In this document: one piece after another, positions 1 to 36,382 of the stretch
How positions within the stretch are numbered: the first letter of the stretch is position 1
Layout: every line of letters begins with the position of its first letter
UHGV virus genome: UHGV-0205584
DNA length: 36,382 nt
Direction: 5' to 3' (one strand)
Origin: a virus
Program-made: the position numbers and the translations under genes
The notes under the pieces: model-generated
Told to the model about the DNA's origin: nothing
Seen by the model: the letters and a program-made list of their open reading frames with translations, nothing else
The model's database searches: none

Positions 1-402
1 ATGACAAAGAAAGAATTCACAGACTATTTATTTAAAATAATGTACGAATTAGGGTATAGAAAAGCCGAAGTTATAAAAGAGGGAGTATTCTTTTACAAAG
101 ACAATACTCTTATGAGTACATGGACGCCGAGAGTGCCGACAGAATGCACATGTTTCGCTGATAAATCGCAATGTATTGATATTAGTGAGTATCTCGGTAT
201 TGTTGATTGGAGCAAGGTTCCAGTTGATACGCCTATTAAAATAAAGAAAGTTGACGGCGTCGTTGTAAATAGACATTTCGCAGCCTTTAAAAATTGCAAC
301 GTGTATTATTACACAAACGGCCGCACGAGCTGGAGCGATATAGGCATAAAAAGTGCATTACCTAAAAATGTAAGGTTAGCAGGTGGCGACGATGAAAACT
401 GA
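1..402 (+). CDS. Phage hypothetical protein (early/middle region)
   Basis: 133-aa ORF containing VDWSKVPVDTPI, a motif common in Firmicute phage hypotheticals; its SD (GAGGTG) is at the far end of the window if the sequence is circular. Confidence 0.75.
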   Translation: MTKKEFTDYLFKIMYELGYRKAEVIKEGVFFYKDNTLMSTWTPRVPTECTCFADKSQCIDISEYLGIVDWSKVPVDTPIKIKKVDGVVVNRHFAAFKNCNVYYYTNGRTSWSDIGIKSALPKNVRLAGGDDEN

Positions 403-796
403 TACTTATATCGTTACTCTCGAAAGTGGTAATTATGAATGGACCAAAGACAAAGAAATTAAAGGCATAGCGGCCGCTAAGTGCATAGGCGTACAAAAGG
501 CAAAAGAGCAAAATAAAGACATGTTCTATTTGGTTGAATGCACGCAGTGGTGGCCTAGTGCATATAGTTGGGCTGGCGAGTTAGTCAATGTGCTTAAAGA
601 TGAGTGCGAAATTTTAGTAGATGATGATGAGGCGATGAGAGACGTATCTGATAGCGAAATCGCTGAACTACGTCAAGGCGTTGAGAAACTCGTTAAGCAG
701 TGGTTAATAAGAAACAAGCGTATTCCAAAAGGTGCATATTTCGGCAACGAAACGGCCTATAAGATAGTCAACGGAAAGGCGGTAAGAATTGGATAA
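392..796 (+). CDS. Phage hypothetical protein
   Basis: ORF track 383..796; ATG 392 chosen because AGGTGG at 381-386 is well spaced; overlaps upstream stop. Confidence 0.7.
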   Translation: MKTDTYIVTLESGNYEWTKDKEIKGIAAAKCIGVQKAKEQNKDMFYLVECTQWWPSAYSWAGELVNVLKDECEILVDDDEAMRDVSDSEIAELRQGVEKLVKQWLIRNKRIPKGAYFGNETAYKIVNGKAVRIG

Positions 797-929
797 AGAG
801 GACTTTAACAAGATAATTCGCGCAGTATCCAATATTGCCATGCTGATTTTAGGCGTAACGTTTTGTACAACTCTTATTATGGTGGTTATATTCGTGATAG
901 CAGTACTTTCGCAATTGGCAAAGGGGTAG
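789..929 (+). CDS. Small membrane protein (46 aa)
   Basis: TTG start after AAGGCGG; MDKEDFNKIIRAVSNIAMLILGVTFCTTLIMVVIFVIAVLSQLAKG; fills the gap; one hydrophobic segment. Confidence 0.55.
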   Translation: MDKEDFNKIIRAVSNIAMLILGVTFCTTLIMVVIFVIAVLSQLAKG

Positions 930-932
930 TAT

Positions 933-1475
933 ATGGAACATCAAAGGACTTTCACAGAGTTGGAAGTAGAGCAAATCGTCAAAATAGCTGCAGAAACAGC
1001 AGCACAAACGGCGATTTCTGAATTTAACAGGCGCAATGAGGATATGCTTGCAAAGAAAAACGAGCGGGCCTATAAAAACACTACAACGCTACTCGAGGGC
1101 TACACGGCTATGAAAGCGCATTGTAAAAGTGCTATTGCTAAAAGCGAAGATACATTGACGCCGAGCGACTTGCAAACAGTATTGTATGAAGTGTTTAACC
1201 GCCGCGGGCTGCTGCAAATAGAGGCGATTCTTGCCAGTAAGCGGCGTACTGAGTTGATTATCGAACACATTGATAGAATGCTAGTATCGTATAAAGAATA
1301 TTGTACGAATAACGGCAAACATTATTGTGAGTGCGTAATTGACCGATATATTAACGATATGACTATCGGAGAGATAGCTGAGAAACATAACACAGTAGAA
1401 CGAAACATATACAGGTGGCTAGAAAAAGGGATAGATGACCTTTCGATATATTTGTTTGGAGCTTATGCGTTGTAA
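933..1475 (+). CDS. Late-gene transcriptional activator (ArpU/RinA-like, C-terminal sigma4-type HTH)
   Basis: C-terminal RYINDMTIGEIAEKHNTVERNIYRWLEKGI HTH; lies directly upstream of the terS promoter. Confidence 0.75.
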   Translation: MEHQRTFTELEVEQIVKIAAETAAQTAISEFNRRNEDMLAKKNERAYKNTTTLLEGYTAMKAHCKSAIAKSEDTLTPSDLQTVLYEVFNRRGLLQIEAILASKRRTELIIEHIDRMLVSYKEYCTNNGKHYCECVIDRYINDMTIGEIAEKHNTVERNIYRWLEKGIDDLSIYLFGAYAL

Positions 1476-1524
1476 AAGTTGTCAAAAAGTTGTCATATTC
1501 AGTGCAATATAGCAATGGTATAAT
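1474..1524 (+). promoter_or_regulatory. Late promoter: tandem 11-bp repeats AAAAGTTGTCA x2 plus extended -10 TGgTATAAT
   Basis: Perfect repeats at 1474-1484 and 1485-1495; TG 1516-17, TATAAT 1519-1524; weak -35, as expected for an activator-dependent promoter. Confidence 0.7.
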
Positions 1525-1599
1525 GTTAGTGGTGAATGGTGTTGTAAAAGATTTTACGATTCGTTTATCCTCCTTTCATAGTACTTATAACGCATAACG

Positions 1600-1650
1600 G
1601 CAGAAAGCACCTCGCACGAGTAACAGGAAACTCGGCGGGGTGCTTTTGCT
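1600..1650 (+). terminator. Long hairpin (terminator/attenuator-like) in the late leader
   Basis: GCAGAAAGCACCTCGC-A-CGAGT pairs with ACTCG-GCGGGGTGCTTTTGC. Confidence 0.6.
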
Positions 1651-1673
1651 ATTCATAGAAACGAGGTGAGACT

Positions 1674-2198
1674 ATGGCGACTAAGACGAAGAAAGCAGAA
1701 CCAAAGAAAAGGCGTAGAGTAGGGCGTACGCCTAAATATGAGCAATGGCTTGAGCCAGATAATTTGATTAAGCTAGAGGGTTGGGCGCGTAATGGCCTCA
1801 CCGATGAACAAATAGCCAACAATATCGGCATTAATCGAACTACTTTATACGCATGGAAAGCAAAATATACCGACTTTTCAAACGCATTAAAAAGAGGTAA
1901 GGAAGTTATCGACATCATGGTTGAGAACGCCTTGCTTAAAAGTGCTATGGGATACAAATATGATGAAGTGGTGAAAGAGCGGATATATAACCCAGAGACA
2001 GGCGAGAGCGAAATTGTAGAGGTGAAACGCACTACTAAGGACGTGGCACCTAACTCGACCTCTTTAATATTCTGGCTTAAAAATCGACGTCCCGCAGATT
2101 GGCGAGACACTAAGAACATAGACGCAGCCGTTGAGGTTAAAAATCCATTTGACGGAATTGATACGGCTGATATTAAAAAACTCATAGGCGATGACTAA
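1674..2198 (+). CDS. terS: Terminase small subunit (HTH type)
   Basis: WARNGLTDEQIANNIGI HTH and IFWLKNRRP.DWRD motif; SD GAGGTG; upstream of terL. Confidence 0.85.
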   Translation: MATKTKKAEPKKRRRVGRTPKYEQWLEPDNLIKLEGWARNGLTDEQIANNIGINRTTLYAWKAKYTDFSNALKRGKEVIDIMVENALLKSAMGYKYDEVVKERIYNPETGESEIVEVKRTTKDVAPNSTSLIFWLKNRRPADWRDTKNIDAAVEVKNPFDGIDTADIKKLIGDD

Positions 2199-2231
2199 AC
2201 TCGATATACACACATGAAAGGTGGTGAGGAT

Positions 2232-3671
2232 ATGCAAATTCGAGATAAGAAAGAAACAATCATAGAACTAGCTAAAAGGGAACTCGCACGGCGCGAGTTT
2301 TTTTATTATTGTCAGTTAAAAACGGGTAATTTTTACAAAAAAAGCAGAAAATACCTAGTCAATCTATGCAATGAGTTAGAGCATTTTATCAAGAATGATG
2401 AATATAACGTTCTTATCATGAATTTGCCTCCGTAGCCTCGACATGGTAAGAGTTTAACGGCGCAGCACCTTACGCAGTGGTGGCTAGGGAATAACCCAGC
2501 CGCCAAGATAATGACTGGTTCGTATAATGAGACATTATCTAAAATGTTTAGTAAATCGGTAAGAAACGCAATTCAAGAGAATAAGGCCGATGATGATATT
2601 ATCGTATTTAGCGATGTATTCCCTAGTGTTCATGTAGCAGTAGGCGACGCACAGGCTCATCTATGGAGCCTAGAGGGGTATACGAATTCATATCTAGCTA
2701 CATCGCCAACAGGTACAGCGACAGGGTTCGGCTGTTCCTTGATGATTATTGACGATATTATTAAAAACAGCGAAGAGGCCTATAATGCCAGCGTGAAAGA
2801 AAAGCACTGGGAATGGTTTACCAATACCATGCTTTCACGTCTCGAAGAGGGCGGCAAGATTATAATTATCATGACGCGCTGGGCGAGTGATGACCTAGCA
2901 GGCCGAGCTATTGAACATTTTAAAGATGACCCGTTATTTAAGGCAAAAGTCATTACAATGAAAGCCTTACAAGATGACGGCTCAATGCTATGCGAAGAGG
3001 TGCTATCTAAGGCCTCGTATATGTCAAAGGTTCGCGCTATGGGCGAAGATATAGCTAGCGCCAACTATCAGCAAGTACCGATTGACCTCAAAGGGTGCTT
3101 GTACACAAATATCCTCACATATGACACATTGCCAAGAGACGCAAAAGGCAATGTGTTATTTTCTTGTATCAAGAACTATACAGATACAGCCGATACTGGC
3201 AGCGACTATCTAGCAAGTTTTACTTACGGAGTATATGAGGGAGAGGCGTATATCCTTGATGTAGTTTATACAAAGGACGCTATGGAAACCACAGAGCCAG
3301 AGGTGGCGGATATGCTGCATAGAAACGGCGTGAATGTGGCGGATATAGAAAGTAATAACGGCGGCCGAGGGTTTGGCCGTAACGTTCAAAGTATACTCAA
3401 ACAGAAATACAATTCTAATAAGTGCGTGATTAATATGTTTCATCAAAGCGGCAACAAAATAGCCCGCATTCAATCCAATGCTACATGGGTTATGAACCAT
3501 GTATATATGCCTAAGAATTGGCGCGATAGGTGGCCTCAGTTGGCTGCTGACATTACGAGATACCAACGGGAGGGCAAGAACGCACACGATGACGCGCCCG
3601 ACGCACTCACAGGGATAGCAGAGAAGATAAACGCGCCACAGGTTAGAAGTGGCCGCATTAACATATATTAG
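2232..3671 (+). CDS. terL: Terminase large subunit, interrupted by one in-frame TAG (2433-2435) in Walker A
   Basis: ORFs 2214..2435 and 2511..3671 are in the same frame: NLPP*PRHGKS...MTGSYNE; Walker B LMIIDD; C-terminal nuclease HDDAPDA; SD AAGGTGGTG before ATG 2232. Confidence 0.9.
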
Positions 3672-3683
3672 AAAGGGGAATAC

Positions 3684-5096
3684 ATGGCAATTATTTATTC
3701 TAATCCTCGAACAGATGAATACGAGATACTGCATGACGCCTATTATGGTAGCGGTATGTTCGCCAGCGGTGCGGCAATCACACCGCACAGACGCGAGGGT
3801 ACCGATTCGATTAAATTTAGGCGTCAAATTGCATATTATCTAAACTATACAGGGCCTATACTCAACGCGAGCGTAGACCCTATTTTTAAAGATGAAATTA
3901 AGCGAGAATATAGCAAATCTGTATTATTTGATGAATTCATTAACGATGTAGACCGAGAGGGTACTACATTACAGGAATTCACTCGTCAAAATGCAACGCT
4001 TGCGAAACTCTACGGCGTGATGTACATCGTAGTTGATAATGTAACAGAATTCGGCAACTCGCTGGCGGATACGTTGGCCAATCGTTCTATGCCTTATTTG
4101 ACGGCGGTAGAACCCAAGAATGTAATGAATTTCACATTCGATGATAATGGCCGATTATCTGTATTTACCTATGCGACATACTTGGCAAATGCGGACGGCA
4201 CAGTCAAAACGCATTACCATACTTGGACGCCTACCTCATGGAGTATCAAAGACGGCGACGGCAAGACGATTGGAGAGGGTGAGCATAACATCGGACGCAT
4301 TCCTATTGTGCAGTGGTTTGGCCGTGCTGCTCGTAAGCGGGATATATTACCACCGCCCGAGTATTTGAGTATCGCCAAAACGAATGCACATGTTTATAAT
4401 CTATGCTCATTATTGTCTCAAATCCTTTACAATCAAACATTCTCAATCTTGACTATGCCAGTAGATAGTAACGGCCTTTCTGATATAACGATTGGCACGG
4501 ATAACTTACTCGCATATCCTCATGATTCAGCAAGGGCGCCCGACTTTATCGCACCAGATAAGGGGCCAGCTGAGGTGCTTATGGCTCAAATTGATAAGCT
4601 AATCAATGAAATGTACCGCATGAGTGGTATTGATAGCGTTATCGGCGTGCAGCAAGCAAAAAGCGGCGTTGCTAAACAATGGGACTTTGAGCGCACTAAT
4701 CAGCGACTTTCTGATTTTGCTGTACAGTGCGAAAACGCAGAATATGATATTATTGCACTCTATAAATTGTGGAGCGGTGATAATATTGAGTATTCGTGCG
4801 AATACCCTCGAGATTTCAAAGTCAACGATGTAACGGAAAGCCTAACACAGGCGCAACAGGCGAAAGACCTAGAATTTAATTCTGATACATTCGACAGCGA
4901 AATCTTGAAAAAAGTGATTGACGCTTACATGCCTAACCTTGATAAGGAAGTTAAAGACGTGATTATTAATGAGGCACAGCAAGCAGCAGATGAGGCACGT
5001 CAAAATAAAGCGTTTGATGAGTTAGACAGCGGCGCACCGCATGGCGATAATGAGGGCGTAGACGATGAAGAAAACAGCGACGGCGAAAACGATTGA
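3684..5096 (+). CDS. Portal protein
   Basis: 470 aa following terL; SPP1-like size, SGVAKQWDF motif, acidic C-terminus. Confidence 0.85.
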   Translation: MAIIYSNPRTDEYEILHDAYYGSGMFASGAAITPHRREGTDSIKFRRQIAYYLNYTGPILNASVDPIFKDEIKREYSKSVLFDEFINDVDREGTTLQEFTRQNATLAKLYGVMYIVVDNVTEFGNSLADTLANRSMPYLTAVEPKNVMNFTFDDNGRLSVFTYATYLANADGTVKTHYHTWTPTSWSIKDGDGKTIGEGEHNIGRIPIVQWFGRAARKRDILPPPEYLSIAKTNAHVYNLCSLLSQILYNQTFSILTMPVDSNGLSDITIGTDNLLAYPHDSARAPDFIAPDKGPAEVLMAQIDKLINEMYRMSGIDSVIGVQQAKSGVAKQWDFERTNQRLSDFAVQCENAEYDIIALYKLWSGDNIEYSCEYPRDFKVNDVTESLTQAQQAKDLEFNSDTFDSEILKKVIDAYMPNLDKEVKDVIINEAQQAADEARQNKAFDELDSGAPHGDNEGVDDEENSDGEND

Positions 5097-6207
5097 CGAG
5101 GCACTCGAACAATTTGAACGCATGATAAAGGAACTTATAGACCTCGGCTATTCGCCTGATATGGCGGTTAGAGTGGCCTATAAGTCTTATCCTATTATGA
5201 AATTGCTAGAGGCACCTCTTACGGCTGATATGGTGCAGAATTTCAATGCCGCATATCATGGTGTGCTGGTTGCCAATCGTGTAGCGGGCCATATGCCTTT
5301 TAATTATTCTACGCAGTCAATTAGTGAGGCTATGCAAGAGGCTTGGACGAGCGACGGCCTAACCCTATCAATGCGGCTACACAATAACACGGCTAAGATA
5401 CAACGCGATACGGCGGAAGTGATTCGGCAATCGCTGAAACGTGGTAAGAGTATCAAACAAATGGCTAGAGCCATATTTGAGGGCTACGGAAACGGCGGCA
5501 CAATCCAAACGGATAAGCTACCGAAATATATCGAAATGGTTAGACGGCTAAAATGGCCTAACTATTTGAATGATGATGAAGTAGCGGAATTCAAGCATGT
5601 GCTACGCCAAACAGAAAGGCAGGTTCGGCAGAATACAACGCCGAGCCTACGCGCTGCATATACTGGATTGATAAAAGCCGTTGACGAGGCGAGTGCGATT
5701 GACTTATCAAAATCTGTAAACGTGGCAGTGCAAGAGAAAGCGCGATACAACGCCGAACGGATAGCACGCACAGAGGCGGCAAGAGCCTACGCAGACGGGC
5801 AAATGCTACGTTATAAGAATGATGATGATGTAGTGGCCTTGAAGTGGCAGTTAAACAGCCGCCACCCTGTATGCGATATATGCGACGTGTATGCAAATGC
5901 TGATTTCTACGGGCTAGGCAAAGGGATATATCCAAAGGATAAATTCCCAACGCTACCCGCTCACCCTCATTGCTTATGCAAAATCGCCCCTGTATATGAT
6001 TTCGAGGTTGATATACATAGCACAAAGGAAAATATCGAAGAGGGCGGCAAGCGATACATCAATTTGCTATCTAAAGCCAATCAAGAGCGCATTCTTGGCG
6101 TTCAAGGGCGGAAAGATGTGCGAAAAGGTAAAATATCGTGGCAAGAACAGGCAAGGAACTGGAATAATCAGCCGTTCGAGGTTCGAGAGCCAAAGAAAAC
6201 AGAATAA
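5065..6207 (+). CDS. Minor head protein (Mu gpF/SPP1 gp7-like)
   Basis: AERIARTE..RAY, CDIC and PAHPHCLC motifs; follows portal. Confidence 0.85.
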   Translation: MKKTATAKTIDEALEQFERMIKELIDLGYSPDMAVRVAYKSYPIMKLLEAPLTADMVQNFNAAYHGVLVANRVAGHMPFNYSTQSISEAMQEAWTSDGLTLSMRLHNNTAKIQRDTAEVIRQSLKRGKSIKQMARAIFEGYGNGGTIQTDKLPKYIEMVRRLKWPNYLNDDEVAEFKHVLRQTERQVRQNTTPSLRAAYTGLIKAVDEASAIDLSKSVNVAVQEKARYNAERIARTEAARAYADGQMLRYKNDDDVVALKWQLNSRHPVCDICDVYANADFYGLGKGIYPKDKFPTLPAHPHCLCKIAPVYDFEVDIHSTKENIEEGGKRYINLLSKANQERILGVQGRKDVRKGKISWQEQARNWNNQPFEVREPKKTE

Positions 6208-6219
6208 CGTTAGATTTAC

Positions 6220-6250
6220 AGGCCTATGAGAGCGAACTCATAGGCCTTTT
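6220..6250 (+). terminator. Intrinsic terminator-like hairpin
   Basis: AGGCCTATGAG-agcgaa-CTCATAGGCCT perfect 11-bp stem followed by TTT. Confidence 0.7.
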
Positions 6251-6313
6251 ATATTGCCACTCAGTAGCAAGCGGCGAAAGGTGGCGCATTCATGTTGAAA
6301 AGGAGAACGATAC

Positions 6314-6934
6314 ATGACTTTAGCAGAATTGTACGCAAAATTGGAAGAAATCGAGGGTGGTAAAGACCTAATTGCAGGATTTAAAGCCGAGATTTCCAAA
6401 ATCAATGACGGGGCGAAAACGGAACGCCTAAAACTTGAAAGCAAAATTACCGAATTAACCACGGCGCGCGACGAGTTGAAAGGTAAAGTTGACGAGTACG
6501 AGGCGAATAAAGGCCAAAAAACGCCCGAAATCATTGCGCTTGAAAAGCAAGTTAAAGGCCTTACAGACAAATATGAGGCAGCAGAAAAGGCTCGACAAGA
6601 TGAAATTCAAAAGCGTACAGATTCAGAAATTAGCGCCCAAACAATTGCGGCACTAACAAAGGCAAATTGTACAGACGCCCAAACATTCAGCAAGCTAGTC
6701 GCTGGACAAATTAGCGTGCAAGATGACGGCTCATATGGCTGGAAGAAAGAGGACGGCACTATTGGCACTATCGAAGAGTGTGCGACGGCGTTCCTTGCTG
6801 ACAAGCCGTATGCGGTTAAAACGGCACAAAATGGCGGCAGTGGTGCAGGTGCTGGCAATGCAACAGGCGGAAACGCACAACTTGCCGAAATGTTCAAAAT
6901 CGCTGGCATTAAACCGCCAAGCGAAAATAATTAA
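6314..6934 (+). CDS. Capsid scaffolding protein
   Basis: Coiled-coil N-half, KPY + Gly-rich C-terminus, directly before the capsid gene; SD AAGGAG. Confidence 0.8.
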   Translation: MTLAELYAKLEEIEGGKDLIAGFKAEISKINDGAKTERLKLESKITELTTARDELKGKVDEYEANKGQKTPEIIALEKQVKGLTDKYEAAEKARQDEIQKRTDSEISAQTIAALTKANCTDAQTFSKLVAGQISVQDDGSYGWKKEDGTIGTIEECATAFLADKPYAVKTAQNGGSGAGAGNATGGNAQLAEMFKIAGIKPPSENN

Positions 6935-6959
6935 TTTACTCATAGAAAAGAGGTAAAAC

Positions 6960-7880
6960 ATGGCAATTAACACTTTACAAATGGCTCAGAACTTTCAAAC
7001 ATTGCTAGACCAACAAATGGTAGTAGGTGCTACATCTGGATTTATGGAAGTCAACGCTGGCGAAGTTAAATATAACGGCGGCGATACTGTTAAAATTCCT
7101 ACATTATCCGTTGACGGCTTAGCAAATTATGACCGCGATAATGGTTATAATCGTGGCGGCGTATCCTTGAAATATCAAGATTTCAAATTGACGCAAGACC
7201 GCGGCCGTAAATTCTTGCTTGATTCCATGGACGTTGATGAATCTAACTTCCTAGCAACAGGTACCAACGTTATGACAGCGTTCCAAAAAGAACAAGTAAT
7301 TCCAGAAATTGATGCTTATCGTTATTCCAAGGTGGCAGCATATGCTACACAAGAAAGCCGTAAAACAGACGCATTCACGCCAGATGATACAAACATCATC
7401 AAACAATTAAACAAGGAAATCATGGAAATCGAGGACCTAATCGGTGAAACTGGTGACCTTGTAATTGTAATGAGTGCGCGCGTTCAAGGCATTTTGAACG
7501 AGGCTGCAGGCGCTAAAGGCTTGCTCGATGTAGCTAACTTTACACACGGCGCATATAACACTCGTGTTCGCACTTACAACGAAATTCCTATTATTGGCGT
7601 TCCTAGCGCTCGTATGAAATCTCAATATGTTTTCAACGACGGCACAACTAGCGGACAAGAAAAAGGCGGATTTAAAGCCGACACAGGCGCGAAAGCTATC
7701 AACTGGCTAATTATGAGCCGTGCGGCAGCGATTGCTGTATCCAAAACCGACCAAATGCGTATTTTCGACCCTAACACTACACAGCAGGCAAATGCTTGGT
7801 CTATCGATTATCGTAAATTCCACGATGTATGGGTTCCAAAAAATCGCTTGGCTAGTGTATGGGCTAACTTTGGCGCTTAA
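6960..7880 (+). CDS. Major capsid protein
   Basis: 306 aa; GGDTVKIP, QDRGRKF.LD.MDVDE, IPEIDAYRYS, YRKFHDVWV motifs. Confidence 0.9.
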   Translation: MAINTLQMAQNFQTLLDQQMVVGATSGFMEVNAGEVKYNGGDTVKIPTLSVDGLANYDRDNGYNRGGVSLKYQDFKLTQDRGRKFLLDSMDVDESNFLATGTNVMTAFQKEQVIPEIDAYRYSKVAAYATQESRKTDAFTPDDTNIIKQLNKEIMEIEDLIGETGDLVIVMSARVQGILNEAAGAKGLLDVANFTHGAYNTRVRTYNEIPIIGVPSARMKSQYVFNDGTTSGQEKGGFKADTGAKAINWLIMSRAAAIAVSKTDQMRIFDPNTTQQANAWSIDYRKFHDVWVPKNRLASVWANFGA

Positions 7881-7899
7881 TTAATAACGGGGGTACATT

Positions 7900-8112
7900 A
7901 TGGAGAAATACAGACTTGTAAGAATGAACGTAGTCAAATATACAGATGACGAATTCGTTCTTGAACAATTGCTTGATGAGGGCTTTATTTTAGAGCCTGC
8001 ATTTGAGCCAGACAAAGAGCCAACAGACGGCACGGACGGAGTAGGCGATAAAGAGCCAGACGGAGAGCCAACAGACGGCACGAAAAAGTCTACAAAATCC
8101 AGTAAGAAATAA
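7900..8112 (+). CDS. Small acidic virion-associated protein
   Basis: 70 aa after capsid gene; low-complexity C-terminus. Confidence 0.7.
   Translation: MEKYRLVRMNVVKYTDDEFVLEQLLDEGFILEPAFEPDKEPTDGTDGVGDKEPDGEPTDGTKKSTKSSKK
8005..8082 (+). repeat. Intragenic 30-bp direct repeat (28/30 identity, period 48)
   Basis: GAGCCAGAC(AA/GG)AGAGCCAACAGACGGCACG at 8005-8034 and 8053-8082. Confidence 0.85.
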
Positions 8113-8114
8113 TC

Positions 8115-8582
8115 ATGAATGCGCGTGAAATCTTCGAGAGGAGATTAAGGCAAGCGGTAAAGGCTAGTGCTAGAGAGGTACAAACGGCGGCGCAGAACAA
8201 CCATAAATTCACATCACGCACGGGGCAACTCGAGAGGGCTATTGATGTGCGCATGATTGGCGATAAGACAGCAGAGGTATATATCGATAATCAAGCCTCA
8301 TATTATGGCCCGTTCGTGCATGAGGGAACTCAGCCGCATGACATATTTCCAAAACAGAAAAAGGCCTTGCGTTGGGTTCCTGTAGGTGGTAATGGGTTTG
8401 TGTTCGCTAAACGAGTACATCATAGAGGCACAAAGGCCGACCCGTTCTTATATGAGGCACTAGACCATAGCCGCGACGAAATTCGTGATATATTCTCGAA
8501 AGCGGTTGATGTATCTCTTAATGATGTGGCTCGAGATATTGAGTTAAACGCTAACCGCACGCATTTAGAAATCAAATTGTAA
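8115..8582 (+). CDS. Tail completion/neck protein (HK97 gp10-like)
   Basis: RTGQLERAI, YGPFVHEGT, HHRGTKADPFLYEAL motifs. Confidence 0.75.
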   Translation: MNAREIFERRLRQAVKASAREVQTAAQNNHKFTSRTGQLERAIDVRMIGDKTAEVYIDNQASYYGPFVHEGTQPHDIFPKQKKALRWVPVGGNGFVFAKRVHHRGTKADPFLYEALDHSRDEIRDIFSKAVDVSLNDVARDIELNANRTHLEIKL

Positions 8583-8594
8583 GGGGTTTGATAT

Positions 8595-8978
8595 ATGCTA
8601 TACGAATTTCAAAATATGACGTTCGACGATGAGCTACTAGGCCCTAACGTGCTTGAAACAACGCTGACAAAAGCCGAGCAATGGCTGTATGTACTGGCTA
8701 AACGGCTAGGTGTACAAGAGAGCGATGTAATTCGCTCTTTCGTTGCTGATGAACTTGTAACGCTGTACTGCTATCGAGAGACATGCATGAATAAGGCAGC
8801 CTCATTGGTAGGGCAGTATAGCCGCAACGGCCAAGACGATGATTATTATTCTAAGAAATTGACATATATCAATGCTAGAATAGCGGTTTTAGAAAACCAA
8901 ATCACGGCGGAGCAACTAACAGGGCAGCCAGCGAAGTATGCGGGATATAGATGTATTCCACTATATCGAGGTGGCTAA
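8595..8978 (+). CDS. Putative head-tail adaptor
   Basis: Size and position in the neck module. Confidence 0.55.
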   Translation: MLYEFQNMTFDDELLGPNVLETTLTKAEQWLYVLAKRLGVQESDVIRSFVADELVTLYCYRETCMNKAASLVGQYSRNGQDDDYYSKKLTYINARIAVLENQITAEQLTGQPAKYAGYRCIPLYRGG

Positions 8979-8979
8979 C

Positions 8980-9456
8980 ATGTGGCTTGAATTACTAGAA
9001 AAAATTAAATACACAATCGAGAAAGCTGGGTTTGACGGAAAAGTCGAACTCGGCTTTTTAAATCCTCAAAATGCGGGCGTCGATACGCTTGGCATGGTAA
9101 TGCTAGGCCGTGGCGAATGTACGCCGATAGACGATAAAGTGCATAACATGCTGAAACAAGAGTTTTATGTTGAGGTATGGACCAAAGAGGATAGCAACGA
9201 ATTCGGTGCAGCCTACTCGCAAATATCGGAACTTGAAAGCAAAATAGAGAAAATCTTGATTGCGTTTCGTGAGGCGTGCGGCGTGCTGAATGAGGAGTAT
9301 TGTGTATTACAAAATAGCGGCTATCAAGTTGTTGATATTCGCTGCACAAATAAAACAGACGACCATGATAGTATGAGGCCGTTTGTCGGCACTCAATACA
9401 GATTTGAGGCTCGTTTGTATGACTTAAACAATGATACTAAAGGGGGTATTTATTAA
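8980..9456 (+). CDS. Putative tail terminator
   Basis: ATG 8980 after GAGGTGG; immediately before major tail protein. Confidence 0.55.
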   Translation: MWLELLEKIKYTIEKAGFDGKVELGFLNPQNAGVDTLGMVMLGRGECTPIDDKVHNMLKQEFYVEVWTKEDSNEFGAAYSQISELESKIEKILIAFREACGVLNEEYCVLQNSGYQVVDIRCTNKTDDHDSMRPFVGTQYRFEARLYDLNNDTKGGIY

Positions 9457-9941
9457 TGGCTGAAACAAAATTGTATAAACCAGCGGCGGTAGATATGCCA
9501 ACAGCGGGCAAGAACTACCTTTTATATTTGAACGTTGGAACAGATGATAAGGCTGGCGCTAAATGGCTATTGTTAGGCGGTCAACGTAGTGGCGACCTTT
9601 CTCGTAAAGCTGATAGCATTGACGCGTCTCACAAAGGTTCTGGCGGTTGGAAATCTACTATCGCAGGCCTTAAGGAATGGTCTTTCTCTATCGAAACATT
9701 GCTCATGCCAAAAGAGGAATCTTTGAAACTGTTAGAAAAAGCATTCCTTGACGGCGATAATGTAATGATTAAATTCGAGTACCCAGATAAACGCTATTTC
9801 ACTGGTATCGCCAGCGTAACAGAATTATCTATCAACACGCCTCATGACGGCGTTGCGACTTATAAAGGGTCCTTGAATGGCGTCGGTCCATTATCCGAAT
9901 TACAAGACGCACCAGCAAGCAGCCCAGTAGTTGGCGGCTAA
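9456..9941 (+). CDS. Major tail tube protein (TP901-1-like)
   Basis: LGGQRS..LSRKADSIDASHK..GGWK..IAGLKEWS motif. Confidence 0.85.
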   Translation: MAETKLYKPAAVDMPTAGKNYLLYLNVGTDDKAGAKWLLLGGQRSGDLSRKADSIDASHKGSGGWKSTIAGLKEWSFSIETLLMPKEESLKLLEKAFLDGDNVMIKFEYPDKRYFTGIASVTELSINTPHDGVATYKGSLNGVGPLSELQDAPASSPVVGG

Positions 9942-9990
9942 TTTAACACGATAATCCTACTTTTAGCGCTAAACAATAGGAGATTTATTT

Positions 9991-10380
9991 ATGAAAACAG
10001 TTACATGTAATTTATTTATAGACGGCGATTATATTATGTTCAACATTCAGCGCCTCATGGAATTAGAGGCGGCAGTAGGTAAGCCTATTGGTGAACTTTT
10101 ACAAATGCCGACATGGCCTATTAATAGTATTGTTTCGGGTTACGCTATCGGCATGAAACACCATAAGCGGAACCCTCAGCAATACTTTGAATTGATTGAC
10201 GATTTACTTTCTAAGGAAGATAGCGATGTAAGCTTGTTGACACTGCAAGCGCCATTGATGAAAGCGATTGTTGCGAGCGGAGCATACGGCATGAAAATGT
10301 ATTATAAGATGTTCCCCGATGAACTTACAAAAGCCGATAAATTGGCAATTGAGGAAGAGGCCGAACAACTAAAAAACTAG
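9991..10380 (+). CDS. Tail assembly chaperone (lambda G-like)
   Basis: Between tail tube and tape measure genes; ends CTA AAA AAC TAG. Confidence 0.8.
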   Translation: MKTVTCNLFIDGDYIMFNIQRLMELEAAVGKPIGELLQMPTWPINSIVSGYAIGMKHHKRNPQQYFELIDDLLSKEDSDVSLLTLQAPLMKAIVASGAYGMKMYYKMFPDELTKADKLAIEEEAEQLKN

Positions 10381-10400
10381 ACGGGGGCCAACGCGCCCCC
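10371..10400 (+). promoter_or_regulatory. Programmed -1 frameshift signal
   Basis: A AAA AAC heptamer 10371-10377, 5-nt spacer, GGGGGC/GCCCCC stem 10383-10400; the -1 frame is open into ORF 10416..10706. Confidence 0.8.
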
Positions 10401-10706
10401 TCTTTTTCTTTATGGGTGAGAAATGCCGAAGAAATTGCGTATAGTGTGCTGGAGTTAAAACCTTGGGAATTAATGCGCTTACAGCCTATTGAGTATAGAA
10501 AACTCGTACAGGGTTATGAGCGACGTTGCAAAATCCAAGACCAGAATAGAGCGTTCTGGGTAACAAACATCATGAACACGCAATTATCAAAAGCGATTGA
10601 GCCGAAGAAATTTATAGATATTTTATATCCGCCTACAGACGCACAAAAGCGCCAAGATGAGGCGGATTTTATTCGTGAATTTAGAGAGGCAGGGGGTGAA
10701 ATATAG
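10377..10706 (+). CDS. Tail assembly chaperone frameshift extension (GT-like)
   Basis: -1 frame LDGGQRAPSFSLWVRNAEEIAY...LKPWELMRL; no good SD of its own. Confidence 0.75.
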   Translation, partial: LDGGQRAPSFSLWVRNAEEIAYSVLELKPWELMRLQPIEYRKLVQGYERRCKIQDQNRAFWVTNIMNTQLSKAIEPKKFIDILYPPTDAQKRQDEADFIREFREAGGEI

Positions 10707-10709
10707 ACA

Positions 10710-13700
10710 ATGGCAGATAGTAATATCAACGTGCGAATCAGCGCGGACAGTACAGAGGCACAGGCGGCCATAAGCAAGGTTGCCAATAAGCTAAGTACTG
10801 ACATACCGAAAGGCGTATCAGAGGCAGGTAGCAAGGTAGCCAAAGAGGCAGCTGGCATTCGTGATGAAATTAAGTCCATAATGGGCCAAGTCAATAAGGG
10901 CTTGCAATTTGCTGGCGCTGTTACTGGTATAGGGATAGCCGCGACAGCCGTCAAGGACGTGGCAACGGCAGCAGCACAGACCGCCGACCAATTAACCAGC
11001 GTACGCTCACGGATTAACCTTATTAATGACGGCACACAGACCACGGCCGAAATTATGGATAAGGTATATGACGCAGCGCAGCGTTCCCGTGGTAGCTATG
11101 TAGATATGGCGGACAGCGTTGCCAAGTTGAATATGTTGGCAAAAGACGCATTCAGCTCGAATGATGAGGCGATTATGTTCGTCGAGCAGTTGAATAAGCA
11201 ATTCAAAATCTCGGGCGCTAGTATTGAGGAATCAAGCGCGGCGATGTACCAATTGACGCAAGCAATGGCGGCGGGGAAATTGCAGGGCGATGAATTCCAT
11301 TCCATTATGGAAAACGCGCCAATGCTCGCCCAATCTATTGCGCAAGAAATGGGCCTTACTGTAGGTCAATTAAAAGATATGTCATCACAAGGCCTCATCA
11401 CGGCCGACATCATCAAAGAGGCCCTATTCAATAGCGCGGAAGAAACAAACGCGAAATTTGCAGAAATTCCGATGACGTTCGCCGAAGTCGGTCAATCTAT
11501 TCAGAATGAAATGTTGTTAGCTTTTCAGCCTGTACTTGAACAGCTTTCAGCCATTCCACAAAATGGCGATTTTCAAGCATTCGTTCAAGGTGTTGGCGTT
11601 GCAATCCGTGCTATGGCAGTTACGGCCTCGGCCTCAATCAGTATTATTGGCGCTGCATTTAATGGTTTAAAAGCAATTATTACAGTCATAAGCCAAACGA
11701 TACGCAACTTTACAAGCTTGTTTATCACTACCATGCCAAGGGTTAGCGCAGCCGTATTGGCCGTTGTAGTGGCGTTTACTACTTATAGGGCGGCTATGGC
11801 CTTATGTGGCACTCAGACGGCAGCGTTGACAGTTAAAACAGTAGCATTGAGAACGGCACAATTAGCCTCGGCAGTAGCGACTAGAGCATACGGCGTGGCA
11901 ATGACGGCTGTCAGAGTGGCGATTCAAGGCACTATATTGACAGTCGGAGCGCTAACAATGGGAACAGCTGCATTGAAGTCCTTATTCTTAGCGTTGCGCA
12001 GTAGCACACTAGCGGCAGCTACGGCGCAGCGGGTGCTTAATTTAGTGATGAGAGCCAACCCAATCGGAATATTAATATCCGTAATTATGACGCTCGTAAC
12101 TGTATTTGCAACAGCAGCGGCGGCCTCTAATGGGTTCGGCAATACATTGGCCTCGGTATTCTCTACAATCGTTCATACGGCAGTTTGGGGCGTGAATAAG
12201 ATTATAGAGGCCCTTAACTGGTTAATTAACAAACTCAATAGCGTAGGCGATAAGGTTGCTAAATTCTTTGGTACTACATTTACGGCTATACAACAGGTTG
12301 ATACTATCAGCGCCGACACAGCACAGGAAATCGTAAACGGCGGCGTAAATATGGCGTCGCAAATCACACAGGGCCTATCTGGTGGCGGCGGTGATTTAGA
12401 CGTTGGCGGTGGCGGCGGTGGTGCTGATTATGACGCTGGCGGCGGAAGTGGTGGCGGAAGTGGCGGCAGCGGTGGCGGCGGTGGTTCTAGTAAACAAGAC
12501 GAACTCGTCAAAGAGGCCAAACAAACGCATGAGAAGATACTGCAATCCTATCTTGAAATGTTAGGAAACAAGCAAGAACTTGTACAGTTAGAATACAAGC
12601 AAGAACTTGACGAACTCAACAAATCGAAAGCCGCAAATGTCAATTATAATGAGGATTTAGCCAACCTAGAGGCAGTATACTCAGACAAACGCATTAAGGC
12701 TAAACAGGAAGAGGCTCAAAAGCTACTAGAAATTGAGCAAACTGTACGCGATTATGTCAAAGATTTCAATTTCAATCTAGTTAGTAAGGATTCAACTGGC
12801 AGCGCGTCCCCTATGGAGCAACTCAAAAAGGACTATACCGACGCAATAGATGAAATCACTGACAAATACGCTAAAATGAACGATGATTTCGTGAAAATGG
12901 ATAAAATGCAGCAACAGCATTACATTGACACGTTAAAAGAAAAGGGCGTTATATTCAAGGACAATGATGACGGCACTATTTCGTTTGAGGAAATGAAAAA
13001 TGCTGAGTTATTGGCGAAACAAAAGGAATACAACGATAAAGCCTTACAATATCATCGTGAATTACAGGAAGAGAAATGGGCTATTGACGAGGCTATGCGG
13101 ACGCAGAATTTCGAGGCGTTACAGCAAGCACTTGATGATGAATATGTAGCTACGCAACAAAGCTATGACCTCAAGAAAGAATTGCTTACAGAATATCAAG
13201 ACGCAGTAATGAACAGCCATTTCAACAGCCAACAATTGATATGGGATACTGCAAGCGCTGGTATTGATAAGTTACAAGATGGGATTTCTGGCCTATTGCA
13301 AGGCACTATGACGATTACACAAGCTTTTCAAAATATGGGTAAAGCCATATTGAAAACAATTGCCGATAGTTTGGCTCAATGGATAGCGGCACAGGTTAAG
13401 CAGGCTGTTCTTGGCAAAATGCTACAATCGCAGCAAACAGCGGCGAGCGTGGCAGCAGCACAGGCTCAACTCCCTGCATGGTCCCAATTAGCGCAACAGG
13501 TCAGCATGGCAACATTTGGCGCTAGTGCGGCGGCTGGGTTAGCTGCTTGGAGCAGTAGCACGGCGGCAGGCATAGCACAGTCTACGGCATTGAGTAACGT
13601 CGGCAATTTAGGCGGCTCACTCAAAGGCGGTAACTTTGGCGCCATGTTTAGCAATAAGAGCATGCCAAAATTGGCCGAGGGTGGTCTTACCTATGGCGCT

Positions 13701-13952
13701 ACCCTTGCACAAATTGGTGAGGGTAAATATGAAGAGGCTGTATTGCCTTTATCCGATACAGTATTCGACCGATTAGGCGACGGAATCAACCGCGCGAATG
13801 GTGGAGCAGGCACTGGCGGCGCTACTATCAACATTAATGCGATTGACGCTGAAAGCTTTGGCGGTTTCCTCGAAAGTCGAGGCGGTAGAGCCTTACGTCA
13901 ATTCCTTGTAAATCAAGATAGGGAATTCATAGCAACAGCGGGGACGTGGTAA
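10710..13952 (+). CDS. Tape measure protein
   Basis: 1080 aa; QLTQAMAAGKLQGDEF tape-measure domain, hydrophobic middle, LAEGG..IGEG.YEEAVLPL C-terminus. Confidence 0.92.
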   Translation: MADSNINVRISADSTEAQAAISKVANKLSTDIPKGVSEAGSKVAKEAAGIRDEIKSIMGQVNKGLQFAGAVTGIGIAATAVKDVATAAAQTADQLTSVRSRINLINDGTQTTAEIMDKVYDAAQRSRGSYVDMADSVAKLNMLAKDAFSSNDEAIMFVEQLNKQFKISGASIEESSAAMYQLTQAMAAGKLQGDEFHSIMENAPMLAQSIAQEMGLTVGQLKDMSSQGLITADIIKEALFNSAEETNAKFAEIPMTFAEVGQSIQNEMLLAFQPVLEQLSAIPQNGDFQAFVQGVGVAIRAMAVTASASISIIGAAFNGLKAIITVISQTIRNFTSLFITTMPRVSAAVLAVVVAFTTYRAAMALCGTQTAALTVKTVALRTAQLASAVATRAYGVAMTAVRVAIQGTILTVGALTMGTAALKSLFLALRSSTLAAATAQRVLNLVMRANPIGILISVIMTLVTVFATAAAASNGFGNTLASVFSTIVHTAVWGVNKIIEALNWLINKLNSVGDKVAKFFGTTFTAIQQVDTISADTAQEIVNGGVNMASQITQGLSGGGGDLDVGGGGGGADYDAGGGSGGGSGGSGGGGGSSKQDELVKEAKQTHEKILQSYLEMLGNKQELVQLEYKQELDELNKSKAANVNYNEDLANLEAVYSDKRIKAKQEEAQKLLEIEQTVRDYVKDFNFNLVSKDSTGSASPMEQLKKDYTDAIDEITDKYAKMNDDFVKMDKMQQQHYIDTLKEKGVIFKDNDDGTISFEEMKNAELLAKQKEYNDKALQYHRELQEEKWAIDEAMRTQNFEALQQALDDEYVATQQSYDLKKELLTEYQDAVMNSHFNSQQLIWDTASAGIDKLQDGISGLLQGTMTITQAFQNMGKAILKTIADSLAQWIAAQVKQAVLGKMLQSQQTAASVAAAQAQLPAWSQLAQQVSMATFGASAAAGLAAWSSSTAAGIAQSTALSNVGNLGGSLKGGNFGAMFSNKSMPKLAEGGLTYGATLAQIGEGKYEEAVLPLSDTVFDRLGDGINRANGGAGTGGATININAIDAESFGGFLESRGGRALRQFLVNQDREFIATAGTW

Positions 13953-13953
13953 C

Positions 13954-14520
13954 ATGGCAGACTTATTGAAATTCCCTAAGATTATTTCATTGGGGTGGAA
14001 ATCTCAAAAGATTCAAAAATGGGACACTAAAATCAAGACAACTGGCTCGGGCAAGGTGCGGACCATGACAACGTGGAAATATCCGCAATATACGATTTCA
14101 ACAGATTTCGAGGTGCTTAAGCCAGCGGAATATAAGGAACTCATGGGGTTCTATTCCAAAACAAAAGGCGGTACAATTCCTTTCTTATGGTTAGACCCTG
14201 AGGATAATCAAGAAAAAGGCATACAACTCGGCACAGGTGCAGCAGGTTCTTGGCAAGCCGTGAGAAAATTCGGCGACTTCCTCGAGCCTGTTTATCATGT
14301 TGAGGATTTGAAACTATACGCCAATGGTACGCCAATTCGTGCAGTTAGTGATAAAGGCCTCATCAAATTGGCGCAAGGCCAAACAGTGGCACCGAATGCA
14401 GTTATAACCGCCGATTATACCTACTATTGGTTAGTGCGGTTTAGCGGCGATATGACAGCCGAGTATATCTTTACCAATATTTATAAATCGAAAACATTCA
14501 AATTAGTTACAACTCGATAG
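13954..14520 (+). CDS. Distal tail protein (DUF2460-like)
   Basis: SGKVR...W.YP, GF....GG..PFLWLDPED, ITADY.YYWLVRF motifs; follows tape measure gene. Confidence 0.75.
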   Translation: MADLLKFPKIISLGWKSQKIQKWDTKIKTTGSGKVRTMTTWKYPQYTISTDFEVLKPAEYKELMGFYSKTKGGTIPFLWLDPEDNQEKGIQLGTGAAGSWQAVRKFGDFLEPVYHVEDLKLYANGTPIRAVSDKGLIKLAQGQTVAPNAVITADYTYYWLVRFSGDMTAEYIFTNIYKSKTFKLVTTR

Positions 14521-14529
14521 GGGGCAATC

Positions 14530-15384
14530 ATGAAAGCAGTAAATGAGGCGCTAAGGCAGCACCTAAACAATGATAAGTATTTCGTAAGTTGCGACCTCTA
14601 CGAGTTGCGCTTACGCAGTGGCGTTTCTTATTATTGGGCCGATTCAGACGCGGACGTTTCCTATAACGGGCAAGTCTATAAGAGTAATGGCCCTATTATC
14701 GTAAGGGATAAGATAACAACTAATAGTACTGTAAGCGTAGATAAGATGACTGTTAGCATTTCGACAAATAAACAAGATACAATCGGCGGCGTCCCTATTA
14801 TGGCGGTGGCTCATAATGGTGGCTTTGACGGCGCTGAGATGACACTACGCCGAGCGTTCTTTGACGATAGCTATAAAATCATCGGTGTGGTTGGCTTATT
14901 TACTGGCTTATGTGAGGTAACGCAAGGCGGCGGCCTCACATTAAAGCTAAATGTAAAATCAATCGTGCAAAAGCTAAATATCGAATATCCTAACCGCCGA
15001 TATTATCCGCAATGCCCTTTCAGTGTGTACTCTAAAGAGTGCGGCGTTGATATTAAGCGATTTCGTAAGAGTGGCAAGGTTACAGGCCTCGGCAGCGGTG
15101 CCAATTCCATAAGAATAGATATTCCATTCGAGAATGGCTATTACACGGCTGGCGGTATAGATTGGCTCACTGGCCCAATGGCGGGGCAATCTACACAGAT
15201 ATTACAAAGCAATGACGGCGTAATTCTGTACATGAGCGCCCTTGAAGTAAGCCCAAGAGTTGGTGACCAATTCTATATATATGCTGGCTGCAATAAGACG
15301 CCTACAGAGTGCAAGAATAAATTCAATAATTGGGATAGAAATAGGGCGACGCCTTACGTTCCGTTAAAGGAGAGCATACGATGA
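14530..15384 (+). CDS. Baseplate hub/tail-tip protein (DUF2163/BR0599-like)
   Basis: GGFDGAE, QCPF..YS.ECG, AGCNK...ECKNKFNN...PYVP motifs. Confidence 0.8.
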   Translation: MKAVNEALRQHLNNDKYFVSCDLYELRLRSGVSYYWADSDADVSYNGQVYKSNGPIIVRDKITTNSTVSVDKMTVSISTNKQDTIGGVPIMAVAHNGGFDGAEMTLRRAFFDDSYKIIGVVGLFTGLCEVTQGGGLTLKLNVKSIVQKLNIEYPNRRYYPQCPFSVYSKECGVDIKRFRKSGKVTGLGSGANSIRIDIPFENGYYTAGGIDWLTGPMAGQSTQILQSNDGVILYMSALEVSPRVGDQFYIYAGCNKTPTECKNKFNNWDRNRATPYVPLKESIR

Positions 15385-15854
15385 CAGACATTAATGAATT
15401 AACCACAGGCGAGAAAATCGCCAATGCAGCTGTTAAATGGTTAGGCACACCATACGCCAATAATTCAATGGTTAAAGGTGTAGGCGTTGACTGTTCCTAT
15501 TTATTGGTTGCTGCTGCTATCGATAGCGGCGTAATGTCCCCCGATAGAATACACATAGAAAAATACTCAAACGAATGGCATTTACACCATTCTGAGGAGA
15601 AATATCTAAAGTATATACAACAGGCAGCCGATGAGGTAAAAGAGGGCGCACCGCTCGAAATAGGCGACTTCCTACTATATCAATATGGCCGTTGCGTTTC
15701 TCACGGCGCCATCTATATAGGGAAAGGCCTTGTAATTCATGCGTTCGTTGGCTATGGCGTAATTATCTCGAAACTTGATGATGTACTATTTTTCGACAAA
15801 AAAGGCCGCTCACGATTGCGGGCAGTATATCGATACAGAGAGGAGCGTAAATAA
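15381..15854 (+). CDS. NlpC/P60 tail-associated peptidase
   Basis: WLGTPY, GVDCS, HGAIY, IHA catalytic motifs. Confidence 0.85.
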   Translation: MTDINELTTGEKIANAAVKWLGTPYANNSMVKGVGVDCSYLLVAAAIDSGVMSPDRIHIEKYSNEWHLHHSEEKYLKYIQQAADEVKEGAPLEIGDFLLYQYGRCVSHGAIYIGKGLVIHAFVGYGVIISKLDDVLFFDKKGRSRLRAVYRYREERK

Positions 15855-18800
15855 TGGGCTTTCTATTCCACAGAGGCAAGAACACAACCAGCCGCGCCGA
15901 TATGATAGCCGATTTTCAAATCAATACGGCCTCTTATGGTGAGGTGGTTCCCGAAATATTGGGGACTACTCGGGTCAGTGGTAACATCATCGACTATGAG
16001 GATTTCACAGCGCATGAACACAGCAGCACCACTAGAACAGGTAAGGGCGGCGGCGGTTCATCGCATACTGAAATTACTTACACATATACAGTAGCTGCAG
16101 CCATTGCATTGTGTGAGGGTCCTATCGCTGGCGTTGGTAAGGTGTGGCGGGATAAGGAAATATATACTTATCCTAGTGAAAAAATCGAACTCACCTTATT
16201 CAATGGCGAGCAAGGTCAAGCGCCTTGGCCTTACATGGTATCTAAGCACCCAGACAAAGCACTACCATATAGCGGATTGGCTTATATGGCTGGCGTGGTT
16301 GATTTGGGTGAGCGTGGCAGCTTACCACAATACAACTTTGAAATTATGGGTAAACTCAGAGACACAGGCGACGGAATCGACGTAAACCCAGCGGACTATA
16401 TCGAGCATGTACTGCAATCCGTTGGCGCAGATGTGCAAATTGAGGGAATCGAGAACTATCGGGCCTATTGTAGGGCTGCTGATATATTAATCAGCACACC
16501 ACCCGACCAAAAGAGCGCCAAGGCTCAAAGTATTATCAATGATATAGCGGAGATTACGAACAGCCTTGTATTCTGGAGTACTGACCGCCTTAAAATCGTA
16601 CCTCTAGCCGATAAACCTGTAGGCGATTGGACGCCAGAAAATCAAATTCAATATGACCTCACGGCCGATGATTTTATCGCAGGCACAGACGGGCAGCTTA
16701 TTCTGTACAAACGCAAGGATACAAGCGAGGCTTACAACGAAGCAACAGTCGAGTTTATTAATCGTGCAAATAGTTACGAGAAAGAAACAGTATCTTTTGA
16801 AGTAGTGGCGGACGTGCAAAAGAATGGCCTTAAACCAGCCTCAAAGAAAACAGCTCACTACCTTTATACAAAGGCTAGAGCGCAGTACTATGCGGAACAA
16901 TTAGCCATGAAACGGCTGTATTCTAAAACACAGTACACTTTTAGGCTAGATTGGGCCTTTTGTACGCTCGAAGTCGGCGACCTTGTAACGCTAACCGATG
17001 AGGCTTGTCAATTAAACAAGCAAATCGTAGTTATAACAGCAGTCAATGAGGCAGCCGACGGGCAACTTGAATTCACGGCCGAGGGCAAGCCAGCTGGTAC
17101 TTACGCACCAGCACGATATGACGTGCATGAAAATGAGCGGCCTTTTGTGGATTACAATCAAGAGGCGCCTAGCGTTAATGATGTGGCAATATTCCAAACA
17201 GTTGGCGACGTTGGCGGCAATCAAGTATTTATCGGTGTAAACGCGCCGAGCGGTTGGGGCGGCTGTTCCGTGTGGCTATCTGATAATGACGAGAACTATG
17301 CAAGAGTTGGTTCTATCACGCAGCAGGCACGCATGGGGCGAACGCTTACCGCATTGTCTAATACAGGCGACAGCGTAAGCGTCAAACTCAATCAAGGCAG
17401 CATGAAAGGCGGTACACACATCGACGCAGAACGTGCGAATACCCTATCATGGATTGACGGCGAGGCGTTGAGTTATGAGGGCGCGCAGTTGCAGACAGAC
17501 GGCAGCTATAAACTAACTGGATTAGTGCGCGGCCAATATGCAACTATACCAACAGACCACGCAAGCGGTGCGCGGTTCATTCGGATTGATGAGGCGCTAT
17601 ATCGCCATTCTTATAGAAAGGAAGATATAGGGAAAACAGTATATTTGAAGTTTACCTCTATGAACCTGTTCGGCACGAATGAACAAGGCCTTGATGAGGT
17701 GCAAGCCTATCCATATAAGATAGTGCCTTACTATATTCCAGAGGTTAGCAATTTAGCTCTATATACTAAATACTACGAAATCGGAAACGGCGTATTATCC
17801 TTTGACGTGGTGGCTCAATTTGATGTGCCTCGTATCAATAGCCTCGATACAGTCGAATTGTGGTATAGAGAGCAAGGCAGCACATGGAAATATGGCGGCG
17901 CTGGTGAGGGCCTTATTACTGTTAGCGGGTGCGAACTCGGCCATACCTATGATGTGAAAATCCAAGTAAAAGACACGCATGGCAATACATCACAGGGCTT
18001 AACTAAAAGTATTACAGTTGAAATGAAAAGCGAAGTACCGAATGCACCGCAGGGCTTTTCTGTTTCATTCGGAGATATGGCACATTTCAATTGGCTTGAA
18101 GTTAGAAATGCCGATGTAGATTATTATGAAATCAGATTAGACCTCAACGCAGGGCAAAATGACGGACTAATTGGCCGAAGTAATAACACCACATTCAGCA
18201 CCCTATTAACGGAACGTACCTCAAAAGTGTATTGTATCGCTCATAATCCTGCTAAAGGATACGGCGCACCAGCCGAATTGACGTACAATATACCTATTCC
18301 AAAGCAACCGACCAAAGTCAAAGCAACGGCCAATATCAGCGGTATAGGTGTTACGTTTGAGCCGATTCCAGTCAATTGCAAGGGTGCGAACGTATATATT
18401 GATGACAATGTGTATTACATCACTACGAACATTATCAATGTACCGCTCGAGGCTGGCGTATATGCTGTACAAGTTGCCTATGTTGACATGTTCGGAGAGG
18501 GACCACGCAGCAGCGCGGAGAATGTAGCGGTAAAAGCTAAAATCGATAAAACCCTACTCGACATGGAAAGTCTAGGCCTAGAGGGAATAGACAAAGCGGT
18601 AAATGACTTAAAAGGCGAAGTTGCCACAGTCAAGACCGACGTCAATGGTATGGACAGCAAGATAGTTGACCTTGGCAAGGCATACCAGCGCACTTTGAGC
18701 GATTATCAGAATAACGTAAACTCACAAATCACGCAGATTTCAAGCGATATTGATTTGAAAGTAACGCAAGCCATTAACAATATTGACGGCGCGGAACTGG

Positions 18801-19081
18801 TGAGCCGTATCAATCTAAGCCCAGCAGGTACGCGAATAGATGGCAAATTATTGCATGTTACTGGTGAGGCCTTATTCGATAACAATATCATCGCTAAAGG
18901 AATGATACAGGCTGGGGCTGTTACGGCTGATAAAATGCAGGTAGATAGCCTTTCGACTATTACTGGAACAATTGGCCTATTACGGACTAAGACGAGTGGC
19001 GCAAGGGTTGAAATTAGCGATAATCTAATTCAAGTGTTCGATGAGAATAATCGGGTACGGGTTAAATTAGGGGTGTTCTAA
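15854..19081 (+). CDS. Central tail-tip/host specificity protein (GTA megatron / lambda J-like)
   Basis: 1075 aa; YGEVVP..LGT.RV.GN, LCEGPI, YSGLAY, NPA, LVRGQY motifs, FN3-like segments, C-terminal coiled coil and RVKLG end. Confidence 0.85.
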   Translation: MGFLFHRGKNTTSRADMIADFQINTASYGEVVPEILGTTRVSGNIIDYEDFTAHEHSSTTRTGKGGGGSSHTEITYTYTVAAAIALCEGPIAGVGKVWRDKEIYTYPSEKIELTLFNGEQGQAPWPYMVSKHPDKALPYSGLAYMAGVVDLGERGSLPQYNFEIMGKLRDTGDGIDVNPADYIEHVLQSVGADVQIEGIENYRAYCRAADILISTPPDQKSAKAQSIINDIAEITNSLVFWSTDRLKIVPLADKPVGDWTPENQIQYDLTADDFIAGTDGQLILYKRKDTSEAYNEATVEFINRANSYEKETVSFEVVADVQKNGLKPASKKTAHYLYTKARAQYYAEQLAMKRLYSKTQYTFRLDWAFCTLEVGDLVTLTDEACQLNKQIVVITAVNEAADGQLEFTAEGKPAGTYAPARYDVHENERPFVDYNQEAPSVNDVAIFQTVGDVGGNQVFIGVNAPSGWGGCSVWLSDNDENYARVGSITQQARMGRTLTALSNTGDSVSVKLNQGSMKGGTHIDAERANTLSWIDGEALSYEGAQLQTDGSYKLTGLVRGQYATIPTDHASGARFIRIDEALYRHSYRKEDIGKTVYLKFTSMNLFGTNEQGLDEVQAYPYKIVPYYIPEVSNLALYTKYYEIGNGVLSFDVVAQFDVPRINSLDTVELWYREQGSTWKYGGAGEGLITVSGCELGHTYDVKIQVKDTHGNTSQGLTKSITVEMKSEVPNAPQGFSVSFGDMAHFNWLEVRNADVDYYEIRLDLNAGQNDGLIGRSNNTTFSTLLTERTSKVYCIAHNPAKGYGAPAELTYNIPIPKQPTKVKATANISGIGVTFEPIPVNCKGANVYIDDNVYYITTNIINVPLEAGVYAVQVAYVDMFGEGPRSSAENVAVKAKIDKTLLDMESLGLEGIDKAVNDLKGEVATVKTDVNGMDSKIVDLGKAYQRTLSDYQNNVNSQITQISSDIDLKVTQAINNIDGAELVSRINLSPAGTRIDGKLLHVTGEALFDNNIIAKGMIQAGAVTADKMQVDSLSTITGTIGLLRTKTSGARVEISDNLIQVFDENNRVRVKLGVF

Positions 19082-19158
19082 TGATATTTATATTAATTTC
19101 GATAATACTGTTAATACTTGGGGTTGTATGTGCTATTAAATTAAGGAGACGTCATAAA

Positions 19159-19473
19159 ATGCCACAGGGAATAGAAATATACAACGAAAACGGCGAAAAA
19201 ATACTATCCACAGAAAATAGATTGACGCGTTCATTAATGTGCGTACCATGTACATCGTGGACTGGGTCGGCAAAAGTGATAGGTAGACAAAAGAATACAA
19301 CTATATATGTTATTCCTTTTGTATCCGTTTCTTATAAAGGCAATTTTCCGACAACGAAATTTATCAAGACTTGGATTAATCAAGATACAGTGTACTGGGA
19401 ATATACACGGATTAATAACCATTTCTTTGATAATGATACGTTGGCTATTGTGTTGTTCATAGGAGAATACTGA
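19159..19473 (+). CDS. Tail-tip accessory protein (possible N-terminal hydrophobic extension from 19081)
   Basis: MPQGIEIYNENG start after AAGGAG; typical of genes following J-like proteins. Confidence 0.65.
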   Translation: MPQGIEIYNENGEKILSTENRLTRSLMCVPCTSWTGSAKVIGRQKNTTIYVIPFVSVSYKGNFPTTKFIKTWINQDTVYWEYTRINNHFFDNDTLAIVLFIGEY

Positions 19474-19474
19474 T

Positions 19475-20221
19475 ATGAGCGTAACTTACCTAGAAGTAAA
19501 TAATGATAAAAATCAAATTATCATTAACGATGAGTATAGGAATTTTAAATTACATAGTATTGTGCCAAAAGTTGTTGGCTTGTACTTTAATACCCGTGTT
19601 GCGATTGACGATAATGGGAGAATGTTCTTGAACTTTATTAAGCCCGTTAATGAAGATTGTGTTATCGCCTCAGCATTTGGGCGCCAAATATGTATGGTAT
19701 ACCCTCATTATAGGCGATTTGTGTATCCTAGTGCGTTGCCGCCAGAGCCGTCTGGAGTTGATTGCTACTTATTCGATAACTATACGCCGATGAACGTCAC
19801 AAAAGTTAGAGCAGGATTACGAATAGCCAACGAGCAAGGTCAAATACTATTTGATTCAGAGTACCCAGCGTTACGCTTACTTGATTATATTGATATAGAT
19901 ATAAATGACTGTAAGCCATGGCAAAAACCAGATGATGAGCGTTATATAAAATTTGGCAATGATATATTAACTCGTTCGTACAATGTCAAATCTATTGCTG
20001 TTTGTTTACTCAATTCACCACCATCGCCGTTCGGGCCGTCATATGGTGCAAATTCAGCGGAATATCTTGGGTACGGCGTATCTATCAAAGGTGGAAATAC
20101 ATTAACTTTAGGCGCGACATGGCAAACTGGCATAATCACGCCAAATAGATTAGCAGACGCTGGCGTCGATTCCCGTCTAAGGTTGTTAGTCGCTGACGTG
20201 AGCGACCTAAAGAAACCATAA
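19475..20221 (+). CDS. Tail-tip accessory / receptor-binding protein
   Basis: YLEVNND..QIIIND and AGLRIANEQGQILFDS repeats typical of post-J proteins. Confidence 0.6.
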   Translation: MSVTYLEVNNDKNQIIINDEYRNFKLHSIVPKVVGLYFNTRVAIDDNGRMFLNFIKPVNEDCVIASAFGRQICMVYPHYRRFVYPSALPPEPSGVDCYLFDNYTPMNVTKVRAGLRIANEQGQILFDSEYPALRLLDYIDIDINDCKPWQKPDDERYIKFGNDILTRSYNVKSIAVCLLNSPPSPFGPSYGANSAEYLGYGVSIKGGNTLTLGATWQTGIITPNRLADAGVDSRLRLLVADVSDLKKP

Positions 20222-20243
20222 TTCAATATAAATGAGGTGTAAA

Positions 20244-20564
20244 ATGAACTTTATCAGAAACGAGCCAGAAACATTACACATCGGCGCTGATTATCGTAGA
20301 GGTTACGAGGTCAGTGCCGATTTTGATTTAACTGACTGCACGGCGGTCATGAAAGTGCGTAGCATGCAGGGCAAGCTATTGGCCAATGCTGAATGTGTGG
20401 TTCACGAGAATATTATTTACTGCACAATCACAGCCGAGGCAACTAAGAACATAGGCCGCAACTATAGGAGCGGTCAATATGATGTGTTCCTTATTCATGG
20501 GAACGAGACCACTAAAATCGTAATGGGTGATATGAAATTCATTCATGATATTTCAGCACATTAG
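20244..20564 (+). CDS. Baseplate/tail fibre adaptor protein
   Basis: [12 protein letters not shown] and GQYDV motifs; ATG after GAGGTG. Confidence 0.6.
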
Positions 20565-20575
20565 GGGGTGCAATT

Positions 20576-21487
20576 ATGGAAGATACAAATAACTTTGAAT
20601 TAATAAACATTCAAGCAAGGGTTCCGAAAGTGATTGATATTGTAATTCCCGGGGCGAAAGGAGTACAAGGTAATAAAGGCGATAAAGGTGATAAGGGCGA
20701 CCCATTCACCTATGCCGATTTCACCGCCGAACAGTTGGCTAACTTGAAAGGCCCTAAAGGTGATGATGGCAATGGGCTGGATGTAACATCATTAACGAAT
20801 GCATTAAAAGGAATAGGATTAATGCCTACAGGTAGTGATGTCTATCAATTAATTACTAATGCGTTAATTGATGTTAGAAATGGTGCTGATATTGGTGGTT
20901 TGAATTATTGGGGGCAAAAGAATTTCACAGATTTCTTTACTCCATTAAGTGTAGGCGATACTAAATTACAAGGTTCAATTCCTACAGGCTTTTATACAAG
21001 CGTTAATGGTCAAGACAAGCGACAATGGGGTGGCAATAAACCAAAAAATGCTGCTCATATTGAAATTCCAACAGGTGTAGAAAACTTTACTGTTGAATTG
21101 TATCTACCAAACGAAGAAAAGATATGTTCCTTTGTAGTATCTGTTCCACAAGCACCAAAATATACGGCTCCTAATCCACCATCTGGAATGACAATGATTT
21201 CTGAATACACAGACAGTAATAATGTAAAATGGACTGTCTATGATGCGTATGATGAATTCGATGGTCATACACAAACTGCATATTGTGATATTAGTAATAT
21301 TTATAATAATGCTAACTATAACACCTTATCGGTAAACAACGCCTCTAATTTACGAAGAATTGTAATGTATACAACTAAGCCTGTTACAGTTTGGACGGAT
21401 TCGGGAATTAAAGCTCCTACAGGGGCTACACTTGAATACCACAATAAAGACCTCATTACTATCAATATAGCCGTTGATGACCTATAA
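20576..21487 (+). CDS. Tail fibre/receptor-binding protein with collagen-like repeats
   Basis: GxK/GDK triplets and [18 protein letters not shown] motif; AT-rich C-terminal part. Confidence 0.7.
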
Positions 21488-21498
21488 GAGGTGAATAC

Positions 21499-22029
21499 AT
21501 GCAAGAATTAACGAATTTCATGGGCGAGGCGTGGCGGACGTTGACGGATTCGTTCGTATTAAAGGCCTTGCTTGCCGTCATCGCCGATGTGGCGATATAT
21601 ATGATTGGCTTAAAACATGTGCAGGTGCTAGGAATATTTATATTACTGGTATTCCTAGACCTCATCACGAAATGGGCAGCTATATCGTATCAAATGCTTA
21701 TTGATATGGGGGCAAATGCTGACAATCTAACGGCATTAGACAAATATATAGCCATTCCAGCTGCATGGGGTAAGGGGCTTATATCCTCAAAGCATATGCG
21801 TAAGCCTTTCGTTACAAAAGTTTTAACATATTGCCTAGCCACAGGCGCCGCATGGTGCTTTGACTGCATGGCAGGTCAATACGCTTTTGCCGTCAATATC
21901 GTATGGCTGTATCTCGGCTCGGTTGAATTGTTGAGCATACTCGAGAACATGCGAGACGGTGGAAATACTACCATATCGGGCTTGCTGGACGTGGTTCATG
22001 CAAGAGTAGATATGATTTTGAAAAAATAA
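21499..22029 (+). CDS. Holin (phage holin 4_1-like)
   Basis: Several TM segments; LVFLDLIT, ISSK.MR, ELLSILEN motifs. Confidence 0.85.
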   Translation: MQELTNFMGEAWRTLTDSFVLKALLAVIADVAIYMIGLKHVQVLGIFILLVFLDLITKWAAISYQMLIDMGANADNLTALDKYIAIPAAWGKGLISSKHMRKPFVTKVLTYCLATGAAWCFDCMAGQYAFAVNIVWLYLGSVELLSILENMRDGGNTTISGLLDVVHARVDMILKK

Positions 22030-22044
22030 TATAGTGTTGTTTGT

Positions 22045-22075
22045 GCCACGCTCACGATATATGGGCGTGGCTTTT
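22045..22075 (+). terminator. Terminator-like hairpin between holin and endolysin
   Basis: GCCACGCTCA/TGGGCGTGGC stem followed by TTTT. Confidence 0.65.
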
Positions 22076-22148
22076 GTATTTGAAAACTAGAAATAACGAT
22101 AAAAGCACTATTAAATTATCGTTAAAAGCAGAAACAGAGGTGCATATA

Positions 22149-22538
22149 ATGAAAATTGGTACATATTTCGATGATTACGAATTCGCTTGTAAATGTGGCC
22201 GTCATGGATACGATAGCGACGGACACCCTATTCTCGACCATGTGATTGATAAAAGGCTCGTTGATGTATTGGACGCTATCCGCGAACGTATCGGCCAACC
22301 TATTGAGGTGTTGAGCGGTTATCGTTGCCCTATCCATAATGAGGAAGTAGGGGGCGTGGCAGATTCTCAACATGTAGTAGGTACAGCGGCCGATATTACT
22401 TATGACGGCATTAACGTTGACTACCTCGCCGAAGTGGCCGAGGAATGTGGTGCCGACGGCATTGGGCGATATTATAATCAAGATTTCGTCCATGTTGACG
22501 TGAGGGGCTGGGCCGCTCGTTGGACAGACCAAGACTAA
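22149..22538 (+). CDS. Endolysin, peptidase M15 family
   Basis: EFACKCG, SGYRC..HN..VGG...SQH..G.AADI, FVHVDVRG motifs; ATG 22149 after GAGGTG. Confidence 0.9.
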   Translation: MKIGTYFDDYEFACKCGRHGYDSDGHPILDHVIDKRLVDVLDAIRERIGQPIEVLSGYRCPIHNEEVGGVADSQHVVGTAADITYDGINVDYLAEVAEECGADGIGRYYNQDFVHVDVRGWAARWTDQD

Positions 22539-22553
22539 TATAGGGGGCGTGTG

Positions 22554-23015
22554 ATGTATGAAATTATCAAAAACAAAATTGTACATGCGGTTACTATTCG
22601 GCGCGTTGTTTATGGTGTTATTGGCATTTTGCTCATCTATCTCATTGGCAGCCTCGCCAGCGGATACTTTGAAACAAGAGCCGACTATAAACGTACCTTT
22701 GAGCAGTTGGAACGAACTCAAAGGGCGCTTGATGAAAGCAGAAAGCTCAATCAACAACTCAAAGCAAGCATTGCAGCAAGCCAACAGCTTAACAGCGACG
22801 CAGGGCGACGAATTGAGCAGGCTCAAGACTATCAACGAGAAACAAGGGCAGGAATTGAGCAACTTGAAACAAATCAACGAGAAACAAGCGCAAGAATTGG
22901 CGAAAGCCTCGAACATCTCGACGCAGCAAGAGGAGAAATTGGAAGAGGCCTCGAACTCATTGAGCGAATTGAAAGAGCAAATCAAACGCAACAAACGAAC
23001 AGAGCAACGCCTTAA
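22554..23015 (+). CDS. Spanin-like protein A (N-terminal TM + coiled coil)
   Basis: VVYGVIGILLIYLIGSLA TM followed by heptad-rich region; follows endolysin. Confidence 0.6.
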   Translation: MYEIIKNKIVHAVTIRRVVYGVIGILLIYLIGSLASGYFETRADYKRTFEQLERTQRALDESRKLNQQLKASIAASQQLNSDAGRRIEQAQDYQRETRAGIEQLETNQRETSARIGESLEHLDAARGEIGRGLELIERIERANQTQQTNRATP

Positions 23016-23079
23016 ACGGCAACGCACAATATGGGGCGTAGTGGCTGGCGTGGTTACAGTTGCGGCAGCTGTTAAATAA
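22558..23079 (+). CDS. Spanin-like protein B (signal peptide, coiled coil, C-terminal TM), overlapping A in the +1 frame
   Basis: N-terminal signal ..LFMVLLAFCSSISLA, long heptads, C-terminal IWGVVAGVVTVAAAVK. Confidence 0.7.
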   Translation: MKLSKTKLYMRLLFGALFMVLLAFCSSISLAASPADTLKQEPTINVPLSSWNELKGRLMKAESSINNSKQALQQANSLTATQGDELSRLKTINEKQGQELSNLKQINEKQAQELAKASNISTQQEEKLEEASNSLSELKEQIKRNKRTEQRLKRQRTIWGVVAGVVTVAAAVK

Positions 23080-23184
23080 TGCGGGGGTGGTCCTATTATC
23101 TCCCTACCATACGAGGGCGGACGTATGGGAACTTGTTCCAAAATGGAACGAGTTATAAAGAATTAGTTTATAGCTGAAACGCAT
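23079..23184 (+). ncRNA. Candidate multibranch structured RNA downstream of lysis genes
   Basis: Stems 23107-13/23122-28 and 23130-40/23144-54, closing ATGCG/CGCAT, possible loop pairing GTCCT/AGGGC. Confidence 0.4.
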
Positions 23185-23185
23185 A

Positions 23186-23239
23186 AAGGCCTATCGTGGT
23201 AGTATTTTACAGAACTATCGCGGTAGGCTTTTTTATTTT
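23186..23239 (+). terminator. Late-operon intrinsic terminator
   Basis: ~18-bp G-U-rich stem AAGGCCTATCGTGGTAGT/ACTATCGCGGTAGGCTTT followed by T-tract. Confidence 0.8.
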
Positions 23240-23248
23240 GCCTATTTT

Positions 23249-23320
23249 CAAAAGAATATCAAAAGAATATAGAAAATCGTCAAAAGATTATCAAAAGAAT
23301 GGCAAAAGATTGCAAATAAA
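23249..23320 (+). repeat. Phased ~11-bp repeats CAAAAGA(A/T)T
   Basis: Copies at 23249, 23260, 23281, 23292, 23303; degenerate units at 23271 and 23313. Confidence 0.8.
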
Positions 23321-23322
23321 CC

Positions 23323-23367
23323 CTTGCATATATCTTGAATATATGATATTATATAATCAAAGGTAAG
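23323..23367 (+). promoter_or_regulatory. sigma70 promoter/operator, copy 1
   Basis: TTGCAT-17-TATTAT with extended TG; imperfect palindrome TTGAATATATG-N4-TATATAATCAA. Confidence 0.75.
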
Positions 23368-23411
23368 GCAATGAGACTTACCAGTTGTTAAAAGAAAGGA
23401 AACCACACACC

Positions 23412-23684
23412 ATGAAAATTTTAATGACAGAAGATTTCACAGCAACATTACAAGACAATCAAAAAGATTTCTTGAAACTCATGTTTGACGGCGCACTAAG
23501 CGCAGCACATTCAGCGGCTGCACAATATCGAGTATATAAAGACGAAATCGACAAACTTGATTTTGTAGCCAACATGAAAGCAACGTTCAATTATCAAAAT
23601 CTTGGCGGTATTGAATCGAATCCGCTACTTGATGACTTAACTGAAATGTATTCAAATATCATGAATGCAGCTGCTGACAGATAA
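23412..23684 (+). CDS. Accessory hypothetical protein (90 aa), candidate anti-defence protein
   Basis: ATG 23412 follows the GAAAGGAAACCACACA RBS motif; has its own promoter. Confidence 0.75.
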   Translation: MKILMTEDFTATLQDNQKDFLKLMFDGALSAAHSAAAQYRVYKDEIDKLDFVANMKATFNYQNLGGIESNPLLDDLTEMYSNIMNAAADR

Positions 23685-23692
23685 TAAAATAA

Positions 23693-23711
23693 GGCCCCTA
23701 CTATAGGGGTC
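23693..23711. terminator. Small GC hairpin flanked by A-rich tracts
   Basis: GGCCCCTA-cta-TAGGGGTC; U-tract only when read on the minus strand. Confidence 0.45.
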
Positions 23712-23753
23712 AATAAAATAATACATTATATACATTCAAGAGGAGACAATACT

Positions 23754-23948
23754 ATGAGTAATAAAAACCAATGGGGCGGCGCTCGTAAAGGAGCGGGGGC
23801 GCCTGTTACAGTTGGCGAAGAGGGACGCCGTAAACCTCGGGCCATTCAAATGAACAACGATGAATATGCAGCCCTAAAAACTGCAGCAGAAAAAGCAGGA
23901 ATGAGCATATCGGAATATGCAAGAAAAAAGATTTTTGAAGATTTATAA
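23754..23948 (+). CDS. Small ribbon-helix-helix-like DNA-binding protein
   Basis: WGGARKGAG N-terminal motif, then RAIQMNNDEYAALKTAAEKAGMSISEYARKK. Confidence 0.75.
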   Translation: MSNKNQWGGARKGAGAPVTVGEEGRRKPRAIQMNNDEYAALKTAAEKAGMSISEYARKKIFEDL

Positions 23949-23954
23949 AAAGTA

Positions 23955-23999
23955 CTTGCATTCTATTTGATTATATGTTATCATATAATCAAAGGTAAG
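23955..23999 (+). promoter_or_regulatory. sigma70 promoter/operator, copy 2
   Basis: TTGCAT-17-TATCAT with extended TG; perfect palindrome TTGATTATATG-N4-CATATAATCAA at 23967-23992. Confidence 0.75.
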
Positions 24000-24029
24000 A
24001 CATAATAGTAATGAAAGGGGATTACAATC

Positions 24030-24347
24030 ATGTTAGAAATTATCAACCAATACGCACCAGTAAAAAAACACCTTGCAACAGTCGAAACACCTTACGAGGC
24101 ACTATCTTATATCGTTGATTTATCCGCAAACACTATGGACGTGGACACCATTATAGATGACCCAGAAAGCGGCTTGATTGAAGATATGCCCGAACTCATC
24201 GAGCAAGTAAAGAATGGCCTTGAAGTGTTGATGAACGCCGACGGCGAATATGCTGTATTTAACCCTAAAGAATTAACAGTTGATACAGTCAACACATTAC
24301 TCTATGATGTGCGCATGAGTGATTATAAGGTTATCGAGGTAGAATAA
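24030..24347 (+). CDS. Acidic accessory protein (105 aa), candidate anti-defence protein
   Basis: Very D/E-rich; own promoter; SD GAAAGGGG; 3' end overlaps integrase 3' end. Confidence 0.75.
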   Translation: MLEIINQYAPVKKHLATVETPYEALSYIVDLSANTMDVDTIIDDPESGLIEDMPELIEQVKNGLEVLMNADGEYAVFNPKELTVDTVNTLLYDVRMSDYKVIEVE

Positions 24348-25887
24348 GGCGTATAGGGTAAAGCGAGCCGCCTATATAAAAGTGGTTCGCTTTATTGTAT
24401 GAGTTGCCCACCAATATGCTAAAATGCGAACCGCTTGCAGATTGCTCAGAGAATTCTGGCAATTCACTCTTATAATTAAATACGATTTCAACCCTATCAC
24501 TATGTATGGTTACGTTTTTGATAAAAGTATCGAGAATACGCGAACGGCCTGCTTTTGTGGTAGGGTTTTCGTTTGCCATTCTTTCAAGAAAATACTCTAT
24601 ATGTTCGGCTGTAAATTTGATAGGTGAGATTATACTTTCATGGTTCGCTTTTTGCTCGAGTAGGTTTTGACGTTCTTTTTCTAGGTTTTCAATTTCGGCT
24701 TTTAAACGCTCATTAATAAAACCCTGTTTAATGGCCGTCATACAATTATTTAATTCTGTATCAATAGCTTTAATTTTCCCCTGTAAGCCCTGTATGGCCG
24801 TTTTAGCCTCTTGGGCGGTATGATTATATCCATTCATTACTAAATCGACTATACGAGCGATAATTTGGGGTTGTTTTAGGATTTCAAGCGTTCTATTTAT
24901 GACTAAATCTTCTAACTCATCGCGGCGTATGTTTGGCGCGCTGCATGTGTGATATTTGCGGCGGTTGGTGCATACATAATAATGATGTTTCTCGCCGTTG
25001 CGTGATGTAGCAGTAGACCCCATATAATGCCCGCCACATTGGCCGCATATCAAGCGACCACATAAATTATACATTTCACTTCTCCGTCCTTTATTCTTAA
25101 TTCTAGTAGGTAGTATCCGCTGCACCTCATCGAATACATCACGGGCGATAATAGGCGGGATAGAATCCTCGATTCTAATATCGCCCCATTGATACACGCC
25201 GATATATTTCTCATTGCTCAATATATTGCGTATGACGCTGTACGAAATCTTGCCGCCTCGTTTAGTTGTATATCCTTTACTATGCAAAATATCCGCTATT
25301 TTAGCCAGTGAGTACTGTTTTAAATATAGGCTATATATTAACCTTACCGCCTTGGCCTCGTGAGCATTCACGGCTAAATGGTGGCTTTCTGTAAGGTCAT
25401 AACCTAGAGGAACGGCCGAGCCGTTCATCTTGCCTTTAAGGGCGTTTTCAGTCATGCCGCGCTTGACCTTTTGCGATAGCTCTACAGAATAATATTCAGC
25501 CATACCCTCGAGCATGCTTTCTAAAATGATACCCGCAGGCTCGTTGGTGATGTGTTCCTTGGCACTTAACACTCTAACCCCATTACGGCGTAATATGCCC
25601 TTATATTTGGCGCTATCCTCACGGCTACGGCTGAATCTATCTAATTGATACACTATTACATAATTAAATGTTTGATTCGCGCTATCACGAATCATCTGTA
25701 AGAATTCTGGGCGGTTATCCGTTCGCGCCGATAAAGCCCTATCTGTATATATTTTAGTAATAAGAATTCCCTCACGTTGAGCGTATTCGGTGCATTCCCG
25801 TATTTGCCCCTCTATGGATTCGTCCCGTTGCTTATCGGACGAGTAGCGTGCATATATCACGCCTGTTTGTAAATCGGTATTATTCAT
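24331..25887 (-). CDS. int: Large serine recombinase (integrase), 518 aa
   Basis: YARYSS, LDRFSR catalytic domain, recombinase domain, CGQCG...YYVC...C zinc ribbon, coiled coil; start MNNTDLQ after GAAAGGAAATCACACA. Confidence 0.95.
   Translation of the reverse strand: MNNTDLQTGVIYARYSSDKQRDESIEGQIRECTEYAQREGILITKIYTDRALSARTDNRPEFLQMIRDSANQTFNYVIVYQLDRFSRSREDSAKYKGILRRNGVRVLSAKEHITNEPAGIILESMLEGMAEYYSVELSQKVKRGMTENALKGKMNGSAVPLGYDLTESHHLAVNAHEAKAVRLIYSLYLKQYSLAKIADILHSKGYTTKRGGKISYSVIRNILSNEKYIGVYQWGDIRIEDSIPPIIARDVFDEVQRILPTRIKNKGRRSEMYNLCGRLICGQCGGHYMGSTATSRNGEKHHYYVCTNRRKYHTCSAPNIRRDELEDLVINRTLEILKQPQIIARIVDLVMNGYNHTAQEAKTAIQGLQGKIKAIDTELNNCMTAIKQGFINERLKAEIENLEKERQNLLEQKANHESIISPIKFTAEHIEYFLERMANENPTTKAGRSRILDTFIKNVTIHSDRVEIVFNYKSELPEFSEQSASGSHFSILVGNSYNKANHFYIGGSLYPIRLILPR
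24380..24436. other. Candidate attP inside the 3' end of int
   Basis: Inverted repeat AAGTGGTTCGC...GCGAACCGCTT (GGTT..AACC span 49 bp) centred on GCCCACCA, a tRNA 3'-end-like sequence. Confidence 0.65.
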
Positions 25888-25918
25888 TGTGTGATTTCCT
25901 TTCAAATTGTATAAGTAT

Positions 25919-25944
25919 AGCCCCCTTGATAGGGGGCTTTTTTT
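25919..25944 (+). terminator. Plus-strand intrinsic terminator upstream of int (antisense orientation)
   Basis: AGCCCCCT-tgat-AGGGGGCT followed by a run of T. Confidence 0.75.
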
Positions 25945-26422
25945 ATTTCTTATGCTTACTATTATATTTTGCTTGCGCCTCGGCCATTTTGCCACTTTGA
26001 ACGGCGAAATTAAAAGCATATATTGCTGTTTTGTACTCGTCGGAACCCTCGACGATTGGAACTATAGGCGTAGGCGTGATTGTGCCACCTATCACATAAT
26101 CAGCGTTGCGCGCGAAGTTTGTCTCTCTATCTACTTGATAGAGTACGGCGTAAGGCTTGCCAGAGCCGTGCGGGTCAAGCACATAATGAAAATGGTTTAA
26201 CTTCCATGTAATATATGGCTTGCTTGTGTCATCTTGGCTGGTATATAAGAGTATTTCCACACTTCCGCCGTCATAATTCTTTACGTCTAAATCAGCCCGC
26301 ACGCTAACGTTTACGCCGTTGGCCGTAGTGTAAGCTGGTACAAATGGCGCGTTTGGATTATGTGCCATTACTGGAATTGATAAAAATGAGCATAATGCAG
26401 CCGCAATAATCAACTTTTTCAT
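25943..26422 (-). CDS. Secreted/periplasmic protein in lysogeny module (superinfection exclusion candidate)
   Basis: Signal peptide MKKLIIAAALCSFLSIPVMA; lies between repressor and integrase. Confidence 0.7.
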   Translation of the reverse strand: MKKLIIAAALCSFLSIPVMAHNPNAPFVPAYTTANGVNVSVRADLDVKNYDGGSVEILLYTSQDDTSKPYITWKLNHFHYVLDPHGSGKPYAVLYQVDRETNFARNADYVIGGTITPTPIVPIVEGSDEYKTAIYAFNFAVQSGKMAEAQAKYNSKHKK

Positions 26423-26445
26423 ACTAACCCCCTAATAATATATAT

Positions 26446-26973
26446 CTATTTCCCTTTCAAAAACGCCTCTATAAGTGCCTTAATGGTAGCCCTCTCATCA
26501 TCGGTGATGATGTGCTTGCCATAAGATAATACATTATCACGCTCAAGAATAACCTTTAAATTAATCCCGTCGGAACTCTCTATATTTAGCAATGTAGAGG
26601 GTTCCTTTTTTAATTGCGGTATTTCAAGCTGCTGGATAACGTCTTTTTTCAAAGCACACGCTACATACAAATCGTCAATAGCATCGTCATCATACATGGA
26701 TAAGTCAATATCAGCGCCGCATTGATGAATGAAGTCTATTTTTTGTTGACGCATGGCGTCGAAACCCTCAACCTCACCAGTTAAGTAATACACAGATACA
26801 CCAAAATAGTCGGCTATTGCCTTTAATTTATCCAATTTAGGAGATGAGCGGCCTTTCTTCCAATCTGTAAGTGATGCGGTGGATATTCCTGTATCCTTTC
26901 CAAGCTTGTAAGCGCTGATGTTTTCTCGGTTTAGCAAGCTTTCTATTCGTTTCCAAACAATTTTTTTATTCAT
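26446..26973 (-). CDS. CI-like repressor (XRE HTH)
   Basis: ISAYKLGKDTGISTASLTDWKKGRSSPKLDKLKAIADYFGVSVYYL; divergent from cro-like gene. Confidence 0.9.
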   Translation of the reverse strand: MNKKIVWKRIESLLNRENISAYKLGKDTGISTASLTDWKKGRSSPKLDKLKAIADYFGVSVYYLTGEVEGFDAMRQQKIDFIHQCGADIDLSMYDDDAIDDLYVACALKKDVIQQLEIPQLKKEPSTLLNIESSDGINLKVILERDNVLSYGKHIITDDERATIKALIEAFLKGK

Positions 26974-27010
26974 TGTTGATTTCCTATTTAAATTTTTTAC
27001 AAACGCTTAA

Positions 27011-27106
27011 TTGGACTAACTCGTAAATGTGAGATATTATGTAATCACAAGGTAGCTAACAAATACGAGATAAACTAACAAATACATAAATTCGTATTTA
27101 TTAGCT
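27011..27106. promoter_or_regulatory. Genetic switch: operators (CTCGT-AWWT-GTKAG-like) and rightward promoter
   Basis: Sites at 27020-33, 27056-69 (reverse), 27075-88 (partial), 27091-104; TGGACT-17-TATTAT at 27012-27040. Confidence 0.6.
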
Positions 27107-27156
27107 AACATATATTAATTAATTCCAATATATCAGAAAAGAGGTGATTTTACAAC

Positions 27157-27339
27157 ATGTATGAAAAAATCGACAAGCTATTAAAAGATAACAACATTAC
27201 ACCTTATAGAATGTGCAAGGTGCTTGGGATTAAGACGTCATCTATGACGGCATGGAAACAGGGCAAATATAAGCCGAGCGTCGACAACTTGAAAAAGATT
27301 GCTGATTTCTTTGGGACTACTATTGATTATTTTTTATAG
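27157..27339 (+). CDS. Cro-like repressor (XRE HTH)
   Basis: 60-aa HTH, WKQGKYKPSVDNLKKIADFFG; SD GAGGTG. Confidence 0.9.
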   Translation: MYEKIDKLLKDNNITPYRMCKVLGIKTSSMTAWKQGKYKPSVDNLKKIADFFGTTIDYFL

Positions 27340-27358
27340 GTAGAAAGGAAACCACACA

Positions 27359-28105
27359 ATGAACGAATTACAAATATTCAATAATGCAATGTTTGGTAAT
27401 GTGCGAGTTTTATTACAAGGCGATGAACCTTGGTTTGTTGCAAAGGATATCGCTGATACTCTCGGGTACCAAAACGGTAGTCGAGATGTAAACCGACATA
27501 CTGATGAAGAAGATAGAACAAAGACAATGGTGTTTGATGGTAATCAAAATAAAGAAACGATTTTGATTAATGAAAGCGGACTTTATTCATTGGTACTATC
27601 TAGCAAATTACCAAACGCGAAACAATTTAGACGTTGGGTAACAGGTGAAGTGCTTCCAAGCTTACGCAAATATGGAACGTATAGCATGGATATCCCTAGA
27701 ACGTTGCCAGATGCCTTAAAAGCATATGCTAGTGAAATCGAGGCACATAACCAAACAAAAGCCCTGTTAGAGGAACAAAAGCCAAAAGTACTATTTGCTG
27801 ATGCGGTAAGTGCAAGCGACACCGATATATTAATCGGTGATTTAGCGAAACTCTTAAATCAAAACGGCCATAACATCGGACAAAATAGACTGTTTGAGCG
27901 GCTAAGAAAAGAGGGCTATTTAATTTCTAGGAAAGGAAACTCTTACAATACGCCAACGCAAAAGGCTATGGAACTAGGACTTTTCAGAATTAAAGAAACC
28001 GCTATTACTCACGCGGACGGGCGAACAACAATAAACAAAACGCCAAAAGTAACAGGTAAAGGCCAATTATATTTTATTAATCGCTATGAGGGCGTGCAGT
28101 TATGA
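27359..28105 (+). CDS. Antirepressor (BRO-N + ANT/KilAC)
   Basis: EPWFVAKD, INESGLYSL, F.RWVT.EVLPS; KPKVLFADAV, TPKVTGKGQ.YFI. Confidence 0.92.
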   Translation: MNELQIFNNAMFGNVRVLLQGDEPWFVAKDIADTLGYQNGSRDVNRHTDEEDRTKTMVFDGNQNKETILINESGLYSLVLSSKLPNAKQFRRWVTGEVLPSLRKYGTYSMDIPRTLPDALKAYASEIEAHNQTKALLEEQKPKVLFADAVSASDTDILIGDLAKLLNQNGHNIGQNRLFERLRKEGYLISRKGNSYNTPTQKAMELGLFRIKETAITHADGRTTINKTPKVTGKGQLYFINRYEGVQL

Positions 28106-28263
28106 CGCTGTTCATTGATGAAATTCACAAATTTTATAGCAATCCTCAAAATCTAGCGGACTTTGAGGCATGGAAAGAAAGGAAATTACACAATGATGAC
28201 ACAACAACAAAAACCACGGCGCAGACGCGGACGTGTGAAGAAAAACAGAATGAAACTTATTGA
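28102..28263 (+). CDS. Small hypothetical protein (53 aa)
   Basis: ATGA overlap with antirepressor stop; MTLFIDEIHKFYSNPQNLADFEAWKERK... Confidence 0.55.
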   Translation: MTLFIDEIHKFYSNPQNLADFEAWKERKLHNDDTTTKTTAQTRTCEEKQNETY

Positions 28264-28327
28264 TATTATAGGCGTTATTGGCTGGGTATCGTTGATATAT
28301 GCGGCCGTGGTGCTTTGGTTAGTTTAG
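28193..28327 (+). CDS. Small membrane protein (44 aa)
   Basis: ATG directly after GAAAGGAAATTACACA; basic N-terminus plus C-terminal TM IIGVIGWVSLIYAAVVLWLV. Confidence 0.55.
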   Translation: MMTQQQKPRRRRGRVKKNRMKLIDIIGVIGWVSLIYAAVVLWLV

Positions 28328-28337
28328 AGGTGAAACG

Positions 28338-28436
28338 ATGAATTTTATTATTGAATGTTTAATGATTGCAGGTATGGCACTCTCGGCGGTATTCGTTTTA
28401 CATTGCCTTGTTATTATCGCCGTGTTATTGGCATAA
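28338..28436 (+). CDS. Small hydrophobic peptide (32 aa)
   Basis: SD GAGGTG; MNFIIECLMIAGMALSAVFVLHCLVIIAVLLA. Confidence 0.55.
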   Translation: MNFIIECLMIAGMALSAVFVLHCLVIIAVLLA

Positions 28437-28504
28437 AAAAAGAACAGCCAACAAAAAGCTGACTGTTCAACGTTCCAATCGTTAATAACGAAAGGAAACC
28501 ACAC
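28435..28504 (-). ncRNA. Predicted ~70-nt trans-acting antisense sRNA
   Basis: Promoter TTGACA-17-TACAAT upstream; 5' end GUGUGGUUUCCUUUC complementary to a repeated RBS motif; terminator GAACAGUCAGC/GUUGGCUGUUC + U7. Confidence 0.75.
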
Positions 28505-28510
28505 AACAAC

Positions 28511-28539
28511 ATTGTAATGTATCTATTCTTAATTGTCAA
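28511..28539 (-). promoter_or_regulatory. Near-consensus sigma70 promoter for the sRNA
   Basis: Plus-strand TGTCAA 28534-39 and ATTGTA 28511-16 read as TTGACA-N17-TACAAT on the minus strand. Confidence 0.85.
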
Positions 28540-28560
28540 AAGAAAGGAAACCACACAAAC

Positions 28561-29490
28561 ATGTACAAGAAAATTTTTGACAGCAAAAACGCCACTCGTG
28601 AGGAATGGTTAAAGGTTCGCAAGTTAGGCCTCGGCGGTTCAGATATGGCCGCAGTATTGGGGTTAAGCCCTTGGCGCAGCCCTATTGACGTATGGCTTGA
28701 TAAAACGAGCGACACAGTAGAGGAAAAAGAAAGCGAGCCGATGTATTGGGGCAACGTACTCGAGGAAGTAGTAGCGCAGGAATTCGCCAAACGTAGCGGG
28801 TATAAGGTGCGCAATAACAACTTTACTCTACAAAGTGAGGAATATCCTTATTTATTGGCTAACATTGACCGCGAAATCGTCGGCCTAGACGCTGGCCTCG
28901 AATGTAAGACGGCCAACGCATTCAAGGCTAATGAATGGGACGGCGACAATGTGCCAGACGCTTATTATATCCAATGCCAGCATTACATGGCGGTAACGGG
29001 TAAATCTAGCTGGTGGATAGCGTGCCTCGTAGGTGGAAATACATTCTACTACAAAGAAATCAAGCGTAATGAGGAAGTCATCGCGGCCATTATCGACACT
29101 GGGGCGGCATTCTGGGAATTAGTTAAAAATAAGACCATGCCAGCGCCAGACGATACGAAACAATGCGAAAACGCTCTCAAGAAACTCTATCAAAATAGCA
29201 ATGGCCAAAGCGTGGAACTACCTGCTAACTACGGGAACATGATTATTGACTATTTAGAAATCAAAAATCAACTATCCGAATTAGAGACTAAAAAGCGCGG
29301 CATTGAAAACGTGATGAAAGATTTCTTGAAAGATAACGAAAGAGCCACATACGGCGAGCATTTTGTTTCATGGAAATCCACGAAAGCACGAGAAACGTTT
29401 GACGCAAAAGCGTTCAAGGCCGATTACCCCGAACTGCATAAAAAGTATATTAAAGTCGGCGAACCAAGCCGCAGAATGGACATCAAATAA
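28561..29490 (+). CDS. YqaJ-like (lambda Exo family) exonuclease
   Basis: EEWLKVRKLGLGGSD, LLANIDR, GLECKT, YYIQCQHYMAV. Confidence 0.93.
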   Translation: MYKKIFDSKNATREEWLKVRKLGLGGSDMAAVLGLSPWRSPIDVWLDKTSDTVEEKESEPMYWGNVLEEVVAQEFAKRSGYKVRNNNFTLQSEEYPYLLANIDREIVGLDAGLECKTANAFKANEWDGDNVPDAYYIQCQHYMAVTGKSSWWIACLVGGNTFYYKEIKRNEEVIAAIIDTGAAFWELVKNKTMPAPDDTKQCENALKKLYQNSNGQSVELPANYGNMIIDYLEIKNQLSELETKKRGIENVMKDFLKDNERATYGEHFVSWKSTKARETFDAKAFKADYPELHKKYIKVGEPSRRMDIK

Positions 29491-29648
29491 TGAAAACATG
29501 TGATTTGAGAAAACTGCTCGAGGCTGCTCCTTATGATTTTGGTGTACACATCGAAACGCCTGTAAACATCACCCAATATACAGCAGAGGCAAAAGCGGTA
29601 TATATCGACTTTGAAAATAAATTGTTTGTAATAGGAGATAAAAAATAA
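29490..29648 (+). CDS. Small hypothetical protein (52 aa)
   Basis: TAATG coupling at both ends; fills the gap exactly. Confidence 0.6.
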   Translation: MKTCDLRKLLEAAPYDFGVHIETPVNITQYTAEAKAVYIDFENKLFVIGDKK

Positions 29649-29893
29649 TGGAAAACACAGAAAACAAAGAAATTGAAACAGTAGAAACAAAGCCAAAAAG
29701 AAAACATTTACTTGCAGAAATAGCAAAATTAAATGAACTTAACAAAAAGCTAGAAGATGACCTCAGATATAGCAATATGCGAGTTGAGAATCGTGAAAGA
29801 AATATCACCGAACTAAAAGCAGAAATCACCGCATTGCGTGCATATGTGGCTGGCGTAAAAGGCGACGCATTCCCAGAAAGTGAGGATAAATAA
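29648..29893 (+). CDS. Coiled-coil hypothetical protein
   Basis: 81 aa, SD AGGAG, heptads. Confidence 0.7.
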   Translation: MENTENKEIETVETKPKRKHLLAEIAKLNELNKKLEDDLRYSNMRVENRERNITELKAEITALRAYVAGVKGDAFPESEDK

Positions 29894-29895
29894 TA

Positions 29896-30771
29896 ATGGC
29901 AACTACAACAGGAATTGAATTAAAGAAAAATAACATCACGGCGCAAAAAGAGGCCAAGACAGTAAAAGGAATGCTTGAAACGCCAGCATTCAAAAAGAAA
30001 TTCGAGGAAATGCTTGGCAAAAAGGCGGCGGGATTTATCTCAAGTATTATCGCCGTAACAAATAGCAGCAATTATCTTATGAAAGCTGACCCTGCGACAG
30101 TTATCGGCGCAGCAGCACAGGCGGCCATGTTGGACTTGCCGATTAATCAATCTCTTGGGTTCGCTTATATCGTTCCATATAAAGGCGCTGCACAATTCCA
30201 ACTCGGCTATAAGGGCTATATCCAATTAGCCCAACGTAGCGGCCAATATATTGATATTGGGGCAAAAACAGTATACGAGGGCGAGCTTGAATATGAAAAC
30301 AGATTACTCGATAAATTCAAATTCGGCGAACGTACGAGCGATAAAGTCATCGGCTACCTAGCATATTTCAGACTTACAAACGGCTTTGAAAAAATGCTGT
30401 ATATGACTATTGATGAGGCACAGGCACATGCCAAGAAATATAGTCAAAACTATAAGGGCGGTACCGACAAATGGGGCCTTGCAGATTTCAATGTAATGGC
30501 CGAGAAAACAGTACTTAAACGTCTACTTTCAAAATATGGCCCGTTGAGCATTGAAAGCGTTCAAATGAGCCAAGCCCTAGCCAATGACGGCGGCGTGATT
30601 AGCATGAATAATGACGGCGATTTTGATGTAAATTTCAGCGGTGAAACAATCGACGCAGAAACAGAAACAGAGGAACAGACGGAACAACCTGCAGAAAATC
30701 ACGATACCTATATCGTAGGTGGCGAGGTTATCGACGCAGAAACTGGCGAGGTAGTACATGATGACAAATAA
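29896..30771 (+). CDS. recT: RecT-family single-strand annealing protein
   Basis: LGFAYIVPYK..AQFQLGYKGYIQLAQRSGQY, MAEKTVLKRLL.KYGPLSIE. Confidence 0.93.
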   Translation: MATTTGIELKKNNITAQKEAKTVKGMLETPAFKKKFEEMLGKKAAGFISSIIAVTNSSNYLMKADPATVIGAAAQAAMLDLPINQSLGFAYIVPYKGAAQFQLGYKGYIQLAQRSGQYIDIGAKTVYEGELEYENRLLDKFKFGERTSDKVIGYLAYFRLTNGFEKMLYMTIDEAQAHAKKYSQNYKGGTDKWGLADFNVMAEKTVLKRLLSKYGPLSIESVQMSQALANDGGVISMNNDGDFDVNFSGETIDAETETEEQTEQPAENHDTYIVGGEVIDAETGEVVHDDK

Positions 30772-31021
30772 CGATAAAATGCTCGCTCAATTCGGTGCTG
30801 ACTGGGTGAAAGTAAGAGATTTTATCGAATCATTAAAGGCGTTTTATATTTCTTACACGCCTACGTTTATGGTGCGAATAGAAAAGGAGACAGGCGTGCC
30901 AGCCAATACAGTTAAAAGCATTTTAGACTACGGCCTACAGATTGGGCTATATGGCAAGACGAGCGATAGAGATTATATCACGTTATCGCCTGTTAGAAAG
31001 GAGCGACATGGCAGAACCTAA
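30758..31021 (+). CDS. Hypothetical protein (possible winged-helix)
   Basis: 87 aa, SD GAGGT, overlaps neighbours. Confidence 0.65.
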   Translation: MMTNNDKMLAQFGADWVKVRDFIESLKAFYISYTPTFMVRIEKETGVPANTVKSILDYGLQIGLYGKTSDRDYITLSPVRKERHGRT

Positions 31022-31892
31022 ACGATATTACTGGCTACGGCTGCATAAAGATTTCTTTCAAAAGAAAGAAATTAAGCGATTACGGCGGGTGGCTGGTGGT
31101 GATACTTACACCATCATCTACTTAAAAATGTTATTAAGGTCAATCATTGACGGCGGGAAATTATACTTTGACGGCTACGAGGATACATTTGTATCAGAGT
31201 TAGCACTCGACATTGACGAAGATGAACAAAATGTTCAAATAACTGTAAATTATCTATTAAAAAATGGTTTATTAATTGAATGCGAAAATGACGAGTATTA
31301 TCTACCCGAGGCAACCAACAATACAGGCTCAGAAACCGCTGCAGCCAGTAGAATGCGGAAACTTCGAGATAAGTCAAAAGGTTCAGAGTGTAACAATGTT
31401 ACGCCATTATGTAACAATGTTACACCTATGTTACAAGAATGTTCGCAATCGTTACAAACCTGTTACGGAGAGAAAAAGATAGAGAAAGAGTTACATAAAG
31501 AGATACATAAAGAGATAGAACACAGAGATAGAGATATAAGTATATCTACAACTAGAGAGGATAAAGAAATCGAAAATTCTCAATCTCTTCCTCCTATGTC
31601 AAACACAGATATATATGATTTGTGGATAAGCTTCTTTGGGATTATCTCCTCTTTTGTCAAAGGCAAACTTGATGACCTTATCGATGAATATGGTCTTATC
31701 GATGTATCAAACGCCTTGCGTATTGCAAAAGAGCGAGGCAAATCAAGAATACGATACGTTGAGGGAATTTTGAAAAATCAGAGGTTAGAAAATGGAGCAA
31801 ATGGACGTAACGGCGGCACTCGAGCAACTACGAGAAAAGATGAGCAAGTCGACTGGGAGCAAGAGGCGGCCAAGACCTACGGACAAGATTGA
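31008..31892 (+). CDS. Replication initiator (replisome organizer N-terminal domain, DnaD-like C-terminus)
   Basis: KRYYWLRL.KDFF....IK.LR...GG.TY.IIYLKMLL; RYVEGILKN; ATG 31008 after AAGGAG. Confidence 0.88.
   Translation: MAEPKRYYWLRLHKDFFQKKEIKRLRRVAGGDTYTIIYLKMLLRSIIDGGKLYFDGYEDTFVSELALDIDEDEQNVQITVNYLLKNGLLIECENDEYYLPEATNNTGSETAAASRMRKLRDKSKGSECNNVTPLCNNVTPMLQECSQSLQTCYGEKKIEKELHKEIHKEIEHRDRDISISTTREDKEIENSQSLPPMSNTDIYDLWISFFGIISSFVKGKLDDLIDEYGLIDVSNALRIAKERGKSRIRYVEGILKNQRLENGANGRNGGTRATTRKDEQVDWEQEAAKTYGQD
31389..31545 (+). repeat. Putative replication origin: iterons within rep
   Basis: TGTAACAATGTTAC x2 (31389, 31410); GTTAC at 31398, 31419, 31430, 31451, 31462; then purine-rich AGAGATA-type tract. 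Confidence 0.75.
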
Positions 31893-32517
31893 GTTTTATA
31901 AGCCAATCTATGACAAGCCGATTGTAATCCGCTCAAATATCAACGAAACATATGCAGCTGCTGGTATTCCTAAACGCTACTACGGCATGAGTTTTGACTG
32001 GCTAAAAGAGCATGGCACATTTCAGAGCGCCAACAAAGAGGCGTATGCCGTTGTTAAAGATTACAGGGATAATCTGGCGGAGTATATGAATACAGGAAAG
32101 GGCCTCATATTAAGGGGACCCGCTGGCACAGGCAAGACGTCGCTCGCTGTATGTCTACTTAAAGAGGTGATGAAGTTAAACACAGGGGCAATGATGATTT
32201 CAATGCCTAACCTGCTTGATACTATGCTCACCTTATCAAAGGGCGATAGAGTGGCGTACCTAGCCTATGAGCAAAAGCTAAAACACATTCCAATGTTGCT
32301 GCTTGATGATTTCGGGGCTGAATATTCCAAATCGGACTGGGTAGCGGCTAAAGTCGAAAGTATCATCATTGAACGATACAACAGCATGAGGCCGATTATC
32401 CTTACAACTAATTACAGCGACCAATGGACTAAGGACAATTACAGCGGCCGCATATATGACCGCTTACGAGGCGAGTATAAAGTTGCGGTATTCATGGGGC
32501 AGTCTCATAGAATCTAA
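31792..32517 (+). CDS. DnaC/IstB-like helicase loader ATPase
   Basis: GPAGTGKT Walker A, LLLLDDFGAE, ILTTN, RIYDRL. Confidence 0.9.
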   Translation: MEQMDVTAALEQLREKMSKSTGSKRRPRPTDKIEFYKPIYDKPIVIRSNINETYAAAGIPKRYYGMSFDWLKEHGTFQSANKEAYAVVKDYRDNLAEYMNTGKGLILRGPAGTGKTSLAVCLLKEVMKLNTGAMMISMPNLLDTMLTLSKGDRVAYLAYEQKLKHIPMLLLDDFGAEYSKSDWVAAKVESIIIERYNSMRPIILTTNYSDQWTKDNYSGRIYDRLRGEYKVAVFMGQSHRI

Positions 32518-32519
32518 AA

Positions 32520-32611
32520 TTGATTTATTCGCCCTGTATGCTCGTTTAAATTTTTCGACGATAAAATACTCGTTAGAAATATTTCACGGGGCAAGACGGG
32601 GCGGAAATCAA
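32520..32611. other. Long imperfect intergenic hairpin
   Basis: Nested arms TTGATTT/AAATCAA, CGCCCTG/CGGGGCG, TGCTCGT/ACGGGGCA, AAATTTTTC/GAAATATTT, GACGA/TCGTT. Confidence 0.55.
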
Positions 32612-32653
32612 CGCCAAATTAAAAAATAAAACAAAAGATATAGAGGTGAAATC

Positions 32654-33232
32654 TTGGAAATTGTAATTCACGGCCAACCAAGGACGAAAAAGAACAGCGG
32701 CCGCATTGTGATAAGGGACAATATCAGAAAACTCCTACCCTCGGACGCATTTATTCGATATGAAAAGGCGGCATTGTTGCAGCTGGTACATGTTGGCGCT
32801 GTTCAAGGACCAATCTCGGTATGTTGCCGTTATTATTTACAAGACAGACGGAGCTGGCCCGATTTGGTTGGCCTGTTACAAGCGACTTCCGACATATTGC
32901 AAGACGCTGGCGTGATTGAGGACGATAAATATATCGTGAATTATGACGGCTCGGAAATCGTAGGGCTTGACAAGGAAAATCCTAGAGTAGTGATTACAAT
33001 TCATCAAATTGCCGAATCAAGTATCTTATGCGATGAATATGCCAAGGCGAAAGCTAGAGAGTGCGACACCACTCAACGGCCAAAAAGCCGACAAGTTGCC
33101 AAGAGAGGGGCTAAGGCTAAACCAAAAGCCCCTACCTCAATCTCATATATCGAATATCGAAAGTTAATGATGAAAGGAAACCACACACATGAACGAAACA
33201 GAGTACAGGCTACGCCTAAAAGGCGAAATTGA
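32654..33232 (+). CDS. RusA-like Holliday junction resolvase with basic C-terminal extension
   Basis: TTG start after GAGGTG; GQPRTKKNS, PDL..L.....DIL..AGVIEDD, DKENPRV.ITI. Confidence 0.8.
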   Translation: MEIVIHGQPRTKKNSGRIVIRDNIRKLLPSDAFIRYEKAALLQLVHVGAVQGPISVCCRYYLQDRRSWPDLVGLLQATSDILQDAGVIEDDKYIVNYDGSEIVGLDKENPRVVITIHQIAESSILCDEYAKAKARECDTTQRPKSRQVAKRGAKAKPKAPTSISYIEYRKLMMKGNHTHERNRVQATPKRRN

Positions 33233-33407
33233 TATAGAGGCCGTGATAGCGGCTACATCGGAAAGCGACGCAATCGATAAAGCGGCCGCCGTGCAAGAGG
33301 CAATCAATAATCAAATTACGATTGATTGCGGCAATATCGCTGATGTGAAAGAAATCATCACGAACGAAATTACATTGAGATTCGTATGTGCAGAAATTGC
33401 GGATTAA
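33189..33407 (+). CDS. Hypothetical protein (acidic, 72 aa)
   Basis: ATG after exact GAAAGGAAACCACACA motif. Confidence 0.7.
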   Translation: MNETEYRLRLKGEIDIEAVIAATSESDAIDKAAAVQEAINNQITIDCGNIADVKEIITNEITLRFVCAEIAD

Positions 33408-33417
33408 GGGGGATAAC

Positions 33418-33633
33418 ATGGGATATATTAAGGCAGAATATGGCAAGAATAATATGTTCGAGTTAGACATTGAAATTAAAGACTGCAATTCTATCGAATG
33501 TTTATCTTTTGCTAGTGGTGTAGCTGAGGAAATTCTCAACAGTATAGCAAAAGGGAAATCGAAAACGTTTATAGGCTACAAAAGAGCGCTTATCGGTGCT
33601 ATAGAAATGGCGGAGTTTAACAATCATGAATAA
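33418..33633 (+). CDS. Hypothetical protein
   Basis: ATG 33418 after AAGGGGG. Confidence 0.65.
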   Translation: MGYIKAEYGKNNMFELDIEIKDCNSIECLSFASGVAEEILNSIAKGKSKTFIGYKRALIGAIEMAEFNNHE

Positions 33634-33916
33634 ACTATCAGAGCGATTTGAACAAAAAATTCCGACATTCTTGGCTCATCTTGACGTGTGGAATGACACG
33701 CCAATGAGCGACTGCAAATATACAACACACGATTATAAGCGGGAAATGCACAAACAGAATTACACAAAAAAATGTGTAATTTGCGGTAAAACATTCACTT
33801 GCACGAATTACAACAAACGCCAATTATGTTGCAGTCGAGCGTGTGGCAATAGATTAGGCGGTATTAGGCGAAGAGAAACAATTGATAAACGAAAAGCAGC
33901 GATGAAAGGGGCCTAA
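33626..33916 (+). CDS. Cys-rich putative zinc-finger protein
   Basis: CVICGKTF...CCSRAC motif. Confidence 0.7.
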   Translation: MNKLSERFEQKIPTFLAHLDVWNDTPMSDCKYTTHDYKREMHKQNYTKKCVICGKTFTCTNYNKRQLCCSRACGNRLGGIRRRETIDKRKAAMKGA

Positions 33917-33918
33917 TT

Positions 33919-34326
33919 ATGTTAGTGGAAGATAAGAGTAAATATTGCTGGGTTACGCCCAACGGAATCGGCGGCCCAGAGGATAGCGTAGAGCAGGCAG
34001 TCAAAAGCTATCTATGTTTACATAGACCAGATGAGAACGCAGATATTGTTATAGGAATCGGACACCCTAGTTTTTACATTCCCGACGTTGACGGGGACAG
34101 CGTGATTGAAAGCGTTATAGACCAATTACCAGATGAAGTCTATGACACGGACGAGGATTATTTACATGACGTCAAACGTGAGCATGTAAACGAATTAAGT
34201 GAAGAACTAACAAAGGTATTCCGTGCATGGGTTAACCGCCACGGATACCACCATAGAGGCATGTTTGTAGAAAACAGTGAGACACATCATATTAAGCGAT
34301 ATGAGTATAAGGAGATAACGAAATGA
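33919..34326 (+). CDS. Hypothetical protein
   Basis: 135 aa, SD AAGGGG. Confidence 0.7.
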   Translation: MLVEDKSKYCWVTPNGIGGPEDSVEQAVKSYLCLHRPDENADIVIGIGHPSFYIPDVDGDSVIESVIDQLPDEVYDTDEDYLHDVKREHVNELSEELTKVFRAWVNRHGYHHRGMFVENSETHHIKRYEYKEITK

Positions 34327-35744
34327 ACACAAAATATTTAGCAGCAATCATGACAATTACAGCATTAACAGCACCAGCATATGCAGCTGGTACAAATAAT
34401 ACAATAGGCGGCACCGATAACATCGCCACGGCTAATAGTGCGGCGGTGTTTGGCTATCAAAACCAAACAAACGCAAATAATACGCTAACATTCGGGGAGA
34501 ATAACATCACGAACGGAACGAATGCGTTCGCAGGCGGTAATAATTCCAAAGCCGAGGGAAGAAATACATTCGCATTCGGTAGTCATGCCGAGGCGCTAAC
34601 CGAATACACTTATGCGATTGGTTCGCAGGCTAAAACGTCGGCCTATGACGCGATTGCGGTAGGAAACGGCGCTTATGCAGGCGGCGAGAGTACTATTGTT
34701 ATCGGAAGAACAAACACAGTCAACGGGAAAAATTCCGTTGTAATCGGTGCCAATAATATGCAAGTAGACGGCGGGCAGTCAACTGTACTCGGATATAATA
34801 ACCGCGTTGATAATTCACAGGAACAGACAATTCTAGGCGCTAACAGTCAAACGGCTGGACAGGGCGCGACAGTTATCGGAACACATGCAAAAGCAACAGC
34901 TATTGACGCCCTAGCGATTGGCAATAATACAATCGCCGACAAGTCGAACAGTGTGGCGATTGGTACTAACAGCGTTACAGACGAGGCAGTCGCAACTCGT
35001 CAAGCGATTGTAAATGGCGTAACGCATGTTTTTGCTGGCGATTCACCTCAATCCGTTGTATCTGTAGGCAGTAAGGGCCATGCTGGATATGGTGGCGTGC
35101 AATATTACACTCGACAAATCACAAACGTCGCAGCGGGGCGAGTAGACCCTAACAGCACCGACGCCATTAATGGCAGTCAGCTGTATGCTGCTTATGACGA
35201 AATCGGCCACAACGGCACAGCAATTCAAAATTTAGCCAATACTACCAGCCAACAATTTGCAGCGGTAAATAACACTATCACCGCACAAAATACGCGTATC
35301 GGTGATAATACGGCGGCGATTTCGCAACATGAAAGCCAATTACAAAATCATGAGGCTAGAATTACAACGCTAGAACATAACACAGCGGGACAGATTTCTC
35401 ATGTATTGAGCGAAGTCGCAAAAACAGGCGCGGCTAATGCAGCACTTTCCGCTTTGCACTATCTCGGCTATAACGCAGATGACAAATTAACATTTGCAGC
35501 TGGTTATGGACATTATAAAAATGCTAATGCGGCCGCTATTGGTGCATTCTACGCGCCGAATGAACATGTATTATTCAACATCGGCGCAACGCTTGGCGGC
35601 ACTGCAATGATTAACGCTGGCGTATCGTTCCGATTAGGTAAAGGCAGCGAGTACGAATTGAACCATAAAGGCAAAATCGCGCAACTTGAGGCACTAGTAA
35701 ATGAATTAATCAATGAAGTGGCAGAATTGAAAGAGGCGAAATAA
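34323..35744 (+). CDS. YadA-like trimeric autotransporter adhesin
   Basis: Signal peptide, AxG head repeats, RQITNVAAG...TDAINGSQL neck, stalk, beta-anchor (AAGYGHYKNANA.AIG.FY.PNE...GVSFRLG), C-terminal coiled coil. Confidence 0.92.
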   Translation: MNTKYLAAIMTITALTAPAYAAGTNNTIGGTDNIATANSAAVFGYQNQTNANNTLTFGENNITNGTNAFAGGNNSKAEGRNTFAFGSHAEALTEYTYAIGSQAKTSAYDAIAVGNGAYAGGESTIVIGRTNTVNGKNSVVIGANNMQVDGGQSTVLGYNNRVDNSQEQTILGANSQTAGQGATVIGTHAKATAIDALAIGNNTIADKSNSVAIGTNSVTDEAVATRQAIVNGVTHVFAGDSPQSVVSVGSKGHAGYGGVQYYTRQITNVAAGRVDPNSTDAINGSQLYAAYDEIGHNGTAIQNLANTTSQQFAAVNNTITAQNTRIGDNTAAISQHESQLQNHEARITTLEHNTAGQISHVLSEVAKTGAANAALSALHYLGYNADDKLTFAAGYGHYKNANAAAIGAFYAPNEHVLFNIGATLGGTAMINAGVSFRLGKGSEYELNHKGKIAQLEALVNELINEVAELKEAK

Positions 35745-35950
35745 TGAAAGGGTTATTACTAATAATTGTGGTTGTATTGGGATTAATTGGAAAGGTTGCG
35801 AGCGTTGCGCTCGCAATCGCCCTCATACTTTGGTTGATTGGATTATTTGGAATTACTGGCAGTGATGTGTTAAGAGTATTGTTTACAGTAATTGGACTTT
35901 ACACTACTTCAATAATGTTGTTTGTAATCGCCGAATCAAAAGAGGGCTAG
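35744..35950 (+). CDS. Small membrane protein
   Basis: 68 aa, almost entirely hydrophobic; TAATG coupling. Confidence 0.7.
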   Translation: MKGLLLIIVVVLGLIGKVASVALAIALILWLIGLFGITGSDVLRVLFTVIGLYTTSIMLFVIAESKEG

Positions 35951-35953
35951 CAT

Positions 35954-36148
35954 ATGACATTGCTATACAAAAAGCTTAAAGATTACATTTTAACAAGCTA
36001 CGATTTAAGTAGCTTGGTGAGTGCCAGCCATAAATGTACAGCGTTTTATGAGGCAGGGGAAATCACAAAGCTAGAATATCGAAAGCTAATGAAATGTATC
36101 GATAGGATAGTTATAAAAGGCTGTAAATGCGAGAGAATTGGATTGTAA
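35954..36148 (+). CDS. Hypothetical protein
   Basis: 64 aa, SD GAGGG. Confidence 0.6.
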   Translation: MTLLYKKLKDYILTSYDLSSLVSASHKCTAFYEAGEITKLEYRKLMKCIDRIVIKGCKCERIGL

Positions 36149-36160
36149 AAGAGGTGTAGA

Positions 36161-36373
36161 ATGTACAATCTCAATGAATTGATAAAAATAGGAATTGATG
36201 AAATTGTAAGTTATACGGATTATAGAGGGTTCGCAATAGTTGAATTCAAATGCATGGATAAAATAAGCCCAGATAAATTACAAAAGACATTGCAGTATGT
36301 CAGAGAAATTACAAAAGGGGAACCATGCAACGAGATATATGTGAAAGCCAATATTTTAATTGATAGAAATTGA
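36161..36373 (+). CDS. Hypothetical protein
   Basis: 70 aa, SD GAGGTG. Confidence 0.65.
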   Translation: MYNLNELIKIGIDEIVSYTDYRGFAIVEFKCMDKISPDKLQKTLQYVREITKGEPCNEIYVKANILIDRN

Positions 36374-36382
36374 GGTGATAGT

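Follow-up and report, generated by a model that had tools for sequence, protein, structure and literature searches.

To our knowledge, programmed bypassing has been proven in very few natural genes. In bacteriophage T4 gene 60, a stop codon follows the take-off codon and a re-pairing codon lies just ahead of the site at which translation resumes (PMC5009743). The account of the T4 MobA element describes a bypass insert that protects against a nuclease and outlasts it (bioRxiv 10.1101/2022.08.31.505936). In synthetic stop-hops, a stop has matched codons on either side and nine nucleotides yield one amino acid (PMC5009743; bioRxiv 2024.12.09.627546); stop-hops that lack a stimulator are said to occur at a low level (bioRxiv 2024.12.09.627546). 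For hopping over an in-frame stop, a 2016 review mentions no known occurrences (PMC5009743). The terminase of Streptomyces phage Hau3 has been presented as a candidate bypass at UUA, a rare sense codon, together with stem-loop and Shine-Dalgarno signals and a proposed role in regulation (PMC10732093). The mitochondrial byps of Magnusiomyces are short bypassed inserts with a sometimes imperfect match between take-off and landing codons (PMC5009743).

Here we describe a 6-base, stop-containing insert in the Walker A motif of the large terminase gene, terL, of virus genome UHGV-0205584 (36,382 nucleotides; the whole stretch is called the window below). We estimate the probability that ribosomes hop over this insert at roughly three in four. 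The insert is real and conserved, and the comparisons below favour a terL bypass like that of T4 gene 60/MobA, lacking the long gap and the stem-loops. The likeness to gene 60 includes the position of the stop and of the predicted re-pairing codon. It extends to an upstream HNH gene in part of the family, to pairs of nearly identical genomes of which only one has the element, to an insert that would outlast the endonuclease and, in some alleles, to a possible replacement of the N-terminal stretch up to the insert. The differences are that the gap is 6 or 7 nt here and 50 nt in T4, that no stem-loops were found, and that the landing codon is synonymous or near-cognate, whereas in T4 it is identical to the take-off codon. 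The endonuclease, unlike that of MobA, is a NUMOD4-HNH protein of about 190 residues; the host gene is terL, not otherwise split, in siphophages of Firmicutes.

The 6-nt form has exactly the geometry of the synthetic stop-hops, but those constructs worked at a low level, whereas here the hop would occur in nature and an essential gene would depend on it. With Hau3 the locus shares short non-coding blocks (7-10 nt in the Hau3 account) placed where a large terminase is conserved; it differs in terminase family, and no endonuclease link is described in the Hau3 account. Magnusiomyces byps differ in that they involve mitochondrial, not bacterial, ribosomes, an unused codon and many sites. The open literature searched, a body that excludes supplements and the original genome papers of Tuc2009 and 9874, holds no description of the insert.

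The interrupted terL and its surroundings

The window represents a temperate siphophage whose genes include terS and terL along with those for portal, head, tail, integrase and replication, and its nearest relatives among bacterial genomes are in Veillonella. The features around the insert are listed in Table 1. At 2421-2453 the sequence is AAT TTG CCT CCG TAG CCT CGA CAT GGT AAG AGT (N-L-P-P-stop-P-R-H-G-K-S), and the frame remains open past the TAG until the stop at 3669-3671; the sequence-only reading had described both points exactly. The window has no terL besides the interrupted copy. Its start, ATG 2232, is preceded by AAAGGTGGTGAGG, a strong Shine-Dalgarno sequence. The bases upstream of ATG 2511 contain no purine-rich Shine-Dalgarno sequence, in agreement with what had been said of this alternative start. 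Counted from ATG 2232, the hop product would have 477 residues. A sequence comparison of the window's TerL with solved structures gave 0 matches. The 5' part of the gene also matches the N-termini of PHROG 30251 and 4758. The terS gene stops short of terL, whereas the two overlap in most uninterrupted relatives, and the intervening spacer is without counterpart in aligned intact alleles.

Table 1. Features of the window from terS to the portal gene.
Feature	Coordinates	Strand	Basis
terS, small terminase subunit	1674..2198	+	PHROG 309, E 5e-61
terS-terL spacer, 33 nt, own Shine-Dalgarno sequence at 2217-2229	2199..2231	+	sequence
terL 5' part, 67 codons, ending N-L-P-P	2232..2432	+	PHROG 8148 over whole piece
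CCG, predicted take-off codon	2430..2432	+	sequence
TAG stop within Walker A	2433..2435	+	sequence
CCT, predicted landing codon	2436..2438	+	sequence
terL 3' part, R-H-G-K-S to end (remaining ATPase and nuclease domains)	2439..3671	+	
Portal gene, next in intact packaging/head module	3684..5096	+	PHROG 145, E 1e-67

Elsewhere in the window, a large serine integrase of 562 residues (24331-26019, minus strand) lies beside a repressor-like gene and marks the phage as temperate. A 473-residue ORF in the replication region (34323-35744, plus strand) has the YadA head, stalk and anchor domains of a trimeric autotransporter adhesin. The window ends at 36370-36382 with GAGGTGATAGT and begins at 1-3 with ATG, which fits a complete circular genome cut between a Shine-Dalgarno sequence and its start codon. 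At 10380-10416, between two ORFs of tail-chaperone size that precede the tape measure gene, a short inverted repeat, rich in G+C, precedes a run of T; this ORF junction is a frameshift site in many phages.

Distribution and classes of the insert

Among the best 80 of 226 confirmed IMG/VR matches, 50 carry the insert, 29 have plain PPRHGKS and one lacks the region. The 50 comprise 48 PP-stop-PR and two PP-stop-LR forms, with TAG in 45 and TAA in five. Because the insert is common to 50 of these 80 relatives, it is not a product of chance or of assembly error. It was also found in two Veillonella genomes, and contigs from two unrelated DNA runs span the site and are identical to the window over 2430-2441. 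Cultured phages Tuc2009, 9874, D3906, CHPC926, 98101, 49801, 98202, D4840 and D6890 have the PP-stop-LR form; in the Lactococcus phages D4840 and D6890 the stop is TAA. Of these carriers, Tuc2009, 9874, D3906, CHPC926, D4840 and D6890 are dairy phages. D4840, D6890 and D3906 are listed as forming plaques on their hosts (PMC9576995 Table 2), and CHPC926 is described as virulent, at 2e9 PFU/ml (PMC5311409). Each of these four phages has a single match to the window's TerL, and all four matches contain the insert. The sequence-only reading had proposed looking for a Pro-stop-Pro insert in related phages, and the search was positive; its objection that the insert might be a defect unique to this genome fails, since the insert recurs in relatives and its carriers form plaques.

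In GenBank, the interrupted terL is split into two genes. Records of Tuc2009, 9874, phiCT9441A, 98101, 49801 and 98202 label the resulting 64-65-residue piece "terminase small subunit", and in several of these records the real terS is labelled transposase or hypothetical. PHROG 8148, a 64-residue "small terminase", is the TerL N-terminus, a common mis-annotation that the split gene explains. We also collected 140 short N-terminal protein clusters (27 from one listing and the others from the 120 best of 259 in a second), of which 56 stop exactly at PP and 37 at PPR; these are proteins only, and some may be contig ends. Fragments in three clusters (P0078, P0079 and P0127) stop at PPRH and could mark a third insert class one codon on, or contig ends. 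In six others (P0040, P0107, P0109, P0115, P0121 and P0140) the PP of the TerL N-terminal fragment is followed by the same foreign peptide, (K/R)LARMTLIWYNNT, which suggests a larger element at the same spot; no DNA behind the fragments continuing PP-KLARMTLIWYNNT was found in IMG/VR.

Once duplicates were removed, the 404 loci came down to 241 distinct junctions, of which 166 are intact, 67 carry 6 nt and eight carry 7 nt. Inserts are over-represented in this set, as several of the scans were aimed at them. The first class, CCN-CC(A/G/T)-TAG/TAA-C(C/T)(T/A)-Arg, adds 6 nt in frame. The second, CCN-CCN-CG(A/T)-TAA/TGA-N-(C/T)G(C/T)-His, adds 7 nt out of frame; its eight distinct contexts come from clostridial and gut phages including phiCT9441A, and its landing codons are CGC, TGC or TGT. 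In both classes the codon before the stop recurs, exactly or nearly, right before the normal protein resumes, and a hop would restore the wild-type protein. In a variable-gap search of metagenomes and of 401 and 112 genomes, the terminase gaps detected all measured 6 or 7 nt. Four other non-standard gap matches (G215, G018, G066 and G065) were judged by eye to be chance. Chance pattern matches outside terminases were dropped: L091, L100, L125, L130, L142, L345, L346 and L351; likewise L359, L379, L389, L399, L400, L426 and L429; and seven of eight metagenome matches.

The take-off codon in the 67 six-nt contexts is CCA in 35, CCG in 29 and CCT in three; the stop is TAG in 59 and TAA in eight; and the landing codon is CCT in 52, CTT in 13, CCA in one and CTA in one. 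C directly follows the stop in all 67. In 75/75 interrupted contexts a stop lies right behind the take-off codon, so that the A-site codon is never the UUA of Hau3; the searches behind most of these contexts required a stop, and a scan accepting any codon gave no sense version. Landing and take-off codons are synonymous in 57/75 contexts (the window included), near-cognate by G:U pairing in 18/75 and identical in 1/75. The anticodons expected to read these codons are UGG for Pro and ICG for Arg. Each of the 18 landing codons that are not synonymous (CTT 13, CTA 1, TGC 3, TGT 1) differs by C-to-T, facing a G of the expected anticodon. The 44 tRNA matches in a Veillonella parvula genome, an incomplete set, include one tRNA-Pro (UGG). 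On the tree, the C/T state of the landing codon flips at least five times in the first class and at least three times in the second. C-to-T is the commonest mutation, and the landing-codon pattern is thus supportive, not decisive. If the hop is true, these sites amount to a natural set in which landing codons are either matched or G:U-paired.

Proposed translation across the stop

In the mechanism we propose, the ribosome would stall with peptidyl-tRNA-Pro on CCG and TAG in the A site; the tRNA would then release CCG, slide six bases and re-pair on CCT. Decoding would go on from CGA and yield the normal L-P-P-R-H-G-K-S within a 477-residue TerL. The earlier claim of a stop-hop gains comparative support from the interchange of TAG and TAA, the lack of a sense-codon version, the 7-nt class and the plaque-forming carriers; its landing on a synonymous codon fits the window (CCG to CCT) and does not extend to the 14/67 six-nt contexts with near-cognate CTT or CTA as the predicted landing codon.

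Weak termination may aid the hop, given the Pro-Pro ahead of the stop and the C after it; C-terminal Pro is described as slowing release at stop codons in E. coli (PMC7246954). The Pro-Pro is accordingly a candidate nascent-peptide stimulator, and the invariant C suits readthrough equally with a hop. A KKSRKY stretch 26-31 residues ahead of the stop resembles the KKYK signal of gene 60, but we do not count it as a signal because similar residues occur in intact homologues. Across 18 interrupted sites we found no shared, conserved and significant RNA structure (folding z-scores -2.2 to +2.3), and hop efficiency may therefore be low. An enzyme needed in few copies could presumably bear this, and the persistence of the insert in 50/80 close relatives without the nuclease allows, but gives no evidence for, a use of low TerL yield. 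If the hop is true, this would be a natural in-frame stop-hop in an essential gene, and ordinary bacterial ribosomes would hop a stop often enough for a lytic cycle with no dedicated RNA structure. The proposal is directly testable, since carriers grow on tractable dairy hosts and 98%-identical uninterrupted sisters exist (Tuc2009 versus TP901-1C).

Several lines of evidence indicate that the gene is alive and that its Walker A loop does not take extra residues. Short downstream frames occur in 0/73 closed interrupted alleles and in 4/165 intact ones. In 50 interrupted Veillonella-type copies, pooled pairwise dN/dS (from pairs that are non-independent) is 0.057 before the stop, 0.109 from the stop to the first Met and 0.039 after it; the sequence 3' of the stop is under purifying selection. 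PPRHGKS had been taken as the usual motif of the family, and 120/120 full-length close homologues indeed keep N-x-[PG]-P-R-H-G-K-S. A recognisable loop was present in 112/150 distant representatives, all 112 with normal spacing; the 38 that the loop pattern did not match are left out of this count. Arg does not invariably follow PP in these 112 (Gln 14, Gly 5, Ser 1, Thr 1). The any-codon scan returned 82 matches: 74 terminases, all with TAG or TAA, and eight non-terminase sense-codon matches, which we regard as chance. The sequence-only reading had held that homologues with a sense codon at the position of the stop would speak against a hop; such a codon was seen in 0/74 terminase matches.

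The alternative that deserves most attention is a leaky stop, at which a near-cognate tRNA reads TAG or TAA to give P-P-X-P/L-R-H-G-K-S, the 7-nt class being a +1 frameshift and the loop tolerating two residues. The C after the stop in every six-nt context and the slowing of termination by Pro (PMC7246954) would suit it; landing codons are often unmatched, with take-off and landing identical in only 1/75, and readthrough and frameshift together would add exactly two residues in both classes. We nevertheless consider it unlikely. No sense-codon version occurs in the 74 terminase matches, the 120 close or the 112 distant proteins, all three stops are used at the site, and the window has no tRNA while TAG ends 5/35 of its other genes. 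The second class shifts the frame (Arg-stop-N-Arg), so that readthrough cannot repair it; a +1 frameshift there would lack slippery re-pairing at CGA-TRA, and 4/8 sites would place before HGK a Cys, a residue unseen there in intact proteins. Amber suppression or genome recoding was rejected on the same grounds of tRNA content, TAG usage, and TAA and TGA at the site.

Removal or skipping of the insert at the RNA level, by splicing-like excision or transcriptional skipping, would likewise give the wild-type product in both classes by normal translation. We think this very improbable: the window gives no match to Rfam, a ribozyme would need far more bases than the insert has, and the ends of the insert vary (TAG, TAA or TGA; 6 or 7 nt). 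The insert always starts with an in-frame stop, which is relevant to the ribosome alone and argues against an event on the RNA. Two sequencing runs that may derive from RNA do not reach the site. A group I or II intron or an intein was rejected, as the insert is 6 nt with a stop and without an Rfam match. Marginally less credible still is a two-chain TerL, in which the 67-residue piece assembles with a restarted C-terminal piece as in split T4 gene 39/60 or Aeh1 nrdA. GenBank does annotate two genes, and 6/8 sites of the second class have an in-frame ATG 7-13 codons ahead of HGK, though with no clear Shine-Dalgarno sequence. However, the first start codon lies at least four codons beyond His in 67/67 six-nt contexts; restart would lose HGK[ST], yet RHGK[ST] is retained in all 67 and the stretch is under selection, and two second-class alleles (L423 and L425) have no start codon at all. 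Finally, one could invoke defective prophages with a dead gene, or faulty assembly, because many carriers are metagenomic. This reading is largely refuted already and we give it next to no weight, for the insert recurs across studies and hosts with downstream frames intact and in phages that form plaques.

Endonuclease, spacer and origin of the insert

terS overlaps terL in 139/166 intact alleles; 11 have a 1-nt gap and one a 148-nt gap, and terS was not located in 15. Overlap occurs in none of the interrupted alleles: 64 have a spacer of 10-159 nt, seven a whole ORF, and terS was not located in four. Insert and spacer agree in 9/9 independent pairs (p about 0.004). Similarity to an endonuclease, whole or partial, was found upstream of 9/75 interrupted and 0/162 intact alleles, so that an upstream HNH gene missing from uninterrupted alleles, as with MobA, is a trait of the family and not of the window. 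The spacer ORFs encode one endonuclease family, with NUMOD4 and HNH_3 in 7/7 and 55-75% identity to that of one allele, L157. The protein matches PDB 1u3e (E 1e-17), which we take to be I-HmuI; Pfam PF22083 also names I-HmuI. The architecture is that of I-HmuI-type homing endonucleases, but the gene is free-standing between terS and terL.

The endonuclease is present in 11/50,697 phage records (E<1e-35), in each case just ahead of a terL that is annotated as two pieces; the insert junction was read in four of these 11. Tuc2009, 9874 and phiCT9441A retain a C-terminal remnant. In the window itself no endonuclease gene or similarity is left, only the 33-nt spacer. The endonuclease profile gave no match in 380 genomes of the window's host class, one in 401 genomes, at a contig end with no terL in view, and one in 331 genomes, a more distant homologue two genes upstream of terS. 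Related endonucleases are also located away from terL.

On a quick tree of the TerL C-terminal region (98 representative rows) the insert changes 13 times, at least 10 of the changes being forced by well-supported branches, and interrupted alleles are dispersed next to near-identical intact sisters. The N-terminal tree (56 columns, mostly of low resolution) leaves interrupted alleles ungrouped, with 14 changes. Tuc2009 and its closest intact sister share 60-67% identity across the 180 nt that lead up to the insert and 85-100% beyond it; for Tuc2009 and 9874 together the values are 60-72% and 85-100%. This step suggests that a foreign tract ends at the insert in these two phages. The step is weaker in L157; in Veillonella the divergent tract is longer, extending about 270 nt past the insert; and L160 shows no step, with 90-98% identity to its intact sister on either side of the insert.

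These data point to origin from a mobile homing-endonuclease cassette rather than to a device that limits TerL and, if the hop is accepted, we regard such a cassette as the probable source of the insert. A free-standing NUMOD4-HNH endonuclease encoded between terS and terL would cut uninterrupted alleles near Walker A and copy itself in together with a replacement terL 5' end, the final bases of which are the insert. The insert would make the carrier immune, and immunity would aid spread. The window phage would have lost the endonuclease gene and kept the insert, as in T4 gene 60; its spacer may be a residue of the lost HNH gene, being at the same position as in related interrupted alleles. 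With more reserve, we lean towards the full proposal for a widespread family of Firmicutes phages, among them laboratory models such as Tuc2009: that their packaging ATPase, an essential enzyme, is produced through a natural hop over a stop by 6 or 7 bases that needs no signal and tolerates G:U on landing, and that a mobile homing endonuclease, having invaded Walker A repeatedly, has this minimal bypass as its means of immunity. If true, the logic of T4 mobA/gene 60 is generalised, a homing endonuclease shielding a highly conserved target by an insert that is invisible at the protein level.

One allele, L258, has an intact Walker A and yet a 148-nt spacer with its own Shine-Dalgarno sequence, as in interrupted alleles; a precise loss of the insert is possible there. 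Walker A is NIGPRHGKS in Streptococcus phage IPP27 (L147) and in L148; the IPP27 ORF ahead of terL is labelled "putative HNH endonuclease", yet has a terS-like end. Phage phiCD119 (L083, 200-1750) has an intact Walker A and two later frame breaks in terL, which may be sequencing errors or another interruption.

Follow-up and report, generated by a model that had tools for sequence, protein, structure and literature searches.

Tag sites in the window

The window, that is the whole stretch of DNA analysed here, is 36,382 nt long, belongs to a Veillonella phage and carries repeated copies of a 16-mer. Scanning it with up to three mismatches allowed gave seven matches, in comparison to 0.22 expected and to a maximum of two in shuffled sequences (n = 100). 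At six of them an ATG lies 0–3 nt past the end of the 16-mer (hereafter, the tag), which overlaps the Shine-Dalgarno sequence (SD), keeps a fixed register on it and is non-palindromic (2/16). Exact tags cover the ribosome-binding sites (RBS) of orf90 (tag 23394–23409, gene 23412–23684), of a Bro-N/KilAC antirepressor (27343–27358, gene 27359–28105), of a YqaJ/RecE-like exonuclease (28542–28557, gene 28561–29490) and of orf72 (33172–33187, gene 33189–33407), all on the plus strand. On the same strand, the tag of orf44 (28177–28192, gene 28193–28327) has two C>T changes; that of the serine integrase lies on the minus strand (25888–25903, gene 25887–24331) and has one. The seventh match, 28490–28505 of the plus strand, is followed by no gene start. 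An earlier note on this DNA had listed the tag sites, and the scan bears out its coordinates and substitutions, together with its statement that structural genes have no full site (none of the seven matches).

Weaker resemblances occur before two further genes, both in the form that had been described. At the RBS of orf105 (gene 24030–24347, plus strand) lies a weak site, 24006–24026, whose only differences from the 28490–28505 copy and its flank over 21 nt are A>G and C>T changes, three of each and all compatible with wobble; the two bases directly beyond are changed C>A and A>T, which breaks the pairing. The cI gene (26973–26446, minus strand) is preceded by the partial site AGGAAATCAACA-ATG (26974–26985), which is missing from the cI leaders of most relatives. 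No family was found for orf90, orf105, orf44 or orf72 in PHROGs, Pfam or NCBIfam. Outside prophages, the exact 16-mer had no copy in five Veillonella host genomes.

A predicted antisense RNA unit

For comparison we used 61 related Veillonella phage loci, which fall into types A (17, as the window), B (29) and D (15). At the seventh match, a predicted promoter reads on the minus strand, with a -35 box TTGACA (28534–28539) adjoining the yqaJ tag, a 17-nt spacer, a -10 box TACAAT (28511–28516) and a predicted start at about 28504–28505. It is the top promoter-like site (11/12) among the 42 in 21900–36382, and in 61/61 loci a -10 hexamer stands 5 nt before TGTGTG. The predicted product is a small RNA of about 70 nt (28505–28436), whose seed is the complement of the 28490–28505 copy, hereafter the template, and whose fold (-25.2 kcal/mol, z -5.8) comprises a single-stranded 5' toehold, a hairpin and a terminator. 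The hairpin (28473–28497) is predicted to mask an anti-SD UUCC through pairing with GGAA; type D has GCC/GGC in their place. Among 32 distinct RNAs, the unpaired probability of the anti-SD core was at most 0.07 in all 32, and the toehold was free (0.88–1.00) in all 32.

The intrinsic terminator, a hairpin with a U tract (28436–28468), also points to the minus strand: 23 distinct hairpins hold 35 G-U pairs when read on the minus strand vs one on the plus, and 22 of the 23 favour the minus strand. In the alignment 98.4% of cells are paired and double changes occur at 7 of 11 pairs, a count that by itself is not above shuffles (162/500); these covariation figures refer to the terminator, as the first hairpin was misregistered in the MAFFT alignment. 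An Rfam search of the whole window returned no family, its sole match being a chance Phe_leader (E 0.6). A detector of antisense units also flagged a further seed-bearing RNA on the plus strand across the int RBS (25888–25945). It was rejected as a conserved feature because its -10 TATTAT is supplied by two adjacent Asn codons of int, whereas in most relatives the protein begins MNTT.

Tags and RNA change together among related phages

The RNA unit is kept in 61/61 loci despite four different promoter sequences, and the genes downstream of it are of two unrelated kinds, YqaJ and DUF1351. After its GG the template copy is invariant within each type (17/17 A, 29/29 B, 15/15 D); of the 13 target groups with at least two members, 9 vary, in contrast to this uniform template. 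Where types A and B differ, the template and the tags of unlinked genes have changed in step. Of the distinct leaders, 22 of 23 in A and 33 of 34 in B prefer the RNA of their own type. The orf90 tag, A-type in the window, is B-type in 5/5 contigs known to have a B RNA and also in contig G052. CACACA or ACACA is retained in 180 of 184 sites. In three Veillonella genomes the B pattern did not occur exactly in host DNA, prophages excepted.

The correspondence has its exceptions. In type D a G-A mismatch to the cognate RNA is fixed at one position of every target, and among 11 distinct D leaders only two find their best partner in the D RNA. In type B, 18 of 29 loci have a poor -35 (TTTCTT) and 52 of 85 sites a one-A indel in mid-site. 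The antirepressor tag is optional, being missing in 27 of 33 leaders among the Ant homologues listed; of 16 A loci, five have a degenerate orf44 site, and in three loci the int leader has been replaced or is of foreign type. More generally, some orthologous leaders have a degenerate site or none. The earlier note had extended the orf72 site to 25 nt (33163–33187, with 9 nt added upstream); the extended site pairs throughout in the window, but among 14 type A loci just four show it fully paired.

Judged from these sequences, the type of the tags is independent of CI and Cro. A-type L016 and B-type L043 share 98% identity over the N-terminal 62 residues of CI, Cro is 100% identical between the window (A) and L064 (B), and among A-type phages the identity of CI to that of the window ranges from 98% down to 37%.

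Wobble-compatible substitutions

The earlier note had reasoned that A>G and C>T changes preserve G-U pairing and so favour RNA-RNA recognition. Within one genome this argument is weak, because T is absent from the 16-mer and most of the Gs belong to the SD, and thus 'A>G and C>T' amounts to 'transition'. Across types A and B, 17 of 21 distinct changes past the SD GG fit G-U pairing, which exceeds a background of 0.48–0.56 (p 0.002–0.016) and is not significant at an assumed true rate of 0.7 (p 0.20). In 18 further metagenome loci the sole new internal substitution was A>G; upstream of the core no wobble polarity was found (13 vs 10 of 86 pairs). Across homologous phages the wobble rule is a bias and no law, and it is not exclusive, as the D mismatch, the B indels and the degenerate or missing sites show. 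RNA-RNA recognition itself is well supported, mostly by evidence other than wobble, namely the conserved antisense unit, the invariant template, the concerted A/B change and the independence from CI/Cro.

Two cautions concern the changes themselves. Those repeated at different genes are possibly recombination copies and not independent events, and A>G beside the SD is possibly selected for ribosome binding.

Duplex energies and specificity

By duplex energy with the 5' 27 nt of the RNA, the seven proposed leaders rank 1–7 among 56. After the structure costs of RNA and mRNA are included, six leaders stand clear at -14.3 to -30.0 kcal/mol, orf72 having one of the two strongest tags. The values for orf105 (-9.5 kcal/mol) and cI (-9.3 kcal/mol) are exceeded by the best non-target, a tail gene (-12.5 kcal/mol), and on this model both are doubtful targets. 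The 'graded repression' suggested by the earlier note amounts to this computed energy ladder. When the seed was shuffled with the anti-SD core kept (n = 200), a mean of 1.0 leaders reached -20 or better; the maximum was 8, equal to the real count, which takes in holin through scattered pairing. The masking hairpin lowers the number of non-target leaders at -5 kcal/mol or below from 39 to 17 of 49.

Proposed mechanism

We consider it probable, on these comparative and computational grounds, that one predicted phage small RNA (28505–28436, minus strand) binds at the repeated tag and blocks translation of six early mRNAs. Since the tags and the RNA change together in relatives, one RNA likely blocks all the tagged genes, acting in trans as an antisense RNA and keeping the tagged early genes silent as one regulon during lysogeny. 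In this scheme, host sigma-70/sigma-A polymerase would transcribe the RNA in the lysogen, and its free 5' end UGUGUG would nucleate on CACACA beside the start codon. Strand exchange would then open the hairpin and allow UUCCUUUC to pair with GAAAGGAA, so that the SD and spacer of the six mRNAs are covered; such hairpin-gated exchange would limit the action to tagged leaders and spare other SDs. G-U pairs and one-base bulges at the junction of toehold and SD would be tolerated and may tune the strength. Upon induction, the cro-ant-yqaJ transcript would run head-on through the RNA gene, and as it carries the full complement of the RNA, it would titrate it and create a threshold.

The likely role is that of a second lock behind CI, one that keeps down leaky expression of the antirepressor, the integrase, and the recombination and accessory proteins. 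Hfq is probably dispensable: no match to it was found in 4/4 Veillonella genomes, with the control positive in 5 of 14. As to the integrase, its silencing in the lysogen is plausible, but the scheme does not account for the timing during establishment.

Alternative readings of the tags

The tag could instead be a strong C/A-rich ribosome-binding leader that has been spread and is kept uniform by RecE/RecT short-homology recombination and serves as a crossover point in the exchange of modules; the antisense RNA would then be a terminator or act locally in cis, and its matches to other genes would be incidental. We regard this as unlikely, although it accounts for several observations. The same 16-mer is found singly before ATG in unrelated phages, other Veillonella phages have short antisense units without target matches before yqaJ, and crossovers occur at or near tags: L274 joins a D-type upstream part to an A-type orf72 start, the B phage L064 carries an ant leader of type A, and the D phages L273 and L284 carry int leaders of type B. 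It leaves unexplained, however, why the non-coding copy is the invariant and the A/C-richest one, why three different hairpins mask the anti-SD and leave the toehold free, and why the wobble bias exceeds background. Both this and the small-RNA reading may be partly true, and the tag possibly began as a strong RBS.

A reading of the tags as DNA sites bound by a phage protein, either operators or stoperator-like, with the 28490 copy as one more operator, controlling a minor antisense promoter, is very improbable. In the passages cited, repressors of cluster A mycobacteriophages bind asymmetric, transcription-oriented repeats near gene starts (PMC9283540), and purine/pyrimidine-preserving changes would suit protein-DNA readout as well. 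However, the site sequence follows neither the CI DNA-binding domain nor Cro in the pairs given above, and the mid-site indels of type B, the register fixed on the SD and the lack of a palindrome also argue against an operator. T4 RegA is a translational repressor, and a RegA-like RNA-binding protein that reads the tag on mRNA, with the antisense RNA only modulating, is likewise very improbable: the candidate orf72 has one of the strongest tags and its sequence separates A (89–96% identity) from B (39–48%), but type D combines A-type tags with orf72 homologues of only 36–41%, orf72 is without family, and a decoy RNA would be sense, whereas the promoter and terminator here are antisense.

Wider occurrence and meaning

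The detector of antisense units, which recovered 4/4 controls, flagged 8 of 49 other YqaJ loci, one of four annotated phage stretches (Listeria, Streptococcus, Staphylococcus and Latilactobacillus) and 2 of 79 generic-pattern loci; L309, a type B phage, was the only hit that was neither weak nor self-overlapping. Among seven loci of more distant Veillonella phages, the seed of the antisense unit matched a second site in one, where no start codon follows, and in none of the other six. A covariance-model search of 120 Veillonellaceae genomes located the RNA in three, each time within these prophages.

Tentatively, temperate phages might control a post-transcriptional regulon through one address tag, placed on the RBS of selected genes, and a single toehold-gated RNA, with the types as RNA-level immunity groups independent of CI, and the same logic might explain the SAS repeats of cluster K mycobacteriophages. 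If true, gut and oral Veillonella prophages would have a second layer of control over lysogeny, in which one RNA silences dispersed, barcoded early genes with no need for Hfq and irrespective of which CI/Cro module has been swapped in; A and B would be natural orthogonal RNA/tag pairs, and the modelled masking of the anti-SD would resemble a natural toehold switch.

Comparison with known systems

Known phage immunity RNAs are described as each controlling a single antirepressor message. The c4 antisense RNA of P1/P7 (77 nt) and Sar of P22 (68/69 nt) are, as there described, like the present candidate short phage RNAs that pair at the RBS region of an antirepressor mRNA and favour lysogeny (PMC12197685), and complementarity at the antirepressor RBS is complete here (16/16 at 27343). 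They control ant (c4 via sites in its own operon), whereas here the seed matches up to 6–7 unlinked leaders on both strands; c4 seeds are described as loop-placed, in contrast to the predicted 5' toehold seed and masked anti-SD. No covariance model match to C4, c4-a1b1 or other Rfam phage antisense RNAs was found in the window. As heteroimmunity of P1 and P7 is attributed in that source to c4 sequence differences (PMC12197685), types A and B might, by analogy, act alike.

GcvB, according to the text cited, uses a G/U-rich seed (R1) on C/A-rich elements at many translation starts (PMC9299463), and here too a G/U-rich seed is complementary to C/A-rich elements at several RBSs. GcvB is a host RNA, Hfq-dependent and with short imperfect sites, whereas the present RNA is phage-encoded with near-perfect sites of 16–25 bp; it does not belong to the GcvB family, as shown by the Rfam result and the Hfq search in the four Veillonella genomes. 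In the UCCC-motif RNAs of low-GC Gram-positives (LhrC, RsaE, RNAIII, SprD, FsrA), a C-rich segment is described as binding the SD while a stem rearranges (PMC4132741). Those expose the motif in loops or single strands, but here it is UUCC or GCC, predicted paired in 32/32, and the adjacent toehold would give specificity.

The SAS of cluster K mycobacteriophages, in the portions of the papers cited, are asymmetric, SD-containing, host-rare repeats a few nucleotides before non-structural starts (PMC3203893, PMC11373665, PMC12699233), and the tag shares each of these properties. They differ in sequence, the 16-mer not matching the SAS consensus GGGATAGGAGCCC, and in host phylum. Their role was still called unknown in the cited portions of 2024–2025 papers (PMC11373665, PMC12699233), which report no trans-acting RNA, whereas here a candidate RNA partner can be identified. 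A reversed SAS was not found in the Pixie stretch examined; in Anaya and Adephagia, one lies in a predicted hairpin loop in the intergenic region of late transcription start. If the proposed mechanism is true, it offers a concrete hypothesis for the SAS repeats.

The tag covers the start regions of early phage genes

The window is a temperate siphophage genome with packaging, head, tail and lysis genes at 933-23079; the remaining genes are a small accessory cassette, a serine integrase (int), cI, cro, a Bro-N/KilAC antirepressor (ant), YqaJ/RecE, RecT, replication genes and RusA. Since relatives of its YqaJ (at 94-98% and 77-81%) occur in Veillonella genomes as well as in IMG/VR contigs, the host is most likely Veillonella. 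Terminase large subunit matches are split over two ORFs (2214-2435 and 2511-3671), which may reflect a split gene, a frameshift or an assembly error. A YadA-like trimeric autotransporter gene lies within the early/middle region (34323-35744); in relatives, its leader partly resembles the tag. The accessory cassette (23250-24347) encodes orf90, orf64 (NikA-like ribbon-helix-helix) and orf105; its two promoter/leader blocks are near-identical (TTGCAT...TATAATCAAAGGTAAG), with tandem CAAAAGA repeats upstream, a layout that recalls anti-defence operons with an autoregulator.

Scanning the window for the tag, a 16-mer, gave seven matches with up to three mismatches against 0.22 expected. Six of them end 0-3 nt upstream of an ATG and include the SD of that gene, while the seventh (28490-28505), the template, has no gene downstream. 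None lies at a structural gene, which bears out the earlier note, and the substitutions it described at individual sites are all as stated.

A small antisense RNA is predicted at the template

On the minus strand, the copy at 28490-28505 is preceded by TTGACA-17-TACAAT, which ranks first among 42 promoter-like sites in 21900-36382, and is followed by a terminator. The predicted 70-nt RNA (28436..28505) has a folding energy of -25.2 kcal/mol (z -5.8), against -14.3 for the sense strand. Its fold comprises an unpaired 5' end, a hairpin that masks UUCC, and the terminator; the RNA matches no Rfam family. By duplex energy with this RNA, the seven proposed leaders took ranks 1-7 of 56. Shuffled seeds that kept the anti-SD core reached on average 1.0 leaders at -20; the real count of 8 was equalled once. 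When opening costs were included, six leaders stayed clear, and orf105 and cI did not.

We compared 61 loci including the window, with near-duplicates among them (L044/L045, L008/L026): 17 of type A, 29 of type B (27 identified through YqaJ and 2 through a pattern) and 15 of type D, found by target-site pattern, in which a DUF1351 gene replaces yqaJ. Every one of the 61 has a -10 hexamer 5 nt upstream of TGTGTG and a spacer of 17 nt; the -35 box reads TTGACA in 17, TTGACT in 11, TTTACA in 15 and a poor TTTCTT in 18. The terminator tract is missing in one locus, L280. Folding favours the minus strand in 22/23 distinct terminators, and G-U pairs number 35 there against 1 on the plus strand. In the 29 aligned of 32 distinct RNAs, terminator cells are paired in 98.4% and double changes occur at 7 of 11 pairs; paired cells and covariation score beat 500/500 shuffles, whereas the double-change pair count does not. 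Predicted folds leave the first bases unpaired and the anti-SD core paired in 32/32 distinct RNAs, through three different inner stems, type D using GCC/GGC instead of UUCC/GGAA.

Tags change together with the predicted RNA

The template bases that follow the SD GG are AAACCACACA in all 17 type A loci, AACATCACACA in all 29 of type B and CAACCACACA in all 15 of type D. Among the target groups with at least two members, 9/13 are polymorphic. Tags of type A stand before int, the cro-adjacent gene, the recombination gene and orf72 in A phages, and tags of type B before these genes in B phages. The orf90 tag likewise follows phage type; it is B-type in 10/12 loci, including 5/5 contigs with a known B RNA, and in genome G052 it is concordant with the RNA type. 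Distinct leaders pair best with the RNA of their own type in 22/23 cases for A, 33/34 for B and 2/11 for D, where 7/11 favour the A RNA because of a fixed mismatch. Comparative support for the predicted RNA and its tags is strong.

The mosaic phages L274, L064, L273 and L284 each carry a leader of foreign type, a natural RNA/tag mismatch. One rival explanation is the spread of a strong leader by recombination, probably a contributing process; crossovers are visible at tags. An RNA-binding repressor reading the tag is another rival, with a parallel in the translational repressor RegA of phage T4. A DNA operator is contradicted by one-A indels within sites and by the tag type, which in these sequences is independent of CI and Cro.

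Substitutions are biased towards wobble pairing

The earlier note had proposed that tag substitutions preserve G-U pairing. We scored distinct events (type, gene, position, change) at 184 sites, taking the template of the same phage as reference. In types A and B together, the positions after GG hold 17 wobble-compatible changes (10 C>T, 7 A>G) and 4 others; two of these four are the final two bases of the orf105 site and two come from an A-type leader recombined into the B phage L064. For A or C, the background share of transitions is 0.46-0.49 at fourfold sites, 0.56 at biallelic ones and 13/26 in spacers of non-target leaders. Thus, 17/21 wobble-compatible changes give p 0.002-0.016 against the measured background and p 0.20 at an assumed rate of 0.7. 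The 184 sites had passed a pairing-favouring energy filter, so the count lacks five degenerate orf44, one replaced and two foreign-type int, and the Ant-homologue leaders (27/33 untagged, 1 partial).

Some changes fall outside the wobble pattern. All type D targets have a G-A mismatch, with G-G instead in two; the template itself shows A>G at SD -2 in three B loci; three D int leaders have A>C; and the 85 B sites include 40 deletions and 12 insertions of one A. Eighteen metagenome loci, selected only by their template and possibly overlapping the first set, gave 73 leaders by N-terminal pattern with one new internal substitution (A>G) and one 3-nt deletion; five orf44 leaders were degenerate, two int replaced and 7/14 ant-type leaders untagged. 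The bias is therefore real in these alignments and concentrated at the toehold/SD junction; it is not a strict rule. The 25-nt extension of the 33172 site (orf72) that the earlier note described is fully paired in only 4/14 A loci, and no wobble polarity was found upstream of the core.

The tag is not a common host RBS

The A pattern (up to two mismatches) has 10 matches in five Veillonella genomes, 6 in prophages and 4 elsewhere, the latter with two mismatches each; a reversed control gave 9. One such leader, of a 373-residue host membrane-protein gene (L287:1501-1516, genome G006), departs from the A tag at two positions, an A>G and a C>T, and a search of G006 did not find the antisense RNA. 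All five B-pattern matches in three Veillonella genomes lie within prophages. From these counts we conclude that the tag is not a common host RBS. In unrelated phages the 16-mer occurs as a single ordinary RBS.

Proposed mode of action and known systems

We infer that the RNA, most likely produced constitutively, would dock with its 5' UGUGUG on the CACACA adjoining the start codon, whereupon its hairpin would unwind onto the SD and block initiation. The hairpin would also keep the RNA off untagged leaders. Because the terminator scan showed no strong one in the rightward early transcript ahead of yqaJ, this transcript would carry the whole complement and would titrate the RNA upon induction. 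No Hfq was found in four Veillonella host genomes.

Neither this element nor a phage RNA with multiple tagged RBSs was described in the full-text literature searched (main texts, with few subscription journals). Beyond the three Veillonella types, the only analogue found was the unrelated phage L305 (5925-6070), which has the same layout of antisense -10 and masked anti-SD hairpin, with a 12-nt match to the RBS of the next gene as its one target within 12 kb. Small antisense units, each with a -10 box, a short body and a terminator, precede int or recombination genes in the window (25919-25945) and in other Veillonella phages (L052-L057, L293), with no match to other leaders; they are possibly the ancestral form of the seed RNA.

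In target logic the predicted RNA resembles c4 and Sar (PMC12197685), in seed chemistry GcvB (PMC9299463), and in targeting the SD the UCCC-motif RNAs (PMC4132741); it is not a member of any of them. The tag set is similar to the Start-Associated Sequences (SAS) of cluster K mycobacteriophages (PMC3203893), whose function PMC11373665 and PMC12699233 still describe as unknown. A reversed SAS was not seen in the one Pixie stretch. Anaya (L417:31871-31883) and Adephagia (L464:4683-4695) each have a single one on the plus strand of a structured intergenic region, UCCUAUCC lying in the loop predicted for a long hairpin. Late transcription of Adephagia is reported to begin in this interval (PMC11373665), and the region is a candidate anti-SAS RNA.

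Follow-up and report, generated by a model that had tools for sequence, protein, structure and literature searches.

A predicted small antisense RNA and its shared ribosome-site tag in a temperate phage genome

The antisense RNA sar of phage P22, which is 68/69 nt long and is encoded in the early control region, blocks the ribosome-binding site of ant (PMC12197685, PMC7968456), and the c4 RNAs of P1 and P7 repress by antisense pairing at ribosome-binding regions and are connected with heteroimmunity (PMC12197685); a further account places c4 in Proteobacteria and phages (PMC2864571). In cluster K mycobacteriophages, the start-associated sequence (SAS) is an asymmetric, host-rare repeat with a Shine-Dalgarno (SD) core near the starts of non-structural genes and with occasional copies off starts, and the 2011 report left open whether its reader is an RNA or a protein (PMC3203893). 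The described phage antisense regulators that we found (sar, c4 and OOP) each act on one locus. The c4 RNA is cut from the transcript of its own target operon. In the literature covered by our search, outside which most subscription journals fell, no phage RNA was found that regulates several genes of its own phage via a shared ribosome-site tag.

The window (the whole stretch of DNA that was analysed, 36,382 nt) is the genome of a temperate phage, with virion genes, a holin, a large serine integrase downstream of cI and on the same strand, CI-like and Cro-like regulators, a Bro-N/KilAC antirepressor, YqaJ and RecT, and further early genes for a replisome organiser, a DnaC-like and a RusA-like protein. 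Its host is taken to be Veillonella because the best genome matches of its YqaJ are Veillonella prophages (96% and 78% identity). Among GenBank phages only fragments of the antirepressor were matched, and not one of these spanned 80% of the query. Two ORFs, of 73 aa and 386 aa, make up the region of the terminase large subunit (2214-3671), where a stop or frameshift may have arisen, and a gene for a YadA-type trimeric autotransporter adhesin lies within the early operon (34323-35744). Integrase length differs between contigs, at either 504-506 aa or 518-520 aa, and many contigs stop just past codon 494; these length variants and contig ends therefore suggest an attachment site inside the 3' end of the integrase gene (window 24331-24420; L227-L262), such that integration alters the integrase C terminus.

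A predicted RNA unit and the copies of its repeat

An earlier note, made from the letters of this DNA, had proposed a promoter TTGACA-N17-TACAAT on the minus strand, an 11-bp terminator stem followed by U7, and a small RNA between them. The promoter coordinates hold, the terminator was borne out and the RNA sequence was correct as given (Table 1); stem-loop 1 is absent from that note. In a scan of 22000-36382, the promoter was the sole 11-of-12 site among 42 promoter-like sites, and since such sites were overall at chance level (42 vs a shuffle mean of 39.3), its weight comes from position and conservation. The 71-nt minus strand folds at -25.2 kcal/mol (z -6.8), a value that 0/200 shuffles equalled. 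Across 29 distinct alleles, 98.7% of the cells of the terminator stem were paired, with two-sided changes in 7 of the 11 pairs, and slid controls reached only 37-55%. The terminator was assigned to the minus strand because 50 cells were G-U on that strand vs 4 on the plus strand (these being A-C on the minus), and the minus strand folded better than the plus in 29/29 alleles. A search of the whole window against Rfam, with hits allowed up to E = 5, gave no family for the RNA; its only hit was a Phe_leader match below threshold at another place.

In predicted folds of the 29 distinct RNAs, nt 1-5 had a mean unpaired probability of 0.97 and the whole 5' toehold (nt 1-7) one of 0.87, and in 29/29 alleles the anti-SD CC was paired within stem-loop 1 while nt 1-5 were unpaired. 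Masking by stem-loop 1 recurred in 0.8-9% of 500 shuffles of the middle segment, as determined for seven representative alleles.

The 16-mer repeat has seven matches in the window at up to 3 mismatches (five exact, one with 1 mismatch and one with 2), compared with a mean of 0.22 and a maximum of 2 in 100 shuffles. As the earlier note had stated, the copy from which the RNA would be read (the template copy) is the only one that lacks an ATG within 0-3 nt; the other six copies, hereafter tags, precede an ATG, which follows after 2, 0, 0, 0, 3 and 1 nt. On the early mRNA the template copy belongs to a perfect 70-nt complement of the RNA, with a cis duplex of -120.6 kcal/mol. When nt 1-20 of the RNA were paired with 54 gene starts of the window, seven starts paired at -22 to -32 kcal/mol, none of them belonging to a virion gene, and the next best reached -17.6. 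The seventh, before the 105-aa accessory gene, was not in the earlier note; its duplex of -22.5 leaves a net of only -9.5 kcal/mol after the folding cost. Atlas searches gave no name for the 72-aa or the 90-aa target protein (DpnD/PcfM is a weak lead), and Pfam had no match for the 32-aa or the 44-aa peptide. Upstream of both accessory genes lie duplicated, promoter-like AT-rich blocks (23335-23390 and 23955-24000), as if each gene were a self-expressed cassette.

Table 1. Positions in the window of the predicted RNA unit, the repeat copies and neighbouring genes (tag, repeat copy before a start codon).
Feature	Position	Strand	Remarks
Predicted sigma-70-type promoter	28511..28539	minus	-35 TTGACA 28539-28534, -10 TACAAT 28516-28511, N17 spacer
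Predicted 70-nt small RNA	28435..28504	minus	+1 inferred at 28504, the end of the repeat
Free 5' toehold, nt 1-7	28498..28504	minus	complement of the ACCACAC spacer (SD to AUG) in targets
Stem-loop 1	28473..28497	minus	predicted fold; covers anti-SD bases
Intrinsic terminator	28435..28468	minus	11-bp stem 28468-28442, U7 28441-28435
Template copy of repeat	28490..28505	plus	sole copy without start codon
Tag, large serine integrase (ATG 25887, gene to 24331)	25888..25903	minus	one G-U; duplex -24.4
Tag, YqaJ/RecE-like exonuclease (28561-29490)	28542..28557	plus	adjoins -35 box of the RNA promoter
Tag, 72-aa post-RusA-like gene (33189-33407)	33164..33187	plus	24-nt extended pairing; duplex -37.2
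Tag, Bro-N/KilAC antirepressor (27359-28105)	27343..27358	plus	optional in relatives
Tag, 44-aa basic, hydrophobic peptide gene (28193-28327)	28177..28192	plus	repeat match; two G-U
Tag, 90-aa accessory gene (23412-23684)	23394..23409	plus	repeat match
Possible seventh target, 105-aa accessory gene (24030-24347)	24013..24026	plus	four differences, all G-U compatible
32-aa hydrophobic peptide gene	28338..28436	plus	untagged; stop codon meets terminator U-run, tail to tail
CI-like repressor	26973-26446	minus	no tag
Cro-like gene	27157-27339	plus	no tag

Conservation and joint variation of seed and tags

A YqaJ query retrieved 79 viral and 21 genome loci, and the conservation set (n=58) consisted of the window, 43 relatives with YqaJ at 77% identity or more and with upstream DNA, and 14 loci found by a variant motif. 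The unit was present in 43/43 of the close relatives, which had been retrieved by protein alone, and the A-run, the hairpin, the seed, the -10 box (5 or 6 of 6 positions) and a second repeat copy before the recombination gene were found at 58/58 loci. Three seed types were distinguished: group 1, that of the window; group 2, in loci with YqaJ 77-81% identical; and group 3 (the 14 loci), in which unrelated recombination genes, DUF1351 and ERF, lie downstream of the unit. One promoter subtype of group 2 has a TATAAT -10 box but matches the -35 box at only 2 of 6 positions. In all three groups the predicted +1, 7 nt past the -10 box, coincides with the end of the repeat, and the predicted RNAs of the relatives are 60-73 nt long. 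Stem-loop 1 of group 3 is compensated, with the seed U changed to G and its partner to C. No reading frame on the RNA is conserved across the alleles, and a leaderless mini-gene with GTG at +1, for which the window has a 61-codon frame at 28504, was rejected as scarcely conceivable: the frame has 11-18 codons in the other group-1 alleles, 1 in group 2 and 6 in group 3.

To score the tags, leaders were chosen by protein signature in 60 loci and pairing was calculated against the seed of the same locus. The covariation between seed and ribosome-site motif that the earlier note had suggested looking for in related prophages was found across the three seed types: the tag fits its own seed before the integrase in 39/42 relatives (38/41 when distinct integrases from loci whose unit is known are counted), at the first recombination gene in 59/59 loci, and before the post-RusA gene in 46/48. 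The last figure includes the 72-aa gene in 38/38 loci of groups 1 and 2, and in group 3 a different, 100-aa post-RusA gene is tagged in 8/10 while the 72-aa homologue is untagged in 7. The antirepressor, which had been put forward as a central target, turned out to be an optional one, with a tag in only 17/46 relatives (17/52 rows before four false ORF matches and two truncated genes were removed). Tags before the 44-aa peptide gene were confined to group 1 (10/14, compared with 0/37 in groups 2 and 3), and one homologue of the 90-aa accessory gene (in L298) bears a group-2 tag. In four loci (L113, L117, L120 and L123) the antirepressor is cut to a 17-codon stub with its tag retained.

Between groups 1 and 2, seed and tags change jointly at the integrase, recombinase, post-RusA and antirepressor genes. 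The template was identical in 17/17 group-1 and 26/29 group-2 loci, the remaining three differing at its outer edge, and the group-2 target loci have 3-6 alleles while the template core is invariant. Thirty-four distinct differences were recorded, of which 15 are compatible with G-U pairing, 7 insert or delete bases and 12 disrupt a pair. Of these 12, nine go back to two template changes, two to an antirepressor exchanged for one of group 1 and one to the decay of a peptide site. Among target-side substitutions, 15/18 are G-U compatible (p ~0.004 at a background transition rate of 51/102 from four-fold sites), a weak test given that all transitions at A or C are G-U compatible and that it loses power if background transitions are as common as in a second count (18/21). 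Stronger evidence of RNA pairing is provided by the post-RusA site, 4.6 kb from the RNA unit, where pairing runs 11-12 nt past the SD in 15/15 group-1 and 9/9 group-3 sites, and the two groups share neither the letters of the extension nor the gene; in group 2 there is no such extension. Group-1 tags are poor partners for the group-2 seed (-11.5 to -17.2 vs -20.7 to -25.6), and discrimination in the reverse direction is partial, the group-1 seed scoring -19.2 on the commonest group-2 tag vs -19.7 for that tag's own seed. The group-3 seed has one fixed mismatch to every group-3 target. In a quick tree of 60 integrases the tag type follows the clades, with five changes, so the many loci represent few independent events.

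A held-out metagenome set of 32 further loci, which may overlap the viral set, was collected via the group-2 seed and -10 box. An A-run of at least 6 was present in 30/32 (the remaining two having the hairpin and five A), the anti-SD was masked in 30/30 of those folded, and tags were found before the recombinase in 31/31, the integrase in 23/23 and the antirepressor in 11/29; both new tag alleles are G-U compatible. At least five Cro types co-occur with the group-1 unit and tag, which suggests that the RNA layer is independent of the repressor type. At least two antirepressor N-terminal types and several Cro types have been exchanged around a constant RNA unit (antirepressor genes of L113-L150 and L213-L226).

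Retention of the tag with loss of the unit, the outcome that the earlier note had named as speaking against its proposal, was seen in two relatives, set beside the 43 close relatives that all keep the unit. In L262 the promoter is lost and the two repeats are joined, with the integrase tag retained; in L357 the left half of the terminator is gone and the tags are retained. These two contig-level mutants suggest that the RNA unit is dispensable for propagation. Mosaic mismatches stand beside intact units at the antirepressor of L163 and the integrases of L216 and L226, and the integrase of L115 lacks a tag although its unit is intact.

A covariance model found the unit in 3/120 Veillonellaceae genomes; at distant YqaJ and integrase loci it had no hit. 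A seed-independent detector recovered 6/6 positive controls and flagged 3/79 distant loci, 0 of them with a repeated tag; an exact 11-mer test missed 2/4 positives and was dropped. In the sister integrase clade, a single clade, unit and tag were both absent at 17/17 loci. Tags followed by ATG numbered four in one of five host genomes (all in prophage), one in another and zero in three. The complete V. parvula genome had 0 tag matches at 0-1 mismatch and 12 at 2 mismatches, vs 28 for the reversed control, and a long ORF followed the tag-like site at 0 of the 25 host loci examined among the matches listed; the idea of a generic Veillonella ribosome site was accordingly rejected. Hfq (PF17209) was detected in 0/3 Veillonella genomes, with 5/14 control genomes positive.

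Two further kinds of locus were noted. Upstream of yqaJ in distant Veillonella phages (L151-L156, L164, L167, L179, L194-L196, L200, L202, L206) there is a shorter minus-strand unit of ~55 nt with an extended -10 box and a terminator and no repeated tag, possibly an ancestral form. In the integrase leader (window 25889-25946, plus strand; L238-L262, L213-L226), an opposite-strand TATAAT-like box lies behind the tag in all three groups, followed directly by a terminator hairpin in group 1 and by a longer stretch with a conserved ACCGCC motif in group 2, the latter possibly a second small RNA. A second unit at this place in the window (25890-25944, plus strand) was rejected, and it is read as a terminator only, because its -10 box lacks conservation and group 2 has no such hairpin.

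Proposed mechanism and alternative readings

From these sequence comparisons, we consider it very likely that the RNA is made and likely that it acts in trans on the tags, and it is, with marginally less assurance, probable that the unit makes a 70-nt non-coding RNA that jointly blocks translation of several tagged phage genes. The earlier proposal of a minus-strand RNA acting on multiple ribosome-binding sites thus gained from the conservation, the covariation, the strand-specific G-U pairs and the absence of the tag from host gene starts, for what is still a predicted RNA. In the mechanism that we envisage, the free toehold would first pair with the spacer between SD and AUG, after which stem-loop 1 would be opened and the SD covered, and initiation would be blocked at several cistrons. 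Because the anti-SD is masked, the RNA would spare the ordinary ribosome sites of host and phage, and with 15-24 bp of pairing it would have no need of Hfq. The integrase, the first recombination gene and one post-RusA gene would form the core of the regulon, which antirepressor, peptide and accessory genes would join in some phages.

We infer a role for the RNA in lysogeny, and here the proposal is least certain. The RNA may be constitutive in the lysogen, mopping up leaky early transcripts and the integrase cistron that ends the cI operon, and on induction the rightward early transcript, which crosses the promoter, might titrate it and release all targets in a threshold switch. A lysogeny lock with release by titration would fit because the integrase lies downstream of cI and the early transcript carries the 70-nt complement; a timer during infection fits both features as well. 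That the RNA is mainly a lysogeny lock has, in our estimate, a little under an even chance. More tentative again is the fullest version, a private tag regulon read by one toehold-gated anti-SD RNA that would be independent of CI and Cro and neutralised by the lytic transcript, with the seed types as a second, RNA-coded immunity and the RNA as the first SAS reader. As a timer, the RNA would accumulate after entry and shut off the integrase, recombination and other early genes or, alternatively, block incoming related phages, the mechanism being shared with the lock and the role different. Such a role, which we hold to be doubtful, would agree with the inconstancy of the antirepressor as a target, the untagged cI and cro and the occurrence of one unit across different Cro types, but the dispensability for propagation suggested by L262 and L357 argues against it, as does the position of the integrase downstream of cI on one strand, which would fit a need in the lysogen.

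Two other readings dispense with an RNA that acts on the tags in trans. In one, the action of the RNA is confined to cis, as with OOP or a type I antitoxin, its targets being the early transcript and two adjoining hydrophobic peptide genes, and the other repeat copies are strong ribosome sites (SD plus an ACA-type enhancer) spread by duplication or RecT-type gene conversion. The perfect cis complement favours it, as do a hydrophobic gene of 30-32 aa that, at most of the loci shown, meets the terminator tail to tail, the enhancement of translation by ACA motifs described in one source (PMC3879156), and L262, in which recombination between copies has occurred. We nevertheless judge it unlikely: it does not predict an invariant template with wobble-only drift of the targets, the coincidence of repeat end and +1, a covarying 11-12-nt extension 4.6 kb away or a hairpin exactly masking the anti-SD, the adjoining peptide gene is absent in at least four relatives (L119, L150, L193, L256), and the terminators listed for the window include none on the plus strand there for a toxin mRNA. 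Less likely by a clear step is that the repeat is the site of a phage protein, whether an asymmetric operator or stoperator in DNA or the RNA site of a translational repressor, with two copies flanking and controlling the minus-strand promoter. Direct repeats do lie 52 bp apart on either side of that promoter, all copies are oriented with transcription, sites might change along with their protein, and SAS function was itself left open between RNA and protein (PMC3203893). Yet the spacing of the repeats varies (46, 49 and 51 by the script's measure), one base more or less is tolerated inside the A-run, the CI/Cro pair does not track the tag since at least five Cro types share that of group 1, and there would be no explanation for a perfect antisense copy that has a promoter and a terminator to itself.

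Relation to described antisense regulators and start-associated repeats

Like sar, the RNA predicted here from the DNA would be ~70 nt long and be transcribed from the opposite strand between a promoter and a terminator of its own; unlike sar, which lies in the arc-ant interval and has one target, it is situated 1.1 kb from ant (start 27359) and would have 6-7 targets on both strands over 10 kb, with ant as an optional one. As in P1/P7 heteroimmunity (PMC12197685), its sequence variants could define specificity groups. In c4 (RF01695), a family to which no Rfam match was obtained, the pairing sequences likely lie in loops and the target is the ant mRNA, whereas the predicted folds here offer a 5' toehold and a masked stem to several operons.

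Lambda OOP (~77 nt; PMC12197685) likewise lies within an early operon and runs against it from a promoter to a terminator of its own. The perfect cis complement to the early transcript is another likeness, the 70-nt plus-strand overlap lying between the peptide gene and yqaJ and a through-going transcript being presumed. OOP, however, acts in cis on cII mRNA via RNase III and overlaps the cII 3' end; here the tags for action in trans are repeated, and the neighbour is the 32-aa hydrophobic ORF, overlapped at its stop codon only. As with a type I antitoxin, a small hydrophobic peptide gene is convergent with the RNA, although some relatives lack it as noted above.

The tags resemble SAS in their asymmetry, in an SD core placed shortly upstream of the ATG of non-structural genes and in their rarity in the host. 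By inspection, the 13-bp consensus of cluster K and its 17-bp inverted-repeat extension are absent here, sequence and host are unrelated, and, unlike SAS, the tag has a candidate RNA partner encoded in the same genome that covaries with it. The seed of GcvB is G/U-rich. Like GcvB and other multi-target sRNAs (PMC3879156), the RNA would set a seed against C/A-rich leaders of many mRNAs; unlike GcvB, its targets would be the phage's own genes, with near-perfect pairing over 15-24 bp and with Hfq absent from the three Veillonella genomes searched.

The case names a partner for start-repeat tags, and three natural seed types and two natural mutants make it testable; a masked anti-SD with a 5' toehold would be a natural design for Hfq-free, orthogonal translational control. 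The unit is real and conserved, and its product is probably a phage RNA that acts in trans on several targets, a variation on antisense control. By membership the predicted RNA is outside c4, sar and OOP, yet it would work like sar and c4 with several targets, and, if this is true, no reader of a phage start-associated sequence would have been identified before it.
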